From an uncultured Clostridia bacterium (GTDB lineage: Bacteria; UBA6262; WVXT01): 64,000 bases of DNA. The stretch is taken from the NCBI GenBank assembly GCA_964403285.1, contig CAYOFG010000001.1, forward strand, positions 22,183 to 86,182. The letters run 5' to 3'. Numbering within the stretch: the stretch's first letter is position 1; each line of letters begins with the position of its first letter. This document shows positions 1-64,000 of the stretch, piece by piece. Both the position numbers and the translations under genes were made by a program. A model generated the notes under the pieces. That model searched no databases, was not told where the DNA came from, and was given only the letters and a program-made list of their open reading frames with translations.

Positions 1-220
1 TATAAAGCCAGGTAGAAAAAGAGGATTCCCCTTTGAAACTACCTCCCTTAGTATAAACTTTAAGGAAAACTTCCTGAGCAATATCATCTGCTTCTTGAGT
101 ATTACCAATAATGGAATAAATTGTGTTAAAAACAGTAATTTTATACTTCCTGACCAGAAATTCAAATGCATGCTGGTCGCCCTTTTTAAACTTGCCAAGA
201 AGTTCCAAATCTTCTTCCAT
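1..220 (-). CDS. ECF-type RNA polymerase sigma-70 factor, N-terminal ~73 aa only (gene runs off the window start)
   Basis: The reverse complement from ATG at ~218-220 reads MEEDLELLGKFKKGDQHAFEFLVRKYKITVFNTIYSIIGNTQEADDIAQEVFLKVYTKGGSFKGESSFSTWLY. This is the sigma-70 region 2 signature of ECF sigma factors (DAEDltQEvFLKvy...F.GeS.fSTWLy). It is absent from the ORF track because it is truncated by the window edge. Confidence 0.55.
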   Translation of the reverse strand, partial: MEEDLELLGKFKKGDQHAFEFLVRKYKITVFNTIYSIIGNTQEADDIAQEVFLKVYTKGGSFKGESSFSTWLY

Positions 221-385
221 TGAGTCTGCACCTTTCTACACCTCTATTATTTAGACGATAGAGGCGAGCGAAATGTTACACCTTCCGGTATTTTTTATAC
301 CAAAAAGCACTACGGGACGCTTTAAGCACAGGTGGATGCTTGAGGCATAGGTAGATGCCTGAGGAAGAGCGGTATGTCTAATATC

Positions 386-1435
386 TTATAATTTATCTGT
401 TATTTTAAAAAATGTCTGGACAACCTGAGGGTCAAATTGAGTGCCTGAGTTTTCCTTAATCTCTTCAATCGCCTCTTGTTTAGTAAGGGGTTTTTCTCGA
501 TAGGGTCGCTCAGAAATCATCGCATCATAAGCATCTGCCACTGCCATTATCCTTGCACCTAAGTTAATGGCTTCTCCTTTTACACCATAAGGGTAACCTT
601 TGCCATCATATCTCTCATGATGCTGCTGAATCAATTTAATAGCCCCTTTCAAGAACGTTAATGGTTCTAAAATCTCCGCTCCTTTTAGCGAATGAAGTCT
701 CACTTCTTCCCATTCTTGAGCAGTTAATTTTCCCGGTTTAGTCAAAACATAATCATGAATGCCAATTTTACCCAAATCATGAAGCCCGCAGGCTTGCCTT
801 ATTTCATCGATCTCTTCGGCTGTTAAATTCATTTCCTGAGCAATCATTACTGCGTATTTGGTTACATTTACTGAGTGGCTATGAGTATAGTGATCTCGGG
901 CATCAATTGCTTGAGCCAAAGCTTTGATTGTGCGTAGATAAGTTGCTTGTAATTCTTCATAGAGGTTGCTTAAATCTCTGGTCCTTTGTTCAACCTTATC
1001 TTCCAATTCTTGATTCATCTTGCCGATTATTTGATTGTGTTTTTCCTTTTCTTTCTCCAATCGGTAAATCCTTAAATTTCGCTCTACACTATGCAAAAAC
1101 TGTTCCCTCTTAAAGGGCTTGTAGATATAATCGTCTACCCCTAGTCTCAGTGCCCTTACGGGAGCTTGTTCATCGGCATAGCCAGTTATTATGATAACTA
1201 TACTCTTTACCTCAGGCCTAATCCCCTTTATCTTCGCTACTGCCTCTATACCATCCATGCCCCCTGGTAGTCTAACATCAGCAACGATAAGCTCAAAGAA
1301 GGTTTTTTTCGCTGCCTCAATGGCCTGGAGACCATCGCTGGCACTAGCCACCACATAGCCCTCCCTCTCTAACATAAGAGTTAAAGCCTTGCAAAAAGAC
1401 TCATCATCCTCTATGATCAGAATGTGCTCTTTCAT
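386..1435 (-). CDS. Response regulator with REC receiver plus canonical HD-GYP c-di-GMP phosphodiesterase domain (RpfG-like)
   Basis: The true start is probably the internal MKEHILIIEDDESF, preceded by a GGAGGTAG RBS; the 34 residues upstream in the ORF track look like an extension. The REC domain shows DVRLPGGMDGIE. The HD-GYP motifs DHYTHSHSVNV, LHDLGK, HHERYDGKGYP, DAYDAMISERPY and GTQFDP are all intact. Confidence 0.8.
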   Translation of the reverse strand: MKEHILIIEDDESFCKALTLMLEREGYVVASASDGLQAIEAAKKTFFELIVADVRLPGGMDGIEAVAKIKGIRPEVKSIVIIITGYADEQAPVRALRLGVDDYIYKPFKREQFLHSVERNLRIYRLEKEKEKHNQIIGKMNQELEDKVEQRTRDLSNLYEELQATYLRTIKALAQAIDARDHYTHSHSVNVTKYAVMIAQEMNLTAEEIDEIRQACGLHDLGKIGIHDYVLTKPGKLTAQEWEEVRLHSLKGAEILEPLTFLKGAIKLIQQHHERYDGKGYPYGVKGEAINLGARIMAVADAYDAMISERPYREKPLTKQEAIEEIKENSGTQFDPQVVQTFFKITDKL

Positions 1436-1748
1436 TATAATTCTACCTCCTTTTTCTGTAGTGTAGCCCTTTATGGGCGTATGTTTTATGTGGTAGTATA
1501 GCCCTTTATGGGCGTCCCGATTTATCACGACGGGCATAAAGCCCTACACTACCGAGCGACTCCGAAAACTATCCTAACCTCTTAACATTCCGAGGATGAA
1601 GGGATAGTTACAGGAGCTTCAAATCCGCTAGGTTTTGCCCCAGCGCTGGCGGATTTAGAGCGAGGTTTTACTAACCGAGCGACTCCGAAAACTATCCCTT
1701 CATCCTCTCTTTTTCTAAGATGCTCTAAAAGTTTAGGCACTCTTCTGG
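1436..1748. repeat. Structured, repeat-rich intergenic spacer between the histidine kinase and response regulator
   Basis: A direct repeat (g)tgtagccctttatgggcgt occurs twice (~1461-1480 and ~1495-1515). A variant gggcataaagccctacact follows. The 25-nt unit (t)accgagcgactccgaaaactatcc occurs twice (~1551-1575 and ~1672-1698). An 18-nt sequence gaggatgaagggatagtt (~1592-1609) is perfectly complementary to aactatcccttcatcctc (~1690-1707). An 8-bp helix aaatccgc/gcggattt lies between them. Confidence 0.6.
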
Positions 1749-4160
1749 CTAAATAGAGACTCCCCGTTTTTTCACCGGCATCCTTATGATAAAGGTAGAC
1801 CCTTTTTGCGGCTTTGAGGAGACTTCAATACTACCCTTATGATTCTCAACAATTCTATATACGATAGAAAGTCCCAGACCTGTACCTCTACCAACATCCT
1901 TGGTGGTAAAAAAGGGATCAAATATTTTCCCGATATGCTCCTCAGGTATACCTTTACCATCATCTTTTATTTGCACTACTGCAAAGTCACCTTCTTGATA
2001 GCTCTTTATCGTTATAGTGCCAGATTCTTTAATAGATTTTATTGCCTCTTTAGCATTGATCATTAAATTGGTAAAGACTTGCATCAATTCATTAAAATTC
2101 CCCTCAATTGATGATACCTTCCCTTGCTGTTTGCGGAGATAAATCTTATCCTGGCGCAATTGATATTCTAAAAAGGCATAAGCCCTATCAATAACCCGAT
2201 TCAAATCCAATTCCTCAAAGTTAGCACCGCTTTTCCTTGAGTATTGGAGTAACATCTCTACAATCTCCTTACACCGCCGTGTGCCTTCTTCGATTTCCTG
2301 CAGCATTTTTCTATATGGTTTTGCCTCTATTTCCCTGAGCAGCATCTCTGCATTCAGCAAAATAGAACCTAAGGGAGTGTTGATTTCATGAGCTACCCCG
2401 CCGGCTAACACACCTACAGTGGCCATCTTCTCTGACTGAATTAACTGCGTCTCAGTAGCTTTTAATTTTTTTTGCACACCGTTATGCAAACGGGCATTTA
2501 CCAAGGCTATTGATGCATATTCAGCCAATGATTCCACTAAAGTCAAATCACCAGAAGTAAAAGCATCTACGAGAGATTGTCTGTCGATATAGATTAAGCC
2601 AATAATCTTATTTTTCTCCTCTTTTAAAGGAACACAAACTACTGAGCGGATATCCAGGGCTAAGACACTTTCTGCATTTGCAAAATGGGAGTCATTTTGG
2701 ACATCGGTAACCCAAATTGGTCTCTGCGTCTCCAGGACTTTCTCAGTAATGGTCCGGCTAAAATTTTTGAAAAAAGCGTTTTTCTTTTCATCAAATTTTT
2801 CTTTTGTCCGAATTACCTGGGAATAAGGCTTTCCTGCTTCATCCAGCAGAATAAGAAATCCACGATCAGCATTAGTCACCTTCATTATATACTCAATAAT
2901 ATTGTTTAAAACTGCATTTAAATCCAAATTACTGACTACCAGTTTCATAAATTCATCCAGTATTTCTATTTGTTGGCGTAGTGATGAAGGTGGTTTTTGA
3001 GTTATCTCTGAAGTTATGGATTTCTTCTGCCTCTCCTTCAGAACCTGGCGAGCTTCATTGGCTCGAGATAATTGGAACTGGTTATCAATGATAATAAATT
3101 TAGCCGAGGCCTCTTCTAAGGCTATGGTTGCCTGTTCAAAGTCTTTTAATTCCATATAAAACTTGCCTAACTTTAACTGCGTTATCCCTTCTTCTAAAAG
3201 ATTCCCTTGGGACTGGGCTATCTTAATACCTTGTCTAAAATACCCTTCTGCTCTTTCCAATTGCTTCTCTTTTTGAGCCACCAACCCCTGTAACCTCATT
3301 AGATGGATATGATAATAAGAATCCGGCAATTCTAATTCCGTTTCCAGTCTTTGTTGGGTTTCCTGCAAATACTCTTTGGCTTCGGTTATTTTATCCTGTT
3401 CTAAAAAGACCTCTCCTGTATTATAAAGAGCGGGAATCAATTGTTCCACTTTTTTCTCCCGTCCCAAGGAAACAGCTTTCTCAAGATACGATAATGCCTC
3501 TTCTATTCTTTTTAATTCAAAGGCTGCCTTTCCTAACAACACGTTCCCCTGGACCTGCAAGTTTATATATCCTAACTTAGTAGCCAATTCTAACAACCTA
3601 CTTGCCCATTCCTGGGCTGACTTAAAATCTCCCCGATTCAAGGCATCCCCATCCAAAACGGGCAGAATAGAGACTTCATAGGTTGACGGCTCTTTCAGCT
3701 TTTCCAGACAACTAAAAATCAGGCCTTGCACCTCTTGAACCTGGTGTGTCCTTCCACAAATACCCGAGTAGTCGAGTTTACATTTATTAATCCAGAAGAC
3801 TATATCAGTAAAATCATTTTCCTGTGCTATTTGGTTAGCCTTTTCTAAATATCGACCTTCACCTTTTCTCCCGAATCGACAAAAAGCCTGCTGGTAAAGA
3901 CAACCAGCCATTGCATAAACCCACCAGAATTCCTTATCTCGTTCCCTTTTTCTCTGTTCACAAAGCTCTATCACCTTTTTCATCTGTCCAGAACAGGTCG
4001 TCCCCAACCCATGGTCAAGTAAATCAGGAGCTTGCTTTATCAAATTTTTACAATACGCCAGAAACTTTTTATTTGATCTCCGGATGGCTTTCTTTCCCAA
4101 AAAAGCCACTATCCCTTTTAGCCCCATTCTTGCACTAACTAAATTCTTATCTTTTTTCAT
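1749..4160 (-). CDS. Sensor histidine kinase with N-terminal TPR-like repeats, GAF domain, HisKA and HATPase_c
   Basis: The TPR-like region includes [12 protein letters not shown] and [16 protein letters not shown]. The GAF region includes [19 protein letters not shown]. The HisKA H-box is [10 protein letters not shown]. The HATPase segment includes [11 protein letters not shown]...[11 protein letters not shown]. Confidence 0.8.
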
Positions 4161-4554
4161 ATCGATTCAAAAACTTTCTCAGTAAAATCACATCTTTTTT
4201 ACTTAACTCTACAAAACAGACTCCTGTGCGAAAGATGTCTTTATGCTCCTTTGAAATTGGTTGGCTATAAGCCACCTGTGCTTTTACGTTAACAAATTTG
4301 GATTTAGCAGATTTCACACTCTTATCTTTAGGAGGAAACCCAATTTGGAGATTCATAACTAAGGGGGGTTTATTGCTACCAACAAAACCGATGCCTCGCG
4401 TGCTAATATCCTTAGTTATTGTCTTTATCTTTAGTTGCTTCTTAAATGGAGGTATGGTGATATTATAAATTACTGGGAGAGACATGGCAAATCTACGCGA
4501 GGCTCTCTTTTCAACATTCTTCTGTTTGTTTTTCATAGCCCTCTCCTTTTTCAT
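4147..4554 (-). CDS. PilZ domain protein (c-di-GMP receptor)
   Basis: The RxxxR motif (ASRRFAMSL) and D.S..G motif (KDISTRGIGFV) of PilZ are present. I chose the internal start MKKERAM, which has an AAGGA/AGGAGAG RBS and avoids a 19-nt overlap with the upstream gene. Confidence 0.6.
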   Translation of the reverse strand: MKKERAMKNKQKNVEKRASRRFAMSLPVIYNITIPPFKKQLKIKTITKDISTRGIGFVGSNKPPLVMNLQIGFPPKDKSVKSAKSKFVNVKAQVAYSQPISKEHKDIFRTGVCFVELSKKDVILLRKFLNRYEKR

Positions 4555-4574
4555 TCTGTTTCCTTTCTCAAACT

Positions 4575-4952
4575 TTATAACCAATGTTTCCAATCTAATT
4601 TAGCAATCGTGTCCTTTACAAATTTTCTTATCACTTCCCTATCTTTCTTTTTTAACTCGAGAAATCCAACACCACATCTGTAAGGAGGATAATCATCCCA
4701 ATAATTATCCGAAACATATATCACCTGGCCTAAACTACTTATGGTAACATGAGGCAAAGGCAAGGTTATCTCTAGTTCTAATATTGTTCCAGCATCCAAT
4801 TTCTTCGATATCTTCATCATTATTCCACCCTCGCCAATATTTACACTAACTGCTTTTATTGGCGGGGACTCGGAATCCTTAATCTTGTATTGCACGCCAA
4901 AATCTGTTCTTACCCTAGAGAACCTTCTTCTCTCTTTTACCATTTTAACCAC
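4575..4952 (-). CDS. PilZ domain protein (c-di-GMP receptor)
   Basis: The motifs RRRFSRVR (RxxxR) and VNIGEGGIMM (D/N.S.GG) are typical of the PilZ fold. Confidence 0.6.
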   Translation of the reverse strand: MVKMVKERRRFSRVRTDFGVQYKIKDSESPPIKAVSVNIGEGGIMMKISKKLDAGTILELEITLPLPHVTISSLGQVIYVSDNYWDDYPPYRCGVGFLELKKKDREVIRKFVKDTIAKLDWKHWL

Positions 4953-5144
4953 CTCTTTGATAAAGCAAAACTTCTTATCTTATTTTTAAAATAGACTCCT
5001 CTCAAAATCTTATCCTTCTCATCACTCTATCTTTTGATTCAACCCAGCTATTGGCGAATGCCCAGGAATTTTACGGGAACATCTACCCAAAGGTGTTAGG
5101 CCGCCTTCTGTCTTGTTCTATAATATCCATAGAACAAATTCACC

Positions 5145-5891
5145 TTATAAATCTTGGTTAACGATAATAGTAGCGTTTAAATATGCCTGTTTCATTGAAT
5201 TAGTGAATTTCAAGAATAATCCAGAAGGTTGGCTTAAATCAAAATACATTAGTGAACAGATGTCATCAAACTCAAAGAAGGGCTCAAGTGGTTTTTTTTC
5301 ATCAATATGTTCAACCTGCGAAAATCCCAATTTTTCATAAATCTGACCTGTTTTATATTTATTCCCTTGTATAATGAACGCATCGTTTACTTTGCTTTCT
5401 AAATAATAAGAATATGCTACCGTAAATAAACCCAAACTAACTTTACTTTTTGGATTACGGAATCTTCGATATTCTTCCGCAACAATTAGCCTTGATAGCT
5501 CTATAACTTTTCGGCCTCTGTTACCAAGGTCGTGTAGAATTGCATGGAATGTTTGGGCATGTTTTTCTAAATCTAATTTTTGCAGAAAATTCTCTATTTC
5601 GCCATCATAGTAAAGACCATTTTCTGATAGTACTGTTACTCTAACCCCACCTATCACTTTGCTATTATCCACTGCTATAATATGCATAGAGATGGAGTCC
5701 CATTTTTCTTCAAATCTGCCATCACTTGTGAGAATTTCTTTTGAATAGAGCCCCTCTTCTATATATACTTTGCCCCGTAATATGCACAATTCGTCTAAGT
5801 ATTTTTTCCATAAGCCTGAGTCTCTTATGATTTTCATACCGCCTTGAATAAATTTAGGAAGAGCTGGGTCTAAAATTATAAATTCTACCAT
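5145..5891 (-). CDS. GNAT-fold acyltransferase-like protein (autoinducer-synthase / N-acyl amino acid synthase-like), function uncertain
   Basis: This is a 248 aa protein. The segment ISMHIIAVDNSKVIGGVRV...GRKVIELSRLIVAEEYRR resembles the acyl-CoA/ACP-dependent N-acyltransferase fold. The assignment comes only from visual motif similarity. Confidence 0.3.
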   Translation of the reverse strand: MVEFIILDPALPKFIQGGMKIIRDSGLWKKYLDELCILRGKVYIEEGLYSKEILTSDGRFEEKWDSISMHIIAVDNSKVIGGVRVTVLSENGLYYDGEIENFLQKLDLEKHAQTFHAILHDLGNRGRKVIELSRLIVAEEYRRFRNPKSKVSLGLFTVAYSYYLESKVNDAFIIQGNKYKTGQIYEKLGFSQVEHIDEKKPLEPFFEFDDICSLMYFDLSQPSGLFLKFTNSMKQAYLNATIIVNQDL

Positions 5892-6020
5892 TTCATCTCA
5901 CCGATTTATAGCTCGTATGAGCTAAACCAATAATTACATTAGAATAACATTTTTATATAACCGTTTCAACTCTTTTCTATAGGTAGCTGTATTTTCCCTT
6001 AGATTAGGCAAAATTTTTGG

Positions 6021-8318
6021 CTATTCTTGCTTTCCCTCATTAAGAATCTTAATAAATATATCTACTATATGAGGATCAAATTGTTTTCCTGCACCAGCCA
6101 GAAGCTCTTTTCTTGTTTCTTCTAATGTGAGAGCTTTTCGAAAAAGCCGTTTACTTGTCATAGCTTGATATGCATCCACAACAGCAATTATTCTTGATTC
6201 CAGGGGTATTTCTTCACCTTTTAAACCTTCTAGATAACCTTTTCCATCCCAACGCTCATGATGATAATATACTATATTTGCCATATTTGTAAAATTTTCA
6301 ATTTTTTCAGCAACTTTTTTACTGAAAGTAACATGTGTTTTAATTGTATCCCACTCTTCATTCGTTAATGAACCTGGTTTCGTTAATATATCAACAGGTA
6401 AATAAATTTTGCCAACATCATAAATTAACGCAGCTGTTTCAAGTTCATCTAATTGTCTCTCAGATAAATTTAGCCTCTCTCCAATCTTTCTCGCTAGTTG
6501 TGCATTTTTCACATAGTGGAGACGAGCATACCCTACAATTTCTGTAAGTTTTGTTACTGATTCTATTATAGTTGCTAATGTATCCTTTACTCCTTGCAGC
6601 TGATAAAGTGTATGATAGAGCCCCTTCTTTTCCATTAGTTCCCTATGTGTCCCAATCTCTCTACTCTTACCCTTGTGAAGAACAACGATTTTGTCTGTAT
6701 CAGTAACAGTAGAAAGATGGTGAGCAATAATAATGGTAGTTCTTTTCCTTTTTATTCTTTTCAGAGTATTCCTAATCTCAGTTGTTGTTTCTGCATCAAC
6801 ATTTGCGGTAGCTTCATCAAGAATTATAATTTGGGGATTGAACACACAAGCTCGAGCAAAAGATATTAACTGTTTTTGACCAGTAGATAACTTCGCACCT
6901 GCTTCATACACATTTTCTTTGTAGCCATTTGGAAGCTGGCTTATAAATTTATCAGCCCCGACATAAGTAGCTGCTCTATGGATTTGCTCGCTATCTATTT
7001 TTAAATTTCCCAACCTTATATTATCTTCAATGTTTCCTGAAAACAAAAAAGGCTCCTGTGGAATTATTCCTATTAACGAACGAAGTTGGCTTTTTTGAAT
7101 ATTTCGAATATTAATGCCATCAATTAAAATTTCTCCTTTATTTATTTCGTAAAATCCAGCCAAGAGGTTAATTATCGTTGTTTTACCTGCTCCAGTATAA
7201 CCTACAATACCGATCTGTTCGCCTTTTCGAATTTCAAGATTAAAATTTTCTAACACAAAATTATCATTATTATAAGCAAACCATACATTCTTGAATTCTA
7301 TTTTTCCCTTAAATTCTGGCAAATCAACCTTACCTTGAGGTCTTTCAACCTCAACTTTAGTATCTAACAATCCAAAAATTCTTTCCAAGGAGGCTGTGGC
7401 AGTCTGAAGAACTTTGTTTCCATGTATCAGCTTTTCTATTATACCAAAAAATAAACTCATCGACCCCACGAAGACAAGCAATGCTCCTAAACTTAAAGTT
7501 CCTCTCAGCACTTCTCTTCCTCCATACCATAGGATAAAGCACATAACCATTGCCTTAAAGACCATTGCTATTGGAGAAGTAAGGTTAAGATAAAAAAGAG
7601 AGTGCATACTTGTGTCTGTGTACTTTTTATTTAAATAATTTAATTTATCACTTTGCTTTTTTTCTTGATGAAAAATCTTTATCAAAGAAATACCAGTTAT
7701 ATTTTCTTGAAGAAAAGAACTGATTTGACCGAACCAAGACCTCTTTTCCCTTGTTATTTCTCTATTTTTCTTATTTATCAATAAGACACAAAATCCGAAT
7801 ACAAAAAGTAATATACACGTCATCAAGGTAAGTTGATGATTTTGATAAAATAAGTACCCTGTAATTCCAAAGAAAAAAAGTATATTACCAAAGATATTAA
7901 TGACCGACTCATTTACTACCTGTTTTAAAAGCTGAACATCATTTGTAGCTATGGCCATTAGTTTTCCTATAGGATTCTTATCAAAAAATGACAGGTCCAT
8001 CCTTTGAAGATGAGAAAAGATTTCCATCCTGAGATTAAACATCACATTTTGTCCAATATAACTAGCGAGATAACCCTCCAAGAATCTAAAAATGAGTAAT
8101 AAACAAAGTACAAAAAAATAAATTAAGACTACACCTTTAATCAATCCTAAGAAGTTGTTCTTTAGAACATAAACATCTATAGCTGTTCGTAATAGGTGTA
8201 ATTGAAAAATTCCTAAAAATGCTATACCTGCCTGAAGAAATATAGACACGAGAATAAGAAAACGATAAGGGACCAAATATTTAATAAAATATCTTATTAT
8301 AGACCTTTTATTAGTCAT
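6021..8318 (-). CDS. ABC exporter half-transporter (TMD plus NBD) fused to a C-terminal degenerate HD-GYP domain
   Basis: There are six predicted TM helices. Walker A is GYTGAGKTT. The ABC signature is noncanonical, LSTGQKQL. Walker B is IIILDEATANVD. The C-terminal 190 aa align to HD-GYP but are degenerate: LHYVKNAQLA replaces the GHSxRV region, ALIYDVGK replaces LHDIGK (His to Tyr), HHERWDGKGYL replaces GYP, DAYQAMTSKRLF deviates, and GKQFDP is retained. Confidence 0.75.
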   Translation of the reverse strand: MTNKRSIIRYFIKYLVPYRFLILVSIFLQAGIAFLGIFQLHLLRTAIDVYVLKNNFLGLIKGVVLIYFFVLCLLLIFRFLEGYLASYIGQNVMFNLRMEIFSHLQRMDLSFFDKNPIGKLMAIATNDVQLLKQVVNESVINIFGNILFFFGITGYLFYQNHQLTLMTCILLFVFGFCVLLINKKNREITREKRSWFGQISSFLQENITGISLIKIFHQEKKQSDKLNYLNKKYTDTSMHSLFYLNLTSPIAMVFKAMVMCFILWYGGREVLRGTLSLGALLVFVGSMSLFFGIIEKLIHGNKVLQTATASLERIFGLLDTKVEVERPQGKVDLPEFKGKIEFKNVWFAYNNDNFVLENFNLEIRKGEQIGIVGYTGAGKTTIINLLAGFYEINKGEILIDGINIRNIQKSQLRSLIGIIPQEPFLFSGNIEDNIRLGNLKIDSEQIHRAATYVGADKFISQLPNGYKENVYEAGAKLSTGQKQLISFARACVFNPQIIILDEATANVDAETTTEIRNTLKRIKRKRTTIIIAHHLSTVTDTDKIVVLHKGKSREIGTHRELMEKKGLYHTLYQLQGVKDTLATIIESVTKLTEIVGYARLHYVKNAQLARKIGERLNLSERQLDELETAALIYDVGKIYLPVDILTKPGSLTNEEWDTIKTHVTFSKKVAEKIENFTNMANIVYYHHERWDGKGYLEGLKGEEIPLESRIIAVVDAYQAMTSKRLFRKALTLEETRKELLAGAGKQFDPHIVDIFIKILNEGKQE

Positions 8319-8367
8319 AACCTATACCTTTTTACTTAAAATTGGCTTACCTTGAGATTCTCGTAAG

Positions 8368-10194
8368 TTATACCGTCATAAGTTCCTCTTCTAAAAGTTC
8401 TCTCTTATAAAATGCAGAGTAATACCCTTCTCTCTTGAGTAACTCATTATGCACTCCAGTTTCTACAATCTGCCCATTGATAAGGACTACCATAAGATCA
8501 GCGTTCTTAATTGTGGATATTCTATTAGAGACAAAAATGATGGTGCAATTTTCCATTTCTCTGGTTAAATTTTTCAATATCTCTTTTTCGGTACCAACAT
8601 CTACCTGCGAGAGTGCATTGTCAAGTAATAAAATTTTTGGCTTAATAATTATTGCCCGGGCAATGGCTATCCTTTGTTTTTGTCCTCCGGAAAGAGTGAC
8701 CCCTCTTTCTCCAACCAAGGTTTCATACCCTTGAGGAAATTCATCTATATCTTTCTTGATATCAGCAATAATAGAAACTCTATCCAAAATCTCCTGGCTT
8801 ACTTGGGGTACCCCAAAACAGATATTTTCTTTTATACTTCCCGAAAACAAGAAAGACTCCTGAGGAACATAACCAATATTCGATCTCAAAATCTTTAAGG
8901 GAATCTCTTCGATAGGTTGGTTGTCAATAAAAATCGTTCCTTCCGGCCCATTATATAAACGAGCGATTAAATTAATTAATGTTGATTTGCCTGAACCAAT
9001 CTCACCAATAATTCCTATGCTCTTTCCTCTTTCGAACTTTATATTTATATTTCGAAGAATAACCTTATCTTCCAATGAAAAGGTTAAATTCTTTAATTCT
9101 ATTTCTCCCTTAATGGCGGTTATGTTCTCATTTATTCTTTTGGAATCTTCTATATCGGGCTTGTAGAGGAGTATATCGTTAATCCTCTCCATACAAGCCA
9201 AAGCTTCTTGGAAAAGATTGATTGACACACCAAGGATTAGTATAGGCCAGGTAAGATGGTTCAATTGATAGAAGAAGGCTGCAAAGTTTCCCGAGGTTAT
9301 CTTTCCAGAGATAATAAAACTGCAACCAAGCCATAGAAATATTAGCTGACTCAGACCGATAAGAAACCAGACAGACGTTCCTCCCAGTCCCCAGACTTTA
9401 TGAAGAACCATATTTTTCCTGAAATTTTCCCTGTTAATCTGTTGGTAATTATTGATTTCATTGTCTTCATTAACATATGATTTAACCACTCTTATACCAG
9501 AGAGGTTCTCTTGAACCTTGGCACTGAGGAGCCCAAAATGTTTTTGAACTATCCGTTTATGTTTAAGCACATACTTACTAAATATATATACAGAAATCGG
9601 CACGCCAACAAAGGGGATCAGTAAGTAAAAAAGTAATTCTTTCCCGATTATGTATAAATAGACAAGAGAAATTGGGGCCAAAACTAAATAATTACCCAAA
9701 GCAATGGACGCTTGAGCAAACTCATCGATGCATCTTATATCATCTCCAAGCCTCGCCATAATATCGCCAGTCTCTTGTCGGTGGTAATAAGAGAGCGAAA
9801 GATTCTGCAAGTGACAAAAGAGCCCATTCCTTAAGTCGCCTTCAATTCTCTTTGAGGTAGACATAATTAACAATTGATGGAGGTATATAAAAGGTAGACG
9901 GATAAGATTTACAAAGATATATAATAGGGCGAAAAAAAACAAAATTTTATATTTTGTATCCGTATGGAAATATTCAAAAACTTTTATCAATATATGAGGT
10001 TGGCTGTAGTTTTTGTTAAGGACATTAAAGCCGTTATTGACAATTATCGGCTCGCAAATTTGAATAAGATTGTTAAAAAGCAAGAACAAGAATCCGATAA
10101 CCAAAATCTTCCTATATTTTACGATATATTTCCTTAAAGGCTGGAGAATTGTTATCGTTTTGTTTATGCTTAAATGTTTATGGTTTTCCATCAT
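8368..10194 (-). CDS. ABC exporter half-transporter (TMD plus NBD) with a degenerate Walker B, the probable partner of 6021..8318
   Basis: Walker A is GEIGSGKST. The signature LSGGQKQRIAIARA is canonical. Walker B reads ILLLDNALSQVD, where the catalytic Glu is replaced by Asn. Together with the noncanonical signature in the neighbouring subunit, this predicts a heterodimer with one degenerate ATP site. Confidence 0.75.
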   Translation of the reverse strand: MMENHKHLSINKTITILQPLRKYIVKYRKILVIGFLFLLFNNLIQICEPIIVNNGFNVLNKNYSQPHILIKVFEYFHTDTKYKILFFFALLYIFVNLIRLPFIYLHQLLIMSTSKRIEGDLRNGLFCHLQNLSLSYYHRQETGDIMARLGDDIRCIDEFAQASIALGNYLVLAPISLVYLYIIGKELLFYLLIPFVGVPISVYIFSKYVLKHKRIVQKHFGLLSAKVQENLSGIRVVKSYVNEDNEINNYQQINRENFRKNMVLHKVWGLGGTSVWFLIGLSQLIFLWLGCSFIISGKITSGNFAAFFYQLNHLTWPILILGVSINLFQEALACMERINDILLYKPDIEDSKRINENITAIKGEIELKNLTFSLEDKVILRNINIKFERGKSIGIIGEIGSGKSTLINLIARLYNGPEGTIFIDNQPIEEIPLKILRSNIGYVPQESFLFSGSIKENICFGVPQVSQEILDRVSIIADIKKDIDEFPQGYETLVGERGVTLSGGQKQRIAIARAIIIKPKILLLDNALSQVDVGTEKEILKNLTREMENCTIIFVSNRISTIKNADLMVVLINGQIVETGVHNELLKREGYYSAFYKRELLEEELMTV

Positions 10195-10262
10195 TTTTAT
10201 TGTATCTTTTTTTTACTATTTTCCAGTCTGTATTATTGTTAACTATTAAAGATTCAGATTAA

Positions 10263-11231
10263 CTATACTTTTACATAATTATCGCCAGTGGCGTAAAAGA
10301 CATAGTGTTTTTTATCTACGCGTAATGTAAAACTTTTTACAATACCTAACAGCCACCAAGAAAAATACTCATAACTCATATATAAAAAAAATAAAAACCG
10401 CGGCATCTTAAAAACTTTAGGCCCGAATACGCTGAACTTGAAGAGTTGAGACATTCTGATAAATATTTCGACAAATATTATGTAAAAAGCTATCCAATCA
10501 CCGCAGCGTACATATTTAAGGTAGACTGCTAATCTAGATATCTCATACTGTCTGAATTTATCTATTGCCTCCTTGCCCCATTTTTTTATAGCAAAATGAG
10601 TTACCTTAACCAAAGAAGATTCAAAGATCTGGCAGCCATTTCTTAAGGCTCTATAGGAATAATCATAATCAACATTTCCTGGTAAGGCTGCTCCAGGACC
10701 TAACATTTCGTCAAAACCACCAATCTTTTCGAATAAATCTCTCTTTACAGCCATATTGGCACTAATACCCCTTGCATGAATTTTTGAGTAGGGGCCTCTA
10801 AATAATAAATCCTTTGCGCTATACAAGGGTATAAAACCATCTTTTATGTTATATCCGGGGGGAGCTAGAACACTTCCAAAAACTATAACAATATTGGGGT
10901 CGCGCTGAAAAGTAGAAACTATTTTTTCTATCCATTCATCATCCACAACACAATCGTCGTCGGTAAAAGCGATAATTTCTCCCTGGCAATTTTTTATCCC
11001 AAAATTTTTTGCCTTACCTGCACCTTGAGAACAAATCCTAAAATAACGTATTTTCGGAGATGTCTTGATATATTCATTTACTATCCTTTCTGTTTTATCG
11101 TTACCGCTTTGATCAACAATAACTAATTCGAAATTCGAATAGCTATTTAATCTTATACTACGAATAGCAGTCCCGATGTGCTCCGGCCTATCACGTGTGC
11201 AAATCAAAACAGATACTTTTTGTTGTATCAT
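10263..11231 (-). CDS. Family 2 glycosyltransferase (GT-A)
   Basis: The N-terminus VSVLICTRDRPEHIGTAIRSI...FELVIVDQSGND and the FTDDDCVV DxD region are typical of GT2. Confidence 0.7.
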   Translation of the reverse strand: MIQQKVSVLICTRDRPEHIGTAIRSIRLNSYSNFELVIVDQSGNDKTERIVNEYIKTSPKIRYFRICSQGAGKAKNFGIKNCQGEIIAFTDDDCVVDDEWIEKIVSTFQRDPNIVIVFGSVLAPPGYNIKDGFIPLYSAKDLLFRGPYSKIHARGISANMAVKRDLFEKIGGFDEMLGPGAALPGNVDYDYSYRALRNGCQIFESSLVKVTHFAIKKWGKEAIDKFRQYEISRLAVYLKYVRCGDWIAFYIIFVEIFIRMSQLFKFSVFGPKVFKMPRFLFFLYMSYEYFSWWLLGIVKSFTLRVDKKHYVFYATGDNYVKV

Positions 11232-11248
11232 TGCCTAAATAACTCCCA

Positions 11249-12094
11249 TTAGGGCGTCCTCATAAACTTTAAAATTGCTTGGTTAACACTGTTAGGATGT
11301 GTTTCATGAGGTGCGTGCCCAGCATTGAGAATTATAACTAAATTTGATTTTTTTATCTTTTTTTGAAGCCATTTAGCCGATTCTAATGGATACCATGGAT
11401 CCTTCTCTCCCCAGATAATGAGGACTTTTTTATGAATCGTGTCATTTTTTCTAATGAGCTCTCTAAAATCACATTCGGATCTAACCGCTACTTGAGCATT
11501 TCTCCCCTCCGCTGTTTTCCACATTTTAAATTGTTCATTAACTACTCTATCTGTCACTGCTTCCTGGTCGCAATAGCCTTCTTTTAACAAATCCTCTAAA
11601 ATTTTTTTCCCCCAGTGGATGTTCTTTTTCCCTTGATTAATCTCAGTTAATGCTGTAGAGCGTTTTTGACTGGCTTTAATGCCTTTAACTGTAGGGTAAG
11701 GAGTTATGGAATCAATGATAATGAGTTTATCAACTCTCTTCGGAAACTCCATAGTAAAGGCGAGCGCAATACCTCCACCCCAGGATGCTCCAATAAGCGT
11801 AGGTTTAGCAATTTTTAATGATTGTAAGAATTGGCGAATCTGCTGCGTAAAGAAAGGGCGGCAATAATTGGTTTCGGGTTTATCTGAATTCCCAAAGCCA
11901 ATCAAATCAGGCACATAAAGTCTAAAATACCTGGACAAGGCAGGAATGTTGTTTCGCCAAGTATAATTATCCGTTCCAAACCCATGAATAAGAACGATGG
12001 GTGAACCTTTTCCATAAATTAAATAATGCATTTTGTGACCTAATATATTTACGTATTTATGCTGTCTTTTCATTTTTATCACTTCAAAATTCAA
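11249..12094 (-). CDS. Alpha/beta hydrolase fold protein
   Basis: The oxyanion region IVLIHGFG and a GASWGG nucleophile elbow (GxSxG) are present. Confidence 0.6.
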   Translation of the reverse strand: MNFEVIKMKRQHKYVNILGHKMHYLIYGKGSPIVLIHGFGTDNYTWRNNIPALSRYFRLYVPDLIGFGNSDKPETNYCRPFFTQQIRQFLQSLKIAKPTLIGASWGGGIALAFTMEFPKRVDKLIIIDSITPYPTVKGIKASQKRSTALTEINQGKKNIHWGKKILEDLLKEGYCDQEAVTDRVVNEQFKMWKTAEGRNAQVAVRSECDFRELIRKNDTIHKKVLIIWGEKDPWYPLESAKWLQKKIKKSNLVIILNAGHAPHETHPNSVNQAILKFMRTP

Positions 12095-12108
12095 AATCCC
12101 TAAACTCC

Positions 12109-13020
12109 TTACTCTATCCCATTCCTCCCTTCAGCCTCAAGAAATCCAGCATACTTTGTTTTACTTATTGCTTGCACTATCTCATCATAGTTCTGAATGA
12201 CATCGGACAACCTAACAGTAGATGACATAGTCATCACTGGCTTAACAGGCACAGAGGGTATATTTAAAAAGTCGAAGATTTTATCTAAAGTCCTTTGATG
12301 ATTTTTTGCTCTTAAAACATCGTCCTCGAAAACAATTTCTAGATGAGGCAAGTTTTCTAAAACTTCCTTTTCTTGCGCTAAAAACACTTCTCTTCTCTTC
12401 ATCCCTTCAATAAGATTATTGCAGTCAATGTATGTCTTATCCCCTCTTGATAAGCTATCCTTAGATTTATACTTTTGCTTATTTTTATATTTCTGCAAAA
12501 ATAACAATCGATAAACTTGTTGATGGAAGATATTACGTCTCTTTAAATAGATTATTTTCCAACCCTCTCTATACAACTCCTGGATAAATTGTTTAGGGAC
12601 CTGAATATTTTGGTTATACGTCAGTTGATTTATCTTTATTTTGATGCCGTATATGTCCTTCTTAGAAAGCGCACACATAGCTTTTATAATAGATAGTGGA
12701 AAGAATACATTAAAAAACAAAATTTCATCATCATATTGAAATTGTGGATGTGATCTAAGAAGTTCAGCTAATAATGAGCACCCTGAGCTTCCTTGTGCAA
12801 AGAAAACAATTTTAATAATTGGATTATTTGATTTTCTCAGAAAATGACTTAGATAAACATGTGTTTCTCTAAGTAGGGCGTAGATAAAGAACCTAAAAAG
12901 AAACCACTTGCCTTTCGATTCCAAGACCTGTAAGAAATCGATCCTTTTAGTATTTTTCAAGTAGAATTGTAGTCGAAAATATATCGCTTTAATACATTTG
13001 TCTATTATATTTTTCCTCAT
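12109..13020 (-). CDS. Sulfotransferase-like protein (Stf0/PAPS-dependent family), tentative
   Basis: FFAQGSSGCSLL resembles the PAPS 5'-phosphosulfate-binding loop. YLKRRNIFHQQVY resembles the 3'-phosphate-binding RxxxxS region. Confidence 0.3.
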   Translation of the reverse strand: MRKNIIDKCIKAIYFRLQFYLKNTKRIDFLQVLESKGKWFLFRFFIYALLRETHVYLSHFLRKSNNPIIKIVFFAQGSSGCSLLAELLRSHPQFQYDDEILFFNVFFPLSIIKAMCALSKKDIYGIKIKINQLTYNQNIQVPKQFIQELYREGWKIIYLKRRNIFHQQVYRLLFLQKYKNKQKYKSKDSLSRGDKTYIDCNNLIEGMKRREVFLAQEKEVLENLPHLEIVFEDDVLRAKNHQRTLDKIFDFLNIPSVPVKPVMTMSSTVRLSDVIQNYDEIVQAISKTKYAGFLEAEGRNGIE

Positions 13021-13076
13021 AGTTCATTCTTTATATTTGCCTAATTATATTCCCTTTATGCTAATGATTTTCTCTT

Positions 13077-14486
13077 CTATTCAGAAATATCTTGTCCTGC
13101 CTTTTTAATCCTTCTTCTTTCTGACAACAAATTATCAAAGATCTCAGCAAGCCTCCCGGTTAGCACTTTTCTCTCATATTGTTGGATGAGACTATCATTT
13201 GATTCAAGCCCTAACTGCCCCTTTTTATATTTCTCATACATATCAAGGATTACTCTTTTAGCTTTTTGATAATCAGTTGGCTCAATTACTACACCAGAAC
13301 GTGTATCCTGAATAATACGAGCACAATCGCTATCTTGAGGAACTAAAGCTAAAATAGGTCTTCTTGCTCTTAAATATTCATAGAACTTTGCCGGGATAAC
13401 GTCTTTACCTTGAAAAGGCTTTCCTGTATCTTTCGTTTCGTTTGTCAACAAGAATAAAACGCTGGCACCACAAATATAGGAGAGCGCTTCTTTATGCTCT
13501 AAATAACCCAACATCTGAACACACCCATCTAAGTTGTACTGCTTAACTAATCTTTCCACGAAAGGAAATCTTCCTCCGATAAAAGTAGTCTTAATTTTAG
13601 TTTTTAAATCAGTCCTTTCTTGAAAAAGTAAATTTAATGCAGCAAAAAAATGGTGTGGCGAGCATATTGTTTTTTTGAAATGACCCGTATAGACAATGGT
13701 AAATTGATTAAATATATGCGGAGAAACATCTTTAAACTCTTCTTCGTCATATCCATTGTGAATAAGAAAACAATAAGTGGAATTAAAATTCCTTTTTAAT
13801 GTTTTAATTTCATTTATGATTTTTGGTTCTAAAACAACAAAACGATTAGCTTTTGCCAGTACTTTTCTTTCGAGTTGTATATCTAAAAGCTTGATGGGGC
13901 GAGGGATATGTTCCCAATAATTATAAGCCCAGGGGTCGCGAAAGTCAGCTACCCAAGGGAGGTTATACTTTTTTGCTAATTTCAACGCAATTAGGTGTCC
14001 AACAACACTCGGCGAGGTAGAGTAAATCATATGGATATCGTATCTTTTAATAATGTTTTGTCCTCTTCTTACAGCAAATGGATACCACCCAACCGCAATA
14101 TCGGGAAATACTAAACGTCCCAATATCCACATAATATATTTCCAGATGTATTTAGCTCCTAACAATTTGTAGAATTTATTTCCTTTTAATTCCTTTTCCA
14201 ATACATATACTAACGGCAGCAATGGACTTAGCCAAAAATAGCAATCCGCTTTATAAATTTTAACATTTTTAGGAATCTCGGAACATAGGGAAGTATCCAC
14301 TGGCATAAATATTTTTGTATAACTTCCCCTTTTTATTGTCAAAACAATCGAACTCCACCCAAAAGAAGGTAAATACTTAACAAATTTTAACGTCCGCTGA
14401 GTAGCTACGCCTCCCACGGGTGGAAAACTGGAAGCAATAATCAATACATTTTTCACGTGTCTTCCCTTATCTAAATAATTACGCAA
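13077..14486 (-). CDS. GT-B glycosyltransferase (GT4-like)
   Basis: The N-terminus VLIIASSFPPVGGVATQRTLKFVKYL and the segment GHLIALKLAKKYNLPWVADFRDPW are typical of the GT4 N-terminal domain. Confidence 0.55.
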   Translation of the reverse strand: MRNYLDKGRHVKNVLIIASSFPPVGGVATQRTLKFVKYLPSFGWSSIVLTIKRGSYTKIFMPVDTSLCSEIPKNVKIYKADCYFWLSPLLPLVYVLEKELKGNKFYKLLGAKYIWKYIMWILGRLVFPDIAVGWYPFAVRRGQNIIKRYDIHMIYSTSPSVVGHLIALKLAKKYNLPWVADFRDPWAYNYWEHIPRPIKLLDIQLERKVLAKANRFVVLEPKIINEIKTLKRNFNSTYCFLIHNGYDEEEFKDVSPHIFNQFTIVYTGHFKKTICSPHHFFAALNLLFQERTDLKTKIKTTFIGGRFPFVERLVKQYNLDGCVQMLGYLEHKEALSYICGASVLFLLTNETKDTGKPFQGKDVIPAKFYEYLRARRPILALVPQDSDCARIIQDTRSGVVIEPTDYQKAKRVILDMYEKYKKGQLGLESNDSLIQQYERKVLTGRLAEIFDNLLSERRRIKKAGQDISE

Positions 14487-15425
14487 TTATTTTGATATAT
14501 ATAAACAGTGTGTCTTGTCAATTGGATATTTCAAGCTTTTTATAATCCCGAGTAAAAACCAGTATGTTGAAAAAAAACCTGAACAGAATTTTAATAAGAC
14601 ACATAGTTTAGTAATTAAGAATCTCTCAAACATTGTATACATTATGATCCTATGTGTTCTCATAATAACGATTTTGAAAAATATCAAAAGGGCTACAAAA
14701 TCTAAACATCGCATATGCTTAAAAAGCCAACCTGCTAAACTTATATTAGTCTTTTTTATCGCCAACTCCAACTCTCGCAAATCCTTGATATTGTGCCCTA
14801 AAAAATGAGTTACAATAATTTTCTTAACACACAGAATTTGAAACCCAGCCCTCAAGGCTCTATATGCAAAATCCTGATCTTCACTCGAAAACAAAGGACT
14901 GCCAGGACCTAAAAATATATCAAAACCTCCGAGTGTATTGAAAATATTTCTTTTAATAGACATATTGGCTCCATCTGCAACAAATAGTAATTTTGAAAGA
15001 CGGCCCGATATTTTTCTATCATTTATAAGTTTCCTTGCATATTTTCTCCCCACTAACGCCACATTATCTACCACGCTACCAAACACTATACCTACATCTG
15101 GATTCCTTTGGAAAGCTTCTACTATTTTCTCTATCCAATCTTGATTAACAACACAATCATCATCAGTCGTTGCAATGATATCCCCTGAACTATTTTTGAT
15201 TCCTAAATTGAGTGCTTTTGATTTCCCTTTATCCTTCATATGCAGATATCTTATTCTTCCATCAAGGGATATATATTTTTCTGCTATTTCTTTGCTCTTT
15301 TCATCTGTACTTTGGTCAACTATCAAGAACTCAAAGTCGGGGTACGTATTCTTGAGAATACTATAAATACACGACTGAATAATATCGGGTCTATTGCGGG
15401 TACAAACAAGTACTGTAATTTTCAT
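14487..15425 (-). CDS. Family 2 glycosyltransferase (paralogue of 10263..11231)
   Basis: The gene begins MKITVLVCTRNRPDIIQSCIYSI...FEFLIVDQSTDEKS and contains TTDDDCVV. Its C-terminal half is collinear with the other GT2. Confidence 0.7.
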   Translation of the reverse strand: MKITVLVCTRNRPDIIQSCIYSILKNTYPDFEFLIVDQSTDEKSKEIAEKYISLDGRIRYLHMKDKGKSKALNLGIKNSSGDIIATTDDDCVVNQDWIEKIVEAFQRNPDVGIVFGSVVDNVALVGRKYARKLINDRKISGRLSKLLFVADGANMSIKRNIFNTLGGFDIFLGPGSPLFSSEDQDFAYRALRAGFQILCVKKIIVTHFLGHNIKDLRELELAIKKTNISLAGWLFKHMRCLDFVALLIFFKIVIMRTHRIIMYTMFERFLITKLCVLLKFCSGFFSTYWFLLGIIKSLKYPIDKTHCLYISK

Positions 15426-15491
15426 TATAACTTCCCAACGTTAGTCTGTTAAATTTTGACTATTTAACTCTATAAAATGTCGTCGCTTTAT

Positions 15492-17243
15492 TTATCTAGT
15501 ATCTCTAGTCGGGGAGATTGAATATTTGATTCCGAAAGGAGTATCCCCATCTTCTTCGGACACATACATACTGAAACCATACGCTGTATCAAAACCTTTA
15601 TCACCAGTAGTGTTTTTTACCTTAACCAATAATTTATTTTCGCCCTCAATTAGATTAATAAGCAGGTTATTTTTTACCCATTCAAAATCTCCGGTATTGC
15701 CATTGGTATAAATATTCTTTCCATTAAGCCATATCTTGATACCGTCAAGGCTACCAAAGCGAAGATATACATCTTTGATGGGGCGTTCTGCAACTATCCG
15801 CGTAAATGCATAAGTGATGCAATCTCCCGGATTTTTGTAGTGCCCTAAAAGATCCATATAATCTGTATAATCCTGAAATATAGTCCAGGATTTACCTGCT
15901 GTGATATCGCCCGTCGCTGGCGAGATACCTTGTTCCCCCTTTAAATAGTCATGCTCAATATCCTCACCATTATGCGGTCCATTAAGTAACCATGTTCTAA
16001 TCCCTCGTCCCTGAGGACTAATGCGCGATTTTTTAAACTCATATCTGATTTTATCAAGCTTGGGACCATTTATGCTAATATGCTTAAGATCCAAGGTTTT
16101 CCCAAAGCACTTATTTCGGCTCAAATGTAGATATTCGATATCCCATGGATTGAATCCCATTATATAAGCCCCTACCGCATCCACAGCGACAGGGTCTTTC
16201 CCGGCTATGATTAGATTTCTCTTGACCGGCGATCCATACAATGGCCCTTCACCTTCCATCCCCCAAATACCTTCAATAATCCCAAAATCTGGCGGGTGAT
16301 AAGAAACTAAATCAACTACCGTCCGATCTATTGTATGATCCCATCTAACTCCAAATTGTTTATTTTTCCTATACTCTCCGTGAGGAAGCATGAAGTGATC
16401 AACATTATATTTTGAATATACTTCAGCAGGCGTTATCCCAATAAATAATTTGTGCAGCAGACTAGCCTTCACGAGGAGGTGGGTCTTCATCACAGCTACC
16501 CCAATCAGACGGTTACACCTTAAAATAGCATCAGGGATAGTATAGGAATCCTGAGAAAGGCCGCCTCCAGGAACAGGGACATCTTTAGTATACGGCGATG
16601 TTGCAGAATAATCTAGGTCCATATAGTCAATTTTTATTTTGGTTGTTGCAGCTAAATTCTTGAGCATTTCATCGTAAGATAACCCACCATAATCTTGCCA
16701 ATGACCTGTCCACCCGTCTTCTTCGCCATTTCCAAGCTTACTTGTATTTTTCCAAGTCTTGCCCTCAACAACAGTTATGCGACTAGCATCTCCCTCTTCT
16801 ATCAATTGTTTAATTAAACTCTTTACAACTCTCAAATCGGTAACCATCCCCCTTGTTATGCTAGTACTTCCTAGGGCAGGATTGGTAACTACCGCTTTCT
16901 TAGCTTCCTCTTGCCAGGGCGTTGCCATTATATTAGGCTTAATAGCCACCCAATCGCCAGGTTGTATTATATCCCTAAGCCCACCGGCTCTTTGAACAGC
17001 CAGACGGGTCATAGCATCCACCTGTTCGTCAGTTAGTTCGCTATTCAGCTCTGCTGGCGATGGTAATTTAGTATCGTTTGACTGGCAAACTCCGACTACA
17101 GGTTTTTCTTGGGGAGGAACTTCCGATAATGGATCAAAACATATTGAATCCTGGCGAGCACTTGTATATTGAGATTGCACGAAAATCAAGATTGTAGTCA
17201 AACCAACAGCTACTGCTAGCATCCATTTTCTTTTAATATTCAT
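15492..17243 (-). CDS. Secreted protein with DUF362-like region and a C-terminal lectin/LamG-like beta-sandwich
   Basis: The signal peptide is MNIKRKWMLAVAVGLTTILIFVQSQ. VAIKPNIMATPW and VMKTHLLVKASLL resemble DUF362 motifs. The C-terminal IKIWLNGKNIYTNGNTGDFEWV...KGFDTAYGFSMYV looks like a concanavalin/LamG jelly-roll. Confidence 0.3.
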   Translation of the reverse strand: MNIKRKWMLAVAVGLTTILIFVQSQYTSARQDSICFDPLSEVPPQEKPVVGVCQSNDTKLPSPAELNSELTDEQVDAMTRLAVQRAGGLRDIIQPGDWVAIKPNIMATPWQEEAKKAVVTNPALGSTSITRGMVTDLRVVKSLIKQLIEEGDASRITVVEGKTWKNTSKLGNGEEDGWTGHWQDYGGLSYDEMLKNLAATTKIKIDYMDLDYSATSPYTKDVPVPGGGLSQDSYTIPDAILRCNRLIGVAVMKTHLLVKASLLHKLFIGITPAEVYSKYNVDHFMLPHGEYRKNKQFGVRWDHTIDRTVVDLVSYHPPDFGIIEGIWGMEGEGPLYGSPVKRNLIIAGKDPVAVDAVGAYIMGFNPWDIEYLHLSRNKCFGKTLDLKHISINGPKLDKIRYEFKKSRISPQGRGIRTWLLNGPHNGEDIEHDYLKGEQGISPATGDITAGKSWTIFQDYTDYMDLLGHYKNPGDCITYAFTRIVAERPIKDVYLRFGSLDGIKIWLNGKNIYTNGNTGDFEWVKNNLLINLIEGENKLLVKVKNTTGDKGFDTAYGFSMYVSEEDGDTPFGIKYSISPTRDTR

Positions 17244-17541
17244 ATTTTGGCTCCTTTATCTTATGTTTTTCACCAAATACAATTGAGCAAACAAATTCAA
17301 CAGAGTCATAGTTCTTTTATGCGCATATATCATTTCCTATAAGTCCACATCACCCGAAATTCAGAAGAATATCTACCTTCCCCGTCTCTTAGCCAGAATT
17401 GATCAGAGGATGGTAACATTTCAGAAATACTAACAGCACCGTTTTATACCAAGTCATTCTTTGGAATATTATGTTGTTAATTTCTCTCCAACCATGCGTA
17501 AGGGAAACCCTGTGTTCTCGCAGTAGTTATTACCCTTCTTA

Positions 17542-18729
17542 TTATCTATGTCCATTATAAGCCTCCAAGTAGATTCTTCCCCGCCAAGACGGCTCTTTCT
17601 TAATTGTTAATTCAAATAGCGCCTTGCCCCCAATGCCTATAAAGAGAATGGCTCCTAAAGGAAATCCTAATGCATACCAAGGAGCAAAATTATCTTTCTT
17701 ATAAAAAACCATCGCTATAAAAAATAGAATAAGAATTTCCAGACCCGGCCAGAACATCAGGCTTAATTTTATCTGCCAGAATTTAAACACAAGAAGGTAA
17801 ATTAAAATACCAATTGGACTAAGAACGATCAGTATAATTAATGCAATCAAAAGAAAAAAATACCTGTTGCTTTTTAATTGAAAAAATTTATAAAACAGCT
17901 TAGAATAACTAGTTACGATTTCATTCAAATTGTGAAATTTTCGCACCTTTATCATATGAGAACCATCCAATAATGCTGCCCTACATCTTGCTTTCTTAAA
18001 GCTTCCCATCAAAGCAGCCGATTCTATAAATTCGTTTTTTACCGCTTGATGACCTCCTAATTTTTCATATATACTTCTTTTAACAAAGATGAAGTCACCT
18101 TTTGCCTCTATAGCAGTCGTATGCATATCATTTACTTTTTTGGGAGATGGATAAAACCAAGCCTTAATAAAGTTTATACTAGGGGGTATTATTCTCTCCC
18201 AGAAACTTTTGACTAAAAGTCTGTATTTTAAAGTCAGAAAATCAACATCATTTTTAACTGCATACTGATAAACTGAGTTGACAGTCAACGGACTATGGAC
18301 AACATCGGCATCACTAAACAAGAACCACTCTCCTTTCGCTATCTGCGCTCCTTGATGAAGAGCCCAACATTTACCCATCCATCCTCCAGGTAAGGGCGTG
18401 GTTTGAATTAATTTTATCCTTGTATCTTTTTTAGCAAACCCTTGGACAATTTCAAAGGTATGGTCACTGGATTGGTCATCAATGACGATAATTTCCAAAT
18501 TTGGATAGTTTTGTTTAAAAAGAGAATCTAGGCATTCTCCAATTGATTTTTCTTCATTTCTGGCAGGAACTAGAATTGATATAAGTGGATTTGCGCTATT
18601 TAAACTCTCAGCAATAGGTAAAGATTCCCAAGAATTAATATAATGCATTGCCCTTAGGCAACAGAGAATTGTTAAGATTAATATGCTGAATTCAATAATC
18701 TCTACCATCTTCTTTATCTCATTTAACAT
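17542..18729 (-). CDS. Membrane-bound family 2 glycosyltransferase
   Basis: An N-terminal TM helix precedes PLISILVPARNEEKSIGECLDSLFKQNYPNLEIIVIDDQSSDHT and a DADV DxD motif. Several C-terminal TM helices follow, giving a synthase-like topology. Confidence 0.65.
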   Translation of the reverse strand: MLNEIKKMVEIIEFSILILTILCCLRAMHYINSWESLPIAESLNSANPLISILVPARNEEKSIGECLDSLFKQNYPNLEIIVIDDQSSDHTFEIVQGFAKKDTRIKLIQTTPLPGGWMGKCWALHQGAQIAKGEWFLFSDADVVHSPLTVNSVYQYAVKNDVDFLTLKYRLLVKSFWERIIPPSINFIKAWFYPSPKKVNDMHTTAIEAKGDFIFVKRSIYEKLGGHQAVKNEFIESAALMGSFKKARCRAALLDGSHMIKVRKFHNLNEIVTSYSKLFYKFFQLKSNRYFFLLIALIILIVLSPIGILIYLLVFKFWQIKLSLMFWPGLEILILFFIAMVFYKKDNFAPWYALGFPLGAILFIGIGGKALFELTIKKEPSWRGRIYLEAYNGHR

Positions 18730-19624
18730 CCCATTGCTTAATAGGGTCTCTTGAAGTACAATCTATAATACAAATGTCAAGGAATTTTCCAGAAGTTATT
18801 TTTTCTCTGTATTCTACAGCCTTTGATGAATTCCAAATTTCATAAATTCCTTTATTTTTTACATTCCCGAGAATATGTTTACCTTTATAATCCCAGCAAC
18901 AAGGATTTACTGACCCATCCCAATTAATAACCATTCCTTGCGTACAAGGATATCTACCTTGTGCATTATATGGCCTAATTGTACGAAAATTTTTTTGATA
19001 CCTGGAGTAAGAAGTATTTATAGGAACAAACCTATTGAATGTTTCCTGTTTCATATCCATAACATTAAAGGACTTTATGACAACTTCATGAAAACCTATT
19101 TCTCTAGCAAATTTATCCACTAATTCTGTCTGTTCTACCTGATGTAAATTCTCCTTATGAGCAACCATCTGCATAACTAATCTTGTTTTGGTGCCTTCTA
19201 AAACTGGCACTAATTTTTTAACGCCTCTAATTACTCTTTCAAGATTTCCGTTTTTTTGATGTATCTCATAAACTTCCTGGGTCAGTCCATTGATAGAAAT
19301 TATAAGTTCATCCAGAGTTGTGAAAAAACTCAAATCAGAAAAATCTTCCAACTTACACCCGTTTGTGCTGAGTGCTTTTAAACATTTATAATGCCTTATG
19401 CCTTCTAACATTTCTGACAGATGGGGATTTAATAAAGGGTCGCCATAGTTCCATAAGAATGCTTTATAGATATTATTCCCTGCTTCTCTAAAAATATCCA
19501 AAAATAGCTGGGAATCCATATCACCATAACCTCTCAACAATACTGGATTTGGGCATCCAATACATCGATAGTTACATCTGCTACTTATTTCTATGACTAA
19601 TCCTTCTAATACGGGTCCATTCAA
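18719..19624 (-). CDS. Radical SAM enzyme with SPASM/twitch C-terminal Cys cluster
   Basis: The CNYRCIGC (Cx3Cx2C) motif lies near the N-terminus. The C-terminal cluster is NPCCWDYKGKHILGNV...CIIDC. The stop overlaps the downstream GT2 start by 11 nt. Confidence 0.7.
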   Translation of the reverse strand: MNGPVLEGLVIEISSRCNYRCIGCPNPVLLRGYGDMDSQLFLDIFREAGNNIYKAFLWNYGDPLLNPHLSEMLEGIRHYKCLKALSTNGCKLEDFSDLSFFTTLDELIISINGLTQEVYEIHQKNGNLERVIRGVKKLVPVLEGTKTRLVMQMVAHKENLHQVEQTELVDKFAREIGFHEVVIKSFNVMDMKQETFNRFVPINTSYSRYQKNFRTIRPYNAQGRYPCTQGMVINWDGSVNPCCWDYKGKHILGNVKNKGIYEIWNSSKAVEYREKITSGKFLDICIIDCTSRDPIKQWDVK

Positions 19625-19648
19625 ATCTAAAAATGCCTCCTGCCTTGC

Positions 19649-21634
19649 TTATTCGTATCTCAACGCCTCAATAGGGTCAAGTGTTGAAGCTTTCTGTGCT
19701 GGCCAAAGTCCGAACGCAATGCCTACCATTAAAGAAAAGGTAGTAGCCAAAGTTATAGAGAATAAAGAAATTTTCATTGCCCATCCAGCAAAAGAAGTAA
19801 TATACACAGATGTGCCTATCCCTAATAAAATACCGGCTATTCCGCCGATAAACGACATTAATATTGCTTCAATCAAAAACTGAACCACGATATCTTTCTT
19901 TGTCGCACCAATCGCCTTACGCAGACCAATCTCGCGCGTGCGCTCAGTTACCGAAACCAGCATAATGTTCATAATCCCGATTCCGCCGATTAAAAGTGAA
20001 ATAGCGGCAATTGAACTCAATAATAATGACATAGTCTTAGTGGTGCTTTCTAAAGCGCTCTTAATATCACTTATATTTTGAATCTGAAATGAACTCTCTT
20101 CGTTTTTCTTACGATGGTGTTGCTCTATAATAACCTTAGATACGGCCTCTTTAGCCGCATCAATTAAATCCGCACTTTTTGCCTCTACATAAAAGGCGTC
20201 AATATAATCTTTGCCGAAAAGTCTATACATAGCTGTAGTAATAGGAATAAATACCCGGTCATCTAAATCGTAACTACCCCCTCCACCCCTAACGCGTAAC
20301 ACTCCGATTACTTTGAAGTTGACAAAATTTATCTTTATTGTCTCGCCAATAGGATTGCTATCTCCAAAGAGCTCCTTTGCCACCGTGACACATAATAACG
20401 CTACCTTTTCTCGTGTTTTTACTTCTTCCTCGGTAAAAAATCTTCCCACGGCCGGCCCCGGAGCACCAACTAAAACAAAGTTCACTCCCACTCCTTCAAT
20501 CACAGTATTCCAGTTTTTATTCTTATGGACTATCTGTCCTCTCTGGCTCACGGAAGGGTATGCAATTTTTACTACATCAGTGAGTTTTTCTATGGCAGAT
20601 AAATCCTGAAAAGTAAAACGCGTCACCACCCCTGCCGGCAAAGTTACCCCCCTAACCTTTGGTGGACGAGCCCTGACCATCAGAAGATTAGCACCTGCTA
20701 TTTCAAACTGTTTCTTGATTGCTTCCTTTGCCCCCTGGCCTAATCCTAACATCGTAATAACTGCAGCTACGCCGATTAAAATCCCTAAGATAGATAAAAA
20801 TGAACGCATTTTATGCGTTAACAATGCTGTGCCTGCTTGGCGAGAATAAGCAAAGAATTCAATTCTCCTGGCCTTTCTGTCGGCTGTGGATAAAACCCCA
20901 TCAATTATCTTATCTACCTGACTTTCTTTGGAAGATTTTTGCGGGATTGGGGATTCCTCATCAGAAATGATCCGGCCGTCAAGCATATCAATCACGTGTC
21001 TGGCTGAGGTAGCTATTTCTTTTTCATGGGTGACGATAATAACTGTATTACCTTTTTGATTTAACTCTTTTAGAATTGAGATTATTTCTTCTCTACTTTT
21101 GGAATCAAGATTACCGGTCGGCTCATCGGCCAATATTATCAAAGGTTCATTTACCAAAGAACGCGCAATCGCTACCCGCTGCTGTTGACCGCCGGAAAGT
21201 TCATTTGGCCGATGCGTTATCCTCTCAGAAAGCCCTACTTCCTCAAGTTTTTGTTGGGCGGTATCTTTTAATTGTCGCTTTCCGGCATAAACTAAAGGCA
21301 ATTCCACATTTTCCAAGGCTGTCATCCTTGGCAAAAGATGGAACTGCTGAAACACAAAACCTGCTAAGCGACTGCGTATGGCAGATAATTCCTTATCAGA
21401 AAGTTCGTTAATCTTTCTGTTTCCCAAATAATATTCTCCGGAATCCGGCCTATCGAGCAAGCCCAAAATATGCAAAAGCGTGGATTTACCCGAACCCGAA
21501 GGCCCCATAATCGCCACAAACTCTCCGGGAGCAATTTTCAAAGAGACATCCTGCAAGGCTTTGACTTCTACATTGCCCATCTGATAGTTTTTGGAAATAT
21601 TTCTTAATTCAATCATTTTTTTCTGCGCCACCAC
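19649..21634 (-). CDS. macB: MacB-type ABC transporter (N-terminal ATPase fused to FtsX-type permease)
   Basis: Walker A is GPSGSGKST. The signature is [14 protein letters not shown]. Walker B is [13 protein letters not shown] large periplasmic domain and a four-TM FtsX C-terminus match the MacB architecture. Confidence 0.7.
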
Positions 21635-22575
21635 ATAAAAGGGTTAGTGCCAATAATTGTGCCTTCAGACAGACTATATTTTTTTCTCTTTAAAATTATT
21701 CTATCTTGAGTGGTAATCCCGGAAATAACCTCTATGTTCTTTTCATCCGAGATTCCCAGACTTACGCGCCTCTTTAAAGGTTCTTTGCTATTGCCCTGCC
21801 CAAGCAACACGTAATTTTGCCCTTTTTCCTTATACACCGCCTCCGTCGGGATGACTAAAATATTCTCCTTGTCCTGCTGGATAAAGTCCACAGAGGTATT
21901 CATACCCGAACGCAAAAACTTGGGCACTTCTTCGGGCTTCAAATCTACTTCGTAGATAGTGACATTGTTAACGGTTTTGGATTCATAATAGATGTGTTCA
22001 ACCGTAGCTTTTATTTTGGTATCCGGATAGGCATCGAGAGTAATAATCGCTTTCATATCCTTAGTGATTTTGCTGATATCCGTTTCATCAACCTGTGCCC
22101 GCATAATCAGATGGTCGGATAATACTACCACTGCATCCGTGGTAGTGACCATCTGTCCGGGCTGGATAGTGGCCACAATGACCTCGCCGTCAATTGGCGC
22201 CGGTAACGGTATAGGCCGATAGATCTCCTCCCAGTATTTTAAAGACTCTTCTCCTTTGGCTCTGGCAGTATTCAATAAAGCTGCCCTTTCGGTTGAGTTC
22301 ATCCAAGCCAGAATTTGCCCGGTTTTTACCTTATCTCCTTCCTGGACTAAAATTTTTTCAATTCTACCGTTAACCGGCGGTTTTACTTCCAACCGGTTTT
22401 TGGGAAGGACCGGGCCAGTACATGATATAAAGGTCTGGATAGAGCTGACAACTGGCGTTATCTCTTGCATAACTTCATCAGAGGGCCTCTTTTGCTTCAT
22501 CCGTGTTATAGCTACGCCAGCGATAATCAAAATGACCATAGCAATAAAAAATAATTTTAATTTTTTACTTCGCAT
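21613..22575 (-). CDS. macA: Periplasmic adaptor / membrane fusion protein (HlyD/MacA family)
   Basis: The start is probably the internal MRSKKLKLFFIAMVILIIAG, preceded by an AAGGAGAG RBS. One TM anchor and the coiled-coil/lipoyl-like motifs of RND/MacA adaptors are present. Confidence 0.6.
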   Translation of the reverse strand: MRSKKLKLFFIAMVILIIAGVAITRMKQKRPSDEVMQEITPVVSSIQTFISCTGPVLPKNRLEVKPPVNGRIEKILVQEGDKVKTGQILAWMNSTERAALLNTARAKGEESLKYWEEIYRPIPLPAPIDGEVIVATIQPGQMVTTTDAVVVLSDHLIMRAQVDETDISKITKDMKAIITLDAYPDTKIKATVEHIYYESKTVNNVTIYEVDLKPEEVPKFLRSGMNTSVDFIQQDKENILVIPTEAVYKEKGQNYVLLGQGNSKEPLKRRVSLGISDEKNIEVISGITTQDRIILKRKKYSLSEGTIIGTNPFMWWRRKK

Positions 22576-23860
22576 ATTCCAATGTCTCTCCTTTCGCGTG
22601 AATCCAGGCTGCCTCAGCAAGCAAGGCATTTGCCTGAGAATTCAGGTAAGTTTTTTTGGCCGTCACCAAATCATTCTGAATAATAATCCAGTTATCAAAG
22701 GTAATAAAACCTGCTGAATACTCTGCCTCTGCTATCTTTGAGCGTTCCTCAGCGGCATTAAGCAATTCCCGCCTCACTTCCACTGTTTCCACTGCATCCT
22801 GTAATGCCACCCAAGTCTGCTCTAAGTTTACTACCACGCTGTCCCAGGTGCTTCTGGCATTGGCCTCGGCTTGATTGTAAACAGCTTGGGCTTTGGATAC
22901 CTGGGCAAGCAGCAAACCGCCTTCAAATATCGGCAGGGTCAAACTCAAGCCCAAACTATAATTGTTGTTTCGTGGCGGCCACGACGAACTTGTTCTATTG
23001 GCTCCAGCTTCACCGGAAAGCTGCGGAGCAAAGTCGGCATAGGCGGATTTAATATCAAAAAAGGCAGCATTTTTCTTAGCAAAAGCCTGCAGTAAAGAAG
23101 GATTATTTTGAGCCAATACCTCCAAGTCTGGCTTATCTTTAGCTGCATCGTACACGGTAAAATCTGCCTTTACCGACATCGGCTTAAATTCCTTACGCCC
23201 CATTTCTTTACTTAATTGCCTTTGCACCAGGCTAACATCTCTTTCCGCCTGTGCGAGTTCAAAATTTGCCTGGGAAATATTTGCTTCTGCAGTCAATAAA
23301 GCGCCTTTGTGCTCCAGACCAGACTCATAACGGAGGGCAATTAATTCAAGACTGTCTCTTCTGATTTTCACAATGTCTTCAGCCACGCGGATTAACTCCT
23401 GGGCCTTTAATAAATTAATAAATGCGGTGCGTAAATTAAGCCTTACCTGGCTTGAAGTAAAGCGATAATTCTGCTGGGCAACTTTGATATTTTCTAAAGC
23501 GGCTTTCACATTATTTATTTTTTTGAAGCCGCCAAATATCAGCTGTGTACCAGAGACGCCGTATGTGTAAGTATCTGTCGTGGTGCGTGTAGTGGAACCT
23601 GTAGTGGTATTAGTAACGCTCGTGCCTGCCGTTGAGGCATCCAGGTTACTGTCGATTTGCGGATACAACCCGCTTGCGGTTATGGCTTTATCAGCTTTTT
23701 GTTGGTTAACATTCTCCTGCGCCGAGATTAAATCCGGGTGATTTTGGGCAGCTTCTCTGATACAATCTTGCCAAGTAAGCACTTCCCCGGCGATTCCCTT
23801 AGTAAGAGTAACGCATAAAAATAATAAAAATATGAAAAAAATCCTACAGTATTTGTACAT
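22565..23860 (-). CDS. TolC-like outer membrane efflux protein
   Basis: A signal peptide is followed by two repeated alpha/beta halves with conserved coiled-coil segments typical of the OEP family. Its ATG overlaps the upstream CapK-like stop (ATGA arrangement). Confidence 0.6.
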   Translation of the reverse strand: MYKYCRIFFIFLLFLCVTLTKGIAGEVLTWQDCIREAAQNHPDLISAQENVNQQKADKAITASGLYPQIDSNLDASTAGTSVTNTTTGSTTRTTTDTYTYGVSGTQLIFGGFKKINNVKAALENIKVAQQNYRFTSSQVRLNLRTAFINLLKAQELIRVAEDIVKIRRDSLELIALRYESGLEHKGALLTAEANISQANFELAQAERDVSLVQRQLSKEMGRKEFKPMSVKADFTVYDAAKDKPDLEVLAQNNPSLLQAFAKKNAAFFDIKSAYADFAPQLSGEAGANRTSSSWPPRNNNYSLGLSLTLPIFEGGLLLAQVSKAQAVYNQAEANARSTWDSVVVNLEQTWVALQDAVETVEVRRELLNAAEERSKIAEAEYSAGFITFDNWIIIQNDLVTAKKTYLNSQANALLAEAAWIHAKGETLEYAK

Positions 23861-25278
23861 TATCTACTCACCCAGCCTGATGATTTCCCTTTATCATCAA
23901 TCGTTGAAACTTTTCCGACTTCGTCTATGTGTGTTTTAGCGAATTTAGAAATAACCATTTTGTGTTTATTTAATACTAAAGAGATATCTGAAACAACCTC
24001 TACCTTTACTTTCACTATTTGATAAAGGCCTTTATCACTCAAAATATTACCGATTGCCTCCTCTACCTGTTTAGTTAATTGTTTTCCTCCTTCACTCGCG
24101 ACTATCTTAACTCTTAAAAAAGCGTTTTCTTCCTGAATGACCCGGAATTTTTCTAAACCAGGTATTTTAAAATTAAAAAGAATGGGGTCGATTACTTCGT
24201 AATCCCCATTTTCTTTATCAACCCAAATGATATCCCCTTCTCTACCTAAAATTTTTCCAATTACTGCCAGAGTAGAACCACACGGACATTTTGTCGTTGA
24301 CATCTGGACAATATCATTCAAACGGTACCGTATTATAGGTTGAATAAAATTCATTAAGTTCGTAATGACTGCTTTTCCAGGTTTTCCGGAAGAAACAGGA
24401 TTATCATTAATATCAAGAACCTCCAACACAAGTGCGTGAGAATAAACATGGAGAGAATGAAATTTGCATTCAGCAGCTATAGGCCCCGTCGCCTCCGTAG
24501 CAAAGTAACCACTATAGGGAACGCAATTAAATGCCTCAATTACAGCCTTCTTCATCTCTTCGGTAGGCATAAACCCTCCCCAAAAGACTTTCTTAGGCGA
24601 TATATGAAGGATATTTTTTAATTTCTGCTCGGCAAGAATGCTAAGTATCGAAGGATAACCTAATAGCATGTCTGGATTAAATTCATTTAATTCCTTCACT
24701 ATCACTGATATGGGTTTGCGAACCGAAAAATGCCGTACCTCTGCTAAGAAACGAGGTATACTTTTATAAAATACAGTAGAACCAACGTGCGGATTGTCGG
24801 TAAAAACACAGGCCATACGGGGCCTCTTCCTGAAAATATGCCTGATTAACTCGTAATTTTTGTATGATATTTTAGACGCTATTTCATAATCAAAACAGGA
24901 ATCATTAAAAACTGAAATCCATAAAAGACCACTCGTACCTGAGCTATGTATTACTGTATATTTCTTATTTATCTTAAAGGAATCCTCTTCTGTATTGCAA
25001 AAATCAATTAATTGACTTTTTGTAATATCCTTGGCTGTAAGAATGCTATCTAAATTATCCATAAAGGTTTTTTTATCAATCAGTGGAAGATTCTCTATCC
25101 TCATATCTTTATCAATATTTATATTGCGGTATAAATCTCCATAAAAGGTAGAGTTCTGTTTTGCGAATCTTAATAGCCGCAAGAATCTTTGTTGTTGAAT
25201 ATGTTGAATAGATGCGTAATTCCGCCGACTTACTGTATCGAAATCATAGATATATTTTAAAGTTCTTATTGCCCCCAT
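23860..25278 (-). CDS. Phenylacetate-CoA ligase-like adenylate-forming enzyme (CapK / F390-synthetase family)
   Basis: YTVIHSSGTSG is the AMP-binding P-loop analogue. RYRLNDIV matches the PaaK RYRTGD motif. The size and overall layout match the family. Confidence 0.5.
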   Translation of the reverse strand: MGAIRTLKYIYDFDTVSRRNYASIQHIQQQRFLRLLRFAKQNSTFYGDLYRNINIDKDMRIENLPLIDKKTFMDNLDSILTAKDITKSQLIDFCNTEEDSFKINKKYTVIHSSGTSGLLWISVFNDSCFDYEIASKISYKNYELIRHIFRKRPRMACVFTDNPHVGSTVFYKSIPRFLAEVRHFSVRKPISVIVKELNEFNPDMLLGYPSILSILAEQKLKNILHISPKKVFWGGFMPTEEMKKAVIEAFNCVPYSGYFATEATGPIAAECKFHSLHVYSHALVLEVLDINDNPVSSGKPGKAVITNLMNFIQPIIRYRLNDIVQMSTTKCPCGSTLAVIGKILGREGDIIWVDKENGDYEVIDPILFNFKIPGLEKFRVIQEENAFLRVKIVASEGGKQLTKQVEEAIGNILSDKGLYQIVKVKVEVVSDISLVLNKHKMVISKFAKTHIDEVGKVSTIDDKGKSSGWVSR

Positions 25279-25290
25279 ATATTCATCCTC

Positions 25291-27441
25291 TCAAAACTTT
25301 TTCCACATAGTCTTTGCTTTTTGGCTATGAAAAAAGATTTTTTCAGAAAACTTAACTTCTTTAGAATCAATAGCCAAAAAAGAATTAACTTTTCTCTCTT
25401 GGGATTCCAGCCAAAGTATTCTTCCCAGAAAATTTATTTTTCCTTCAAAATCAGCAAAGCGTTGACAATGGAGTTGATAGATAAAATAAACAATATTTCC
25501 ATCTATATTTATTGCTACGCCTAACTTTTCATTTTTCGAAGGAGCCCACTGCGTGCGTAATTCTTCTATCTCAACTTTAGGGCGCTTCCCTTTATATGGC
25601 AAAAGCAACGTGAAAAAGGTATCTGTGCTACGATTATGTTTTATGTATTTCAGAAAGGGAGAGACACAAGGCTCATTATTATAAATAACTCTACCTTTTG
25701 TAATTACCATTTCATCTATATCATCCTTATATAAAGGAACAACAAGTATCCCCACATTACCATTTTTCACATTCACCATCTTTTTTTTGCTATCTATCTC
25801 TACTTTTCCAGGGAAAAAGTGAAGTAAAAACTCATAGTGGTTGGCGAAAGCCCACTGTTCATTCTGTACCTTAAGTTCATCAATTATTATCCAGTATTTT
25901 CCCTTTATAAATAGAATCTTACGGTCGTGAATTAAGGGGTTCATCAGATTAAGATATCCTTCGTGTTTGGCCTCTACAAAATCAAAGACCTCTTTGGATA
26001 TCCATCTCTCTATTGAGACCCTTGGCCATCCACAGTTTTCCAGAAATGCTTTAACATTAGGATACAATGGTATTTTGTCAAGATCATAGTTAACGTCCCA
26101 TTGCCAGATATCTCGTAAGAGAATCTGGTCCCGATTATTAACTTGTATGGTATTATGCGCAGCAGTCCGTTTATACCAACCTGCGTAGTCATAATGGTCG
26201 TAAGAACAATTCCCCGAATCAACAATAATTGGCTTTCCATGGGCATAAAGCTCAAAACCTAACTTACCTGCATGAGTATGAAAGAACCATCCTGGATAGG
26301 CATCAAAAAATAATTGTTGGGTATCGTCTTTATCGCGCATAACCGCAAAACCAGCTTCAGGGAAAAGCTTTGTCTTTTTCATCTCTGATAGCATATGTTG
26401 TTTGTGTCTTCCTTGCCTTCGATTCTTAAGATTATCGGCAAAACGCAGAATGAACCCTAAAGTTGGTGAAAAAGGCAACATAGCCCATTTATTCTGAAAA
26501 AACATATGATTAGCGCATAATAAAAAAGTTTTTATATCTACAATGTAACTATCGTTAATTAAAGGAAGAGTTTCGTCTGGCCTGATAGCAGTCACAACAA
26601 AATCTATCATTTTCTTAGTAAAGTTCATTAATTTTCTGGATACCTTAATTCTATTTATCTTAGCAATAAGAATGGCATCCATGTACAGTTGTGCCACAGT
26701 TATATGATAACTTAACGACCCTTCTGCTTGAACACCGTCAGAAAAAAATTGACGTTTTATTTGTTTTTCTAAATTATCATATGCTAAATTCATCCAAACT
26801 TTAGCTTCTTTGAACTCTGGGAACACTATCCCCAAATGGGCTAAGGCAACTAACTCGTGAATCTGCCAGTTACCAAATTGATACCGTGGGTTAGAATTTA
26901 CAGCATACAAATATTTACCATGGGAAAAAATTGTCTCAATTATAAACAATCTATCATCGGATGAAATTTGCTTTGAATCTTTGAGAAAAAAGTACATCCA
27001 CAACAAATTAACCACACGAATTGCTGCATTCAAACTGCCCCATACAAGTCCAGTATGTTGATCTTTTACATCGGAAGAGAGAGGATTCTTCTTACACCAG
27101 TCGCGAAGCAAATATAAGCTTTTTCTTGCATATTGTGGCTTCCCATAGAGAAAATACATAAGACCTAAAGAATTCAAGAAACCCAGTCTATTCAACTTAG
27201 CAGATTTTTCAGTATTTCTGAACTTCCCCCAATCAATATCATCTCCAAAATGTGTCCATCCCCTCGTTACATTATGAAACATATATATCCTGCTATCCTC
27301 ACCAACTAAAAACGTATGCCGTAGAGCTGCATCGGCGACTTTCTTCTCAAAGGAAGATTCTCCCAAAGTGCGCAATGGTCTTTTTAGCAACGAGGCTCTT
27401 TCAGATTGAAAATAGAATGCTGGTTGCTTCCGCGGTGCCAA
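25291..27441 (-). CDS. Heparinase II/III-like family protein
   Basis: The C-terminal segment HTHAGKLGFELYAHGKPIIVDSGNCSYDH matches the Hepar_II_III signature (H.H.d.lsfel...G..l.vD.G...Y). Length is 716 aa. Confidence 0.5.
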   Translation of the reverse strand: MAPRKQPAFYFQSERASLLKRPLRTLGESSFEKKVADAALRHTFLVGEDSRIYMFHNVTRGWTHFGDDIDWGKFRNTEKSAKLNRLGFLNSLGLMYFLYGKPQYARKSLYLLRDWCKKNPLSSDVKDQHTGLVWGSLNAAIRVVNLLWMYFFLKDSKQISSDDRLFIIETIFSHGKYLYAVNSNPRYQFGNWQIHELVALAHLGIVFPEFKEAKVWMNLAYDNLEKQIKRQFFSDGVQAEGSLSYHITVAQLYMDAILIAKINRIKVSRKLMNFTKKMIDFVVTAIRPDETLPLINDSYIVDIKTFLLCANHMFFQNKWAMLPFSPTLGFILRFADNLKNRRQGRHKQHMLSEMKKTKLFPEAGFAVMRDKDDTQQLFFDAYPGWFFHTHAGKLGFELYAHGKPIIVDSGNCSYDHYDYAGWYKRTAAHNTIQVNNRDQILLRDIWQWDVNYDLDKIPLYPNVKAFLENCGWPRVSIERWISKEVFDFVEAKHEGYLNLMNPLIHDRKILFIKGKYWIIIDELKVQNEQWAFANHYEFLLHFFPGKVEIDSKKKMVNVKNGNVGILVVPLYKDDIDEMVITKGRVIYNNEPCVSPFLKYIKHNRSTDTFFTLLLPYKGKRPKVEIEELRTQWAPSKNEKLGVAINIDGNIVYFIYQLHCQRFADFEGKINFLGRILWLESQERKVNSFLAIDSKEVKFSEKIFFHSQKAKTMWKKF

Positions 27442-27531
27442 GTAAGTTACTAACCCCCTCTCTCATGTTCATAAACTCTTTTCTAATTTATCAGTTAATT
27501 TCTCCATGCCTGACCAATCCCTTTTCAAAAT

Positions 27532-28767
27532 CTAAATTAACTGTTGTTTCCTTAGGCACTCTATTGCTGTAGTTACACCCAGGAATTCATCAAAATATTT
27601 CTTTGTCTTGCTCAAAGACAACTTATACTTCTCATCATTAAATAAATTATTTATTTTCTCAAAGGCAACTTCTGGACTAGTTTCAAATGGAGGAAACAGT
27701 AGATCGCCCACTCCTAACTCTTTTACAATAAAAGCATTATATTCATTTTCTACCTGCGTAGGAATGACGAGATGGGGAACTTCCCATGCTATTGCTTGCG
27801 AGGTTGTATTGAGACCGCCATTGGAGACAAGGACTATATTATCCAACTGAAAAACAAGCTCAAAGGGTATAAACGATGATACTACAACATTATCTGCCCC
27901 GCATATAGTCTTGTGACTGCTGTCTTCTACCACTATGAGCTGAAACTCAGTATTAGTAAATAACTGCTTAACCTTCTCAACCCATTCTTCTGCTCCGCTC
28001 CTATCAATTATTAATCCCGATAGTCTCAAAATTATGGTTTTGCGATGAGGCTCAATATTCATATTGCGTCTGCGTAGTTGAATAGTCACTTCATTAGTTG
28101 GCTGTTTCTTAATTTTCCTGGGGAAGAACGGACCTACAATACGAAAATTCTCAGGTAATGAACAATCTCCGGCAAAGACAGGGACGGTACGCAGTAGAGT
28201 ACAAAACGGTGAAATATGTACTTGCATTAAATCAGCCAGTGCAGACATTTTCATATTCTTCGTGAGCCAATTTAGCTTCTTTGCCAACTGTTGAAATCTC
28301 AAATCAATCGATTCTGCAGAGATGGCATCGAGCCCTGACCTCTCAAAGACATCCTGAAGAAGAAATCTGTATCCAGGCAGATACCAGAGCTGGGCTAACA
28401 TAGAAACCCAAGGGATATTGTGTATATATGCTGAGATTCCTGCAGTTAATCTAAAATCACTGATCATAAGGTCAGGCTTAAATTCCTCTATTACCTCTTT
28501 CTCGTCGGATAGACATCTTTCAATATAGTCACCTTCGGTAATGGCCTCAAACAAGCCCCACTCAGATTCTGCCAAATAACAAATATCGAGCACCTCATAA
28601 ATTTCGTTAATACCGAAGTCTTTTGCTCTCTGCCGCTGGGAACTTCCAATGACAAAAGCAACAGTATGGCCTTCTGTATTCAATGCGTTACCTAACTGCA
28701 TGCAGTCATAAAGATGAGCTTCTCCGCACGATGCTGCCATAAATAGTATTCTCTTTTTGTCCCACAC
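27532..28767 (-). CDS. GT1-family (UDP-glycosyltransferase / MGT-like) glycosyltransferase
   Basis: The N-terminus ILFMAASCGEAHLYDCMQLGNALNTEGHTV is typical. The C-terminal donor-binding motif NIVLVSNGGLNTTSQAIAWEVPHLVIPTQVENEYNA matches (hGG.gT..eal..GvP.v..P...DQ..NA). Confidence 0.65.
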   Translation of the reverse strand: MWDKKRILFMAASCGEAHLYDCMQLGNALNTEGHTVAFVIGSSQRQRAKDFGINEIYEVLDICYLAESEWGLFEAITEGDYIERCLSDEKEVIEEFKPDLMISDFRLTAGISAYIHNIPWVSMLAQLWYLPGYRFLLQDVFERSGLDAISAESIDLRFQQLAKKLNWLTKNMKMSALADLMQVHISPFCTLLRTVPVFAGDCSLPENFRIVGPFFPRKIKKQPTNEVTIQLRRRNMNIEPHRKTIILRLSGLIIDRSGAEEWVEKVKQLFTNTEFQLIVVEDSSHKTICGADNVVVSSFIPFELVFQLDNIVLVSNGGLNTTSQAIAWEVPHLVIPTQVENEYNAFIVKELGVGDLLFPPFETSPEVAFEKINNLFNDEKYKLSLSKTKKYFDEFLGVTTAIECLRKQQLI

Positions 28768-28783
28768 TTATGTGCCCTCACTT

Positions 28784-30010
28784 TTATATAATAGTTACTT
28801 CTCTCGTAAGATAAGTCAACATATCATATCCATCCCAAACAACGTCAAAGAGATTTAATGCCTGTCCAATTCCAACTATACGGTCTATGCCATGGCCACC
28901 TAGTTGCCAGGCAAATTCTTTCAGCTCATTTCCAGAGAACCCATACACAGCAAGCGTTTGATCTTTGAAGGTTATCAGCTCAAGAACATCCATTAAATTC
29001 GGTTTTTCTGTTTCTAGAAAGACTCCACCTCCGCTATGGAGTTCACGTAACTTCTTTTCAAACTTCTGGATATGAACTCTATAGGGTAAATCTGTTCCTG
29101 CAGTTGAAAGTTTGTCTGCCAGGCCTTCAGCGGCATATCTATATCCTGTAATCATCCGATCTATACCAACTCCTCCTTCCCAATCAATTTTTCTCTGACA
29201 TACAATTTTTTTAAGGGCTGGCCAGAATCGGCTTTTGGCTCTATTTATATGTTCTTGTTCACCTATCCAAAAAATCAATCTCGGCGAAGCACATGCTTTC
29301 TGATTTAATACAAAAGCGTCAGTGAAGAATTTTTTTGAAAGTGTTTCAAGCTCTTCTTCAGATGCATTCAAAACCGCATCAGCCTTAAGGGCGGCCATAG
29401 AGAACCTATCTGCAAACACAAGTTCAATGGCCCTGGGAGGTAAAGGGATAGTTCTGATTTGTCTTATAGTTTCATCGCCACCCCAAATTACTCGCACGTG
29501 GCAATACTGAGATAATTCCTTAGTAATGGCCTCTTCATGACCATAACTTATCACCATGCTTCTCTCTCGAATTGCTTTAAAACGCTCCTGTTCTAAAATT
29601 GAGTTTAGCATATCGAGAAGTAGCTTAATTTGTGTGCTTCTTTTCTGAGAGAGACGAATTATATTAATATTACCTACTAGCAGTGATAAAAACCATGAAT
29701 AGATACACACGGAGTCGACATTTGAAGAAGGAAAATGCAGAACTACTCCCCGTGGCAGCCAAATTTTGCCCTGGCGTTTTGATTCATAATACTGATATAT
29801 CTCCTTCAGGTTTCTTTCACACAGCCAGTGTGCCAATGCTGACGCCTCTATATATGAAATAAGTTCCTTATTACTCATAATGGAATTTGAGACCTCTTGT
29901 ATAAATGCCAAGCATAAAGGTTCAAACGGTCTCATTGGTTTAGCTCGAGTAACCCGCCCAAGCAATTCTTGCCAATCTCTCTCTCTTTCCTTAGGTAGTA
30001 AGATTTCCAT
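28784..30010 (-). CDS. LuxC-family acyl-CoA (acyl-protein) reductase
   Basis: VLHFPSSNVDSV, VRVIWGGDETIRQI and NQKACASPRLIFWIG align with Vibrio LuxC HLLAGNVPLSG, VIVAWGGPDAI and YDQRACFSAQNIYYMG. I placed the start at the internal MEILLPK to limit overlap with the upstream gene, but this is uncertain. Confidence 0.55.
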   Translation of the reverse strand: MEILLPKERERDWQELLGRVTRAKPMRPFEPLCLAFIQEVSNSIMSNKELISYIEASALAHWLCERNLKEIYQYYESKRQGKIWLPRGVVLHFPSSNVDSVCIYSWFLSLLVGNINIIRLSQKRSTQIKLLLDMLNSILEQERFKAIRERSMVISYGHEEAITKELSQYCHVRVIWGGDETIRQIRTIPLPPRAIELVFADRFSMAALKADAVLNASEEELETLSKKFFTDAFVLNQKACASPRLIFWIGEQEHINRAKSRFWPALKKIVCQRKIDWEGGVGIDRMITGYRYAAEGLADKLSTAGTDLPYRVHIQKFEKKLRELHSGGGVFLETEKPNLMDVLELITFKDQTLAVYGFSGNELKEFAWQLGGHGIDRIVGIGQALNLFDVVWDGYDMLTYLTREVTII

Positions 30011-31121
30011 AAGTTCCTTTTCTATTATCGTAATCATAAGCATATGTGTCGCTACATCCACGAAGTTCTGCCGCAGGCATTCGGCCGTGGACCTGAAAAT
30101 ATTTTCCCTTCCGTCCGCAAGGACAATCATCTTCGCCCAAAACCGTTCCCAGGTCTTCTGTTAACACACTATGCCCAGGATAACTTCGGGCTAAGAGACT
30201 AAGTACTTGTATAAGCCCTTTGCGACCTTTTGGGAGAGGCTCAAGAGAAACTAAATCACGGATAATTATATCTGCAAAATCAGGAGCGTGCAGGCATTTT
30301 TTTTCGCACTCAAGGAAAACAGCCCCTAACGCCTCCACCATCGTATAAAAATTGTATATTCTCTTAACACCGAACTGTTCACTCAATTTCAGTTTGTATG
30401 TTTCAGTGTCCACGGCACTCTCCTCAAGTTTTTTCCAACCCCCAGTATGGATAATTATGCTATTCTCCAAATCTAAGTGCCGTTTCTTCTCAACAAAGGG
30501 CAGATATAAATGCTCCCAAATCATAAAAGTAAAACCAAATAAAACAACCCTTTCTCCACAGTGTTTTTTAAGAAAAGCATCCAATTCTTTCCACTTAATA
30601 TTCAATGAGTCATCGAGCAAGAATAGATGGTCGCTGCTAAGAGTTAGCATGCCATATAAAGCGACATCACGCGCTTTTAAATTGAATTTATTTTGAACCA
30701 GGCTCACATTATCAATTAAAATCATAGGGAGTTTCTTTTCACCAATACAAGAGGATATTACAGATCTAAAACCTTTGGCTTGTAATATAGATGTTTCCTT
30801 ATCCATAAAAATATACGAGGGAACCTGAAATGTTGTACCACTTGATGACAATATTCTTACTATTGAGTCCAGGGAGACGCTTCGAAATTTATGGCTTTTA
30901 AACAAGCGCGCTGGTAACATAGGCACATCCTTTAAATTGCCTGTCGAAGTTAGTGAAATTGGTAATGCTTCTATTATCCGTTTATACGGTTGGCAGTGAT
31001 CCCGGTGTTCAAATGTGAGCTCCCATAGTAAATCATCAAGAAGTTTCTGTTTTTCTCCTGCATTGAGACGATAGGGGTTATTAGTAAAAAGGTACTCAAT
31101 GTTAGTCCACGAAATGGGCAT
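29991..31121 (-). CDS. LuxE-family acyl-protein synthetase
   Basis: VPMLPARLFKSHKFRSVSLDSIVRILSSSGTT matches the LuxE hallmark LPLLPARLFKEHKLLSV...SSGTTG. The C-terminal CPCGRKGKYFQVHGRMPAAELRGCS matches LuxE CPCGRNG...GRAG...KGCA. Confidence 0.65.
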   Translation of the reverse strand: MPISWTNIEYLFTNNPYRLNAGEKQKLLDDLLWELTFEHRDHCQPYKRIIEALPISLTSTGNLKDVPMLPARLFKSHKFRSVSLDSIVRILSSSGTTFQVPSYIFMDKETSILQAKGFRSVISSCIGEKKLPMILIDNVSLVQNKFNLKARDVALYGMLTLSSDHLFLLDDSLNIKWKELDAFLKKHCGERVVLFGFTFMIWEHLYLPFVEKKRHLDLENSIIIHTGGWKKLEESAVDTETYKLKLSEQFGVKRIYNFYTMVEALGAVFLECEKKCLHAPDFADIIIRDLVSLEPLPKGRKGLIQVLSLLARSYPGHSVLTEDLGTVLGEDDCPCGRKGKYFQVHGRMPAAELRGCSDTYAYDYDNRKGTYGNLTT

Positions 31122-31135
31122 CTTTTTCTTCCTAT

Positions 31136-32323
31136 TTAATCAGAGTTTAGATATTCCAAAATACATCCTGCTACAACAGCAACGCCAAGAGGAAGCACAT
31201 CTTCATCTAAATCGAAAAAAGGGCTATGAAGAGGATAAACTATTCCTTTTTTTCTATTACGAATTCCTATTGAAAAAATAACCCCTGGAACTTCTCGAAA
31301 AAAGTAACCAATATCTTCGCCTTCAAAGAAAGGATATTTGAAGTTAAATATGTTTTTGGACCCGAGGAGTCTTCTCCCTACATCAGCTACTATGCCGTTC
31401 AATTGAGGATTATTTACAACAGACGAATAGAAAGGGATGAATCGAATCTCACACTGCGCTCCATATCCTCGACAAATAGCACGTAGTGTCTTTTTAATTT
31501 TACCCACTACATTCCTGCGGGTAATACTATCGAGGGTTCTTATCGTACCTTTTAGTCTTACACGATCAGGAATTACATTACTTGCTGTTCCTCCGTGAAT
31601 TTCTCCTATTGAAATGACAACCGGCACACATGGATTTTGCTTTTGAGGAACAATAAACTGAAGGGCCTCTACAACTTTTGCTGTAATATAAATTGTATCT
31701 ACTGTCTCCCAGCGTTGGGCAACATGTCCTCCTTTGCCAATAATGGATATTTCGAAGTCATCTACATTAGCAGTAACAATACCGCGACGTATCCCTATTT
31801 TACCCGCATCAAGAAATGGACTTAAGTCAAAACCAAATACCGAATCAACCTTCGGGTTCTTTAAGGCTCCTGCAGAAATCATTGCTTGTGCTCCACCAGA
31901 GCTTTCTTCATTTGGCTGAAAGATAAACTTCACCTGCCCTTTCAATTCCTCGCGAATTTTACCTAATAATGAAGCAACTCCTAAAACGATTGCCATCTTC
32001 CCATCATGGCCACATGCATGCATAACGCCAGGAACTTTAGAAGCATACTTCTTTTTAGTTCTTTCCTGAATAGGCAATGCATCCATATCCGACCTAATAA
32101 CAACGGTTTTCCCTTTTTTTCTTCCTTTAAGAAGAGCAACTACGCCTGTCCTTGCAACTTTCTCTTTTACCTTGAGACCCGCTCGCTTTAGTTCTTTGGC
32201 TATTAATTTAGCAGTTTTTACTTCTTGAAATCCTAATTCGGGATAAGAATGGATTTGTCTTCTTATCTTGATAACTTCAGACTTAAGTTTAAGAGATTGC
32301 TTTAGTAAATTATCTAACTCCAT
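31136..32323 (-). CDS. M20D-family amidohydrolase (N-acyl-amino-acid amidohydrolase / aminoacylase-like)
   Basis: The N-terminus IRRQIHSYPELGFQEVKTAKLIAKEL and the metal-binding HACGHD region are characteristic of M20D peptidases such as the hippurate hydrolase family. Confidence 0.65.
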   Translation of the reverse strand: MELDNLLKQSLKLKSEVIKIRRQIHSYPELGFQEVKTAKLIAKELKRAGLKVKEKVARTGVVALLKGRKKGKTVVIRSDMDALPIQERTKKKYASKVPGVMHACGHDGKMAIVLGVASLLGKIREELKGQVKFIFQPNEESSGGAQAMISAGALKNPKVDSVFGFDLSPFLDAGKIGIRRGIVTANVDDFEISIIGKGGHVAQRWETVDTIYITAKVVEALQFIVPQKQNPCVPVVISIGEIHGGTASNVIPDRVRLKGTIRTLDSITRRNVVGKIKKTLRAICRGYGAQCEIRFIPFYSSVVNNPQLNGIVADVGRRLLGSKNIFNFKYPFFEGEDIGYFFREVPGVIFSIGIRNRKKGIVYPLHSPFFDLDEDVLPLGVAVVAGCILEYLNSD

Positions 32324-32327
32324 CTTT

Positions 32328-32546
32328 TTAAAATCCTCCTTGGCGCTCCCATCTGTGAATAGTCAAATCCCTGTCGGCAAGCAAGTTCAAGGTGATCCAC
32401 AGCATTCCCCCTGACTCCTCTATAAATATCACTGGTCTCTGTTGGAAGTCACTTTCCCGCAGTAACAGACTGAACTGCCTCCGGATTCTCCCAATATCCT
32501 GTCCGTCCTCTACAGGAACCATCCATACAACGCTTCTTGTATCCAT
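32328..32546 (-). CDS. Small hypothetical protein (72 aa)
   Basis: The ORF is tightly packed between the kinase stop (8 nt upstream) and the M20 start (5 nt downstream), which suggests a real co-transcribed gene. I recognise no motif. Confidence 0.3.
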   Translation of the reverse strand: MDTRSVVWMVPVEDGQDIGRIRRQFSLLLRESDFQQRPVIFIEESGGMLWITLNLLADRDLTIHRWERQGGF

Positions 32547-32553
32547 ATGTTTT

Positions 32554-35500
32554 TTAATCTTTAATAGACCGCAATAATTCTACTACTTCCCTCTTTTTTA
32601 TTTCTGCACCAATCTCCCCAAATATTTTTTCGGCCTCACTCAGACTATCCTTAGCACTGCTCCATTGTGTCAAATCCATATTAATTTTTGCCATTTGCTC
32701 ATAGAACCATCCTTTAAGTAAAGGATTGTCTGTTTCTTCAGATAATTCTAACACTTCTTTCAAAATATTCTGTGCTTTTTCAAATTCCTTCTTTCTTCTC
32801 ATTATTTCTGAACTTAAAAGATATATCCTTGCCTGAGAAACAACAGGAGTATCCTCGAGTTTTTGGTTTAAGAACTCTTCGGCTCTGCTAAGAATCAACT
32901 GCGCCTGCTCAATATCATCTAACTCAATGTACATTTCAGCCAAAAATCCCATTGCCTCAGTAGTAGAGATGAGATTTGATTCAGTGGCTCGTTCAACAGC
33001 TTGTTTCATCTGGCTAATGCCTTCTTCTCTCTTGCCCTGCACAAACTTAAGATAAGCCTTAAACATCTCTCCCTGCTGAATTATATAACTTGAACCGGTT
33101 CGCTGTCCTAAAGTGTACAGTTTCTCCGCAGACTCCATAGCCTTGTCATAACTATGTAATAATATTTCTATTCTTGTCCGATAACAGTAATACCACATTT
33201 CTGTAGATGCTGGCCTACCTAACTTTCTACTCATCTCTTGTGCTATATCGCTTTCTTTTTGGAATTCTTTGCCCATTCCTCTCCAACTTAACCATTCCCA
33301 ATCTAAACAGCGTAACCACCAGACTAAATCTAGGAAATTTTCTTTCTCATTATAACGAAGGCCGCGTGCAGCAAAATCACGGTCAAAATTTTTTCCTAAA
33401 ACCACATTAGGAAGGTTCAAAAAATAAAAGTAAGTCCCGTAGACATATTTGTAAAACCAATCGGTTAAACCTACGTAACGCTCAGCGATATCCATATTTT
33501 CAAAAGCATGTTTACCTCGTTTAATTACATCTTTTGTTCGCCCAAGGTAAACTAAAGTGGGAAAATACCCCGCAACTACAGCTGAATAACCTAAACCATT
33601 CATATCGGGAAGATAATCGTCAACTCGGTCAATTAACTCCAACGACCTTTTATAACTACCCAGGAAAAATTCAGCCAAGGAACCCCATCCATGAACTCGG
33701 ACCATAAATAAAATAATTGTGCCAAAATCTTTATCAATTTTTGCTTTTGGTGGTTGCTTAGTTAACTTTTCCTTAATCTTAAGGCCGGTCCTTTTCGGCA
33801 ACATATCCACTATTTTAAAAACAATGCGCATCAGTTTTACTACTCGCTTGACATTTATAAGGCGATTCAACTCTTGAAACTGGCGCTCGCAGACCTCTGC
33901 ACAATACCCAGGGTCAGTATATATAGCAGTATCCTCCACTCTATCTCGAATGTGGAACATCACTGTTTTCTTATTGGGATACTCGATTGTCTCAACTATT
34001 TCTAGCGCCTCTGCCCATGATTTAGTTGCTCTGAAGAAGTCTCTAATCTTCCACCCTACGTCGCCAGCTTTAATTAAGTACTCTGCAGCCTTGGTTTTGT
34101 TTAAACCACGACTAAAATGGTAGGCCAACTCATTAATAACAGATTCTTTATCCTCGGCGAAACGCGCTTCTATGAAAGTAGCTGCTTTTTCATGCATTTC
34201 TTTCCTGGATGCCTCCTCTAATTGAGCGTAGAGGGTTTCTCTGACACGGTCGTGAGTAAAGGCATATTGTTTTTCTTCGATTTTCATAAATTGGCGTTCG
34301 ATTAACTCGTCTAAAACACCAAAGAGTTGTTCATCTCCTAAACCACTTAATGTTTTGAGAAGAGATAAATCGAGATTTCTGGCTACCACTGCCGCCACTC
34401 TTGCAATCTTCAACACTTCAGGTCTAAGGAGTTTTAAACGGCGAAGGATAGTGGCTTCTATTGAGGTAGGTAACTCTATTGCGCTTATATCTGCAGGTAA
34501 AATCCAACATCCGCGCTCCAATTTTAGCTGTTCTTCCTCAATTAATGCCCTCATTACTTCACTGACAAAAAAGGGATTACCTCCAGTAGCAGTATATATA
34601 TGCTCAGTGAAATCTTCAGTTAATTCAATACGGCCTAACATCTTTGCAATCAAAATATCGACATTATCCGAATCTAAAGGCAATAACTTCATTTCATTGG
34701 TGAGATTTTCTTCAACGGTTTGAAAAATACGGCTTGTAGGTTCAACTTCATCGTCGCGGAAGGAAGATAAAATCATAATAGGATATTCTCGTAGTTCTCG
34801 AATACAAACGTTAAGCAAATCTATGGAAGGCGTATCTGCCCAATGTAAATCTTCAATATAAATAACTAACGGTTGCACTTTTGAAACTTCTTTTAACCAT
34901 CCAGCAACCGATTCAAATAAACGCGCCTTCTCCGCATATTCTTCTAATTGTGGAGCAGGCTCGTACCCTTTATTTCTTAGTTCAGGTATAACTTTAACCA
35001 GTACTGAACCATATTTATCTATCACATCTTTTGAGGTTAATGGTAAAAGAGGTTTGAGTGCTTTAGCTACAGGCTGATACGCAGTCATACCCTGTGCAAA
35101 ACAATTGCCTTGCACAAAAGGAACCTCGTCTAATTGGACATATAGCTGGAACTCTTGAATTAAGCGGGATTTTCCAGTTCCTGCTGGAGCAGCAATAAAA
35201 ACACTCTTGCCTTTACCTTCCTTTGTAAGCCTAAAAAGTTCTTTTAATTCCCGCATCTCTCCTTCACGGCCTATCAGTTCACTACAATTGAGATAACTTT
35301 TCCTCTGTTCTAAAGTCTCTATAGATACTTCCTCAGCACTGAGTTTGACTAAATCGTTAATTAATTCCGCTGTTGTCTGGTAACGATTATCTGGGTCCTT
35401 AGCAATGAGTCTTAATATGACTTCTTCCAGTTCTTCAGGGATATTTTTTCTAATGTTACAAGGAGGCAGAGGAGGTTCTTGAATATGTTTTTTTATAATC

Positions 35501-36258
35501 TCTAAAATAGTCTTTCCCAAAAATGGAAGCTTTCCAGTGGTTAATTCATAAGCCATTATACCTAAGGAATATAAATCAGAACGGGCATCAATTATACCAC
35601 CTTTGGTAACTTCTGGAGGCATGTAAAGAGGGGTACCGGCGATTTCACCATTGCTGGGCAATCCCATCTGGTCCATCAAACCAAAATCCATCATTTTCAC
35701 ATTGCCTTCAGGAGTAATCCGGATATTATCTGGTTTTATATCTCTATGAACCAAAAGTCTTGAATGGATGAAATTTAACACCTGGGCAGTTTGGATAAGG
35801 ATTCGGTAAACTTCAGGAATGTTCAATTGTCTTTCTTTTAAGATATCGCGCAATTCTCTTCCGCACACGATCTCCATTGTAATATAATCGTCGCCATTTT
35901 CTAATACACCAAAATTGTATACATGAACGGTACTAGGGTGCTTTAATTTAACCATAGTACGAAATTCCTGTTTGAAGTGGAGTTCCACTTCAGTTGTAGA
36001 AGTGGCTGTAGCGGTTATCCTTACTCTTTTTGTCTGGGCAGCTGTTGTAGCGAAAATATCATCTCCCACCAGTGGCTCCTTGACCTCAGTCCCTGTCACA
36101 GTCGAGCTCGTATCCGTACCTGCTACTTCCCGGAAAAATTGCTTCAAAGCAACCTCTCGGTGTTCTAATGTATCATATACTTTCCATATTATACCCATTC
36201 CTCCTGCGCCAAGTTTTTCTAAAACTTTATACCGATTTGCTAATAAAGTTTCTTTCAT
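32554..36258 (-). CDS. Multidomain signalling protein: Ser/Thr protein kinase, AAA/STAND-type P-loop NTPase, TPR repeats
   Basis: Hanks kinase motifs LGAGGMG, VALKQF, HRDIKPDNI, DFGL, PPE and DLYSLG are present. A P-loop FIAAPAGTGKSRL and Walker B VIYIEDLHWAD follow. A long C-terminal helical-repeat region includes GEMFKAYLKF and AQLILSRAEEFL. A roughly 45 aa Thr/Ser/Ala-rich insertion sits between the beta3 Lys and alphaC. Confidence 0.75.
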   Translation of the reverse strand: MKETLLANRYKVLEKLGAGGMGIIWKVYDTLEHREVALKQFFREVAGTDTSSTVTGTEVKEPLVGDDIFATTAAQTKRVRITATATSTTEVELHFKQEFRTMVKLKHPSTVHVYNFGVLENGDDYITMEIVCGRELRDILKERQLNIPEVYRILIQTAQVLNFIHSRLLVHRDIKPDNIRITPEGNVKMMDFGLMDQMGLPSNGEIAGTPLYMPPEVTKGGIIDARSDLYSLGIMAYELTTGKLPFLGKTILEIIKKHIQEPPLPPCNIRKNIPEELEEVILRLIAKDPDNRYQTTAELINDLVKLSAEEVSIETLEQRKSYLNCSELIGREGEMRELKELFRLTKEGKGKSVFIAAPAGTGKSRLIQEFQLYVQLDEVPFVQGNCFAQGMTAYQPVAKALKPLLPLTSKDVIDKYGSVLVKVIPELRNKGYEPAPQLEEYAEKARLFESVAGWLKEVSKVQPLVIYIEDLHWADTPSIDLLNVCIRELREYPIMILSSFRDDEVEPTSRIFQTVEENLTNEMKLLPLDSDNVDILIAKMLGRIELTEDFTEHIYTATGGNPFFVSEVMRALIEEEQLKLERGCWILPADISAIELPTSIEATILRRLKLLRPEVLKIARVAAVVARNLDLSLLKTLSGLGDEQLFGVLDELIERQFMKIEEKQYAFTHDRVRETLYAQLEEASRKEMHEKAATFIEARFAEDKESVINELAYHFSRGLNKTKAAEYLIKAGDVGWKIRDFFRATKSWAEALEIVETIEYPNKKTVMFHIRDRVEDTAIYTDPGYCAEVCERQFQELNRLINVKRVVKLMRIVFKIVDMLPKRTGLKIKEKLTKQPPKAKIDKDFGTIILFMVRVHGWGSLAEFFLGSYKRSLELIDRVDDYLPDMNGLGYSAVVAGYFPTLVYLGRTKDVIKRGKHAFENMDIAERYVGLTDWFYKYVYGTYFYFLNLPNVVLGKNFDRDFAARGLRYNEKENFLDLVWWLRCLDWEWLSWRGMGKEFQKESDIAQEMSRKLGRPASTEMWYYCYRTRIEILLHSYDKAMESAEKLYTLGQRTGSSYIIQQGEMFKAYLKFVQGKREEGISQMKQAVERATESNLISTTEAMGFLAEMYIELDDIEQAQLILSRAEEFLNQKLEDTPVVSQARIYLLSSEIMRRKKEFEKAQNILKEVLELSEETDNPLLKGWFYEQMAKINMDLTQWSSAKDSLSEAEKIFGEIGAEIKKREVVELLRSIKD

Positions 36259-36514
36259 TTTTTGCTCTTCCTGTTTTTAAGTCTAATTTAAAGGCTTGAA
36301 AAAATTTCTCCTCAGCCCCTTTCTCAGACTTTATGCCAGAAACATCAACTCTCATAGCCATAACAATTTTTATAAAAGTATTAAGTATGCAGCTCCGGGA
36401 TGGTTTCTTCCCCCCAGAAAACCTCATCTCCCGGGCTATTCCATCAATGAACTTAATTTGCTTCTTATTCACTCCAATATTAGCTATAATTAAAATTTTA
36501 TTCCGACTGTTCAT
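36227..36514 (-). CDS. Small protein (95 aa), paralogue of 36529..36798
   Basis: It shares a core F..I..M..GG.K.P.S.I with its neighbour (FIDGIAREMRFSGGKKPSRSCILNTF versus FYNLSISMKINGGYKLPKSYIIRSL). There is weak resemblance to AbrB/MazE swapped-hairpin or RHH DNA-binding cores. It overlaps the kinase start by 32 nt. Confidence 0.35.
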   Translation of the reverse strand: MNSRNKILIIANIGVNKKQIKFIDGIAREMRFSGGKKPSRSCILNTFIKIVMAMRVDVSGIKSEKGAEEKFFQAFKLDLKTGRAKNERNFISKSV

Positions 36515-36528
36515 TTGCTAAATTACCG

Positions 36529-36798
36529 TTACTTTTCCCTCACTCTTCTGAGCTCATTAAGAGATTGAAGAATCCTCTTTTCTAAATCAATCTTGGTTTT
36601 AACGTTCTTCAAGTTTATCTTTAGTCTCATAAAGGCATTAACTAGACTTCGAATAATGTATGATTTAGGTAACTTATAGCCGCCATTTATTTTCATTGAA
36701 ATGCTCAGATTATAAAACCAGTCATTCGTCTTTTTATCCAGAAAAATGGGGATACGGAACAGGTTTTTTTCAACATCAGATCTAAACCGCTTATTCAT
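36529..36798 (-). CDS. Small protein (89 aa), paralogue of 36227..36514; possible AbrB/MazE- or RHH-like DNA binder
   Basis: MKINGGYKLPKSYIIRSLVNAFMRL resembles the G-R/Y-x-x-I/L-P-K-x-I-R-x-L swapped-hairpin motif. It lies 20 nt downstream of the radical SAM gene stop. Confidence 0.35.
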   Translation of the reverse strand: MNKRFRSDVEKNLFRIPIFLDKKTNDWFYNLSISMKINGGYKLPKSYIIRSLVNAFMRLKINLKNVKTKIDLEKRILQSLNELRRVREK

Positions 36799-36818
36799 TT
36801 GTGTTTACCTCGCCATCT

Positions 36819-37829
36819 TTACTCAGCTCCGAAGACATTCTCATCATAGTCAACAGGAAATTCCTTTTTCCCCTCAAATAATTTAAGCAATTTGCTTCTC
36901 ATCTTGGGATCATTCATCGGACAATCACATCTATTTATATTTTCTCGTTCCATTTTGAAATAAGAACTACTCCACATTCTCTCAATTATGGTCTTTAAAT
37001 CTTCTTTTCGTATATTACCGAACCTAATAGGAACATAACAACAAGGTTGCACATCTCCATAAGCAGTAATAGCAACAACCCATCGCGTAACACTTGCGCA
37101 TACAAAAGGAACTGTCCCGTCGCACCACTCTTCCCAGAAAACAAAATTAGGCTCCAAAAGGGCCCGGAATTCTTCCATCTCATCTTTGGAAAGTCGAATC
37201 TCTTGATTGGTCCATCTTCCAACCATCATAGGAGTAAGAAGTCTGATTTTAAACACCCCTAAATCTTTTCCCAATTGAATGATTTTTTTTGTATCGCCAC
37301 TTTTAAGACTTTGCTTGGTAACCACGGTTGAAATTCCTACAGGGATTCCCAGCTCTACACAATTTTTAATCGCTTGAATAGCTTTATCCCAGGAACCTTC
37401 CATTCCTCGAAATTGGTCGTGGACTTTAGGATTACTACTATCTATACTCACCAGGAAAAAAGTTATCCCAGCCTCTTTTACTGCTTTAGCAAAACTTTTA
37501 TTAGCCAACTTAATTCCATTTGTATCAGCACGGGTAAAGAGGCCTTTTTGGGTTGAATACCGAAGAAGTTCTACAAAATCTCTATGTATTGTTGGCTCTC
37601 CTCCAAAAAAGTAAGCCACACCCAACCCACAGTCTTTTAATCGATCGAGAATTTTGCTCTTAACCTCTTCTGTTGTCAATAACTTTTCATTTTTCTTCTC
37701 AAACAAACCAACTCCACAGTGTTTACAACGACATTGACATGCGTAGGTTAAACTGATAAAAGCCCCTTTAACTTGGGCAAATTTTTTTATTCCTTGATAA
37801 CCCTCTAAATCTTCAAGTTTCACATTCAT
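36819..37829 (-). CDS. Radical SAM enzyme with SPASM/twitch C-terminal Cys cluster
   Basis: CQCRCKHC (Cx3Cx2C) lies near the N-terminus. The GGEPT glycine-rich SAM motif is present. The C-terminal cysteines are CDGTVPFVCAS...QPCCYVPIRFGNI...RCDCP. Confidence 0.7.
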   Translation of the reverse strand: MNVKLEDLEGYQGIKKFAQVKGAFISLTYACQCRCKHCGVGLFEKKNEKLLTTEEVKSKILDRLKDCGLGVAYFFGGEPTIHRDFVELLRYSTQKGLFTRADTNGIKLANKSFAKAVKEAGITFFLVSIDSSNPKVHDQFRGMEGSWDKAIQAIKNCVELGIPVGISTVVTKQSLKSGDTKKIIQLGKDLGVFKIRLLTPMMVGRWTNQEIRLSKDEMEEFRALLEPNFVFWEEWCDGTVPFVCASVTRWVVAITAYGDVQPCCYVPIRFGNIRKEDLKTIIERMWSSSYFKMERENINRCDCPMNDPKMRSKLLKLFEGKKEFPVDYDENVFGAE

Positions 37830-38107
37830 AAATATCTTTCTTGTAAATAATAAAATAAAAAACCGAACTGCTCTCTTGCAAAAGGCAGTTCGGCTAATAA
37901 GTTAATTAAAGACTTCTCTGCTATTTTTATAATTGGTTTCGGTAGCCCGGCCGTCATTCTCACTTTTTCCTTGCTGACCCGTAACTTTGCCGCGTCTCCT
38001 AAAGTCCACCAAACCGACTACGGAATCGCGCCCCGGGGCATCCCAAATAATGATTTACCGGGGGCCCCTACCTCTCGGTAGGTTTGCCTTTTCGTTCCAA
38101 CTTTTCT
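37830..38107 (-). promoter_or_regulatory. Structured ~280 nt 5' leader (candidate riboswitch or attenuator) of the radical SAM gene
   Basis: The leader lies between a consensus promoter and the terminator. Its 5' end is AAAAGGCAAACC followed by a GNRA-capped hairpin CUACCGAGAGGUAGG. A 7-bp GC helix GCCCCGG...CCGGGGC follows. A later element is GACGCGGCAAAG. Confidence 0.4.
37851..37893 (-). terminator. Intrinsic (rho-independent) terminator immediately upstream of the radical SAM start codon; a probable expression platform or attenuator
   Basis: The minus-strand RNA reads GCCGAACUGCCUUUUGCAAGAGAGCAGUUCGG followed by UUUUUUUAUUUUAUU, a 9-bp GC-rich stem with a U-tract. It ends about 20 nt before the ATG at 37829. 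Confidence 0.6.
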
Positions 38108-38113
38108 GTTTTA

Positions 38114-38142
38114 AGTATATCACAAAAGTTACATTTTGTCAA
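38114..38142 (-). promoter_or_regulatory. Sigma70-type promoter (TTGACA, 17 nt spacer, TATACT) driving the leader and radical SAM gene
   Basis: The minus strand reads cattTTGACAaaatgtaacttttgtgaTATACTtaaaacA. The -35 and -10 are perfect or near-perfect with a 17-nt spacer. The predicted TSS coincides with the start of the AAAAGGCAAACC motif. Confidence 0.55.
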
Positions 38143-38247
38143 ATGCCTTTTTATGCTTTTCAATATTTTTGCTTAGGAGTATTAAACAAAAAGGAAATAA
38201 TACCCGGTTCGCACTTGTTTCATCATTTAGTTAACAAAACCTTTTCG

Positions 38248-38357
38248 AATTCTGGGGACACAATACTTAATTAATAACCATACGGGCTATTCGTGCCATA
38301 GCATAATCAACATACCAGAGTCGTATCTGGATAATTAAGTATTGTGTCCCCAGAATT
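38248..38357. repeat. MITE-like element: 26-bp perfect terminal inverted repeats flanking 56 bp, with dispersed solo copies elsewhere
   Basis: aattctggggacacaatacttaatta (~38248-38274) is the reverse complement of taattaagtattgtgtccccagaatt (~38331-38357). The core ggggacacaatactt recurs at ~45403-45417. aattaagtattgtgtcccc recurs at ~48587-48605. Confidence 0.5.
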
Positions 38358-38377
38358 GCTTTTTGTAGCGCTCTTAT

Positions 38378-39781
38378 TTACGCCCTTTGCCCCTTTGGTG
38401 CCCCTTCAGTGCCCCTTTCGCCCCTTTGGTGCCCCTTTAAAATATAGTAGGTGCCTTTTCCAGTTATGCCAATCCGTTCAAAAATCTTTTTGTCTTCAAG
38501 TTCTCTCAAATCATCTGTAGCCTGCCTTTTCTTTACTTCGCAGACCTCCTGATACTCCTTGTTTGTGATGCGTTCTTTCTCCTTTACATACATCACGGCT
38601 TTGATTTGTCTATTATTCAAACCTAATTCTCTCAAATTTTTCTCGGTTAAGATATCTTTCCTGAAAGTAACCGCAAACATTCCCATATCTTCGGAGAATT
38701 GGGGCTCGGGTAAGCCACTATCAATGCATTCTCTAATAATCTTTAATGTTCCGCCTCCCCATTTTTCTATATAACCAGTGTAAAAGAAGGCTTCGGCAAT
38801 GAGCCGATTGTGCGGCCGGGAGGGATGTTCGGTCTTTAATTGCTCCAAGGATAGGTCGGGAGGAAGCTTACCAGGATTCCAGACTAAAATATGGTCATCA
38901 TAAATTCGGATTTGAGTGTTCGCGCTATCCAGATAGTCCCTGTGACAAACGGCATTTATTACAGTTTCTCTTAATGCTTCTAAAGGATACTCCCAAACGA
39001 CCTTTCTTTGCGGCTCACCAGTAAATTCAAATTTCGTCTGGAGCCTATCTCTAAAATATAACATTGCCTCTTCAATCTGTTCAAAAAGAGTTCCTCGGAT
39101 TTCCTTGTCATCGATAATTATGGTTTCCGATTTAAATCTTCCCATCTTTAAAATTGCCTGAAGATAAAATCTATGAGGATTCTTACCAAAGAGTAGGATT
39201 GCTGCTTTTGTTGGCTTCCCTTTTTGTATCAGTTCCAATTTTTCCAATGTAGTTAAAGGCTTCTCATTTTCAGGAATGGGCCTGCGGCCTGTCTTGTTAC
39301 AAAGTCCTACAAATTTCTTAACCTTCTCTAAACCAATGTCTTCAAGAGTAGTCTGAGGCTCAATCAGACAGTCCCAGGTAGTCCCTGCAGTCTCAAGAAC
39401 AAGTGTAGTTATATCTTCCCAGCCCATTTGACGATTGCTTGAACTTACTCTTTTAAAGTATCTACCCTTAAAACTAACCGGTTTAATACGATTTTCAAGG
39501 ATATGGAAGAGAATGATTTTCTTTTCCTTTACAGAAAACTTCTCAGGCTTTATGGAAATCTTTGGTTCTGTAGTTTGGGAGACTTGGTTTACCCATTCAT
39601 CCAGAGTCTTTTTGCCCAGCCGGACACCTTTTATTTTGCCTTTATCATCTATACCAATAAAAATTCTGCCTCCCTTTGTATTGGCGAAGGCAACAGCAGT
39701 CTCGATGAATTCCTTATCAAAACTTTCTTTAAACTCTATTGTTTCGGATTCCCCTTTAGCTAAAATTTCCTTAATATTCAT
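38378..39781 (-). CDS. Protein with a Schlafen-like AlbA_2 DNA-binding domain, an HATPase_c_4 ATPase domain and a C-terminal winged helix (often annotated as transcriptional regulator or RecG-like ATP-binding protein)
   Basis: The N-terminus ESETIEFKESFDKEFIETAVAFANTKGGRIFIGIDDKGKIKGV is the Schlafen-like AlbA_2 signature. The mid region LRETVINAVCHRDY...IRIYDDHILVWNPG matches HATPase_c_4. A C-terminal wHTH is present. The 3' end carries short tandem repeats. Confidence 0.55.
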   Translation of the reverse strand: MNIKEILAKGESETIEFKESFDKEFIETAVAFANTKGGRIFIGIDDKGKIKGVRLGKKTLDEWVNQVSQTTEPKISIKPEKFSVKEKKIILFHILENRIKPVSFKGRYFKRVSSSNRQMGWEDITTLVLETAGTTWDCLIEPQTTLEDIGLEKVKKFVGLCNKTGRRPIPENEKPLTTLEKLELIQKGKPTKAAILLFGKNPHRFYLQAILKMGRFKSETIIIDDKEIRGTLFEQIEEAMLYFRDRLQTKFEFTGEPQRKVVWEYPLEALRETVINAVCHRDYLDSANTQIRIYDDHILVWNPGKLPPDLSLEQLKTEHPSRPHNRLIAEAFFYTGYIEKWGGGTLKIIRECIDSGLPEPQFSEDMGMFAVTFRKDILTEKNLRELGLNNRQIKAVMYVKEKERITNKEYQEVCEVKKRQATDDLRELEDKKIFERIGITGKGTYYILKGHQRGERGTEGAPKGQRA

Positions 39782-39818
39782 TTCTCTAATCCCATTTTCT
39801 TCCTTAAGAACTCCAACA

Positions 39819-39859
39819 CCTCTACTGCCCTCAAGGGGATTTGAACCCCTGTTTCCACC
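39819..39859 (-). other. tRNA 3'-half-like fragment (T-arm plus acceptor strand, no 5' half), a possible tRNA remnant
   Basis: The minus strand reads GAGGUGGAAACAGGGGUUCAAAUCCCCUUGAGGGCAG. It has a T-loop GGTTCAAATCC with a 5-bp T-stem. No D-arm or anticodon arm lies upstream. It is not identical to the 3' end of the neighbouring tRNA-Glu. Confidence 0.35.
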
Positions 39860-39884
39860 TCATTCTATTCTTCTCAAAAAATTC

Positions 39885-39963
39885 TGGTAGCGCCAACGGG
39901 ATTTGAACCCGTGATCTCTGCCTTGAGAGGGCAGCGTCCTAAACCAGACTAGACGATGGCGCC
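39885..39963 (-). tRNA. tRNA-Glu (anticodon CUC), CCA encoded
   Basis: The minus strand reads GGCGCCATCGTCTAGTCTGGTTTAGGACGCTGCCCTCTCAAGGCAGAGATCACGGGTTCAAATCCCGTTGGCGCTACCA. The 7-bp acceptor has a G1-U72 pair. The D-arm GUCU/AGGAC is Glu-like. The anticodon stem CUGCC/GGCAG has loop CUCUCAA, giving anticodon CUC. The T-loop is TTCAAAT. Confidence 0.75.
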
Positions 39964-39989
39964 ACCGACTACAATCGTAAATTCTTACA

Positions 39990-41024
39990 TTACTGGGGTT
40001 CTTCGGGAATTTCCGGAGGTCTTTTCTCTCCTACGGTTAATAATTTCTCACCCAGTCTATCCAGTTTCCTTCCTGCTTCTTCATATCTGGTTCTACTATT
40101 AGATAAGTGTCTCCCCAATACTTCAAAATCTTCCTTGAACTTAATCAAGTCTCCACGCAGGCGAGTCAGATTACCCAAAATCTCTTCCGCAGCTTTCTCG
40201 ATTCTCAATCCTTTCAGCCCCAGGACTAATGCCTGCAAATAGGCATAGAAGCTGTTCGGCGATACGGGAATAACTCTCTTGGAAAGCGCATAGGAACAGA
40301 TTCTTTCCTCTTCGCCAACAGTCTCATCCTTAATTATCGTCTCATAATATACATTTTCCGCAGGGATATAGAGGAGCGCAAAATCGAAAGTATCCTCATC
40401 CGGCAGAATGTACTTATCGGAAATATCGTCAATATGTTTTTTGACATCTCTCACAAACTCCCTGCGACTTGCCTGTTTATTCTCTTCGCCACTGGTTTCT
40501 AACATCCTTTTGAAGTTTTCCAGGGGAAACTTAGAATCTACCGGAACAAGCCGATTACCCAGGCGAATAACTGCATCCACAACTTCTCCATTCTTGAATT
40601 TGTGTTTGAGGGTGAAATGTTCTTGTGGCAGAATCTGTCCCAGGAGATTTGCCAGGAGGAACTCACCTATTTCGCCACGAAAGGTAGGTGCCCGGAGAAG
40701 ATCCTGAAGGCTCGATATATCTTTTCCTACCTCAAAAATTCTCTTGTTCGCTTCCTCCATTCTACCCAGGCTCTCCTTTACAGAAGTGACGACTTGAGTA
40801 GTATCGCCAAGCCTGTCACTTACCTGGCTAGTAATGGCGTTTAACTGGCCCGTCATCTGAGTTGTTAGATTTGCTATCTGCTGTTGCATTACCAGAAGTG
40901 CCGGCTCACTTACTCCCTTTGCCTCCAAATTCCTAATCCTTCTTCTCGCACTCATGGCCATCCACATCATAAGAATAACCAAAACACCCGCTCCTCCAAG
41001 TAAAACCCATATAGTCAATCCCAT
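39990..41024 (-). CDS. rmuC: DNA recombination protein RmuC
   Basis: An N-terminal TM helix and long coiled-coil are followed by the conserved RmuC C-terminal region FDFALLYIPAENVYYETII...SPNSFYAYLQ. Confidence 0.7.
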   Translation of the reverse strand: MGLTIWVLLGGAGVLVILMMWMAMSARRRIRNLEAKGVSEPALLVMQQQIANLTTQMTGQLNAITSQVSDRLGDTTQVVTSVKESLGRMEEANKRIFEVGKDISSLQDLLRAPTFRGEIGEFLLANLLGQILPQEHFTLKHKFKNGEVVDAVIRLGNRLVPVDSKFPLENFKRMLETSGEENKQASRREFVRDVKKHIDDISDKYILPDEDTFDFALLYIPAENVYYETIIKDETVGEEERICSYALSKRVIPVSPNSFYAYLQALVLGLKGLRIEKAAEEILGNLTRLRGDLIKFKEDFEVLGRHLSNSRTRYEEAGRKLDRLGEKLLTVGEKRPPEIPEEPQ

Positions 41025-41211
41025 TAATTCCCCTCCATTTAAAACATAGTTGGGCGACCACGGAGTGTCGCCCCTACATTAAAGCAGAGCTTCGCCCCGA
41101 TGAAGCGGGACGGCTACATTATTCCCCAATACATTCCTCCCCCGATTTCATCGGGGAGTCCAGAGATTTCATTTATTATACCAAATTTAAAAACGCGAAA
41201 ACAAGAATGAA

Positions 41212-42363
41212 TTACATCGACTTCCTGTATATTTCCTCTATCTCTTTGGTACTCGGGCGGCGTGGATTTAATGAGAGGACGCGCTCGTTCTTGCCAACGG
41301 CTTCAGCAAAACCAGCCAAGGACTCTTCCTTCACTCCTATCTCCTTCAAGCCCCTGGGTATGCCTATCTTTTCTGACAGTTCCCTTACTGCTACAACACT
41401 CAGGCGGGCGGCGTCCTTTTCCGATAGACCTTCTACCTTCTTCCCCATTGCCGCAGCAATGTTTCTATACTTAATAGGATTGGCCACAAGATTAAACTCC
41501 ATTGCTTCAGGCATAAGTAAAGCATTTGCTAATCCATGGGGAGCTCCGTAGTAGAGGGTGATCGAATAACCCATACCATGAATTATTCCTGCCCCCGAGG
41601 AAGTAAGCGCGATCCCCGCAATTGAAGAAGCAAAGAGCATCTTTTTCCTGACTTCTATATTTTCCGGTTGGGAAACTGCCCTTGGCAAAGCCTCAGCAAT
41701 TAAGCGTATCGATTCTAAAGCCAATATGTCACTAACCGGATTTGCCTTGGTACAGACATAGCTTTCAATGGCGTGACTTAGAGCATCCGCTCCTGTATTG
41801 GCAGTAAGAGAGGCAGGCATGCTCAGGGTTAACATTGGGTCGAGAATAGCAAGCCTGGGGTTAATATGAAAGCTACCGATTATCTGTTTCAACATTTTCT
41901 TCTGGTCGGTAACGACTGCATATTTTGTAACTTCACTCCCCGTTCCCGCTGTAGTGGGGATAGCGATAACAGGAATAGCCGGTTCTTTTACCTTATCCAT
42001 CCCGAAATAATCAATAATACTACCCTTGTTGGTCACAAGTAAGGCGATTCCCTTTGCTGCGTCCATCGAGCTTCCTCCGCCCAGGCCAATTACTACCTCC
42101 ACCGCGCATTTCCTGGCAAATTTTGCTCCTTCTTCAACTGTCTCCACGCTCGGGTCGGGTTCCACCTTATTAAATACCTTTACTTGAAGATTATGGGAAA
42201 CAAGCGAATTTACCACATCATCCAGACTACCCGACTTCTTTGCCGAGGACTTCCCTGTAACTATCAAAACCTTCTCGCCAAACTTCCTGGCTTCTTCACC
42301 CACTCTTTTCAGACTTCCTTCGCCAAATATGATTCTTGTTGGAGAATAGAAAACAGATTCCAT
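41212..42363 (-). CDS. Iron-containing (group III) alcohol dehydrogenase
   Basis: GGGSSMDAAKGIA is the Fe-ADH GGGSxxD motif. The NAD-binding GKSSAKKSG region and the metal-binding His cluster ALSHAIESY...IIHGMGY are present. Confidence 0.75.
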   Translation of the reverse strand: MESVFYSPTRIIFGEGSLKRVGEEARKFGEKVLIVTGKSSAKKSGSLDDVVNSLVSHNLQVKVFNKVEPDPSVETVEEGAKFARKCAVEVVIGLGGGSSMDAAKGIALLVTNKGSIIDYFGMDKVKEPAIPVIAIPTTAGTGSEVTKYAVVTDQKKMLKQIIGSFHINPRLAILDPMLTLSMPASLTANTGADALSHAIESYVCTKANPVSDILALESIRLIAEALPRAVSQPENIEVRKKMLFASSIAGIALTSSGAGIIHGMGYSITLYYGAPHGLANALLMPEAMEFNLVANPIKYRNIAAAMGKKVEGLSEKDAARLSVVAVRELSEKIGIPRGLKEIGVKEESLAGFAEAVGKNERVLSLNPRRPSTKEIEEIYRKSM

Positions 42364-42365
42364 GG

Positions 42366-45300
42366 TTACCTCCTTATTTCACAAACCGGTTTATAATCGC
42401 AAAATTCACACTTTTTGCCCCGACCGACCGGTGCGAAATCTTCTTCCCGAATTTTCTTTATTATTGTTCTTATTCTCTTTTCCAAATCGTGCTCCGTATC
42501 CTTTCCAATCTTTACGCTGCTCAGGCAATTATGCCTCAGCCAGTATAAGCTCAACTTTTCCACAGGACTGTATCTTAAGACCTTCTCTGCCCCCCATTTG
42601 TAAAGGAGCATTGGCAAAACGTAAGGCTCCTCATTCTTCTGCCGATTAGTCTTATAATCGATAATATGGTATCCCTTCCCGCAAGGTCTATCAATTCGGT
42701 CGATTATTCCCCTGATTTCGCAGTCTTCAATAAAAAGATGGAACGGCTCTTCTACTCTAATCACATTATCAATTTGATTCTCTGAATTATCCAGAAATTT
42801 CACAAGGATCTGTTTAGCTTCTTTTTCATAGATATTTCTAATCTCCCTGTCACCAATTCCATGAGCCTTCGCCAGTGAACGGAACTTACTCATCAATTTC
42901 GACTCTCTCCATTCTTTTCCTTCTTTTCTTGATAAAATGTACTCTTCCAGAGTCTTGTGAATTACTGTCCCGAACGTCGACTCTTCAATCATTTCTTCTT
43001 CTTTCTCTCTTTCCAATCCCGGGTCGGGAGGGAGATTGAATAAGTAAAGATATTTATACCTTAAGGGACACTGGTCAAAAGTCGCAAGTTGGGTAACCGT
43101 AAAAGAAGGAAGAGAAATCTCATGGGAAGGAAGTGACTTATAAGAAGAAAATACGATATCTTTTATCTCTTCCAACGCCACCGCCTCAATCCCCTTCTCT
43201 CTTCGGCCTGCCGGATATATTTCTTTCTCCCGGATTTCCTTCTCCTGCAAAAACTTCTCCCTCCTATTCTCAATTAAGGAAGAGAATTCTTCTTTTATTT
43301 CTCCCCGCTCGTCGAGAAAATAAGACATAAACGGACTCAACTTCCCTTGCGTGTTCCCGGTGCCGGAAATTATCAATTTCTCTCGCGGTCTGGTCAGGCT
43401 AACATAGAGAAGCCTCTTTTCCTCCATGTCGGTCTCTTTTTTCTTTCTTTTTCTCTCTTCTCTGGTAGATATAATCGACTGTTCATCATAGGCATAAAAT
43501 GGAGTAGCTCCTCCCACGAAAGGGAAAGTCTTATCCTTAACGTTAGCTAAGAAAACGATAGGAAATTCCAATCCTTTTGCCTGGTGAATCGACATTATAC
43601 GTACAGCGTTCTCTTCACCAGGTTTAGCTTCACTCTCCACTACTCCCTGTTGCGTAACTTCCTTCACATAGGCAATGAAATCTTCCAGCGTGGAAAAGAT
43701 ATTTCTCTCCTCAAATTCCTCAACGAGGCTGAAAAATTTCTTAATATTTGCCAGGGTTCTCCTCCTTTCAGTGGGAGGTAAACTCTGAGCATAATGGAAA
43801 TAGTTGCTCTGGCTAATCACTTTATATACCAGCTCACCTAAACTGTAATTACTCTTCTCCAGGAAGAACCTCTCCAACAAGGCTTTGCAATTCCTGAGCG
43901 CCTTCTTATCCTCCTCTTGAATGTCAAGATTATCCAGCTTCCCCAGGGCGTCGTAAATGGGATAACGCTTCCTCACCATCTTCTCCTCGTCTTCTATTTC
44001 TCGCTCAGGAAAGACGCTCGCCAGAGAAGAGAGACTGGAATTCTTAATTCTGAAAACGGGCGACCTCAATAGTCTCACCAGAGAAATATCATCGAAAGGA
44101 TTATTGATTGCCCCCAGTAATGCTACCAGATCTCTTATTTCCGGCCTTTCATAGTAACCTGTCCCGCCCGTAGTAACAAAAGGAATCCCGTGTCTCCTCA
44201 AAGCTTCCTCATATATTCCTACGGGAGTCCTGACCGCTCTCAACAGTATCGATATATCCTCAAGCTGCAAGCTCCTTCCCCGGTCTTCTTCTCTTATTGG
44301 ATTTTTTATACAATATTCTCTCAGCAACTGGAGAATTTTCTGGGCAATAAATTCAGCTTCTTCTTCCTGGGATTCTGCCAGAAATGTCTCCACGCCACAT
44401 TCCTCTCCTTCTTTTTCTGAACTTATAGGTTCATAATCAGGAATTTCCGTCTCCAGCGCCTTATTGACTACTTTCAGAATCTTATTGAAGGAACGAAAAT
44501 TCTTAGTCAAGGAAAGGCTCAATTCAGATTCTTTACTAAAATCTTCAATATTCTGAGGCTTAGCTCCTCTAAAAGCATAGATGGACTGTTTGATATCACC
44601 TACCACGAAGTAGTTATGAGAGAACTGGCGTAAGAGTTTATCCTGAAGAGGCGTGGTGTCCTGGTACTCGTCAACCAGGACGTATCTAAACTGTTTTCGG
44701 TACTTCTCTCTTATCTTCCTATTATTCTGGAGAAGATGCAATGTCTCCAGAAGAATCCCGGAAAAATCGAAGTAATGCCGCTTTTTGAGTTCTTCTTCAT
44801 AAGAAGCATAAATCTTGGCAATGAGATGTGTTAAATTTCTCTTCTCTTCATCTTCTACTTTGGAAATCTCGCGCAGAAATTCCGAAGGAGACATCGCCCT
44901 GTTTCTTATTTCCTGAACGTATTCATAAATCCCGGCAAGAAACTCATCCAGCCACTGGTCTATTATGACCCGGGGCAACTTCCCTTTCTCAAGTAATGCT
45001 TCACCCACCTTGCAGAAAAGGATCTTAGCCTCAATCTCATTAATCACTCTGAAATTCGGCTCCAGACCTATTTCCAGTCCATTCTCTCTGAGAAGTCGCG
45101 TACAGAAAGAATCGATGGTACTGATGTAGGATTTTCTTGATAGAACTTCCCTGGGAAGAGACATATTCTGTAACTCTTTTTCCAATCTCTCCCTCATCTC
45201 TCCCGCAGCCTTATTGGTGAATGTAACCGCCAGAATACTCTCTATAGCCTCTTCAGGAGATACTCCCTTGTCCAGGAGACTGGAAAATATCTTCAGGTAC

Positions 45301-45428
45301 CTGCTTACCAGGACCGAAGTCTTCCCTGTTCCTGCTCCTGCCTTCAGGCAGACAGTACCTGCAATCTCATCAACTGCTCTCTTCTGTTCTAAAGTTAAAA
45401 AAGGGGACACAATACTTTTTTCTCCCAT
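42366..45428 (-). CDS. UvrD/PcrA-type helicase fused to C-terminal Cys4 PD-(D/E)xK nuclease (AddA/AdnB-like helicase-nuclease subunit)
   Basis: I moved the start to the internal MGEKSIVSPFLTLEQKRAV, because the upstream part of the ORF consists of intergenic repeats. Walker A is AGAGTGKTS. Motif III is QSIYAFRGA. The C-terminal nuclease has CPLRYKYLYLF...IIDYKT...CEFCDYKPVCE, a Cas4/AddB-type Fe-S arrangement. Confidence 0.7.
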   Translation of the reverse strand: MGEKSIVSPFLTLEQKRAVDEIAGTVCLKAGAGTGKTSVLVSRYLKIFSSLLDKGVSPEEAIESILAVTFTNKAAGEMRERLEKELQNMSLPREVLSRKSYISTIDSFCTRLLRENGLEIGLEPNFRVINEIEAKILFCKVGEALLEKGKLPRVIIDQWLDEFLAGIYEYVQEIRNRAMSPSEFLREISKVEDEEKRNLTHLIAKIYASYEEELKKRHYFDFSGILLETLHLLQNNRKIREKYRKQFRYVLVDEYQDTTPLQDKLLRQFSHNYFVVGDIKQSIYAFRGAKPQNIEDFSKESELSLSLTKNFRSFNKILKVVNKALETEIPDYEPISSEKEGEECGVETFLAESQEEEAEFIAQKILQLLREYCIKNPIREEDRGRSLQLEDISILLRAVRTPVGIYEEALRRHGIPFVTTGGTGYYERPEIRDLVALLGAINNPFDDISLVRLLRSPVFRIKNSSLSSLASVFPEREIEDEEKMVRKRYPIYDALGKLDNLDIQEEDKKALRNCKALLERFFLEKSNYSLGELVYKVISQSNYFHYAQSLPPTERRRTLANIKKFFSLVEEFEERNIFSTLEDFIAYVKEVTQQGVVESEAKPGEENAVRIMSIHQAKGLEFPIVFLANVKDKTFPFVGGATPFYAYDEQSIISTREERKRKKKETDMEEKRLLYVSLTRPREKLIISGTGNTQGKLSPFMSYFLDERGEIKEEFSSLIENRREKFLQEKEIREKEIYPAGRREKGIEAVALEEIKDIVFSSYKSLPSHEISLPSFTVTQLATFDQCPLRYKYLYLFNLPPDPGLEREKEEEMIEESTFGTVIHKTLEEYILSRKEGKEWRESKLMSKFRSLAKAHGIGDREIRNIYEKEAKQILVKFLDNSENQIDNVIRVEEPFHLFIEDCEIRGIIDRIDRPCGKGYHIIDYKTNRQKNEEPYVLPMLLYKWGAEKVLRYSPVEKLSLYWLRHNCLSSVKIGKDTEHDLEKRIRTIIKKIREEDFAPVGRGKKCEFCDYKPVCEIRR

Positions 45429-45435
45429 AAAATAG

Positions 45436-45549
45436 AAAATAGGGACAGCGACCATTTTTTCGTAATAGGAACAGCGACCATTTTTTTCAAGCAAACAGCA
45501 TCTTAAGTCTCATTAGAAAATCTTGAAAAATGGTCGCTGTCCCTATTTT
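45436..45549. repeat. Three copies of a 21-24 nt repeat (two direct, one inverted) in the intergenic region between the two helicase-nuclease genes
   Basis: aaaatagggacagcgaccatttttt lies at ~45436-45460. taggaacagcgaccattttttt lies at ~45466-45487. The perfect reverse complement aaaaatggtcgctgtccctatttt lies at ~45526-45549. This gives a 24-bp potential stem with a 65-nt loop, and the last copy overlaps the stop codon of 45543..48536. Confidence 0.6.
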
Positions 45550-48536
45550 ATTTTACTGTCGCAAAGGAAGTAGAAGTCGCAATTCCAGCAGTTCCTTGGC
45601 TTCTGGGGATAGTATCCCTGGAGAATCTCCTTTGCTTTTTCCCTGAGATGTTTTAGCGCTCCCTCAAGAGAATCATCAGTGGATAAGGTCACTCCCCCAG
45701 CAGAGTATTGCTTACCTGCCTCGACCGTTGCTTTGATATTTGCCTTAGGATTCTGGAGCTGTTTACGCAGCCAGTATATAGAGAGCCTTTCTACTGGCCT
45801 CTTCAGGTCTTCCCTGGCACCAAAAAAATAGACGGGTAACTGGAAACTTTCTCCTTCGTTCATTTTCCGACAGAGGCGAAACTCCATAAACGGACTCTTA
45901 CCCGTCTTATAATCGATAACTTCCTCAACTCCCCCTGCAAGCCGATCCAGGCGGTCTATTCTTCCAGAAAGAGTCATTCCATCTATCTGCCAGGTGAACT
46001 CTTTCTCTATCTCCTCAATGGAAAAATTCTCTCTTTCCCTCTCCTTCTCCAGATACCTGAGAAGAATTTTTGCAGCCAATCTTTGATAAACATCTTTCTC
46101 AAACAGGGTAGAAAAACTTCCCCCCTCCCGGGAGAAGACTTTTTTAATCTCTTTCTGCATATCTGTTCTTGCCTGGGAAGAATGGAGAGCATCTTTACTA
46201 TTGTATTTCTCGTGAAAGGATGCAAGAATACTGTGGAGGAGTCTTCCAAAAATTAGAGCGGGTCTTGGCTTAATCCAGATTTTTAAGAGAAAAGAGAAGA
46301 AGAACTTTGCCGGACACTCGCTATATGATTCGAGCTTATAGCCAGAGAACCTATAATCAGGAGAAATCGTCACTCTATCCCAGAGACTCTCCTGATCAAA
46401 TTCTCCCTTGATTCTCATTATCTCATTATATTTCTCTCTATCAATCTTTTCCAAAAGACCCTCCAAATCTTTATTTCCTGTGGTGAGCCAGAAGTTAACT
46501 AAATCCTCCCGGGTTAAAATTTCATCCTTCTCCTCAGGGCCGAGAACCGATGGCTTATCGAGAAATTCTATCCCCTTATCCCTGCATTTCTCCAGTAGTT
46601 CGTCTTCCCTTTCTGCCCCCACGAATTTCAGAACCAACGAAGATACAAGAGAATCGCGATTAGACTCGTAGGTTCTTCCATAAGTTAAATAGAGCTTCTT
46701 CTTCGCTCTACTTATAGCCAAATTGAAGATTCTCTCTTCCTCTTTCAGGTGTTCGGAAAGTTCGGGAAGAGGTTTCAGTCTCAATCTCTCCTTTTCCCGA
46801 ACGTTTAAGAGTGATGATTCGGGCAAATCCCGGGGAAACTTTCCTTCCACAAGTCCAGTTACGAAAACTACAGGGAAGAAGTTCCCGCTTGCCCTCTGCA
46901 CAGTCATAATCTGGACGCTATCCTCGCGGGGAATAAATGTAATTGCTTCCTCCCGGCCATAAGAAGTAAGCATCTCGTCAAGATAACTCATAAAATCAAA
47001 GAAAGACAAATTGTTTTCAATCTTCTGGAATTTCTTCACCACTTCCAGAAAATAGCTCAAGTTTTGAGCCAATCTCTTATTCTTCGTCCCTGCCTGAAGA
47101 TAACCGAACTTTAAGAAAACTTTATAGATAAGCCTTTCCAGAGATTCTTTCTTAGCCTCTCTCTCCATCTTTCCTAACGCTCCCAGAAATTCCTGAAGAG
47201 AGAAGATAGTCTCCTCATTTAAACCCAATCCGGGATAGCTTGTGCTGGACCCAGCCTCAGAAAAGTCCTGGGGTAATTTCTTCACCACCATTTTTATGAC
47301 CGCCAGGAAGGGCAAGCCTTTCCTTTCACTATAGGTCACGAGCCTTTGAATATCAACAGGATCAATATTGAACTCAGGGGCTGACAGAGCTCTCAAGAGA
47401 TGTGTGTTCATCTCTTCTTCCTGCCCCCAGACGCATTTTAAGATGGAGATAATCTGGACAATTTCTGGCTGCTTGAAAAATGCTATGCCTCCCATTACCG
47501 TATAATCAATACCATAAATTTTCATGGCATCTTCTAAATTCTTTATCTCTCTGGAGACACCGCGGCAGAGAATAGCGATATCACGATAGTAGTAACCCTG
47601 GCGAGTCAAACCGTAGATCCTGCGGGCAATGAACAGAGCCTCTTCGCTTTCACTGCCACATTTCACTAAAGTTATCCCCGGGGAAGAGGTAACTACTTCG
47701 GAAAGCGAAATTATGCGGGGCTCAAAATCAGTTAGGAATCTTCTTTTCACCTCCTCGGGCAGGGCTCCACGAAAACGAAAGACGCTCTCCTCTTCATTAC
47801 CCGAAAACAGTACCTCCTGTTTCTTCAAGGTTAAAAGAGAGAAGAGTTCGTACTCATTCAAATCGATGTTCTGAAAGTCATCAAGAAGAATATGACTGAA
47901 TCTCTCCCTGTAATTCTTAAGGATATCCCGATGGCTCTTAAAAAGTTGAATGGTCTTTAATACAAGGTCCCTGAAATCTAAACGATTCTCTTTATGCAGG
48001 TAATCCCGGTACCATATATAAATTCTTTTCAAATCTTTAAATTTCCCGTAGTCGGGCAGGCTAACCCGGGGATTAAGTTTCCAAAGGTCAATGAAGTCAA
48101 CCACCTCATCTAAGAAACCCGAAGTATGCTTGACGTTCCGATAGTAGTCTAGCTTCAAACTTTTGAGAATCTTACTCAACACCAGCCTTTCTTCTAATCC
48201 GTCGAGCACCTGAAAGTTGGGATAGATGCCAGGAACCCTGTTATAATTTTGCCGGAGAACCCTCTTGCAGAACGCAGTAAAGCTATTGACCCAGAACTCT
48301 CCATATCCCGGCTGAAGATGCGGCCTTAAAGCTCCCACCATCTCCTCCTGGTCAGTAAACACAAGTATCCTTTCCGGTGGAGCAATTCCCGAAGATATGA
48401 GATTTTCAATTCTTCTCTTTAAAACTTCGGTCTTGCCCGATCCGGCTCGACCCAAAAGAAGAAGCGATCTCCCTCTATGGGCCACCGCCTCCCCCTGTTC
48501 TCTATTCAAATCCTTTAAAATATCCACCTTACACAC
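45543..48536 (-). CDS. UvrD-like ATPase fused to C-terminal Fe-S PD-(D/E)xK nuclease (AddB/AdnA-like helicase-nuclease subunit)
   Basis: Walker A is GRAGSGKTE. A FRFRGA motif is present. The C-terminal nuclease has CPAKFFFSF...VIDYKTGK...CWNCDFYFLCD, the four-Cys Fe-S cluster type. Confidence 0.65.
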   Translation of the reverse strand: MCKVDILKDLNREQGEAVAHRGRSLLLLGRAGSGKTEVLKRRIENLISSGIAPPERILVFTDQEEMVGALRPHLQPGYGEFWVNSFTAFCKRVLRQNYNRVPGIYPNFQVLDGLEERLVLSKILKSLKLDYYRNVKHTSGFLDEVVDFIDLWKLNPRVSLPDYGKFKDLKRIYIWYRDYLHKENRLDFRDLVLKTIQLFKSHRDILKNYRERFSHILLDDFQNIDLNEYELFSLLTLKKQEVLFSGNEEESVFRFRGALPEEVKRRFLTDFEPRIISLSEVVTSSPGITLVKCGSESEEALFIARRIYGLTRQGYYYRDIAILCRGVSREIKNLEDAMKIYGIDYTVMGGIAFFKQPEIVQIISILKCVWGQEEEMNTHLLRALSAPEFNIDPVDIQRLVTYSERKGLPFLAVIKMVVKKLPQDFSEAGSSTSYPGLGLNEETIFSLQEFLGALGKMEREAKKESLERLIYKVFLKFGYLQAGTKNKRLAQNLSYFLEVVKKFQKIENNLSFFDFMSYLDEMLTSYGREEAITFIPREDSVQIMTVQRASGNFFPVVFVTGLVEGKFPRDLPESSLLNVREKERLRLKPLPELSEHLKEEERIFNLAISRAKKKLYLTYGRTYESNRDSLVSSLVLKFVGAEREDELLEKCRDKGIEFLDKPSVLGPEEKDEILTREDLVNFWLTTGNKDLEGLLEKIDREKYNEIMRIKGEFDQESLWDRVTISPDYRFSGYKLESYSECPAKFFFSFLLKIWIKPRPALIFGRLLHSILASFHEKYNSKDALHSSQARTDMQKEIKKVFSREGGSFSTLFEKDVYQRLAAKILLRYLEKERERENFSIEEIEKEFTWQIDGMTLSGRIDRLDRLAGGVEEVIDYKTGKSPFMEFRLCRKMNEGESFQLPVYFFGAREDLKRPVERLSIYWLRKQLQNPKANIKATVEAGKQYSAGGVTLSTDDSLEGALKHLREKAKEILQGYYPQKPRNCWNCDFYFLCDSKIK

Positions 48537-48554
48537 CCGATTAGTAAAATAGGG

Positions 48555-49688
48555 TCAGGAAAATTGACTCTGACCCCTTTTTAAACAATTAAGTATTGTG
48601 TCCCCATAATTCTTTGCGAATGCATCTACTCCTTCTCTTTGCAGGGTCTCACAGACCTCATCTAAATCCACCCCGGCTTTTTTCATCCGGGAAAGAACTT
48701 CTTTAACTCCACCCAAGTTCTCTTCCAGGGATAATTTTGGCTTTCCGTGGTCTCTAAAGGCATCGAGCGTCACCTGAGGAACGGTATTTATTGTATCCGG
48801 GCCAATCAATTCTGCCACGTATTTCACATCACTATAGGCAGGGTTCTTAGTGGAGGTGCTTGCCCAGAGCGGTCTTTGAACTCTGGCGCCTCTTTTTTCC
48901 AGGTCTTTGAACTTTTGTTGAGAGAAAATCTCCTTAAACTTTTGATAAACCTTCTTGGAATTGGCTACTGCTGCTTTTCCCAAAAGCCCCTGTAAATCTC
49001 TCTTCCTTTCAGAGTCTTTCTCCGATTCTATCAGCGAAGAAATCTCCTTATCCACCAGTGTGTCTATCCTGCTCACAAATAGACTGGCAACCGAAGCCAC
49101 TCTCTTTAAATCTCCTTCCTCCCGGGAAAACCCTTCCAGTCCCTTGATGTATGCTCGGGCAACGTTTTCGTAATGGGACAAGGAGAAGATGAGAGTAGCA
49201 TTTATATTGATGCCTTTCGATATCAGCCGCTCTATTGCCACAGCCCCTTCTTTTGTTGCCGGGACTTTTATCATAATGTTTTCTCTTCCTATTCTCATAA
49301 ACAATTTTTGAGCCTCATTTATAGTCTGTTCAATATCGTACGCATATTTAGGAGGAACTTCAATGCTCACATATCCGTCTTTTCTTTCTGTTTCCTTATA
49401 TATTTTATAAAGAATATCTGCCGCCAGAGTCACATCCTTTATTGTCAGGCTCTCATAAACCTCTTCGGCAGTCTTATTTTTCCGAGTCAACTCTTCAATT
49501 TCAGAGTCGTACTCCTTACTCTGAGTAATTGCTTTTTCAAATATCGTGGGATTCGATGTAACTCCACAAACGCCATCCTCTTCTACCATCTTTTCCAGCT
49601 TCCCCGAGGTAAGAATTGACCTCTCAATGTTGTCATACCAGATACTCTGGCCAAAATTCTTAATCTGATAAACGGGATTCTTTCCCAT
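48555..49688 (-). CDS. tal: Transaldolase
   Basis: SIWYDNIERSILTSGKLEKMVEEDGVCGVTSNPTIFEKAI contains the transaldolase (V/T)TSNPTIF signature. The Schiff-base Lys region MIKVPAT is present. The last six codons (GDTILN) are encoded by a copy of the dispersed repeat. Confidence 0.7.
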   Translation of the reverse strand: MGKNPVYQIKNFGQSIWYDNIERSILTSGKLEKMVEEDGVCGVTSNPTIFEKAITQSKEYDSEIEELTRKNKTAEEVYESLTIKDVTLAADILYKIYKETERKDGYVSIEVPPKYAYDIEQTINEAQKLFMRIGRENIMIKVPATKEGAVAIERLISKGININATLIFSLSHYENVARAYIKGLEGFSREEGDLKRVASVASLFVSRIDTLVDKEISSLIESEKDSERKRDLQGLLGKAAVANSKKVYQKFKEIFSQQKFKDLEKRGARVQRPLWASTSTKNPAYSDVKYVAELIGPDTINTVPQVTLDAFRDHGKPKLSLEENLGGVKEVLSRMKKAGVDLDEVCETLQREGVDAFAKNYGDTILNCLKRGQSQFS

Positions 49689-49710
49689 TTCTATCTTCCT
49701 TTCTCAAGAT

Positions 49711-50937
49711 TCACAAAAGGCTCATCTGTTCCGGCTCTATTCCCTTTTCCTCTTCAAATATCTTTACTTTTCCATAGACCCCATCATATCCTGGAGAAAT
49801 CTTCACTTTCCTCTCCCTTACCCTGGCGATACCTTCAGCAATTTTAGGATGGATTTTATAAAGTTCATCAAAGGAGACTTCTAACATAATTTTGAATTCA
49901 CTGCCAAATTTTTCGATTAGGTAATGGTATAATTTATCCACTTCTGTTGATTTGGAAGTTTTTCCCATCGCCTCGCCGACTATTTCCTTCAAAAGAACCA
50001 GGCTCTTAAAAGGAATCGCGCCCTGAGGTTTGAAGCCAATTTCCCTGTCGGCAAGTTCATACACGCGATGCATAACTCCTATAGTGAGACGTTTGCCACA
50101 ACCGGGACATATATTATTGTGACTCTTTGTCTCTTTGGGAGAAAGACATACGTTACAATTCCTGTGACCATCGTAATGGTATTTCCCTTCCTGGGGAAAG
50201 AACTCTATGGTGCCTAAGAATTTATCATTATCTTTATTCTTAATTGCAGAAATTATCTCTTTATAGTCAATTTTGCAATTAAACATATTGGCTTCCCTTC
50301 CCAGATTGGCAGGAGAATGGGCATCACTATTGGAAATTAGAGTAAACCTGTCCAGACTGGAAAGAGCCCAGTTCATTTTCGGGTCGCTGGACAATCCTGT
50401 CTCCAGAGCATAGATTTGTGAAGTCAATTCTCCAAAACATTCTTCTATATCGTCAAACCCGGAATTTGCTCCAAAGAGCGAAAACCAGGGAGTCCAGATA
50501 TGTGCCGGCACAACAAAACATTCACTGGAGGCTTCCAACACTATCTTCGCTAACTCTTTTGCCGAAAGTCCCAGAATAGGTCTTCCATCAGAATGCAAAT
50601 TACCGATTCTTGAGAGTTCACTATTCAACTTGTGGACTACATCAAAACTGGGAGCAAAAATGAGAATATGAATTTTTCTTACTCTTCCTCCCTGGGAGTA
50701 GATACAACTTATCTCACTGGTGAGAAAGAAATGAATACCTCCATACTCATAAACACCATAGCTCACTGGCTTAAGATATTCTTCCAGTTCATCCAGCCAG
50801 TGAGGATGAGTAAAGTCCCCTGTTCCTAAAATATCAATCCCCTTAAACTTAGCATACTGGCTTATCTCTCGAACGTTCATCTCGCCCGAGGTAGCTCTTG
50901 AATATCGAGAATGAATATGAAAATCAGCGATTAACAT
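49711..50937 (-). CDS. PHP-domain nuclease, endonuclease Q (EndoQ)-like
   Basis: MLIADFHIHSRYSRATSGEM, GTGDFTHPHW, LISNSDAHSPANLGREANMF and the Zn-ribbon CPGCGKRLTIGVMHRVYELAD align with Pyrococcus EndoQ. The corresponding EndoQ segments are MIVDGDLHIHSHYSKA, GTGDSLNPHW, LSNSDAHSP..LGREFNRF and CPKCGG...RILELAD. Confidence 0.5.
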   Translation of the reverse strand: MLIADFHIHSRYSRATSGEMNVREISQYAKFKGIDILGTGDFTHPHWLDELEEYLKPVSYGVYEYGGIHFFLTSEISCIYSQGGRVRKIHILIFAPSFDVVHKLNSELSRIGNLHSDGRPILGLSAKELAKIVLEASSECFVVPAHIWTPWFSLFGANSGFDDIEECFGELTSQIYALETGLSSDPKMNWALSSLDRFTLISNSDAHSPANLGREANMFNCKIDYKEIISAIKNKDNDKFLGTIEFFPQEGKYHYDGHRNCNVCLSPKETKSHNNICPGCGKRLTIGVMHRVYELADREIGFKPQGAIPFKSLVLLKEIVGEAMGKTSKSTEVDKLYHYLIEKFGSEFKIMLEVSFDELYKIHPKIAEGIARVRERKVKISPGYDGVYGKVKIFEEEKGIEPEQMSLL

Positions 50938-51307
50938 TTTTCTTCCTAACTATCAAAAAACAGAGCATCAACCCTATTCCCAACGCATCTATTAGAATGT
51001 CGTAAATAGAACCGTGTCTGGTGGGAACAACCCTCTGATGGATTTCGTCGGATATTGCATAAAACAGAGAAAGCGCCCCGGACCACGCATAAACTTTTGT
51101 CAGATTAATCTTAAGCGAGTGAAAAATCGCCCTCCACACAAGAAAGGCAAGTATTCCGTATTCAGTAATATGGGCAATTTTTCTGAGGATTATATCCCAG
51201 GTTCCCCAGGCCGTTGCCAGATTAGGAAGGCTAGAGAGGTAGAAAATGGTACCACACCACAACCCCACCGGTAGCCACAACTTCAAAAATAGAGAAATTT
51301 TCTTCAT
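50924..51307 (-). CDS. VanZ-like family membrane protein
   Basis: Four TM helices are predicted. ILRKIAHITEYGILAFLVWRAI and DEIHQRVVPTRHGSIYDILIDALGIGLM match the VanZ-like motif (DE.hQ.fvpgR.gs..Dvl.d..G). Confidence 0.6.
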   Translation of the reverse strand: MKKISLFLKLWLPVGLWCGTIFYLSSLPNLATAWGTWDIILRKIAHITEYGILAFLVWRAIFHSLKINLTKVYAWSGALSLFYAISDEIHQRVVPTRHGSIYDILIDALGIGLMLCFLIVRKKNVNR

Positions 51308-51351
51308 CTCTCTTCGCCTTTAACATCACTAATCGTCCCGATTCATCGGGG

Positions 51352-51552
51352 CTACTCCACCTTGTAGCATTCAATAAATCTTTCCAGAGACCTGTCGTAA
51401 GTCCTCTCTACATTGGGCGGGAAAAAACATGCCGGCAGTTCTTTAGACCTCCAGTGGTACGCTATACACTCGCAACAAATCCCTTTTCTGGAGCAAGGCT
51501 CATAAGTACAATTACAATTCTTCCGATTCTTGTTTTCGTTACATTCCCTCAT
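51352..51552 (-). CDS. Small Cys-rich conserved protein (~66 aa)
   Basis: The probable start is the internal MRECNEN, preceded by an AAGGAGAG RBS. The sequence is [32 protein letters not shown], with eight Cys residues. The 5' part of the track ORF is a hairpin-rich intergenic sequence. Confidence 0.4.
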
Positions 51553-51690
51553 TATCTCTCCTTCACCAATTTTTATCTTCTTTTGTTCTTGTAGGGGACG
51601 GACACAGTTTATGCCGACCTTTCGGCATGCCGTCCCTTCATTCGGGCGACCATCCCGATACATCGGGATCGCCTCTACACTAATTCCTTT

Positions 51691-52062
51691 TTAGAACCCG
51701 ATTTTTTTAGACGGCTCACCAGCTGCTTTTATCTCTCCAAATTTCTCTTCATACCTTTTGATATTCTCTTGTAGGGCAAGGAGGAGCCTCTTGGTATGGC
51801 CAGGACTTGAGATTACTCTCGCCCTCACTTTCGCTTTCGGCTCCTGGGGCTGAACGTAAATGAAATCGATTGTAAACTCAGTCTCACTATGCCTTATGAA
51901 AGCCAGATTGGCATATGCCCCCTGAGCCATAGCGTCGTCCAATTCGATTCGAATTTGTACCTGTTTTTCCTGTTCTTCAGGCATAACCTTAACCTCCTTG
52001 ACTTGTCCTCCCCACTTAGTATAAACGTGGCGACCCTTCTGATATTTTTTCGGCTCAGTCAT
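51691..52062 (-). CDS. DUF3467 family protein
   Basis: ELDDAMAQGAYANLAFIRHSETEFTIDFIY matches the DUF3467 core (e.d.vaaGvYaNla.i.hs.tEFvlDF). Confidence 0.5.
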   Translation of the reverse strand: MTEPKKYQKGRHVYTKWGGQVKEVKVMPEEQEKQVQIRIELDDAMAQGAYANLAFIRHSETEFTIDFIYVQPQEPKAKVRARVISSPGHTKRLLLALQENIKRYEEKFGEIKAAGEPSKKIGF

Positions 52063-52145
52063 CTTTTAATGGTACGCGAAGCTCCCGCTTCGCCCCTCCT
52101 TTCCAATGCAGAGCTATCGCTCTGCAGCTACAACTTTGAAAGATA

Positions 52146-52514
52146 TCAATATTTGTAACCTTTGTCAAAGGCTTCCTTGAAATCGTACCCGTGCTGGAAA
52201 TCTTCAATACTATCTTCTTCTGTCTTAGACAAAACTCCAGCATCCACCATATTGAAAACTATATTACCAAAATCTTCTGTCCTTCTCACTCCCCAATTCT
52301 CAAAAACCGTGCGCGCCATCAGCCCGAAACATTCCAGACCGTATTCCTTAATACCCTCAAGGAGTTTTTGACCACTAACGTGTCTCGGCTTATCTAATTT
52401 ACTCTGCGTGTAATTTAAAGCTTCCATAACGAAATCGTAAGCCTCCGCCTTATAGCGAGGGTCCTTAGCCACAATTTCTTCCACAACTTTCAAAAAATCC
52501 TCTTTGTTTTTCAT
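52146..52514 (-). CDS. Conserved hypothetical protein (Minf_1886-like), tentative
   Basis: The sequence is RHVSGQKLLEGIKEYGLECFGLMARTVFENWGVRRTEDFGNIVFNMVDAGVL. The family call is from memory and uncertain. Confidence 0.3.
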   Translation of the reverse strand: MKNKEDFLKVVEEIVAKDPRYKAEAYDFVMEALNYTQSKLDKPRHVSGQKLLEGIKEYGLECFGLMARTVFENWGVRRTEDFGNIVFNMVDAGVLSKTEEDSIEDFQHGYDFKEAFDKGYKY

Positions 52515-52530
52515 CTTTAATATTTCCTAT

Positions 52531-53442
52531 TTAAACTCCATTCAGGCAAACTCTCTTGAAATTGCAGGTCTTACAGAGTTCCCTATTGAGTGTTCTGGCA
52601 AAATCATCCTGGGAAGCTATGTTCTGAACAGGGTCTACGAGTAATGCCTTCATTTCCCTGATATTCTTTCTCATATATCCCTTAATCTCTTCTATGTCTT
52701 CCGCATTCAACCTGTTTGTAATGCCCCTTTTATGGTGCAAATTGTACTCAATCGTTTTGACTTTTTCCGAATCCACATTCCAGTGGTCAATCGCAAATAG
52801 AGTATAACAGCCAAGTTGGACGTCGCTTCCCGCGCGTTCAGATTTACCGGTTTTCCAGTCTACTATGATAATACTGCCATTTCTATCTCTGTAAGCAAAA
52901 TCTAACCTGACATTGATTTTGGTATCTTCAAAGAGGAAAGCCTGAAACTCCTCTATGGGCAACCAGAGTGAGAAGTCAATATTCTTAACCCCGTCAAAAA
53001 TATCTGAACTATAAAAATTCTGAATACAAGTCTCTACGTGGTTCCACAGGTCTTTCCATTGCTCATCTTTCACTTCTACATCATACTCATGTTCAAACAA
53101 GGCACAGCTTTTGGGGTCTTGCCAGTACGTTTTGTTCTTCGAGGATTCGAAATCGCGCCGCATCTGTTCCCTGGTTAAATGGATGAGGCGATTCATCAGT
53201 GGCACTCTGCCAGACTTCGTCTCCTCCAGGACATTCTTGATAGCCTCATGAGTTACTCCTCCTGCCCACATAAATCTGTTCTTCAGTTTCCCCAGAACGT
53301 ATATCTGCCTCACCTCGTCAGGAGCATCAAACTCCCAACCACCCCAGTGCCCGTAATAACTATAATAGTATCTCCTGTGGCATTCCCTGAAAATATCATT
53401 TCTCGAATTTGACCAGGAAAATTCGTTCTTTAATTTTCCCAT
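52531..53442 (-). CDS. PD-(D/E)xK nuclease superfamily protein with Cas4/AddB-type Cys cluster
   Basis: The N-terminal Cys is in FRECHRRYYYSYY. The core is IIVDWKTGK (D..K). The C-terminal cluster is CKTCNFKRVC. Confidence 0.55.
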   Translation of the reverse strand: MGKLKNEFSWSNSRNDIFRECHRRYYYSYYGHWGGWEFDAPDEVRQIYVLGKLKNRFMWAGGVTHEAIKNVLEETKSGRVPLMNRLIHLTREQMRRDFESSKNKTYWQDPKSCALFEHEYDVEVKDEQWKDLWNHVETCIQNFYSSDIFDGVKNIDFSLWLPIEEFQAFLFEDTKINVRLDFAYRDRNGSIIIVDWKTGKSERAGSDVQLGCYTLFAIDHWNVDSEKVKTIEYNLHHKRGITNRLNAEDIEEIKGYMRKNIREMKALLVDPVQNIASQDDFARTLNRELCKTCNFKRVCLNGV

Positions 53443-53527
53443 TTGTCTTTTCCCCTTTTGTAGGGGCTCAATTTATTGAGCCCGATTTACGGGTTCGATG
53501 AATCGAACCCCTACGGTTGCGTTCCTG

Positions 53528-54094
53528 CTAAAATTCAACCGGTGGGGTTTCAGTTTCTTCCTCTTCAACCTCAAAATAAGTTCTGGGCTCATCCAGACCC
53601 CTTCTTTTGGCAAAGAAGCGCCCAAAGACTTCTCTGATATGGGCATTAAATACCTTGACCGCCCGATTATACCTCACCCTGGCCACAGCGATCCTGTTTG
53701 TAGTTCCCGCCAGTTCGTCCATTAGCCTGATGAAGGTCTGATTGGCTTTCAAATCAGGATAGCGCTCAACGACTACAAGAAGGCGTCCTAAAGCGCCATT
53801 CAGTTCCTTGGCTGCATTAACTTTTTCGGCAATTGTCTTTGCTCCGGCAAGAGCTGCGCGCGCATCGGCTATGTGAGTAAATACTTCCCTTTCATGTTTC
53901 ATATATCCTTTAGCCGTAGCCACCAGGTCAGGGATTAATTCGCTTTTCCTCTTGAGCTGCGTATCAATCTGAGCCCAAGACTCATTTACCTCTTCATCCA
54001 TTCTCACTACACGATTAAGGCCAGAAATGTACCAGGAAATCCCCACAAAAATTAAGAAAACAAGAATTACCAGAAAAATCCACGCCTTTTTCAT
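53528..54094 (-). CDS. lemA: LemA family protein
   Basis: An N-terminal TM helix is followed by WYISGLNRVVRMDEEVNESWAQIDTQLKRKSELIPDLV, the LemA signature region. Confidence 0.7.
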   Translation of the reverse strand: MKKAWIFLVILVFLIFVGISWYISGLNRVVRMDEEVNESWAQIDTQLKRKSELIPDLVATAKGYMKHEREVFTHIADARAALAGAKTIAEKVNAAKELNGALGRLLVVVERYPDLKANQTFIRLMDELAGTTNRIAVARVRYNRAVKVFNAHIREVFGRFFAKRRGLDEPRTYFEVEEEETETPPVEF

Positions 54095-54384
54095 CTTTCA
54101 TCCTCCATTTGTGAATCAGTGAGTGTTTCTCCTTCCCAATCTGAAGAAAATAGTCTGTGAAGAACGCTCGGAATTTCAGCCAAAAAACGAGGACGACTTG
54201 TCATTGCGAGGAGCGTGAGCGACGAAGCAATCCCGTAAATTTACTCACGAGATTGCCACGCCCTTCGGGCTCGCAATGACATTCTCGCGAGCGAAGCGAG
54301 GAGTTTCGATTTGCGCCTTACAGAGTCCGAAGTTTTTTGGCGAGAGGAAATTCCGCAGTGATGAACAGACTATTTTCTAATATC

Positions 54385-55167
54385 TCACCATCTTCCCGTA
54401 GCTCCTCCGCCGCCTGAGAGTCCTCCGCCAAATCCTCCAAATCCTCCAAATCCTCCTCCAAATCCTCCTCCAAAACCTCCTCCCCCTCCACCCCAAAAGC
54501 CCCCTCTTCCCATGAAAAATAACCATGGTAGAAGGAAAAGCCTTCCTCCCAAAAAGAAGAGAATTAAGAATAAGTAGAAAAGATTCGTCAGAGCTCTCTT
54601 CCTCTGAGACTCACTTTTAGCAGCCACCTCATAATCCTCTTGAGAGAGAGAACTTAGTGCAGATAATTCCACTCCCTTTTCCCGGGCAATTAAATTGGCA
54701 AGTGTAGCCGTACCAGTAAAAAGTCCTGCGCCGAACTCTCCTCTCCCGAAACTGGGAGCAATCTTCTGCCGAATAACCTCTCCCGCCATACCGTCAGTAA
54801 TGATACCCTCTAAACCATAACCCACTTCTATTCTAACTAATCGCTCACCAACAGAAACAAGAATCAGAAGACCGTTATCTTCGCCCTTCTTCCCAATTCC
54901 CCATGCCGCAAAGAGGTCTACTGCATAACTTTCTATATCTCCTTCCGGTATACTCTCCAGGGTCACTATAGCAATTTCAGAAGTAGTCTTTCTTTCCAGT
55001 TCAGTAACAAGATTTGTCAACCGGCCTACATCGCTGGAAGAAAGAAGGCGAGCAAAGTCATTGACGTATCCCACCGGTTTGGGAAAGGAAGCCTCCTTTC
55101 CTAAAGAAGAAACCTGAAAAAGAAATAAAGTGATTAAGATTACAGGCAGTATCTTAATTTTTCTCAT
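54385..55167 (-). CDS. TPM-domain (TLP18.3/Psb32/MOLO-1, YgcG-like) protein with Gly-rich C-terminal tail
   Basis: The start is probably the internal MRKIKILPVILITLFLF signal, whose ATG overlaps the upstream gene's stop as TAATG. YVNDFARLLSSSDVGRLTNLVTELERKTTSEIAIVTLESI and GLLILVSVGERLVRIEVGYGLEG are TPM motifs. A TM helix and a GGFGGGFGGG tail follow. This is the conserved pairing with LemA. Confidence 0.65.
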   Translation of the reverse strand: MRKIKILPVILITLFLFQVSSLGKEASFPKPVGYVNDFARLLSSSDVGRLTNLVTELERKTTSEIAIVTLESIPEGDIESYAVDLFAAWGIGKKGEDNGLLILVSVGERLVRIEVGYGLEGIITDGMAGEVIRQKIAPSFGRGEFGAGLFTGTATLANLIAREKGVELSALSSLSQEDYEVAAKSESQRKRALTNLFYLFLILFFLGGRLFLLPWLFFMGRGGFWGGGGGGFGGGFGGGFGGFGGFGGGLSGGGGATGRW

Positions 55168-55907
55168 TACGCTTCCATCTTGTCGCAGATTATGCACAAC
55201 TTCTCTACCTCTTCCATATAGTCACCGAAAAGTTTCTCTAAGTTATCCTCTACTTTCTTACCCTCTTTCATCTCGAGAACCTTTAAGAAAATGGTACCGT
55301 TAACAGCGAACTCTCTTTCCAAACCACTTATTACATCTCTTTTCTTAACGGGCAAGGCTTTACCTTTTAGCCGCAACAGGCTGCGGAAAATGGGATTAAA
55401 AGAAGTGAGCGAATTGATTAAAAGAGAGCGAATCCTTTTCTCCTTCAGCCCTATCTCCAAGTAGACCTGATATAGCCTGATCAATCCCCCTTTCAGTTGT
55501 TGCTCACATTGGTGCCTGAGGTTTCGGCTGTTTACTTCCAGCTCGCCCAATATGTCTTTTCCATAAACGAGAACATAATTATCCTTCATCTCCAGAAACT
55601 CTATAGGGAATGTATCCGTAGAAGACTTCACATGCTCCACAGTAAGAAGAAGAGGAACAATCCCTTTTTTCCTTCCCTGGTTAATAAGTTTCAAGCTCAT
55701 TTTCAAATCAGGAGGGTCTATTTTTCTCATTACCAGAAGGAGATTTATATTCGATTTTTTGGGAATAAAATCTTCTCCCACTGCGCTACCATAGAGAGAG
55801 ATAGATTTGAGGTTATCCCCGTGCAATGCAATCATTGCCTGGCTGAAAGGCACCAGGACTTTCCTCACGTGGCTATTCAACTTTTCCAGGTTGACAAGGA
55901 TGTCCAT
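55167..55907 (-). CDS. Nucleotidyltransferase-fold protein (minimal NTase-like), tentative
   Basis: ISLYGSAVGEDFIPKKSNINLLLV fits the hG[GS]x9-13[DN]h[DE]h NTase signature. It continues into a helical C-terminal domain. Confidence 0.35.
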   Translation of the reverse strand: MDILVNLEKLNSHVRKVLVPFSQAMIALHGDNLKSISLYGSAVGEDFIPKKSNINLLLVMRKIDPPDLKMSLKLINQGRKKGIVPLLLTVEHVKSSTDTFPIEFLEMKDNYVLVYGKDILGELEVNSRNLRHQCEQQLKGGLIRLYQVYLEIGLKEKRIRSLLINSLTSFNPIFRSLLRLKGKALPVKKRDVISGLEREFAVNGTIFLKVLEMKEGKKVEDNLEKLFGDYMEEVEKLCIICDKMEA

Positions 55908-55990
55908 AAAGGTCTCCTTTCCATTAAATTATTGATTGGATTTTAACATATTTCCCCTGCTTTTTCAACCATTTAAGGAAGGGCTCTCAA

Positions 55991-56815
55991 TTACTTTGTA
56001 GATTTCTCGGCAGGCAGATTTTTCGTCAACTTCTTGAACCTTTCCTGATTTCTTACCAGTTCAGCTCCCTCTAACCCAACCTGGTCAATGTACAGTTGAA
56101 CCCTCTCGATTCTATCGCCTGTAGGTGGGTGGGAGCGAAAGAGAATTTCAAATTTACTGGGAGGTTTCTTCTCCATAGTTTTAAGTTTTTCGAAAAACTC
56201 AACCATTCCCCGTGGGTCATATCCAGCAGCAAGGGGATAGCGGACTCCAGAATTGTCAGCCTCAAACTCGTTCTTCCTGCTATATCCCAGAAGCATTAAG
56301 GAAAAAAGGAAATCAGTATATTGGCTCAACTGACTCAAATCCTGCTTAGTGAATATTTCTCCCAGGAGGATAATTGCCTGATAACCAAATGCTTTCTCAA
56401 ACCTTTTTGCTCCATGGCGCCAGGCAACATGTCCAATCTCATGTCCCATCACTCCTGCCAGTTGAGCCTCATCATCCAGTTCCTTAAGAATTCCTCTGGT
56501 AACAAAAATGAATCCTCCGGGAGCAGCAAAAGCATTCACCATGGGAGTATCCAGAACAGTAAAATAGTAAGTTATCTCTTTCCTTTCACAAACATTAACC
56601 AGTTTCTGACCCACCTCGTTTATATACTCGTGTAACTCAGGGTCATCGTAAACGCCAAACTCATTTATTACCTGTTGAGTAGTCGCTTTTCCCAGAGAAA
56701 CTTCCTGCCCTGTAGAAAGTAATCTAAGCTCCTTTTTTCCCGTAACCGGATTCGCCGCGCACCCCACCAAGAAAACAAAAGATACCACCAAAACCATATT
56801 TAAAATTTTTCTCAT
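55991..56815 (-). CDS. M48-family zinc metallopeptidase lipoprotein
   Basis: The start is probably MRKILNMVLVVSFVFLVGC, which has a lipobox LVGC and a strong upstream AAGGAGGT RBS. FAAPGGFIFVTRGIL...GVMGHEIGHVAWRHG contains the HExxH motif and matches M48/BepA-like proteases. Confidence 0.65.
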   Translation of the reverse strand: MRKILNMVLVVSFVFLVGCAANPVTGKKELRLLSTGQEVSLGKATTQQVINEFGVYDDPELHEYINEVGQKLVNVCERKEITYYFTVLDTPMVNAFAAPGGFIFVTRGILKELDDEAQLAGVMGHEIGHVAWRHGAKRFEKAFGYQAIILLGEIFTKQDLSQLSQYTDFLFSLMLLGYSRKNEFEADNSGVRYPLAAGYDPRGMVEFFEKLKTMEKKPPSKFEILFRSHPPTGDRIERVQLYIDQVGLEGAELVRNQERFKKLTKNLPAEKSTK

Positions 56816-56828
56816 AGAATTTACCTCC

Positions 56829-57593
56829 TTAAACCGCAAGCCATCCTCCATCCACAAAGATTGTCTGTCCCGTTATGTAATCAGAAGCATCAGAAGCAAG
56901 AAATACAGCTATTCCTGCCAGATCCTCCGGCTCGCCCCATCTACCTAAAGGAATTCTCGCATTTATTGCCGAAAATCTTTTGGGATCCTTCCGCAAAGAC
57001 TCGGTCAAATCGGTCGTAAAATAGCCCGGTCCAATAGCATTAACTCTAATGTTATATTTCGCCCAGTCACTGGCGAGGGACTTGGTCAGTTGAGAAACCC
57101 CTCCCTTGCTCGCCACATAGGCAGAAATATTCTTTCCTCCTATAAAGCTGGCTATGGAAGAGATGTTTATAATTTTCCCTCTTTTCTGTTTAATCATCAC
57201 TCTCCCCACCGCCTGGCAACACAAGAAAGTCCCTTTCAAATTGACCTTAATCTCTTCATCCCAATCTTCTTCGGAAAAGTCTTCAGGAGGCACTCTGGTA
57301 ATCCTCCCAGCACTATTGAACAGAAAATCTATCTTTCCAAACTTTTCCAAAGTTTTTTCTACCATTCTATCAATATCTTCTTTTCTCGCCACGTCAATCT
57401 GCAAGGGAAGCACCTTCCTTCCCCAACTTTTTATTTCCTCATCTACTTTCTCAATTTTTTTCAGTTCCCTGCTGGTTATAGCAAGGTCTGCCCCAGCCTG
57501 AGCAAGACCAATGGCAATACCTTTACCCAAGCCGCGGCTGGCTCCAGTCACTATCCCCGCTTTCCCTTTAAGACTCATCTTTTCTAAAATCAT
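56829..57593 (-). CDS. Short-chain dehydrogenase/reductase (SDR) family oxidoreductase
   Basis: The NAD(P)-binding motif is GKAGIVTGASRGLGKGIAIGLAQAGADL (TGxxxGxG). The NSAG motif and catalytic YVASKGGVSQLTKSLA (YxxxK) are present. The start is probably the internal MILEKMS, preceded by a GGAGGGAG RBS. Confidence 0.75.
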   Translation of the reverse strand: MILEKMSLKGKAGIVTGASRGLGKGIAIGLAQAGADLAITSRELKKIEKVDEEIKSWGRKVLPLQIDVARKEDIDRMVEKTLEKFGKIDFLFNSAGRITRVPPEDFSEEDWDEEIKVNLKGTFLCCQAVGRVMIKQKRGKIINISSIASFIGGKNISAYVASKGGVSQLTKSLASDWAKYNIRVNAIGPGYFTTDLTESLRKDPKRFSAINARIPLGRWGEPEDLAGIAVFLASDASDYITGQTIFVDGGWLAV

Positions 57594-57655
57594 AACTCCC
57601 TCCATAAAAAAGTGACAGGTACTTTTTTCGCTCTCTCCTCAAAAAAGGGGACAGA

Positions 57656-58066
57656 TTACTTTTTCCCCATTATACTCTTTATTTTCCCCGGTGGTTTAAT
57701 TATGAACACCACTATTGTAAATATGGCAAGAAAAACAGTTGGTATCTGTATTACCAAAGGATTAACATCAGGATAAATCAACTTCTCCAAATAATGGACG
57801 ATAAACGAACCAGAATATACTGAAGATGCCTCATACCTTAACCTGAGTCCATTTTCGAGGATGGTAAGGGGGCAATACTTACCCAGAATACTTAGAGAAG
57901 AAACATAGAAAATACCTAAGAGGTGGAGTGACCTGAAAAGCCACCAATCAAAGAATTTCTGCCGGAAGACGAGAGCATATGCGGTAAGCAGAAATCCCAA
58001 CAGCATAAACAGTATAAACAGGAAATGTACCACAATGACTGCATCCGCAAATACTTTATATGACAT
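57656..58066 (-). CDS. DUF2784-like small membrane protein
   Basis: Three or four TM helices are predicted. AVIVVHFLFILFMLLG and the conserved CPLT motif (GKYCPLTILENGLR) are present. Confidence 0.4.
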   Translation of the reverse strand: MSYKVFADAVIVVHFLFILFMLLGFLLTAYALVFRQKFFDWWLFRSLHLLGIFYVSSLSILGKYCPLTILENGLRLRYEASSVYSGSFIVHYLEKLIYPDVNPLVIQIPTVFLAIFTIVVFIIKPPGKIKSIMGKK

Positions 58067-58078
58067 TTTCTATCAATC

Positions 58079-58345
58079 TTATCCAAATTTATATACTTTC
58101 CTGATTTTCTTTGTCACCTTCCAGGTGCATTTGAGTCCCTTGGGGAATGTAACCAGGTCGCCCTTCCCAAATTCGACTTCACCGTCGCGAGTCTTAACCT
58201 TCACTTTCCCTTCCAGAACGTAGCAAGTCTCTTTTTCATCATATTCCCAGTCGAAAGTTGAAGGCTCGCATTCCCACGGGCTCCAGTCATCCACTCCCAA
58301 CGATTTCAATTTTTCTTCAGACAATTTCTCCACCTTAATTTCCAC
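58079..58345 (-). CDS. Cupin-domain protein (DUF861/cupin_3-like)
   Basis: This is an 88 aa single-domain beta-barrel. WEYDEKETCYVLEGKVKVKTRDGEVEFGKGDLVTFPKGLKCTWKV resembles cupin_3. Confidence 0.45.
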   Translation of the reverse strand: MEIKVEKLSEEKLKSLGVDDWSPWECEPSTFDWEYDEKETCYVLEGKVKVKTRDGEVEFGKGDLVTFPKGLKCTWKVTKKIRKVYKFG

Positions 58346-58392
58346 AATACCTAAACCTCCCTACTCACTAATACGGGAAATGAGAAAATTTT

Positions 58393-58692
58393 CTAAACAA
58401 GTTCTTTCCAACTTATCAAAACCAGGATTATAATTGCTAAATTTACCAAAATTGCCAGTAGGCTCACTCTCGCAGGCGAAATTATATTAAGAATTAACAC
58501 CACACCAGAAACAACCAAAGCCACCATTCCTGTTATTCGTCGCTTTTTTCTTAAACCATACCCACTGAAACAATATAAGCCACCAATCGCTAACATTAAA
58601 ATAGTTAATCCGACGTTCTTACCCATAGATATGGCGGGAATACCTATGGCAATAGCACTAAATAACATTAAAATTCCCAAAATCCAGGCCAA
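58393..58692 (-). CDS. Small integral membrane protein (3 TM), hypothetical
   Basis: The 99 aa sequence is almost entirely hydrophobic. It sits upstream of the cupin gene on the same strand. Confidence 0.3.
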   Translation of the reverse strand: MAWILGILMLFSAIAIGIPAISMGKNVGLTILMLAIGGLYCFSGYGLRKKRRITGMVALVVSGVVLILNIISPARVSLLAILVNLAIIILVLISWKELV

Positions 58693-58763
58693 AGTGGAAG
58701 CTATAGATAAATATAACCTCTTCTTAGATTCTTCAATTGGGTATACTTTTAATTCTATATTTT

Positions 58764-60020
58764 TCAGGATGCTTTGGGCAGGTATATTACAAAAGTAGTC
58801 CCTTTACCCTCTTCTGTTTCTAATTCTATTTTTCCATGGTAATTATTAATGATATCCTTGGATATAGTAAGACCTAATCCCGGTTCTCCTTTTGTGCTAA
58901 AGAATGGTTCAAAAATTTTTGACTTTTCCATTTGAGGTATTCCCGGACCATTATCTTTAAATTCAACAATTACCCATTTATCGTCTGATCTCGTCTCTAC
59001 AGATAGCCTCCCACCTTTAGACAATGCATCGAGGGCATTATTAATGAGATTAATAAATACTTGTTGAAATTGCCCCTTATTCCCTGAAACGATTAGAGAG
59101 CCTTCATCTAACTGCTTGCTTAATATAATTCCTTTCTCTATAAATTGATAACTCATTAAAGTCAAAGTCTCATCCACGGTTTTATTTATATCGATTTTTC
59201 CCACCTGGGAGTAGTCTTGCTTGGTGAAATTCAGAATCTCCTCAACTATTTCGTTTCCATGAGATGTCATATCGTAAATATCTCCTATATTTTTTTCTAA
59301 GTCCTCAGTTGACAACGCTCTTTTAATATTATCCAGCAAATATTTTCCTTTACTGGAAATTATCTCCAAGGGCGTTTTCATCTCATGAACGATGGTTCCA
59401 ATTAACTTCCCTATAGAAGCCATCTGTGTTGAGCGATATAATTGATTTTTGGCTTCACGAAAAAGATTTTCAATATGCTTTCTATGCAACTCCTGTTTCT
59501 TCGTCTCTTCCCCAAAATATCCACTGACTATTGCTACAATAAATAAGAATGGAATTCTCAAGAGTAACCCCGGATTAAGCAACTCAACTTGACCCGAATC
59601 TTTAACCAGCATGCCAAAATAAAAAATAAATGCTAAAAATGCAATTATAACACTTATTCTTAAATTAGAAGCTAAAGCAGACATAAATATAACCAGAAAG
59701 TAAGCAATATAAAGGTCTGTATCAATACCTCTGGTTAAATATATAATGAATGAAATAAAGAATACGTCAATCAAAAAAATGGAACTCATAAATTTGCCTG
59801 AATAAATTCTTCTTTCAGAAACAAAAATTAAATAGAGATTAAAAATGCCAAAGACAAGACATATTAAAACTGATTGCAGCGGAAGAACAAATTCTTTAAC
59901 CGGCTCGTACAGAACCAGGAAAATAACCATCACAAGAATTAACCATTGAAAGACGACGATGAAACTTTTATGAGTAAGATTATAAACTTTTCTTGTAGTC
60001 TTACTAAAAAATTGTTTCAT
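58764..60020 (-). CDS. Membrane-bound sensor histidine kinase
   Basis: About six N-terminal TM helices are followed by the HisKA H-box GTIVHEMKTPLE. The HATPase_c segment includes NLINNALDAL...FKDNGPGIP...GEPGLGLTISKDII. Confidence 0.75.
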   Translation of the reverse strand: MKQFFSKTTRKVYNLTHKSFIVVFQWLILVMVIFLVLYEPVKEFVLPLQSVLICLVFGIFNLYLIFVSERRIYSGKFMSSIFLIDVFFISFIIYLTRGIDTDLYIAYFLVIFMSALASNLRISVIIAFLAFIFYFGMLVKDSGQVELLNPGLLLRIPFLFIVAIVSGYFGEETKKQELHRKHIENLFREAKNQLYRSTQMASIGKLIGTIVHEMKTPLEIISSKGKYLLDNIKRALSTEDLEKNIGDIYDMTSHGNEIVEEILNFTKQDYSQVGKIDINKTVDETLTLMSYQFIEKGIILSKQLDEGSLIVSGNKGQFQQVFINLINNALDALSKGGRLSVETRSDDKWVIVEFKDNGPGIPQMEKSKIFEPFFSTKGEPGLGLTISKDIINNYHGKIELETEEGKGTTFVIYLPKAS

Positions 60021-60038
60021 ATCATAAATCCTCTAAAT

Positions 60039-60440
60039 CTACCAACCGGATATTTGAGTTCCCTCAAGGCCGAGATGTGTGCAATCAATGCAAATTTTCC
60101 CTGTTGCAGAGTCATAGCACCATCCGCCGCTATCAGAGATATTAGGCCCTGTGACTTGATTTGTTCGTGGATGGTCATTAAGATTCAAATACGGAATCTC
60201 ATTTACATAATTAGGAACCAGGGAATTGGGAAGTGGGTTAGAAGGCCATGCCCCTTCATTAGTTCCATAATAGGTCATAATTGCCATACGCAAGATACCC
60301 AGATTCCCTCTTGCCACATTCTCGTTCGCCTTGCGAATTGAATTCCCACCTATTATGATGACAGTAACCGCAAGCAGTCCAATAACTGCTACAGAAATCA
60401 TAAGTTCAATCAAAGTGAACCCTTTTGAATTGGATACCAT
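60039..60440 (-). CDS. Prepilin-type N-terminal cleavage/methylation domain protein (type IV pilin / pseudopilin-like)
   Basis: The true start is probably MVSNSKG followed by FTLIELMISVAVIGLLAVTVIIIG. This gives the class-III signal G|FTLIE with Glu at +5 and a hydrophobic helix. The 32 residues upstream in the track ORF are encoded by a GC-rich palindrome and are probably 5' UTR. Confidence 0.65.
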   Translation of the reverse strand: MVSNSKGFTLIELMISVAVIGLLAVTVIIIGGNSIRKANENVARGNLGILRMAIMTYYGTNEGAWPSNPLPNSLVPNYVNEIPYLNLNDHPRTNQVTGPNISDSGGWCYDSATGKICIDCTHLGLEGTQISGW

Positions 60441-60461
60441 ACTTCCCCTCTTATTCAATTT

Positions 60462-60511
60462 CCCCTCACCCTGACCCTCTCCCCTCGGGGGAGAGGACGA
60501 AGGTGAGGGGG
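60462..60511. repeat. Nested GC-rich palindrome in the pilin gene 5' region
   Basis: The sequence is cccctcaccctgaccctctcccctcgggggagaggacgaaggtgaggggg. The outer stem pairs cccctcacc with ggtgaggggg. The inner hairpin is ctctcccc-tc-ggggagag. The surrounding genome is AT-rich. Confidence 0.55.
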
Positions 60512-60699
60512 TAACCTCGGCGTTCGTTGGCTTCAAATCCTTATGAATAGGTCAAGGTGTCCCTCTCGAATGAAATCCGAAGCTATTGTCAACAAGACCC
60601 TGTCGACGAGGACCAGTGCCACCTTTCAGGCAGCACTCCCAACGCTTTTTCAGTTCCGGCAGTTAGACATTGTTGTTTCGGCAAGAAGCGCGAAAATAT

Positions 60700-61725
60700 T
60701 TATAATTTCTGTTCCTCTTCCTTTTTCAAAAATTCTAACATTTGAGTAAAAAGGCCGAGAAGTCTTAGTCTCTTGAGTTCTTCCTTAGATTTCTTAGCAT
60801 ATGTATTTTCTAATTCATTTAATGAATTTTTATAGTTTTCTAAATCCTGTCTTGAAAACTGATTAAAAACCGGATATCTTTTTGCCAGATAATAAACTAG
60901 TTCAAAAGTTTTTTCAGCCTCTGCCTTCTCTGCTGACCGTGACATTCCGCTCGTTCTCTTATTGAATTCTTCCTCGCTTTCCTCCAGCGAGCCCCAATAT
61001 GTTCTGACCCTTCCAGTAAAGCCAAAGTTCCAAGGTCGTTCTATTGCAGACTTAACCCTGTTTTCACCATAAAGAGAGAACGCAAAAATTAAAATCTTAG
61101 CCCATAAGCCCGGCTCAACTTCCGGAAAAAGATTAGTTGATATATCATCCAACTTTCTATCAAATTCTTCTTTTGCCTGCCAAATTCTCTCTTGGGCCCA
61201 CGGCAGGAAATAATGCAAAGTCGCTAGGGATATAATATTTTCTTTACTTTCTAAATTTGATTTGGTAATTTTCCACTCTTTTGGAAAATAACCCTCGTAA
61301 ATATCATATCTTTCTGGAGAAGTGCCGATATTTTCAAAAAATACTTGATAAAAGATACTAAATAATGACTCAATGTAGTAATACTCTGTACCGTTCTCAC
61401 CCTTGACGAGTTCTTGTTTATATTTTTCTCCATGTTTTTTGAAATGGTCAAAAAATGAAAAAGCCTCTCTTTCCCTAACAGATCGCTCTTCAATCCTTTT
61501 AAAAATCGCATCTAAGATCCCTGATATTTCACTATAATCGCTCCCTTCCTCCAACTTCTTTTCTTCTTTTAAATATTCATATTCTTTTCTCCATATCTTG
61601 AAATGCCATTCTAAAATTTTAGGAAAAACTTCTTTTAACACAACTAGAAAAATAATCGAGCGATTATTTATAAAATTATTGAAGTCATTCAGTAACCTTG
61701 ATATAGTTTTAAGATTCTCTTTCAT
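60700..61725 (-). CDS. Hypothetical protein (341 aa, Lys/Glu-rich, no recognisable motif)
   Basis: This long ORF is on the prevailing strand and has a Lys/Glu-rich composition. I recognise no motif. Confidence 0.3.
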   Translation of the reverse strand: MKENLKTISRLLNDFNNFINNRSIIFLVVLKEVFPKILEWHFKIWRKEYEYLKEEKKLEEGSDYSEISGILDAIFKRIEERSVREREAFSFFDHFKKHGEKYKQELVKGENGTEYYYIESLFSIFYQVFFENIGTSPERYDIYEGYFPKEWKITKSNLESKENIISLATLHYFLPWAQERIWQAKEEFDRKLDDISTNLFPEVEPGLWAKILIFAFSLYGENRVKSAIERPWNFGFTGRVRTYWGSLEESEEEFNKRTSGMSRSAEKAEAEKTFELVYYLAKRYPVFNQFSRQDLENYKNSLNELENTYAKKSKEELKRLRLLGLFTQMLEFLKKEEEQKL

Positions 61726-62239
61726 TGTTTTCTAATAATTCATAAATAATAGAAGAAAATATCACGAAAAGTTCTTTTTCATTCTGAGTATTTATGTTTT
61801 CTGTCTGCCAAACAGAACGCCAGGATTCTTCCATATCTTTTAAATTTTCTAATTTACTCAAATAATCAAATCTTGAATTGAATTTATTTCCTTTCATCCA
61901 ATGATACGAATTTACTAAGATTTTTGCCATGAAATAAATTCCCGCACCCCAAATGATTAGCTCCAAAAATCGCAGGCAAACTGTAGAGCTGCTCCAAAAT
62001 AATAATGGTAAAAATATTAAAGCCAAATAAACTAAAAATAGTCTTGTCTTAACAACGTGATCCAAAATTACATGTTTGTCCAAAACTTCAAATTCTCTTT
62101 TATCGTTAAAAATAGCTATCGCGATAGGAATCAAAATAGTTAAAAAAGCTATCCCTACCATTCCAAGTATGTTTAGAAAGTCGCCAGATTGTTCTAATAA
62201 AACAAAAATAAAATTTGCCATATTTGAATTATGTTTCAT
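61709..62239 (-). CDS. Hypothetical membrane protein (176 aa, 3-4 TM)
   Basis: Hydrophobic helices are present. It overlaps the downstream ORF start by 17 nt, suggesting an operon. Confidence 0.3.
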   Translation of the reverse strand: MKHNSNMANFIFVLLEQSGDFLNILGMVGIAFLTILIPIAIAIFNDKREFEVLDKHVILDHVVKTRLFLVYLALIFLPLLFWSSSTVCLRFLELIIWGAGIYFMAKILVNSYHWMKGNKFNSRFDYLSKLENLKDMEESWRSVWQTENINTQNEKELFVIFSSIIYELLENNERES

Positions 62240-62421
62240 TTAGTAATCTTAAATAACTTCTTTACCAACTCACCATTTGCCTTCTCTAATTTTTCGATTT
62301 CTTTTTCTTTAGCTCCTATCTTGAGTTGGTGGCATTTTTGCGAGATTTCGGAAAGTTTTTGGTGAAGCACGCTGTCCTTCGGACCCGGGGCGCTAACCGT
62401 CTCGCGCCCATCGCTAACCAT
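62236..62421 (-). CDS. Small hypothetical protein (61 aa) with a consensus RBS
   Basis: AAGGAGGT lies 4 nt upstream of the ATG. The first 20 codons (MVSDGRETVSAPGPKDSVLHQ) are unusually GC-rich relative to the rest of the gene and the genome. The stop overlaps the next gene's start (ATGA). Confidence 0.35.
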   Translation of the reverse strand: MVSDGRETVSAPGPKDSVLHQKLSEISQKCHQLKIGAKEKEIEKLEKANGELVKKLFKITK

Positions 62422-62510
62422 GGACCTCCTTATTCGTCGCTCCAGCGACCCATGCTTCTCCTCGGGTGACCTCGGCTCTCGTTAGCTTCGAATCCCTGCA
62501 AGTAAGCGAG

Positions 62511-62581
62511 CTGCCGGGGGAGGATTCGAACCTCCACACCAAGATCCAGAGTCTCGTGTCCTACCATTAGACCACCCGGCA
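62511..62581 (-). tRNA. tRNA-Gln (anticodon CUG), CCA not encoded
   Basis: The minus strand reads TGCCGGGTGGTCTAATGGTAGGACACGAGACTCTGGATCTTGGTGTGGAGGTTCGAATCCTCCCCCGGCAG. It has a U1-A72 acceptor, typical of tRNA-Gln. The anticodon loop is CUCUGGA, giving CUG. The T-loop is TTCGAAT. The discriminator is G. Confidence 0.75.
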
Positions 62582-62585
62582 ATTT

Positions 62586-62894
62586 CTATTCCTTTTGCTC
62601 TTCTTTTTTCTCTTCCTTCTCCTCTTCCTTTCCCTTTTTTACCTCGTCAACATAGTTCAGCTGGAGAGTGGCCAGAGTCTCACCGATTAACTTCTCTTCC
62701 TCTTTAACCAGATTCCCTTTTGCCTTCTCTTTTAGCATTTCCATCATATCGATTGTTACTTTTGCCTGCTCTAAATTTCTTTCAATCTCACCCGTCAGGG
62801 GATTAGTAACTTTACCCATATGCTGCATTGCTGCCTGAGAAAGGGAGAGAACAAGGCTCATAAAAAGCATGTCCAATTTTGGTTCTTCTTCCAT
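62586..62894 (-). CDS. DUF1844 family protein
   Basis: LFMSLVLSLSQAAMQHMGKVTNPLTGEIERNLEQAKVTIDMMEMLKEKAKGNLVKEEEKL matches the DUF1844 pattern. It has an acidic/Lys-rich C-terminal tail. Confidence 0.5.
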   Translation of the reverse strand: MEEEPKLDMLFMSLVLSLSQAAMQHMGKVTNPLTGEIERNLEQAKVTIDMMEMLKEKAKGNLVKEEEKLIGETLATLQLNYVDEVKKGKEEEKEEKKEEQKE

Positions 62895-62914
62895 TCCGCC
62901 TCCTTACAGAAAAA

Positions 62915-64000
62915 CTACAGGTAGTTTCTGATTGTATAATCTATTCTCTTTAAGACCCTCTCTTTGCCGAGAAAAAATAAGAGAGCAAATAGACCCGGTC
63001 CTCGCGTGCGGCCGGAGACTGCCACTCTGATAGGATGGAACACTTCACTTGTCTTCTTACCGCTCTCCTCGGCATAGTTGCGGATTTCTTTTTCAATTTT
63101 CTCTTCTGAGAAATCTTGCAACCTGGCGAACCTATCCCTGCAATCGGATAGTATCTGTTTGACGCCGTTAACCTTTAATACTTTCTCTTTCGCCTCCTCT
63201 TCGTAATCTTTGTTTTCTAAATCTTCCTTAAGCATATAACTTATCAAATAGGGAATATCTTTCAGTAATTTTATCTTTTCCTGTTCGAGGGAAATAGCCT
63301 TTGTTAATATATTCTCTACCCAATGCTTAACCTCTTCGTCTGTGTTCCCTTGGACCAGATTTTCTTTAATTATGAACGGAAGCGCTTCCGTAGTAAGATC
63401 ATATGGTTTCATTTTCCTTATATACTCGCCATTCATCCAGAGAAGTTTCTGAGGGTCGAAAATGGCAGCAGATTTTGCGCACCTTTCCAAAGAGAACTTT
63501 GCAATCAATTCCTCTTTCCCAAAAATCTGTTGACTATCTTCTGTAGCCCAGCCCAGAAGTGCTAAATAATTTCTCATTGCCTCTGGAAGATACCCTTCGT
63601 TTTCATAGTATTCCAATGCAGTTGCCCCATGTCTCTTACTCAGGCGGGTTCCGTCGGAGCCGAGAATCATCGGCACGTGGGCAAATTGTGGCTTCTTCCA
63701 GGCAAGCGCTTCATAGAGGAGAATCTGCCTGGGAGTATTGGAGATGTGGTCGTCACCACGAATCACATGGGATATCTCCATTTCGTGGTCATCAACTACT
63801 ACTGCAAAATTGTATATGGGAGAGCCACTCGATTTAAGCATAACAAAATCGTCCAGTAATTTATTCTCAAAACTTACTTTTCCTCTCACTATATCGTCAA
63901 ATTCTGTAACTCCTTCCTGTGGAGTCTTGAAGCGCACCACGGGCTTCCTGCCTTCCTCTATATACTTCTTCTCATCTTCTTTAGTGAGCTTACGACATCT
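62915..64000 (-). CDS. gltX: Glutamate--tRNA ligase (GltX), C-terminal ~two-thirds; the N-terminus lies beyond the window end
   Basis: The catalytic-core signatures are PIYNFAVVVDDHEMEISHVIRGDDHISNTPRQILLYEALAW and HVPMILGSDGTRLSKRHGA (KMSKS-type LSKRHG). The reading frame stays open upstream to position 64000. Confidence 0.8.
   Translation of the reverse strand, partial: RCRKLTKEDEKKYIEEGRKPVVRFKTPQEGVTEFDDIVRGKVSFENKLLDDFVMLKSSGSPIYNFAVVVDDHEMEISHVIRGDDHISNTPRQILLYEALAWKKPQFAHVPMILGSDGTRLSKRHGATALEYYENEGYLPEAMRNYLALLGWATEDSQQIFGKEELIAKFSLERCAKSAAIFDPQKLLWMNGEYIRKMKPYDLTTEALPFIIKENLVQGNTDEEVKHWVENILTKAISLEQEKIKLLKDIPYLISYMLKEDLENKDYEEEAKEKVLKVNGVKQILSDCRDRFARLQDFSEEKIEKEIRNYAEESGKKTSEVFHPIRVAVSGRTRGPGLFALLFFLGKERVLKRIDYTIRNYL

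What the first reader, a model, noticed from the sequence alone, without database searches (positions are those of the whole stretch)
6021..10194. ABC exporter half-transporter fused to a degenerate HD-GYP domain, paired with a partner that has a degenerate ATP site
The 765 aa protein has a type-I exporter TMD plus NBD and ends in an HD-GYP-like domain. The metal-ligating HD histidine is replaced (LHDIGK becomes ALIYDVGK). GYP is GYL. The first His-box and the RPY motif are also altered. The response regulator in the same window has a fully canonical HD-GYP. A catalytically dead HD-GYP would be expected to bind rather than hydrolyse c-di-GMP. That suggests exporter activity gated by c-di-GMP, for example for the glycan made by the adjacent GT cluster. 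The partner half-transporter (8368..10194) lacks the Walker-B catalytic Glu (LLLDN). The fused subunit has a noncanonical signature (LSTGQ). Together this is the pattern of asymmetric heterodimeric exporters with one degenerate site. I am not aware of this fusion being a described architecture.
Basis: partly seen in the sequence, partly recalled or inferred. Interest (0 to 1): 0.75.

Follow-up and report, generated by a model that had tools for sequence, protein, structure and literature searches.

The report
ABC exporter carrying degenerate HD-GYP domain
An uncultivated (probably Omnitrophota) bacterium has a two-subunit ABC export pump with a degenerate copy of a cyclic-di-GMP-degrading domain fused to one subunit, which probably lets the second-messenger network control export directly; no paper I searched describes this arrangement.

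Summary
Both genes are on the minus strand.

- **Fused subunit:** 6021..8318 encodes a 765-aa half-transporter (ABC_membrane, ABC_tran) with a C-terminal HD-GYP domain (Pfam HD_5, E=2.6e-38). The model of that domain matches PmGH, PA4781 and DvhD at TM 0.86-0.89.
- **Partner:** 8368..10194 lacks the Walker-B Glu (N526) and the H-loop His (N557). The fused subunit has an LSTGQ signature. This is the known TmrAB / TM287-288 / BmrCD type of asymmetry.
- **Degeneracy:** In all 13 fused relatives HD is YD, GYP is GYL or GYI, and two further residues essential in PmGH are replaced (D183 to V/A, D308 to Q/Y). Five metal ligands and the dinucleotide-contact residues are kept, and dN/dS is 0.10-0.23.
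- The first His is retained, and RPY is lost only in this one protein.
- **Distribution:** The fusion is rare, with three 50%-identity clusters among 1.84 billion representatives.
- **Transporter swap:** The same YD-type domain, plus a PilZ domain, is fused to an MFS transporter at the syntenic position of a related cassette (acyltransferase, two PilZ genes, GAF kinase).

Most likely the domain is a regulatory pseudo-enzyme that couples export to c-di-GMP. Ligand binding and loss of activity are untested. I rate it a new variant of known kinds.

The parts
8368..10194 (-). Partner half-transporter ABC-A, 608 aa. It is the degenerate-site subunit: Walker B ILLLDN526 (codon 8617-8619), H-loop VSN557R (codon 8524-8526), canonical LSGGQ signature.
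   Evidence: Pfam ABC_membrane and ABC_tran. Motifs. Best bacterial PDB matches are TmrB (342 bits) and BmrC (326 bits). The Walker B Asp-Asn is conserved in the partners in L005-L008, and is Asp-Asp in L064.
6021..8318 (-). Fused subunit ABC-B::HD-GYP, 765 aa plus stop. It is the catalytically competent ABC subunit (E502, H533) with a deviant LSTGQ signature.
   Evidence: The ABC core best matches TmrA (384 bits), TM288 (379 bits) and BmrD (325 bits).
7440..8252 (-). Transmembrane domain of the fused subunit (residues 23-293). This is the fold formerly called type I exporter, now type IV ABC fold.
   Evidence: PF00664, E=3.3e-43.
6588..7307 (-). Nucleotide-binding domain of the fused subunit (about residues 338-577): Walker A 373-380, Q-loop 419-422, LSTGQ 477-481, Walker B 497-502, H533.
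   Evidence: PF00005, E=1e-29. Motifs.
6024..6587 (-). Linker or stalk helix plus the degenerate HD-GYP domain (residues 578-765). Changed residues: V595 (PmGH D183), Y633 (H221), L696 (P286), Q718 (D308). Kept residues: H601, D634, K637, H662, H686, H687, Y695, D715, R724.
   Evidence: HD_5, E=2.6e-38. PmGH E=3e-29. Residue mapping and family counts. Fold TM 0.86-0.89. dN/dS 0.10-0.23.
5145..5891 (-). FeeM-like / GNAT N-acyltransferase. It lies directly downstream of the transporter in the window, L006, L008/L009 and the MFS loci L065/L066. In L007 it lies upstream.
   Evidence: PF21926 and PF13444. Weak match to TIGR03694. 35% identical to the L065 homologue. Synteny.
4575..4952 (-). PilZ protein with RRRFSR and NIGEGG motifs.
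   Evidence: PF07238, E=1.7e-11. Sequence. 42% identical to the PilZ domain fused to the MFS::HD-GYP protein P0279.
4147..4593 (-). Second PilZ protein with canonical RASRR (RxxxR) and DISTRG (DxSxxG) motifs. The true start is probably internal, because relatives are called at 129-130 aa.
   Evidence: PF07238, E=1.7e-6. Sequence. Gene calls in relatives.
1749..4160 (-). TPR-GAF-HisKA-HATPase sensor histidine kinase of the cassette.
   Evidence: A kinase with GAF, HisKA and HATPase domains holds this position in L006, L007, L008 and L065.
386..1537 (-). Response regulator with a canonical HD-GYP domain (RpfG-type). It is the presumed active c-di-GMP phosphodiesterase of the cassette.
   Evidence: Response_reg and HD_5. 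All catalytic residues are present. The gene is present in L007 and L008.
10263..15425 (-). Upstream biosynthetic genes: GT2, alpha/beta hydrolase, unknown 303-aa protein, GT4/GT1, GT2.
   Evidence: Glycosyltransferase-rich neighbourhoods also flank the fusion in L006, L007, L008 and L064, and the MFS version in L065.

Best explanation
The two genes encode an asymmetric heterodimeric ABC exporter of the TmrAB / TM287-288 / BmrCD kind.

- The 608-aa subunit supplies the non-hydrolytic (degenerate) ATP site.
- The 765-aa subunit supplies the hydrolytic site. Its NBD is followed, after a short stalk helix, by a pseudo-enzyme HD-GYP domain.
- This domain keeps the HD-GYP fold. It also keeps one complete metal site (the PmGH 'G-site' ligands D634, H662, H686, H687) and the residues that contact the dinucleotide (K637, Y695, R724, Y/F726).
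- It has lost three residues whose alanine mutants abolish hydrolysis in PmGH: D183 is V, H221 is Y, and D308 is Q.

My reading is that the domain no longer turns over c-di-GMP. It works as a regulatory input that couples the transporter's ATPase and export cycle to the local c-di-GMP pool. It would do so by binding the nucleotide itself, probably together with the two PilZ proteins encoded downstream. That pool would be set by the adjacent GAF histidine kinase and its canonical REC-HD-GYP phosphodiesterase.

The cargo is the product of the surrounding glycosyltransferase and acyltransferase cluster, either a glycoconjugate or an acylated compound.

Shown here: the architecture, the fold, the residue pattern and its conservation, purifying selection, synteny, and the rarity of the fusion.

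Inferred: loss of hydrolysis, ligand binding, the direction of regulation, and the cargo.
For: - **Domain identity and fold:**
- **Asymmetric ABC pair:** N526 and N557 in the partner, LSTGQ in the fused subunit. The subunits match TmrB/BmrC and TmrA/TM288/BmrD respectively. The partner's degenerate Walker B is conserved in four further partners as Asp-Asn and in L064 as Asp-Asp.
- **Active-site pattern:** In 13 of 13 fused homologues H221 is Y, P286 is L/I, D183 is V/A and D308 is Q/Y. In 3 of 13, H189 is G. Among the 120 closest unfused HD-GYP domains, 118 have H at the HD position and 116 have GYP.
- **Experimental basis in PmGH:** D183A, H221A and D308A abolish activity, whereas GYP mutants do not. 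c-di-GMP was captured unhydrolysed in a monomer holding only the G-site Fe (PMC4159591).
- **Selection:** dN/dS of the HD-GYP part is 0.10-0.23, as low as or lower than that of the NBD and TMD in two of the three comparisons.
- **Precedent:** The degenerate HD-GYP domain of DvhD is an experimentally shown c-di-GMP receptor whose preceding stalk helix pivots on binding (PMC13090378). Six of its eight canonical-site contact residues align with identical or conservative residues here (alignment combined).
- **Context:** Two PilZ genes with binding motifs, a GAF kinase and a canonical REC-HD-GYP are conserved next to the transporter.
- **Transporter swap:** In L065/L066 the same cassette carries an MFS transporter fused to the same YD-type HD-GYP domain plus a PilZ domain. 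The transporter-fused domains group together in an NJ tree with 36 of 60 bootstraps.
Against: - No binding or activity data exist.
- Five metal ligands (D634, H662, H686, H687, D715) are invariant. The metal-free receptor DvhD lost these, so a metal-dependent activity may persist. Tyr can ligate Fe(III) in other phosphoesterases (my own knowledge, not tested here).
- RpfG is reported active despite lacking two of the PmGH ligands.
- HD-GYP domains normally act as dimers, but only one copy is present per heterodimer.
- The PilZ, kinase and response-regulator genes are absent near the fusion in the two more distant clades (L004/L005 and L064).
- Two close lineages have disrupted the domain: an in-frame stop in L008/L009 and a frameshift plus internal deletion in L063. 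It is therefore dispensable in some backgrounds.
- The full-length AlphaFold model was too poor to show how the domain sits on the NBD.
Confidence: 0.5

Rival explanations
1. The domain is a docking platform, not a sensor. The degenerate HD-GYP domain does not bind nucleotide in a regulatory way. Instead it recruits partner proteins to the transporter: the PilZ receptors (the real c-di-GMP sensors), the canonical REC-HD-GYP phosphodiesterase as a pseudo-enzyme/enzyme heterodimer, or both.
For: - A PilZ domain is fused directly behind the same YD-type HD-GYP domain in the MFS homologue P0279, and PilZ genes follow the ABC version.
- HD-GYP domains dimerise, yet only one copy exists per transporter, which leaves a free dimer interface.
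- RpfG is reported to act through protein-protein contacts that need the GYP motif (PmGH paper discussion; Galperin and Chou preprint).
- ECA3548 is a known inactivated HD-GYP fused to PilZ domains.
Against: - Strict conservation of buried metal ligands and dinucleotide-contact residues is not needed for a pure docking surface.
- The GYP proline, which is implicated in RpfG partner binding, is the residue lost in the window clade.
- PilZ and REC-HD-GYP genes are not nearby in L004/L005 or L064.
Confidence: 0.2
2. The domain is still an enzyme. The YD variant would keep a dinuclear or mononuclear metal centre, with Tyr633 as an oxygen ligand, and hydrolyse c-di-GMP, pGpG or another nucleotide at the transporter. 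That would create a local sink rather than a sensor.
For: - D634, H662, H686, H687 and D715 are invariant in 13 of 13 fused homologues, and the HHE..DG.GY motif is intact.
- The more basal transporter-fused members P0247 and P0279 still have the D183 equivalent and GYP.
- RpfG lacks two PmGH ligands and is reported active.
- YD, FD and MD variants recur in tandem-HD-GYP proteins.
Against: - H221A, D183A and D308A each abolish activity in PmGH, and all three positions are changed in the window clade.
- One sub-clade has also lost H189. The pattern is stepwise decay: H221 to Y and loss of D308 in all transporter-fused members, then D183 to V/A and P286 to L/I, then H189 to G.
- A canonical REC-HD-GYP enzyme is encoded in the same cassette.
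Confidence: 0.2
3. The domain is an evolutionary relic. The HD-GYP tail would be a decaying remnant of a chance gene fusion with no present function.
For: - The fusion is rare: three 50%-identity clusters among 1.84 billion representatives.
- The domain is interrupted by a stop codon in L008/L009 and is frameshifted and internally deleted in L063.
Against: - dN/dS is 0.10-0.23 across the domain, including the copy separated by the stop codon (0.16).
- Many pocket residues are invariant down to 44% overall identity.
- The same domain type is kept when the transporter class is swapped.
Confidence: 0.04

Closest known systems
Heterodimeric ABC exporters with one degenerate ATP site (TmrAB of Thermus thermophilus, TM287/288 of Thermotoga maritima, BmrCD of Bacillus subtilis; SmdAB/MdlAB-type pairs)
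   Same: - Two adjacent half-transporter genes.
- The first subunit has lost the Walker-B Glu and the H-loop His.
- The second subunit keeps both and has a deviant signature motif.
- These are the best bacterial PDB matches: TmrA 384 bits, TM288 379 bits, TmrB 342 bits, BmrC 326 bits.
- In NCBIfam the fused subunit scores higher on SmdB than on SmdA, and the partner the reverse.
   Different: - None of those transporters carries a signalling domain after the NBD. The closest unfused homologues end at about 586-620 aa.
- Here the Walker-B substitution is Asn. Asp is, to my knowledge, the usual substitution in the characterised pairs.
DvhD of Desulfovibrio vulgaris (PDB 9RBZ, 9RC0): a degenerate HD-GYP domain acting as a c-di-GMP receptor
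   Same: - An HD-GYP fold with a replaced HD dyad that is used as a non-catalytic module attached to a membrane protein.
- A helix preceding the domain transmits the signal.
- TM 0.86-0.87 and rmsd 2.0 A to my model.
- Six of its eight canonical-site contact residues are conserved here.
   Different: - DvhD lost the HD dyad (SQ) and the HH pair (MN) and binds without metal. Here only the His of HD and some peripheral catalytic residues are lost, and five metal ligands are kept.
- DvhD is a homodimeric dCache-PAS receptor that controls a periplasmic protease, not a transporter.
Canonical HD-GYP c-di-GMP phosphodiesterases (PmGH 4MCW, PA4781 4R8Z, RpfG-family REC-HD-GYP)
   Same: - The same Pfam family and fold.
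- The domain belongs to the Y/F (binuclear-type) subfamily, because Y597 aligns with PmGH E185.
   Different: HD is YD, GYP is GYL or GYI, D183 is V/A and D308 is Q/Y. These changes are conserved across the fused family.
Other inactivated HD-GYP proteins (HnoD of Shewanella; ECA3548, a PilZN-PilZ-HD-GYP protein of Pectobacterium; PA2572, the YN-GYP protein of P. aeruginosa; the N-terminal pseudo-domain of V-cGAP3)
   Same: - Degenerate HD-GYP domains with regulatory rather than hydrolytic roles.
- Association with PilZ, as in ECA3548.
- V-cGAP3 (5Z7C) is the best sequence match in the PDB, and it contains a degenerate second copy of the domain.
- The PA2572 comparison rests on my own knowledge.
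   Different: None of these is fused to a transporter, and their substitution patterns differ (SE/QLE, HT/ANE, YN).
Cyclic-dinucleotide control of ABC transporters through an appended domain (c-di-AMP binding to the CBS domains of the OpuCA ATPase; from my own knowledge)
   Same: The concept of a second-messenger-binding domain attached to the C-terminus of an ABC ATPase.
   Different: That case involves an importer, a CBS domain and c-di-AMP. It was not tested here.

Membership tests
Heterodimeric ABC exporter with a degenerate nucleotide-binding site (type IV ABC fold) | Two adjacent genes, each encoding a TMD (ABC_membrane) followed by an NBD (ABC_tran) | tested here: met
   Pfam hits for both ORFs. 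The genes are 49 nt apart on the same strand.
Heterodimeric ABC exporter with a degenerate nucleotide-binding site (type IV ABC fold) | One NBD lacks the Walker-B catalytic Glu and/or the H-loop His | tested here: met
   The partner has ILLLDN526 and VSN557R. The feature is conserved in five further partners.
Heterodimeric ABC exporter with a degenerate nucleotide-binding site (type IV ABC fold) | The other subunit contributes a non-consensus signature motif to the same site and keeps its own catalytic residues | tested here: met
   The fused subunit has LSTGQ, E502 and H533. The signature is LS[TAE]GQ in the relatives and LSEGE in P0247.
Heterodimeric ABC exporter with a degenerate nucleotide-binding site (type IV ABC fold) | Physical heterodimer with asymmetric ATP hydrolysis | not testable with these tools
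   This needs purification and ATPase assays.
HD-GYP domain (Pfam PF13487 HD_5; class II c-di-GMP phosphodiesterase) | Profile match above the curated threshold, and the HD-GYP fold | tested here: met
   131.9 bits against a cut-off of 27.2. TM 0.86-0.89 to 4R8Z, 4MCW and 9RBZ.
HD-GYP domain (Pfam PF13487 HD_5; class II c-di-GMP phosphodiesterase) | HD dyad | tested here: not met
   The dyad is Y633-D634. Y occurs in 13 of 13 fused homologues, against H in 118 of the 120 closest unfused domains.
HD-GYP domain (Pfam PF13487 HD_5; class II c-di-GMP phosphodiesterase) | HHExxDGxxGYP motif | tested here: inconclusive
   HHERWDGKGY is intact, but the Pro is L696 (L or I in 13 of 13). In PmGH, mutants of the GYP motif stay active.
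HD-GYP domain (Pfam PF13487 HD_5; class II c-di-GMP phosphodiesterase) | Full set of metal ligands and catalytic residues (PmGH D183, H189, H221, D222, K225, H250, H276, H277, D305, D308) | tested here: not met
   D183 is V595, H221 is Y633 and D308 is Q718. The other positions are kept.
HD-GYP domain (Pfam PF13487 HD_5; class II c-di-GMP phosphodiesterase) | c-di-GMP phosphodiesterase activity | not testable with these tools
   This needs an enzyme assay.
Degenerate HD-GYP c-di-GMP receptor (DvhD type) | Loss of catalytic residues with retention of the dinucleotide pocket | tested here: met
   Three essential residues are replaced. Y597, L651, Y695, M720, R724 and F/Y726 align with DvhD Y523, L577, Y621, M646, R650 and Y652. 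E668 and K582 are not conserved.
Degenerate HD-GYP c-di-GMP receptor (DvhD type) | Metal-independent binding of c-di-GMP without turnover | not testable with these tools
   Unlike DvhD, five metal ligands are conserved here. Binding has not been measured.
PilZ c-di-GMP receptors (the neighbouring genes) | RxxxR and [D/N]xSxxG motifs | tested here: met
   4147-4593 has RASRR and DISTRG. 4575-4952 has RRRFSR and NIGEGG, with Gly in place of the Ser.

The most novel reading that the evidence does not exclude
A small clade of 'YD-type' HD-GYP pseudo-enzymes has become a portable, transporter-embedded second-messenger sensor. It is fused to the C-terminus of either an ABC heterodimer or an MFS transporter in the same Omnitrophota cassette. 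It binds c-di-GMP, alone or with PilZ partners, at a one-metal site without hydrolysing it, and it directly gates export of a surface glycoconjugate or acylated product. This would be the first case of c-di-GMP control wired covalently into a transporter.
Probability: 0.35. Interest if true: 0.78.

Novelty: new variant of a known kind. Interest (0 to 1): 0.6.

Why it matters
c-di-GMP is known to control polysaccharide synthases, adhesin retention and secretion ATPases through PilZ, MshEN and degenerate GGDEF/EAL domains. In the literature I searched I found no transporter that carries its own HD-GYP-derived module.

If the domain senses c-di-GMP, this family would show three things:
- Export steps can be gated post-translationally by the messenger.
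- Pseudo-enzyme HD-GYP domains are a more general class of receptor than the single DvhD example suggests.

The ABC/MFS swap gives a natural experiment for separating the regulatory domain from the transport mechanism. The proteins come from uncultivated Omnitrophota, but they can be tested by heterologous expression.

Tried and rejected
- **Full-length AlphaFold model** (alignment A1, 15 sequences). It was too poor to read the NBD/HD-GYP interface: pLDDT 63.8, pTM 0.40, linker below 50.
- **Word-indexed search with the 186-aa C-terminal domain**. It returned only short proteins and not even the fused family. It could therefore not be used to survey architectures, only to give a background for motif frequencies.
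- **GTDB species-representative scan**. It used only two narrow peptide patterns. It shows that this family is confined to two Omnitrophota representatives, but it is not exhaustive for every possible ABC plus HD-GYP fusion.
- **Exhaustive HMMER search**. Only the best 150 hits are listed, so fusions scoring below about 162 bits would be missed.
- **Split version in L008/L009 as an independent 'Rosetta stone'.** Rejected. It is a single in-frame TAA in the linker of an otherwise collinear gene.
- **P0135 as a second unfused YD protein.** Rejected. It looks like a truncated call of an otherwise canonical domain, with DAFDAM and GYP intact.
- **Promoter and terminator scan** of 300-12200. It found fewer sites than the shuffled controls, so it says nothing about operon structure.
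- **Literature searches** for ABC or MFS plus HD-GYP fusions, c-di-GMP-binding ABC exporters, and Omnitrophota HD-GYP. None was relevant beyond the DvhD paper and the HD-GYP census. Table 3 of the census is an image and could not be searched.
- **Source names** for the clusters of P0001, P0247 and P0005. None is on record. Assigning the window to Omnitrophota rests on named homologues at 68% identity or less. The taxon of L064 (57% GC) is unknown.

Full report
**What is there**

The region holds two co-directional genes on the minus strand, separated by 49 nt.

The upstream gene, 8368..10194, encodes a 608-aa ABC half-transporter with ABC_membrane and ABC_tran domains.

The downstream gene, 6021..8318, encodes a 765-aa protein. 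It has ABC_membrane (23-293), ABC_tran (356-505) and a C-terminal HD_5/HD-GYP domain (605-751; E=2.6e-38, 131.9 bits against a cut-off of 27.2).

The C-terminal 190 aa match solved HD-GYP proteins: V-cGAP3 at 4.7e-34, PmGH at 2.9e-29, PA4781 at 1.8e-26 and DvhD at 1.2e-25. An AlphaFold model of residues 579-765, built with 118 aligned sequences, is confident (pLDDT 91.5, pTM 0.90). It superposes on PA4781, PmGH and c-di-GMP-bound DvhD at TM 0.86-0.89 and rmsd 2.0-2.5 A.

The fusion is real. The identical protein lies on three independent assemblies, and the architecture recurs in MAGs and in a single-cell genome of Candidatus Omnitrophota.

**The ABC pair**

The partner has Walker B ILLLDN526 (Glu to Asn) and H-loop VSN557R (His to Asn), with a canonical LSGGQ signature. 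The fused subunit keeps E502 and H533 but has the signature LSTGQ.

One composite ATP site is therefore degenerate and the other is consensus. This is the pattern of the known asymmetric heterodimers.

Among bacterial structures, the partner is closest to TmrB (342 bits) and BmrC (326 bits). The fused core is closest to TmrA (384), TM288 (379) and BmrD (325). In NCBIfam the fused subunit scores higher on SmdB than on SmdA (334.8 against 263.4 bits), and the partner the reverse (338.6 against 228).

The partner's Asp-Asn is conserved in four further loci. It is Asp-Asp in a distant one. This part of the finding is correct but ordinary.

**The HD-GYP domain is degenerate in a specific, conserved way**

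I mapped residues onto PmGH, using the alignment and the residue roles and alanine mutants in PMC4159591. I then counted each position in 13 fused homologues and in the 120 closest unfused HD-GYP domains.

Positions changed in the fused family:

| PmGH residue | Window residue | Fused family (13) | Closest unfused domains (120) |
|---|---|---|---|
| H221 (the HD His) | Y633 | Y in 13 | H in 118 |
| P286 (GYP) | L696 | L or I in 13 | P in 116 |
| D183 | V595 | V or A in 13 | D in 65 of 102 aligned |
| D308 | Q718 | Q in 10, Y in 3 | D or E in 106 |
| H189 | H601 | H in 10, G in 3 (the 44%-identity clade) | H in 104 of 106 aligned |

Positions kept in all 13 fused homologues: D222 (D634), K225 (K637), H250 (H662), H276 and H277 (H686, H687), Y285 (Y695) and D305 (D715). 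R314 (R724) is R in 10 and K in 3.

In PmGH, D183A, H221A and D308A abolish activity, whereas GYP mutants do not.

RLF in place of RPY is a peculiarity of this protein alone.

The domain is under purifying selection. dN/dS is 0.16, 0.10 and 0.23 against three relatives. The NBD gives 0.17-0.19 and the TMD 0.22-0.31.

**How widespread the fusion is**

I ran HMMER with residues 470-765 against 1.84 billion cluster representatives. Among the best 150 hits, only three combine ABC motifs with an HD-GYP domain:
- the window's own cluster;
- P0013, the 44%-identity Omnitrophota clade;
- P0247, a 790-aa singleton from a 57%-GC contig.

P0247 is again paired with an upstream half-transporter that has a degenerate site (ILILDD, SSNN). 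It sits inside a cluster rich in GT4 and GT2 genes. It has YD and Q at the D308 position, but it still has the D183 equivalent and GYP.

A scan of one genome per GTDB species found the family only in two Omnitrophota representatives. The 51 other loci found were canonical HD..GYP proteins without an ABC part.

The substitutions therefore look stepwise: H221 to Y and loss of D308 in all transporter-fused members, then D183 to V/A and P286 to L/I, then H189 to G.

Two close lineages have broken the fusion. L008/L009 carry one in-frame TAA in the linker, followed by an intact and still constrained HD-GYP ORF. In L063 the domain is frameshifted and internally deleted.

**Genomic context and the transporter swap**

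The cassette in the window reads: glycosyltransferases, alpha/beta hydrolase, GT2, ABC-A, ABC-B::HD-GYP, FeeM-like acyltransferase, PilZ, PilZ, TPR-GAF histidine kinase, REC-HD-GYP (canonical). Much the same cassette, with local variations, is present in L006, L007 and L008.

Both PilZ proteins carry the c-di-GMP-binding motifs. No GGDEF or EAL gene lies in the 64-kb window.

The most informative result came from the closest HD-GYP relative outside the ABC family, P0279 (52% identical in the domain). It is an MFS transporter fused to a YD-type HD-GYP domain, followed by a canonical PilZ domain.

Its two loci are syntenic with the window: GT2 genes, then MFS::HD-GYP::PilZ, FeeM-like acyltransferase (35% identical), a 122-aa PilZ, a 130-aa protein, and a TPR-GAF kinase.

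So the same variant domain is attached to two unrelated transporter classes at the same place in the same cassette.

In an NJ tree of 94 HD-GYP domains, the Omnitrophota ABC-fused group has 58 of 60 bootstraps. All transporter-fused domains (ABC, P0247, MFS) form one group in the base tree, with 36 of 60 bootstraps. That is moderate support for a single origin.

**Mechanism**

What is shown:
- An asymmetric ABC exporter whose hydrolytic subunit ends in a conserved HD-GYP-fold domain.
- That domain has an intact 'G-site' ligand set and intact dinucleotide-contact residues.
- It lacks three residues needed for hydrolysis in the best-studied enzyme.
- It is embedded in a c-di-GMP signalling cassette.

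What is inferred: the domain is a pseudo-enzyme that reads the c-di-GMP pool and modulates the NBD cycle. The pool would be set locally by the GAF kinase and the REC-HD-GYP phosphodiesterase.

Two experimental precedents make this plausible:
- PmGH crystals holding only the G-site Fe captured c-di-GMP unhydrolysed.
[quoted passage not shown] Here the equivalent helix (residues 581-595 in the models) follows the NBD's last helix after only a short break.

Three points count against a simple DvhD analogy:
- DvhD discarded its metal ligands, whereas this family keeps five of them strictly. A metal-dependent function persists, which could be metal-assisted binding or residual or altered hydrolysis.
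- Only one HD-GYP copy is present per transporter, although these domains usually dimerise.
- The fused or adjacent PilZ modules may be the true sensors.

I therefore put about 0.5 on 'regulatory pseudo-enzyme coupling export to c-di-GMP'. I put 0.2 on a pure docking role, 0.2 on retained enzymatic activity and 0.04 on a relic.

The cargo is unknown. The flanking genes suggest a glycoconjugate or acylated product. They include GT2 and GT4 genes, LuxC and LuxE, a heparinase II/III-like protein, a MacB-HlyD-OEP set, and the FeeM-like acyltransferase found in the cassette.

**Comparison with what is known, and novelty**

Each component is known:
- Asymmetric ABC heterodimers.
- Inactivated HD-GYP domains with regulatory roles: HnoD, ECA3548 and, from my own knowledge, PA2572.
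- Since 2026, a degenerate HD-GYP domain acting as a c-di-GMP receptor: DvhD.

The covalent attachment of such a domain to transporters is not mentioned in the HD-GYP census text, which has no occurrence of 'ABC' or 'transporter'. It did not turn up in any other search either. The sources that name these proteins use only generic names.

I rate it a new variant of known kinds, with interest 0.6. A c-di-GMP or ABC-transporter specialist would find the architecture and the ABC/MFS swap noteworthy and directly testable. The family is tiny, however, and the central functional claim is untested.

Noticed in passing
L065:8001-10154 and L066:7700-9853 (protein P0279): An MFS transporter is fused to a YD-type HD-GYP domain and a canonical PilZ domain. 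It sits at the position that the ABC pair occupies in the window's cassette. As far as my searches show, this architecture is also undescribed.
   Followed up: partly
L008:11740-11810 and L009 (proteins P0011 and P0121): In a close relative the fusion is interrupted by a single in-frame TAA at the linker Ser codon, seen in two independent samples. The downstream 163-aa HD-GYP ORF is intact, has dN/dS 0.16, and has GYP rather than GYL.
   Followed up: yes
L063:4340-4653 (protein P0010): In another close relative the HD-GYP part is frameshifted and most of it is deleted. Only the N-terminal helix and the C-terminal tail remain recognisable.
   Followed up: partly
window 15492-31121 (-): There is a long biosynthetic and export cluster upstream of the transporter. 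It contains DUF362, GT2, radical SAM/SPASM, a MacB-HlyD-OEP tripartite pump, an unknown 472-aa protein, a heparinase II/III-like protein, a GT1-like protein, and LuxC acyl-CoA reductase with LuxE acyl-protein synthetase. This suggests a lipid-modified glycan or a glycolipid.
   Followed up: no
window 32554-36258 (-) and L007:15883-21015: The window has a 1234-aa Ser/Thr kinase-AAA_16-TPR protein far upstream and a separate TPR-GAF-HisKA kinase in the cassette. In L007 one 1710-aa protein combines Pkinase, AAA_16, TPR, GAF and HisKA at the cassette position. This could be a fusion or a fission of the sensor.
   Followed up: no
window 1-64000: Every ORF that got a Pfam hit lies on the minus strand, and GC skew is negative in every 2-kb bin (cumulative -5.86). 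The whole 64 kb is a single co-directional block.
   Followed up: no
proteins P0249, P0308, P0252: These proteins have two or three tandem HD-GYP domains. In several of the copies the HD His is replaced by Y, F or M while HH..GYP is kept. H-to-aromatic variants therefore also occur outside the transporter fusions.
   Followed up: partly
L004:2606-10177 and L005:3433-10177: In the 44%-identity clade the fused transporter is followed by a GMC oxidoreductase, a NiFe hydrogenase with its maturation genes, and Tat genes. The PilZ and kinase cassette is absent there.
   Followed up: no
window 12109-13020 (-), 23860-25278 (-), 49711-50937 (-), 60700-61725 (-): These are sizeable ORFs (303-472 aa) with no Pfam hit. 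For the first one there was also no NCBIfam hit.
   Followed up: no

Follow-up and report, generated by a model that had tools for sequence, protein, structure and literature searches.

The locus analysed here raises the question of what a LuxE/LuxC pair, i.e., an acyl-protein synthetase and an acyl-thioester reductase, does where no luciferase accompanies it. The pair is encoded within a 64,000-nucleotide stretch of DNA (the window), in a block of six genes at 23860-32323 that all run in the same direction on the minus strand, with the boundaries given in the original prediction and with profile matches far above chance (Table 1). All the family assignments made there (LuxE, LuxC, CapK-like, heparinase II/III-like, GT1 and M20) hold in profile searches. 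Pfam scans of the large ORFs in the 64-kb window matched no luciferase or LuxD family, in agreement with the absence of luxAB and luxD claimed before; luxG is also absent from these 64 kb, unlike in luminous bacteria. From 37829 down to 17542 the intergenic gaps do not exceed 25 nt, save one of 90-165 nt, and in the downstream array they are mostly below 70 nt.

Table 1. Features of the LuxE-LuxC locus, with positions in the window and the profile evidence for each.
Feature	Coordinates	Strand	Evidence
Downstream co-directional array: rSAM/SPASM B, GT2, DUF362, GT2, GT4, unknown, alpha/beta hydrolase, GT2, two ABC exporters, FeeM-like acyltransferase	5145..19624	-	Pfam
MacB-type ABC ATPase/permease	19649..21616	-	MacB_PCD, ABC_tran, FtsX
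Periplasmic adaptor (MFP)	21613..22539	-	TIGR01730 115 bits (cut-off 94.9); gene call in L001
TolC-family outer-membrane channel	22565..23860	-	PF02321 214 bits
PaaK/F390-synthetase/CapK-class adenylate-forming enzyme, 472 aa	23860..25278	-	TIGR02304 119.6 bits, below cut-off; no Pfam match
Heparinase II/III-like, 691-716 aa (start 27366 or 27441)	25291..27441	-	Hepar_II_III_N (PF16889) E=4e-47; Hepar_II_III_C (PF07940) E=3e-29
GT1-type (GT-B) glycosyltransferase, 411 aa	27532..28767	-	Weak: PF13528 27.3 bits; TIGR01426 53.5 bits, below cut-off
LuxC-like acyl-thioester reductase, 408 aa	28784..30010 (ORF to 30130)	-	PF05893 E=2.4e-27, 96 bits (cut-off 21)
LuxE-like acyl-protein synthetase, 376 aa, adenylating half	29991..31121	-	PF04443 E=6.2e-49, 167 bits (cut-off 24.9)
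M20D amidohydrolase, predicted N-acyl-amino-acid type, 395 aa	31136..32323	-	Peptidase_M20 and M20_dimer E=7.8e-38; passes TIGR01891
72-aa ORF, doubtful reality	32328..32546	-	No family match; not ACP-like
Ser/Thr protein kinase-AAA_16-TPR (STAND-type) regulator, 1234 aa	32554..36258	-	Pkinase 143 bits, AAA_16 76 bits
s89 and s95, paralogous small basic proteins, possibly ribbon-helix-helix regulators	36227..36798	-	No family match
Radical SAM/SPASM enzyme A, 336 aa, opens tight array	36819..37829	-	PF04055, PF13186

The motifs on which the pair was first recognised are present: LPARLFK, SSGTT and CPCGR in the LuxE-like protein, WGG and ACxS (as ACAS) in the LuxC-like protein. Both proteins share their folds with the Lux fatty acid reductase of P. 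phosphoreum (PDB 7xc6), to which they align over the full length (LuxE-like against 7xc6_E, E=1.6e-17; LuxC profile A3 against 7xc6_A, E=8e-13), and in both systems the genes are adjacent. K230, R347 and C356 of the LuxE-like protein show no variation in alignment A1 and correspond to the reference residues K238, R355 and C364 of P. phosphoreum LuxE (PMC9157457), i.e., the Lys/Arg pair and the C-terminal acyl-cysteine, while the invariant C240 of the LuxC-like protein (QKACAS) aligns with the active-site cysteine of LuxC (QQACFS). By analogy with P. phosphoreum LuxC-LuxE, the two proteins would form a two-enzyme carboxylate reductase: LuxE would adenylate a carboxylic acid with ATP and hold it as a thioester on Cys356, and the acyl group would then move on to LuxC (Cys240), from which NAD(P)H would free it as an aldehyde. 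The likeness to the Lux enzymes is nevertheless distant, with only about 20-25% identity as read off the alignment, a CPCGR motif of the PaaK type that is missing from true LuxE, and NCBIfam equivalog scores far under the cut-offs (75.6 against 550 for LuxE and 34 against 750 for LuxC), and the substrate is probably not myristate. The likely start of luxC at 30010 leaves a 20-nt overlap with luxE.

Comparison with relatives showed that the pair without luciferase is no oddity. The LuxE clade of the window was matched in at least 586 species, and a library clustered at 50% identity gave 343 representatives at E<=1e-30, so that LuxC/LuxE without luciferase is the norm for the clade and the pair is a member of a very common non-luminous branch, which usually decorates sugars of the cell surface. 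LuxC adjoins LuxE in 86 of 86 loci (80 from a species scan and six fetched earlier, with some duplicates), and many representatives are LuxE/LuxC fusions of 750-870 aa; together with the gene overlap, this supports coupling of the two enzymes. The window LuxE is 42-56% identical to LuxE of the 80 scanned genome loci, the top match at 56% being that of an Omnitrophota SAG, and 54% identical to that of the Brevibacillus cassette (L008). We know of no biochemically characterised member of the non-lux clade.

The genome-neighbourhood comparison that the original prediction had proposed revealed a sugar-island cassette in the clade and distinct partners in Omnitrophota-type loci. Of 78 non-Omnitrophota loci, about 70 carry an ACP-SDR-AMP ligase-LuxE-LuxC cassette within sugar-modification islands, and de novo clustering of neighbours across 82 loci found ACP in 67, SDR in 68 and AMP ligase in 72. 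DegT, NeuB, PseG, CMP-transferase and RmlB genes are also among the neighbours, and the islands concerned are those of amino-sugar and nonulosonic-acid modification; the clade normally tailors acyl substituents of these sugars by means of the cassette. The same cassette was previously reported from flagellin glycosylation islands of Aeromonas and Enterobacteriaceae. The one genetically tied case is wbeN of V. cholerae O1, located among genes for a C4 dihydroxy-acyl group (wbeK-O, VC0248-0252), where a LuxC/LuxE-type reductase serves in tailoring a short hydroxy-acyl substituent of a surface glycan. The chemistry of this tetronate pathway was reportedly proposed in 1995. WbeN, compared here by its description, is a LuxC/LuxE fusion that works with ACP and ligase, unlike the pair of the window.

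As in the flagellin islands of Aeromonas group II and Enterobacteriaceae, luxE and luxC of the window are adjacent and overlapping and a glycosyltransferase gene follows luxC. In contrast to these islands, the window lacks ACP, AMP ligase and SDR as well as sugar genes of the Pse, DegT and Rml kinds (NeuB homologues were not found in it either), and the pair is accompanied by the kinase, M20D, radical SAM, heparinase-like, PaaK-like ligase and MacAB-TolC genes. ACP and AMP-ligase HMMs gave no match at E<=1 in seven loci (the whole window, L004, L007, L009, L090, L109 and L110), while the positive controls L008 and L041 scored 114-617 bits. The Omnitrophota-type LuxEs form a single clade in a neighbour-joining tree without support values, built from a sample picked by similarity to the query. 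What is new is a monophyletic Omnitrophota-type variant, probably of the phylum Omnitrophota, which lacks the usual partners (ACP, ligase and SDR) and is tightly packed with an outer-membrane export pump; the pattern is drawn from about 10 loci, mostly short metagenomic contigs. Orthologues of the kinase STAND regulator lie beside LuxE-LuxC in the window, L090, L110, L007 and L004, and radical SAM/SPASM genes accompany the pair in the window, L090, L004 and L007, with A copies of 60-62% identity on both sides of it in L004. L109 and L004 bring in an iron-dependent alcohol dehydrogenase (Fe-ADH), a pairing of the V. cholerae O1 wbe type, and a class III aminotransferase (Aminotran_3).

The reading that we favour, to which we give about an even chance as a whole, is that an ATP- and NAD(P)H-dependent carboxylate-to-aldehyde module provides an exported glycoconjugate with one of its substituents. 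The substrate would be a small polar acid, either dicarboxylic or an N-acyl amino acid, and less likely a long-chain fatty acid. The aldehyde may be converted to an alcohol or amine and be built into, or attached to, a glycan or glycoside that contains uronic acid. The GT1, GT2 and GT4 enzymes of the neighbourhood, the PaaK-like ligase and a cytoplasmic heparinase-fold enzyme would make this product, and the MacAB-TolC-type pump would export it. Against this count the lack of nucleotide-sugar genes in the window, the lack of ACP as a substrate carrier and the resemblance of GT1 to small-molecule glycosyltransferases.

The original prediction suggested a different substrate, a fatty acyl group; in a model of this kind LuxE/LuxC would reduce a long-chain fatty acid to a fatty aldehyde or alcohol, GT1 would turn it into an alkyl glycoside or glycolipid and MacAB-TolC would export it; heterocyst glycolipids and DevBCA-TolC offer the analogy. 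The donor domain of GT1 resembles natural-product and small-molecule UGTs, the MFP and MacB proteins match models of the DevB and DevA families, though below threshold, a biosynthetic gene and TolC overlap stop-on-start by one base, and myristate is a substrate of genuine LuxCE (PMC9157457). Yet this route is rather unlikely: the equivalog scores fall far short, the clade resides in sugar-modification islands and not in lipid pathways, no LuxD-type thioesterase, fatty-acid synthase or PKS genes lie near LuxE-LuxC, the Fe-ADH, class III aminotransferase and M20D of relatives suit small polar substrates, and L007 has a GT2 in place of GT1. The fatty-acyl substrate is unsupported, while the accompanying idea of a glycosylated or N-acylated product is a possible one.

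The M20D protein scores 349.7 bits on the TIGR01891 amidohydrolase model (cut-off 153.75), and its nearest structures are YxeP (E=6e-76), ILL2 and an N-acyl-glutamine aminoacylase. Its gene adjoins LuxE-LuxC in the window, L090 and L110 and lies within 5 kb in L007. M20D is one of the recurrent partners on which the favoured reading draws. Its adjacency also speaks for a protected-amino-acid route, modelled on ArgB/ArgC/ArgD/ArgE logic, in which LuxE/LuxC would reduce an N-acylated acidic amino acid at its side-chain carboxyl to the semialdehyde, a class III aminotransferase or Fe-ADH would convert it, M20D would deacylate it and the PaaK-like enzyme would ligate the diamino or hydroxy amino acid so formed onto a glycan carboxylate. 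M20D reaches 293 bits, under the cut-off, on an N-acetyl-diaminobutanoate deacetylase model, Aminotran_3 and Fe-ADH come after LuxC in L109 and near it in L004, an Orn/DAP/Arg decarboxylase gene follows M20D in L087, and the presence of a heparinase-fold enzyme points to a partner that bears uronate. We consider the route unlikely all the same, as its accessory genes are spread over different loci, with M20D as the only one in the window, no N-acetyltransferase gene is adjacent and the scheme is drawn wholly by analogy.

The glycan side of the favoured glycoconjugate reading draws on the heparinase-like protein, which has both Pfam domains of the PL12 heparinase III/DS-epimerase fold and matches heparinase III structures 4mmh and 5jmd. 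Its Y245/H246 and H505 align with Y294/H295 and H510 of HepIII, and these conserved residues support the reading, although the Asn-His pair is replaced by Asn-Trp (N191-W192). Unlike PL12 heparinase III, it has no evident signal peptide, its N-terminus not being hydrophobic; its gene lies within a biosynthetic operon, and its clade is small and lineage-restricted. The fold is also able to support uronate C5-epimerisation (PMC8006597), and the enzyme may be a cytoplasmic lyase or C5-epimerase. The adenylating enzyme matches PaaK structures (4r1l, E=1.4e-16) and, all below cut-off, F390-synthetase-related, PaaK-like and DVU1553-type NCBIfam models; its gene adjoins the heparinase-like gene in L007, L087, L090 and L108. 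The pair is clade-restricted: beyond about 8 close homologues of the heparinase-like and about 12 of the adenylating protein, identity falls to 27% and 31%, respectively. GT1 has weak MGT/EryCIII-like matches and a C-terminal donor domain resembling CalG1, YjiC and UGTs, with orthologues in L087 (66%) and L090 (89%). Small amphiphiles are the typical cargo of MacB pumps, and with the likeness of GT1 a glycolipid or small glycoside fits as well as a polymer.

One may ask if the two sets of genes share a product at all. In L087 and L108 the heparinase-like/adenylating pair has no LuxE-LuxC in view, which counts against the favoured reading, as the connection between the two modules may be a loose one. 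In a further reading, LuxE-LuxC-M20D with the kinase would be a mobile accessory module inside an unrelated polysaccharide-export operon. L087 keeps the order rSAM-s89-s95-GT1-Hepar-Aden complete, with no kinase, M20, LuxE or LuxC between s95 and GT1, and the surroundings of LuxEC are quite different in L109 and L004. Such mere neighbourhood is nonetheless quite improbable in view of the tight co-directional packing with overlapping gene ends, of L007, where LuxEC again stands beside GT, Hepar and Aden at only 56-60% identity and in another gene order, and of L009, where TolC-MFP adjoin LuxEC.

Two small ORFs directly after radical SAM/SPASM A (a 79% identical copy of which is present in L087) bring to mind a RiPP-type cluster comparable to darobactin, where the SPASM enzyme would modify s89/s95 peptides, LuxE/LuxC would reduce the carboxylate of a peptide to the aldehyde and export would be by way of the MacB-type pump; MFP and MacB do have sub-threshold matches to the DarC/DarD export models. 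However, s89/s95 are conserved at 51-77% in L007, L087 and L009, with a constant, ribbon-helix-helix-like core (beta-strand/helix/GG/helix) and variation only in the C-terminal tail, and they are fused in L007. No NCBIfam equivalog, peptide maturases included, passed for radical SAM/SPASM A, and five glycosyltransferases and a polysaccharide-lyase-fold enzyme fit such a cluster badly, which makes it very unlikely. The 72-aa ORF has a partial 79% match in L090 only and is absent from L007.

The exporter lies next to the block, as originally described, and its link to the biosynthetic genes is conserved in L090, L088 and L009, the adenylating gene-TolC-MFP-MacB order being kept in L088 and L090. 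The reported overlap with the TolC start is real, the TAA stop and the ATG start having one base in common (TAATG), but the overlapping gene is the last one of the block, i.e., the adenylating gene, and not one upstream of it. As in DevBCA-TolC and MacAB-TolC systems, a MacB-type ABC protein, adaptor and TolC are encoded together beside biosynthetic genes, whereas the window exporter does not reach the cut-offs of the equivalog or subfamily models for MacB, DevA and DevB. GT2, GT4 and the unknown protein after MacB are 52-66% conserved in L088, DUF362 is 68% identical in L007, and one of the two ABC exporters is fused to HD-GYP according to Pfam. The GNAT gene at 5145, once suggested to belong to the same theme, is real and FeeM-like (PF21926, 36.6 bits against a cut-off of 27) and stands in the same co-directional array; it is 18 kb away, and the shared theme has no support from the comparison of loci.

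The six-gene block at 23860-32323, in which the original prediction had seen a LuxC/LuxE pair lacking luciferase, was confirmed, and its families were assigned by Pfam and NCBIfam profiles (table). All motifs quoted for LuxE and LuxC were found in the proteins, and Pfam scans of the large ORFs of the 64-kb window revealed no luciferase or LuxD family, so that this observation stands, whereas in the lux system luxAB and luxD are linked to the pair. An alpha/beta hydrolase encoded further 3′ was considered as LuxD and rejected, since it matches only generic Abhydrolase families. Every sizeable ORF of the region lies on the minus strand, and from the gene of a radical SAM (rSAM)/SPASM enzyme at 37829 down to a GT2 gene at 17542 the intergenic gaps are at most 25 nt or negative, with the sole exception of 90-165 nt ahead of the heparinase-like gene.

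Features of the window and their coordinates
Feature	Position	Strand	Remarks
AddAB-like pair, UvrD-helicase/PD-(D/E)XK nucleases	42366-48536	-	beyond the Fe-alcohol dehydrogenase gene
Fe-alcohol dehydrogenase	41212-42363		
Schlafen/AlbA_2-HATPase_c_4 gene and rmuC	38378-41024	-	between the array and the Fe-alcohol dehydrogenase gene
Best promoter-like site	38142-38114		11/12 matches
s89 and s95	36227-36798	-	small, basic, paralogous
M20D amidohydrolase	31136-32323	-	above TIGR01891 cut-off; nearest structures YxeP, ILL2, N-acyl-glutamine aminoacylase
LuxE-like	29991-31121	-	PF04443, E=6e-49
LuxC-like, 408-aa form	28784-30010	-	PF05893, E=2e-27; 20-nt overlap with luxE
GT-B glycosyltransferase	27532-28767	-	donor domain like GT1 small-molecule UGTs
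Heparinase II/III-like	25291-27441	-	PF16889 and PF07940
PaaK/F390-synthetase-class adenylating enzyme	23860-25278	-	
TolC, periplasmic adaptor (MFP), MacB	19649-23860	-	G+C 0.42-0.44 vs 0.33-0.40 in flanking biosynthetic genes
DUF362 protein	15492-17243	-	583 aa
Alpha/beta hydrolase	11249-12094		
Second ABC half-transporter	8368-10194		
ABC exporter with fused HD-GYP	6021-8318	-	transmembrane and ATPase domains, C-terminal HD-GYP phosphodiesterase domain
Two PilZ proteins	4147-4952		
TPR-GAF histidine kinase	1749-4160		
HD-GYP response regulator	386-1537		

Both members of the pair belong to their Pfam families with ease (LuxE-like, PF04443, 167.3 bits against a cut-off of 24.9; LuxC-like, PF05893, 96.3 against 21). 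They fall far under the NCBIfam equivalog cut-offs (75.6 vs 550 for NF052244, LuxE; 34 vs 750 for NF052251, LuxC) and are therefore paralogous relatives, not lux orthologues. The LuxE-like protein aligns end to end with LuxE of Photobacterium phosphoreum (7xc6_E, E=1.6e-17). In that enzyme, Lys238 and Arg355 were described as acting together in adenylation and thioesterification, and the acyl group was placed on Cys364 of the C-terminal TRxxKGCxLS loop (PMC9157457). K230, R347 and C356 (RGCS) align with these three residues and are invariant in an alignment of 21 homologues. For the LuxC-like protein a single-sequence PDB search matched no structure; a 20-sequence profile reached LuxC 7xc6_A (E=8e-13), whose QQACFS cysteine is matched by C240 (QKACAS), an invariant residue. 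Judged from these aligned residues, the catalytic apparatus of both proteins is intact, and since it is conserved, the two-step route from acyl-AMP through acyl-S-LuxE and acyl-S-LuxC to the aldehyde is structurally plausible.

Hundreds of species have annotated LuxE/LuxC pairs of the non-luminous kind, with the substrate established for none. A LuxE query retrieved at least 6655 proteins at E≤1e-10 (8000 candidates scored). With E≤1e-30 as the limit, a library clustered at 50% identity yielded 343 representatives, a good part of them LuxE/LuxC fusions of 750-870 aa in both gene orders. When a single genome was scanned for each species, at least 586 relatives were confirmed in many phyla. LuxC adjoins LuxE in 86/86 loci, and the window LuxE-like protein is 42-56% identical to the LuxE of 80 genome loci, most of which carry a cassette. 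De novo clustering of neighbours clearly showed this canonical cassette, with an ACP (79 aa), an SDR and an AMP-dependent ligase ahead of LuxE-LuxC (present in 67, 68 and 72 of 82 loci, respectively), usually among NeuB, PseG, CMP-transferase, GNAT, DegT, RmlA/B or split-transketolase genes. These five cassette genes have been described in flagellin glycosylation islands of Aeromonas group II (98 strains; PMC7874193) and of Enterobacteriaceae (PMC4875605), and V. cholerae wbeN mutants resist phages reported to need the O1 antigen. Given this distribution and the sugar islands, there is nothing unusual in LuxCE without luciferase, which is mostly found where surface-sugar substituents are tailored. 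In the cassette carrier Aeromonas AH-3 a pseudaminic acid derivative of 376.14 Da and an unexplained moiety of 102 Da have been reported, and the paper suggests a 'liposugar' (PMC7874193). By arithmetic both masses fit dihydroxybutanoyl (316.13 - 42.01 + 102.03 = 376.15), which would be a C4 hydroxy-acyl group like the cholera tetronate; this is a mass coincidence and not a demonstration.

The window shares with the cassette the LuxE-LuxC sequence clade and the adjacent, co-directional order of the two genes, but differs in what surrounds them. HMMs built from cassette members detected neither ACP nor AMP ligase at E≤1 in the 64-kb window or in the Omnitrophota-type LuxE-LuxC loci L004, L007, L009, L090, L109 and L110, while the positive controls from Brevibacillus and Aeromonas scored 114-118 bits (ACP) and 498-617 bits (AMP ligase). 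ACP and ligase are thus absent across the Omnitrophota-type loci, and the PaaK-like enzyme of the window is of a different class from the cassette AMP ligase. No SDR stands next to the pair, the sole SDR match in the window lying 26 kb off (56829-57638), and homologues of the Pse/NeuB, DegT and RmlB clusters were not found among the window proteins. A 72-aa ORF at 32328-32546 was considered as the missing ACP and rejected: it matches no ACP HMM or Pfam family, has no Ser-containing ACP motif and is poorly conserved.

For LuxE, the adenylating enzyme and the heparinase-like protein alike, the nearest named homologues come from Candidatus Omnitrophota, and the assignment to this group is based on them. 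Near-identical contigs occur in three Logan runs, and one JGI contig (L090) is 89-95% identical. In a neighbour-joining tree, drawn without support values from a sample biased by similarity, the Omnitrophota-type LuxEs group together. Aldehyde-handling and deacylating partners recur among the relatives of this type. The M20D amidohydrolase accompanies the pair in the window, L090, L110 and L007, and a kinase-STAND protein in these four and L004. rSAM/SPASM enzymes, some divergent, occur in the window, L090, L007 and L004 (there on both sides of LuxE-LuxC), an Fe-alcohol dehydrogenase with a class III aminotransferase in L109 (directly 3′ of LuxC) and L004, a split transketolase with an SDR in L110, and TolC-MFP in the window, L090 and L009. 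The Fe-alcohol dehydrogenase of the window itself is only 33-34% identical to those that follow LuxC in L109 and L004. An ArgBCDE-like protected-amino-acid route, in which the M20D enzyme would remove the N-acyl group, is rather unlikely in our estimate. Earlier work covers, short of biochemistry, the enzymes, their pairing without luciferase and the connection with glycan tailoring. What appears undescribed is the arrangement of the Omnitrophota-type genomes, supported by about 10 independent loci, in which the pair lacks an ACP, is associated with kinase, M20D and rSAM and is coupled to an exporter; a literature search for Omnitrophota together with LuxE gave no relevant paper.

Downstream of the pair, the heparinase-like protein carries the hallmarks of PL12, namely both heparinase II/III domains and the aligned Tyr-His and His: Y245/H246 and H505 match Y294/H295 and H510 of P. 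heparinus heparinase III (4mmh alignment, with a 24-residue signal offset applied to the numbering), in which H295 and H510 are important. The Asn-His pair is represented by N191-W192, and the HepC equivalog NF045573 was missed (155.6 vs 700). Whereas PL12 heparinase III is a secreted or periplasmic degradative enzyme with a signal peptide, the N-terminus of the window protein has no hydrophobic stretch, and it is therefore probably cytoplasmic. DS-epimerase 1, which has the heparinase fold, performs C5-epimerisation of uronates at the polymer level, and small active-site changes were argued to turn a lyase into an epimerase (PMC8006597). Together with the residues of the heparinase-like protein, this makes a uronic-acid-containing glycan a likely intermediate of the operon. 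Papers on genes of the heparinase II/III family within O-antigen clusters were searched for, and none was found.

Separate from LuxE-LuxC, the heparinase-like and the adenylating enzyme make up a second pair that co-evolves tightly; about 8-12 close homologues exist for each, beyond which identity drops to about 30%. Their genes adjoin in the window, L090, L007, L087 and L108, and in L087 and L108 they occur with no LuxE/LuxC pair in view. It is quite improbable, in our judgement, that the modules are merely adjacent and share no common product. In L108 (69-11371) an M20-adenylating-heparinase-like-M20 set lies directly 3′ of bshC, bshA and bshB (bacillithiol biosynthesis) and a cysteine-desulfurase-like gene, which may be chance or may hint at a GlcN-malate-type small glycoside.

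The TAA stop of the adenylating gene and the ATG of the TolC-family gene have one base in common, and adaptor and MacB-type ABC protein follow. ABC_tran, MacB_PCD and FtsX domains, adaptor and OEP channel are thus encoded together, as in exporters of the MacAB-TolC type, and the score of 506 vs the MacB equivalog cut-off of 966 indicates membership of the MacB family, not orthology. The relative locus L088 repeats this order: TolC-MFP-MacB come after the adenylating gene, and next stand the same GT2, GT4 and unknown proteins that the window has. Beyond the pump lie rSAM/SPASM enzyme B, GT2, DUF362, GT2, GT4, an unknown protein, the alpha/beta hydrolase and GT2, and on the 5′ side of the block rSAM/SPASM enzyme A, s89, s95 and a Ser/Thr kinase-AAA_16-TPR protein of 1234 aa. 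LuxE and LuxC are thereby part of one closely packed operon that also encodes glycosyltransferases and a tripartite exporter. The DUF362 protein is 68-89% conserved in Omnitrophota-type loci (L007 19229-20953; L087 1-280), in L087 with ferredoxin-type 4Fe-4S domains, and L090 has about 2.4 kb extra (17748-20146), missing from the window, between its GT2 and DUF362 genes.

From this arrangement we infer, at about even confidence, that the pair reduces a small polar acid and that the aldehyde moiety ends in a glycan or glycoside exported by MacAB-TolC. The carboxyl group of the acid would be converted to an aldehyde, which would serve as such or first become an alcohol or an amine; the resulting moiety would be built into the glycan or glycoside, and the product would leave through the exporter. 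A fatty alcohol or aldehyde glycolipid, the model in line with the original prediction, we consider unlikely. Even if the locus proves ordinary, it sets right a frequent mis-annotation, the reading of 'fatty acid to fatty aldehyde' from the Lux names. A bolder version of the small-acid reading, which we regard as doubtful, would make the Omnitrophota-type pair a carrier-protein-independent carboxylate reductase under Ser/Thr-kinase STAND control that, with M20D, rSAM/SPASM, the cytoplasmic heparinase-fold enzyme and the clade-specific PaaK-like ligase, makes an unprecedented aldehyde-, alcohol- or amine-bearing glycoconjugate for export by MacAB-TolC. Such a glycoconjugate might sit on the surface or be secreted, and might matter to the host-associated lifestyle of these very small cells.

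The main interest of the locus is a tractable way into the chemistry of a very widespread, uncharacterised enzyme pair. With two overlapping genes and an amidohydrolase next to them, the ACP-less version is compact and complete in itself, and thus well suited to working out the chemistry of the clade as a whole, which is relevant to flagellin and O-antigen decoration in pathogens, e.g., Aeromonas and V. cholerae. For the uncultured Omnitrophota, moreover, few other biosynthetic loci give access to envelope or secreted products.

The small proteins s89 and s95 are 51-77% conserved in Omnitrophota-type loci (L007 4597-5148, L087 5852-6459, L009 7-279), and L007 has them as one fused ORF. The pattern of beta-strand/helix/GG/helix in both suggests that they bind DNA as ribbon-helix-helix proteins; they match no Pfam or NCBIfam model, and none backs a regulator or a RiPP precursor. 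Neighbouring rSAM/SPASM enzymes might call to mind a RiPP cluster, which is highly improbable: s89 and s95 are unlikely precursors, with a conserved core like ribbon-helix-helix and the fusion in L007. A promoter/terminator scan gave counts no higher than the shuffled expectation, and the best promoter-like site, in the 550-nt gap 5′ of the first gene, is only suggestive.

The G+C of the stretch from about 4 to 40 kb is below that of the housekeeping part at 42-58 kb. Farther 3′ of the glycosyltransferases the array continues with two ABC exporters, one with HD-GYP fused, a FeeM-like acyltransferase, a pair of PilZ proteins, and a histidine kinase together with its neighbouring HD-GYP response regulator; the glycosyltransferase array is thus flanked by genes of c-di-GMP signalling. 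In L109 an RR-GAF-HD-GYP gene lies directly 5′ of LuxE.

Follow-up and report, generated by a model that had tools for sequence, protein, structure and literature searches.

The 64,000-nt stretch analysed here (the window) carries on its minus strand a compact string of genes, in which a 336-aa radical SAM enzyme (rSAM, 36819..37829) is followed by two small genes, A (36529..36798, 89 aa) and B (36227..36514, 95 aa), and by a 1234-aa Ser/Thr protein kinase (32554..36258). The rSAM and the two small genes lie where the first-pass annotation had placed them, and its giant kinase does adjoin the small-gene pair, the last 32 nt of B (36227..36258) being shared with the start of the kinase. The kinase combines Pkinase, AAA_16 (STAND) and MalT-like TPR domains (Pfam TPR_12/TPR_MalT), and most close loci carry a homologue within the equivalent gene string. 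From the overlap of stop and start codons, translation of the kinase is probably coupled to that of B. The 230-nt gap 3′ of the kinase contains no promoter or terminator consensus. Beyond it, on the same strand, lies downstream cargo (19649..32323) comprising an M20 amidohydrolase, LuxE-like and LuxC-like proteins, a macrolide-type glycosyltransferase (GT), a heparinase II/III-like protein, a PaaK/F390-like ligase and an OEP-HlyD-MacB exporter. The island continues on the minus strand (6021..19624) with a second rSAM/SPASM protein, three GT2 enzymes, a GT4/GT1 enzyme, a DUF362 protein, an alpha/beta-hydrolase and two ABC exporters, one of which carries a fused HD_5 (HD-GYP-type) domain. In the window and in four related loci (L001, L006, L013 and L018) the cassette follows closely on RmuC and a tRNA, and the inserts there vary. 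Beside the A–B pair of the window we see neither an integrase nor a partition ATPase.

The gene string is preceded by a near-consensus sigma-70-type promoter (38114..38142, minus strand; TTGACA-17 nt-TATACT with an extended -10 TG, 11/12 matches), whose sequence is kept in all related loci. Downstream of this promoter, a conserved leader of ~250 nt contains a domain that resembles a c-di-GMP-I (GEMM-I) aptamer (37931..38102), followed by an intrinsic terminator (37855..37895) with a 15-bp stem and a U-tract, the presumed expression platform, which ends ~25 nt 5′ of the rSAM ATG. The riboswitch-like control proposed in the first-pass annotation is borne out by these three elements. The aptamer is arranged as P1, a AAAGGCAAACC junction, a GNRA-capped P2, a GCAAA junction, P3 and CCGAA. 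We searched Rfam in E-value mode and obtained a match to RF03167 at 37937..38097 (26.4 bits, E 5.7e-4); six related leaders also yield full-length matches, at 25–34 bits. These scores stay below the gathering score of 59, and the window contains no gathering-level Rfam c-di-GMP-I match. An inserted domain of about 65–79 nt costs score in the covariance model. In the window, this insertion (~65 nt, 37998..38065) follows the P2 hairpin and is predicted to form a GC-rich hairpin and a second hairpin with a variable tip, both missing from canonical GEMM-I.

We aligned the leader to two canonical c-di-GMP-I aptamers (L033/L034, 79–81 bits). The AAAGGCAAACC element, the GNRA hairpin, GCAAA and CCGAA are common to leader and canonical aptamers, as is ACGG.UC...GA.GGCCGGG.U, and P1 differs between them by a compensatory change from U-A to G-C. 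When 11 leaders are aligned, all helices are compatible and the proposed structure pairs 97.8% of cells; for the terminator helix (helix 7) the value is 99.4%. Since these copies are 89% identical, covariation gives no support to the leader helices: one pair changes on both sides, and shuffles produce such changes too. Judged by sequence and structure alignment, the leader resembles a riboswitch of the cyclic-di-GMP type (GEMM-I-like).

A and B are conserved at the protein level in >60 loci, which identifies them as real genes. Their paralogy, noticed before, holds (BLASTP E 4e-7, 21% identity over 63 aligned aa); within the shared motif written earlier as F..I..M..GG.K.P.S.I, comparison of 39 homologues shows GG-K to be the invariant core and S and I to be nearly invariant. 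Clustered at 50% identity, the family has 461 representatives; none of the families in Pfam, NCBIfam or PHROGs is matched above threshold. Among loci with enough downstream sequence, the tandem A→B is kept in 43 of 50, at gaps of −17 to +69 nt. Single-chain A–B fusions occur naturally in L003, in L019/P0095 and, independently of these, in P0237. The pair is thus the conserved unit, and belongs to a large, so far unnamed family, with the B-type paralogue as obligate partner of the A-type. In P0215 and P0249, the family domain is fused to a C-terminal PilZ domain, an arrangement in which it behaves like an output domain. Conservation is even over 85–89 columns, peaks at the central GG-K motif and shows no leader/core pattern. 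Cys is absent from 18 of 20 A-type proteins, and a (V/I)K(S/T)E motif is conserved after helix B, in an additional C-terminal helix.

For the fold of A and B, we compared a 127-sequence family profile with a ribbon–helix–helix (RHH) profile of NikR. hhalign assigns a probability of 48.8% (E 1.8e-4) to the match, in which strand, helix A, turn and helix B are in register. Single-sequence comparisons reach 45% for NikR, 28% for TTHA0139 and 16% for CopG, with 50 shuffled control sequences all at 2% or less. Pfam RHH_1 (PF01402) is the best match of the family consensus (E 0.036, model positions 1–36 of 39) at 14.5 bits against a gathering score of 20.5; no individual family member matches RHH_1 at E ≤ 0.01, and the best E in a PDB sequence search with the family is no better than 0.4. 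An AF2 model of the A monomer (pLDDT 84.5) has helices at residues 22–37, 45–59 and 69–88 behind an unstructured N-terminal segment and contains no beta-sheet; Foldseek with this monomer model returns no matches in PDB or BFVD. A model of an A–B fusion, which could have displayed the beta-ribbon, is of low confidence (pLDDT 59.8). The RHH fold requires a dimer, which fits the obligate pairing and the A–B fusions. The remote similarity is suggestive, not proven, and most likely the small genes encode probable RHH DNA-binding proteins rather than peptides modified by the rSAM. Among the roles that the first-pass annotation had offered for them, the RHH-like DNA binder is thus moderately supported, by the in-register similarity, the pairing and both kinds of fusion, with family thresholds standing against it. 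The AbrB/MazE alternative is unsupported because the prediction for A is helical, and an RRE-like partner finds no backing either, as A and B match neither PqqD nor another Pfam family and the A model is free of beta-sheet.

The rSAM matches Pfam Radical_SAM (E 5e-24) and SPASM (30.3 bits, cut-off 21.5). Its CX3CX2C motif (C31/C35/C38) is invariant across 18 orthologues, as are C157, C244, C263 and C303, the only invariant ones outside the core motif. These further cysteines, which include CX13GX4C, are consistent with one auxiliary cluster; the full seven-Cys SPASM motif with two auxiliary clusters is absent, as the enzyme lacks CX2CX5CX3C. The two Cys clusters reported earlier are both present, the C-terminal one as a partial, ‘twitch’-like motif. 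The full motif is not strictly needed for RiPP maturases, SkfB being a twitch enzyme. There is no N-terminal RRE extension, the cluster motif beginning at residue 31. The enzyme belongs to no curated NCBIfam subfamily: its best matches, AhbD (122 bits against a cut-off of 500), NirJ2 and TIGR04053, lie far below cut-off, and mycofactocin, PqqE, sactipeptide and nif11-class maturases also appear below threshold. In PDB, the best sequence match is BlsE, a sugar-nucleoside decarboxylase, with SkfB and PqqE also present. Orthologues form a clade of 60–100% identity that is mostly labelled Omnitrophota and contains no characterised member. ThiS–rSAM fusions that adjoin ThiF also occur. The profile searches proposed in the first-pass annotation return RHH_1 on top, below threshold, for the small proteins, and leave the rSAM outside the curated subfamilies. 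That annotation would have given up its reading had the small proteins fallen into a known DNA-binding family and the rSAM into a non-peptide-modifying subfamily; half of this is found, in the form of a sub-threshold likeness to a DNA-binding family.

Comparison of related loci shows that rSAM and A–B associate facultatively in both directions. By nhmmer, the leader stands 5′ of the rSAM in the window, L001, L006 and L012, and directly 5′ of A, together with the same promoter and terminator and with no rSAM, in at least six loci (L010, L013, L014, L016, L017 and L018). Conversely, four loci (L005, L070, L071 and L072) carry rSAM orthologues without A–B, so that the rSAM is not always followed by the paralogous pair, as had been put forward for checking. 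In eight loci of the close clade, rSAM and A–B adjoin in either order, and the two may be functionally linked there; gene order is rearranged in L003 and L057. Distant A–B pairs adjoin a phage-like terminase and ParB-methylase, a D5-like primase, SMC or LeuRS, and no rSAM was detected near them. The earlier suggestion that A and B are RiPP precursors finds no support, in view of this two-way independence and of the even conservation of both proteins. The rSAM looks like optional tailoring cargo of the glycan island.

Links to c-di-GMP recur in the surroundings of the pair. L018 has the order leader–A–B–(REC+HD_5)–ECF sigma factor–exporter, L019 has an HD_5-type gene upstream, and in L033 a REC-GGDEF protein and a canonical c-di-GMP-I riboswitch are located ~2 kb upstream of A–B. 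The PilZ fusions and, in the window, the ABC–HD_5 fusion belong to the same set of links.

With moderate confidence, we favour a regulatory cassette, placed at the front of a sugar-polymer gene island, that consists of the promoter, a GEMM-I-like riboswitch with its terminator, A–B and usually the giant STAND Ser/Thr kinase. In this cassette, the leader RNA would gate transcription through terminator formation, presumably in response to c-di-GMP or a related dinucleotide. A and B, each with an N-terminal strand, a helix, the GG-K-x-x-S turn, a second helix and the extra C-terminal helix, most likely adopt an RHH-like fold, and the obligate A:B heterodimer would bind DNA as a transcription regulator. 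The overlapping codons would couple translation of B and kinase, which makes the kinase a plausible partner or modifier of A–B. The rSAM would be one of several interchangeable tailoring enzymes placed in the cassette across genomes, next to B12-rSAMs, methyltransferases, LuxE/LuxC, ThiS/ThiF and glycosyltransferases, and probably acts on an intermediate (a small molecule, a sugar or a lipid) made by the adjacent island for glycan synthesis and export, where its neighbours are glycosyltransferases, acyl-activating enzymes and exporters.

Three other explanations have to be weighed against this cassette. In a RiPP-like or protein-modification module, the rSAM (elsewhere B12-rSAMs or methyltransferases) would modify A and/or B, with the kinase-STAND protein and the MacB/HlyD/OEP system serving regulation and export. 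The adjacency in eight close loci, the frequent role of SPASM/twitch rSAMs as peptide maturases together with the maturase, SkfB and PqqE matches, an L003 B12-rSAM with sub-threshold matches to RiPP C-methyltransferases, the M20 peptidase and MacB-type exporter downstream, and a sub-threshold likeness of the kinase AAA/TPR part to a TOMM kinase/cyclase fusion protein (NCBIfam) all point this way. We nevertheless regard such a module as improbable: at least six loci have the leader–A–B–kinase string but lack this rSAM, its orthologues do without A–B in four, and distant pairs show no rSAM association. In addition, A and B are folded-looking proteins of 80–95 aa that lack a hypervariable core, A is essentially Cys-free, PilZ fusions occur within the family, the rSAM has only a one-cluster auxiliary motif and no RRE domain, and the ThiS/ThiF partners indicate small-molecule sulfur chemistry.

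A–B could instead be a DNA-binding pair of a mobile element (partition/centromere-binding, excisionase-like or nucleoid-associated) on a tRNA-linked island, with no specific regulatory tie to rSAM, kinase or c-di-GMP. ParG and omega are small RHH proteins with this partition-type role on plasmids; distant pairs are located directly 3′ of a ParB-methylase, an HTH protein and a large terminase (L060, L039, L046) and of the D5-like primase (L037), and the position beside RmuC and the tRNA with its variable inserts also fits. Close-clade pairs, however, always follow the same riboswitch-like leader, and overlapping codons usually couple them to the kinase; PilZ fusions and neighbours of HD-GYP or GGDEF type turn up repeatedly, and neither integrase nor partition ATPase is seen beside the pair in the window, all of which renders this reading unlikely. 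We give no greater weight to a role of A–B as non-DNA-binding helical adaptors or scaffolds, or as substrates or regulators of the kinase, binding its TPR/STAND part. Such a role would account for the B→kinase coupling and the frequent overlap of the two genes, it accords with the sub-threshold RHH similarity, and (V/I)K(S/T)E could be a phosphosite. However, such a kinase is missing from the surroundings of most family members, the distant pairs; in L018 its place is taken by a REC-HD_5 protein and an ECF sigma factor; and the sole remote similarity that we detect leads to a DNA-binding fold.

The regulatory cassette invites a broader proposal that we consider doubtful, though possible: A–B would represent a large family of heterodimeric RHH-like regulators through which c-di-GMP signalling gains a new output branch, in Omnitrophota as well as in other uncultured lineages. 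In the present clade, an insertion-bearing GEMM-I variant would gate expression and a co-translated STAND kinase would tune activity, so that second-messenger and phospho-signalling are integrated to switch on a surface-glycan island. If the cassette reading is correct, it provides the first functional hypothesis for a sizeable family of small paired proteins of uncultured bacteria, with the natural A–B fusions as a clear experimental handle. It would also mean that a large inserted domain can hide GEMM-I riboswitches from Rfam thresholds, which matters for riboswitch censuses of candidate phyla. As a caution, a RiPP cluster should not be concluded from an rSAM/SPASM gene beside small ORFs before the association has been checked across genomes. 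The chemistry of the rSAM itself is possibly linked to ThiS/ThiF and glycan tailoring.

The leader aligns with c-di-GMP-I riboswitches (Rfam clan CL00126; RF01051, RF03167) in its junctions and in P1, P2 and P3, and, as in many GEMM-I switches, an intrinsic terminator follows the aptamer; it differs from canonical GEMM-I by the ~65-nt extra domain after P2 and by its sub-gathering scores. Within the clan it matches the GGC variant better than the canonical model, and we know of no established ligand for this variant. A and B show several features of the RHH_1/CopG-Arc-MetJ-NikR proteins: hydrophobic residues alternate along the strand (R-V-x-I-x-L), helix A reads LxxLDxL, and helix B, which is hydrophobic, begins behind a Ser/Thr N-cap. 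Unlike classical RHH proteins, they have a loop between helices A and B that is 5–6 residues longer and carries the invariant GG-K, as well as the conserved C-terminal helix with (V/I)K(S/T)E, and the proposed unit is a heterodimer of paralogues instead of a homodimer. The rSAM resembles the non-peptide twitch/SPASM enzymes BlsE, BtrN, AhbD and NirJ in its CX3CX2C motif and one-auxiliary-cluster cysteines, but its matches fall far under curated cut-offs. PknK/MalT-type STAND Ser/Thr kinases such as M. tuberculosis PknK act on transcription regulators. The kinase described here has the same N-terminal Pkinase, AAA_16 NTPase and MalT-like TPR, a likeness at the level of domains; unlike PknK, it appears coupled to a small-protein pair behind a riboswitch-like leader.

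The nearest parallel to the pair itself is CdbA/CdbB of Myxococcus xanthus (PMC7156744; PDB 6SBW). These small paralogues (67 and 86 aa), the products of adjacent genes of a single operon, adopt the RHH fold, interact and are linked with c-di-GMP signalling. CdbA binds c-di-GMP directly and is a nucleoid-associated protein, and homologues of CdbA/B are reported in Myxococcales only (PMC7156744). A–B share with them the arrangement as neighbouring small paralogues, a contextual tie to c-di-GMP and, by prediction, the RHH fold; homology to CdbA finds no support, as hhalign comparison of CdbA residues 1–56 (PDB 6SBW) with either family profile gives a probability of 0.1%. The tie to c-di-GMP also differs in kind: CdbA binds the molecule directly, whereas for A–B the link consists of the leader RNA, the PilZ fusions and enzymes encoded nearby. 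CdbA and CdbB are 51% identical to each other, compared with 21% for A and B, which in addition carry the extra C-terminal helix.

Coordinates, Pfam and BLASTP agree with the gene layout described in the first-pass annotation. The minus-strand radical SAM gene (rSAM, 36819..37829) encodes 336 aa (Pfam Radical_SAM E 5e-24; SPASM 30.3 bits, above the cut-off) and lies beside two small minus-strand genes, A (36529..36798, 89 aa) and B (36227..36514, 95 aa), whose products are paralogues (BLASTP E 4e-7). B overlaps by 32 nt the start of a giant kinase gene on the same strand (32554..36258, 1234 aa; Pfam Pkinase + AAA_16 + TPR/TPR_MalT).

We determined which of these genes travel together by searching with an A/B alignment, which returned 51 close homologues and 64 metagenome loci. 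ORFs were sorted by separate A and B HMMs, and loci extending 330 nt or more past A were counted. A paralogue directly follows A in 43 of 50 loci, at gaps of -17 to +69 nt, which marks the A→B tandem as the conserved unit. Both proteins are joined in one chain in loci L003 and L019 (protein P0095); P0237 is a tandem fusion of different composition, unrelated to these. The orthologue clade of rSAM is tight (60-100% identity, ~23 clusters; next relatives ~40%), and its named members are labelled Omnitrophota, plus one Elusimicrobiota MAG, and an Omnitrophota assignment of the window draws on the names of homologues at 60-66% identity; the genome-collection scan for relatives gave 8 loci only. 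Locus L001 reads leader-rSAM-A-B-methyltransferase-B12-rSAM-kinase, L003 reads leader-ADC-B12-rSAM-hydrolase-(A-B fused)-rSAM-kinase-ThiF-GT-rSAM, and L057 and L078 read A-B-rSAM-(~610-aa rSAM)-x-kinase. L005 carries rSAM, LuxE/LuxC, a second copy and a methyltransferase without A-B or kinase, and L070, L071 and L072 also hold rSAM orthologues without A-B. The decisive result came from mapping the leader distribution by nhmmer, using the window's upstream region as query. Promoter, leader and terminator stand directly before A, without rSAM, in L010, L013, L014, L016, L017 and L018, and in part in L007 and L015; L001, L006, L012 and the window are the only places where they precede rSAM. Since the leader abuts A without rSAM in six loci, rSAM is an optional insert between leader and A-B pair.

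Pairs at a greater distance, with 50-60% identity to A, occupy unrelated places: they follow a ParB-methylase, an HTH protein and a large terminase (L060, L039, L046), a D5-like primase (L037), SMC (L061, L064) or LeuRS (L047), and no rSAM relative was detected beside these pairs. The trio of ParB_N-DNA methylase, HTH and terminase genes is conserved (L060 4282-7851, L039 57-3343, L046 702-2664) and lies directly 5' of the A-B pairs. Its large terminase matches PHROG 38 (E 4e-94), which suggests that some members of the A/B family are carried by phage-like or satellite elements.

The first-pass annotation had offered two readings of the small proteins, (i) substrates or partners of rSAM in a RiPP-like module or (ii) small DNA-binding regulators. 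The RiPP-like reading is improbable: rSAM and the A-B pair are each found without the other, and the anatomy of A and B is unlike that of a leader/core precursor peptide. In the AlphaFold2 model of A (39 homologues, pLDDT 84.5), residues 1-21 are unstructured and helices span residues 22-37, 45-59 and 69-88; conservation is even along the chain of A and B, with its maximum at an invariant GG-K...S-I turn, and Cys is nearly always absent from A-type proteins. Nor do the proteins provide an RRE that would place them in a RiPP pathway: their predicted helical structure and their anatomy are unlike an RRE, and the RRE-like partner proposal is dropped. The helical prediction likewise removes an AbrB/MazE-like identity. 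A toxin-antitoxin pair was also rejected, as B is a paralogue of A and is not toxin-like.

The regulator reading is favoured over the RiPP reading and rests on remote similarity to the ribbon-helix-helix (RHH) fold. A and B gave no match in Pfam, NCBIfam or PHROGs scans. An exhaustive profile search collected 461 cluster representatives at E<=1e-3, mostly of 75-110 aa, and a Pfam domain over the family region was found in 0 of 127 scanned members. In P0226 (260 aa), the reading frame of the family domain extends into a type IV prepilin N-methylation motif (…IKGFTLIELIVV…); the protein may be a genuine fusion, or gene calling may have joined two neighbouring genes. Searching PDB sequences with profiles of 39 and 127 sequences returned nothing significant (best RHH-like match TTHA0139, E 0.4), and Foldseek of the A monomer model against PDB and BFVD gave no match at E < 1. 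The structure model of the P0095 fusion, derived from a one-sided alignment, was of low quality (pLDDT 59.8), and no conclusion draws on it. The motifs begin with a short strand of alternating hydrophobic residues and a first helix; a Gly-rich turn, a Ser/Thr N-cap and a second helix follow. This order suggested an RHH fold, and we therefore compared the family with RHH proteins. Using hhalign, the family profile matched single sequences of NikR-N (45%), a TTHA0139 fragment (28%) and CopG (16%), all in register across the entire core; six further RHH proteins gave no match, and 50 shuffled controls stayed at <=2% in all. Against a NikR RHH profile the probability was 48.8% (E 1.8e-4), that profile being shallow because the NikR homologue search gave only close relatives. 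Among 24,736 Pfam models, the family consensus placed RHH_1 at the top (model positions 1-36 of 39, E 0.036) at 14.5 bits, below the 20.5-bit cut-off. An RHH fold requires a dimer, which would account for the obligate pairing of A and B and for their fusions. The DNA-binder proposal keeps its in-register RHH similarity but stays below family thresholds, and an RHH-like DNA-binding heterodimer is the best-supported reading of A-B, somewhat probable though short of established.

The rSAM enzyme itself contains CX3CX2C and exactly four other invariant Cys (C157, C244-X13-G-X4-C263, C303), and its C-terminal part is predicted to be a one-cluster 'twitch'-like partial SPASM domain. It reaches no curated NCBIfam subfamily (AhbD 122 bits against a cut-off of 500, others lower). 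Its best PDB sequence match is the sugar-nucleoside decarboxylase BlsE; SkfB, PqqE and the lipid enzyme GDGT-MAS come next. Two orthologues of 61-64% identity, P0014 and P0070, carry a fused N-terminal ThiS/MoaD-like domain ending in AIAGG, with a ThiF-like E1 gene immediately 3' and ThiF present in L003 too, which hints at sulfur-carrier-dependent chemistry in this clade. On the 3' side of the kinase lie genes for an M20 amidohydrolase, LuxE-like and LuxC-like proteins, a macrolide-type GT, a heparinase II/III-like protein, a PaaK/F390-like ligase and OEP-HlyD-MacB, and thereafter for a second rSAM/SPASM protein, three GT2, GT4, DUF362, a hydrolase and two ABC exporters. The second rSAM/SPASM gene (18719-19624, minus strand; 301 aa, SPASM E 2.9e-13) is shorter than the first and sits directly after the MacB exporter gene, among glycosyltransferases. 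The set makes up an island for glycan or glycolipid biosynthesis and export, and the most economical reading of rSAM is as one of its tailoring enzymes.

Riboswitch-like control upstream had been proposed correctly, in that a near-consensus promoter, a GEMM-I-like leader and a terminator are present. In Rfam permissive mode, the leader matches the c-di-GMP-I-GGC model over its full length at 26 bits in the window; leaders of six related loci reach 25-34 bits (E down to 2e-4 in 57 kb), all below the Rfam gathering score of 59. Canonical c-di-GMP-I riboswitches occur in L033 (1381-1465, 81 bits) and L034 (1770-1854, 79 bits). The leader aligns with their aptamers over P1, the AAAGGCAAACC junction, the GNRA-capped P2, the GCAAA junction, both P3 strands and CCGAA, with a compensatory U-A to G-C change in P1 and ~65 additional nucleotides after P2. 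All 11 distinct leaders are compatible with a GEMM-I-like fold that includes the terminator and in which the insert forms two hairpins (97.8% of cells paired); covariation is uninformative because these copies are 89% identical. The RNAalifold consensus differs from the GEMM-I fold; in it the 5' junction pairs with a stretch immediately before the terminator, a possible alternative pairing. We conclude from these alignments that the leader is a GEMM-I-derived putative aptamer with an inserted domain and that the terminator would form the expression platform; its ligand (c-di-GMP or a related molecule) and the sense in which it switches are inferred. At L008 (6800-6978), promoter and terminator are kept before rSAM-A-B and the entire aptamer-like core is deleted, a natural 'riboswitch-less' variant usable as a control.

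Upstream, a Schlafen/AlbA_2 + HATPase_c_4 gene (38378-39781, minus strand) lies between the leader and a tRNA (39888-39963, minus strand). In L001 and L013 the same RmuC-tRNA position is occupied by HAD + GH65 + GT4 genes instead, and in L018 the leader lies within ~450 nt of the RmuC end; the position beside the tRNA seems to be a hypervariable site of insertion. A perfect 26-nt inverted repeat (38248-38273 / 38332-38357; AATTCTGGGGACACAATACTTAATTA and its complement, spacer 58 nt) lies between the promoter and the SLFN/AlbA_2-like gene's end and could be the upstream gene's terminator, a protein-binding palindrome or a recombination scar.

Further links to c-di-GMP stem from independent observations. 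In P0215 and P0249 the family domain is followed by a C-terminal PilZ domain. L018 reads leader-A-B-(REC+HD_5)-ECF sigma-exporter, HD_5 being an HD-GYP-type domain, and in L019 an HD_5-type gene with 52% identity to the L018 domain ends just upstream of rSAM. The riboswitches of L033 and L034 precede a gene for a 572-aa protein, with REC-GGDEF upstream and A-B plus a PAS histidine kinase downstream; in L033, the REC-GGDEF protein and riboswitch lie ~2 kb upstream of A-B. In the window, an ABC exporter (ABC_membrane + ABC_tran; 6021..8318, minus strand) carries a C-terminal HD_5, an unusual combination in which a putative c-di-GMP phosphodiesterase domain is attached to a transporter.

The small proteins form an unnamed, widespread paired family with several c-di-GMP links, and the leader a putative insertion-bearing GEMM-I variant; both extend kinds already known. 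The leader matches the architecture of the Rfam c-di-GMP-I families but misses their curated thresholds, and A/B likewise match RHH_1 in architecture without reaching its threshold. Homology to CdbA (sequence from PDB 6SBW) was rejected at an hhalign probability of 0.1%. CdbA and CdbB of Myxococcus are small paralogous RHH proteins that are encoded in one operon, interact with each other and bind c-di-GMP (PMC7156744). Although they share no sequence similarity with the A/B family, they resemble it as paired small RHH or RHH-like paralogues and are, by analogy and not by membership, its nearest functional precedent.
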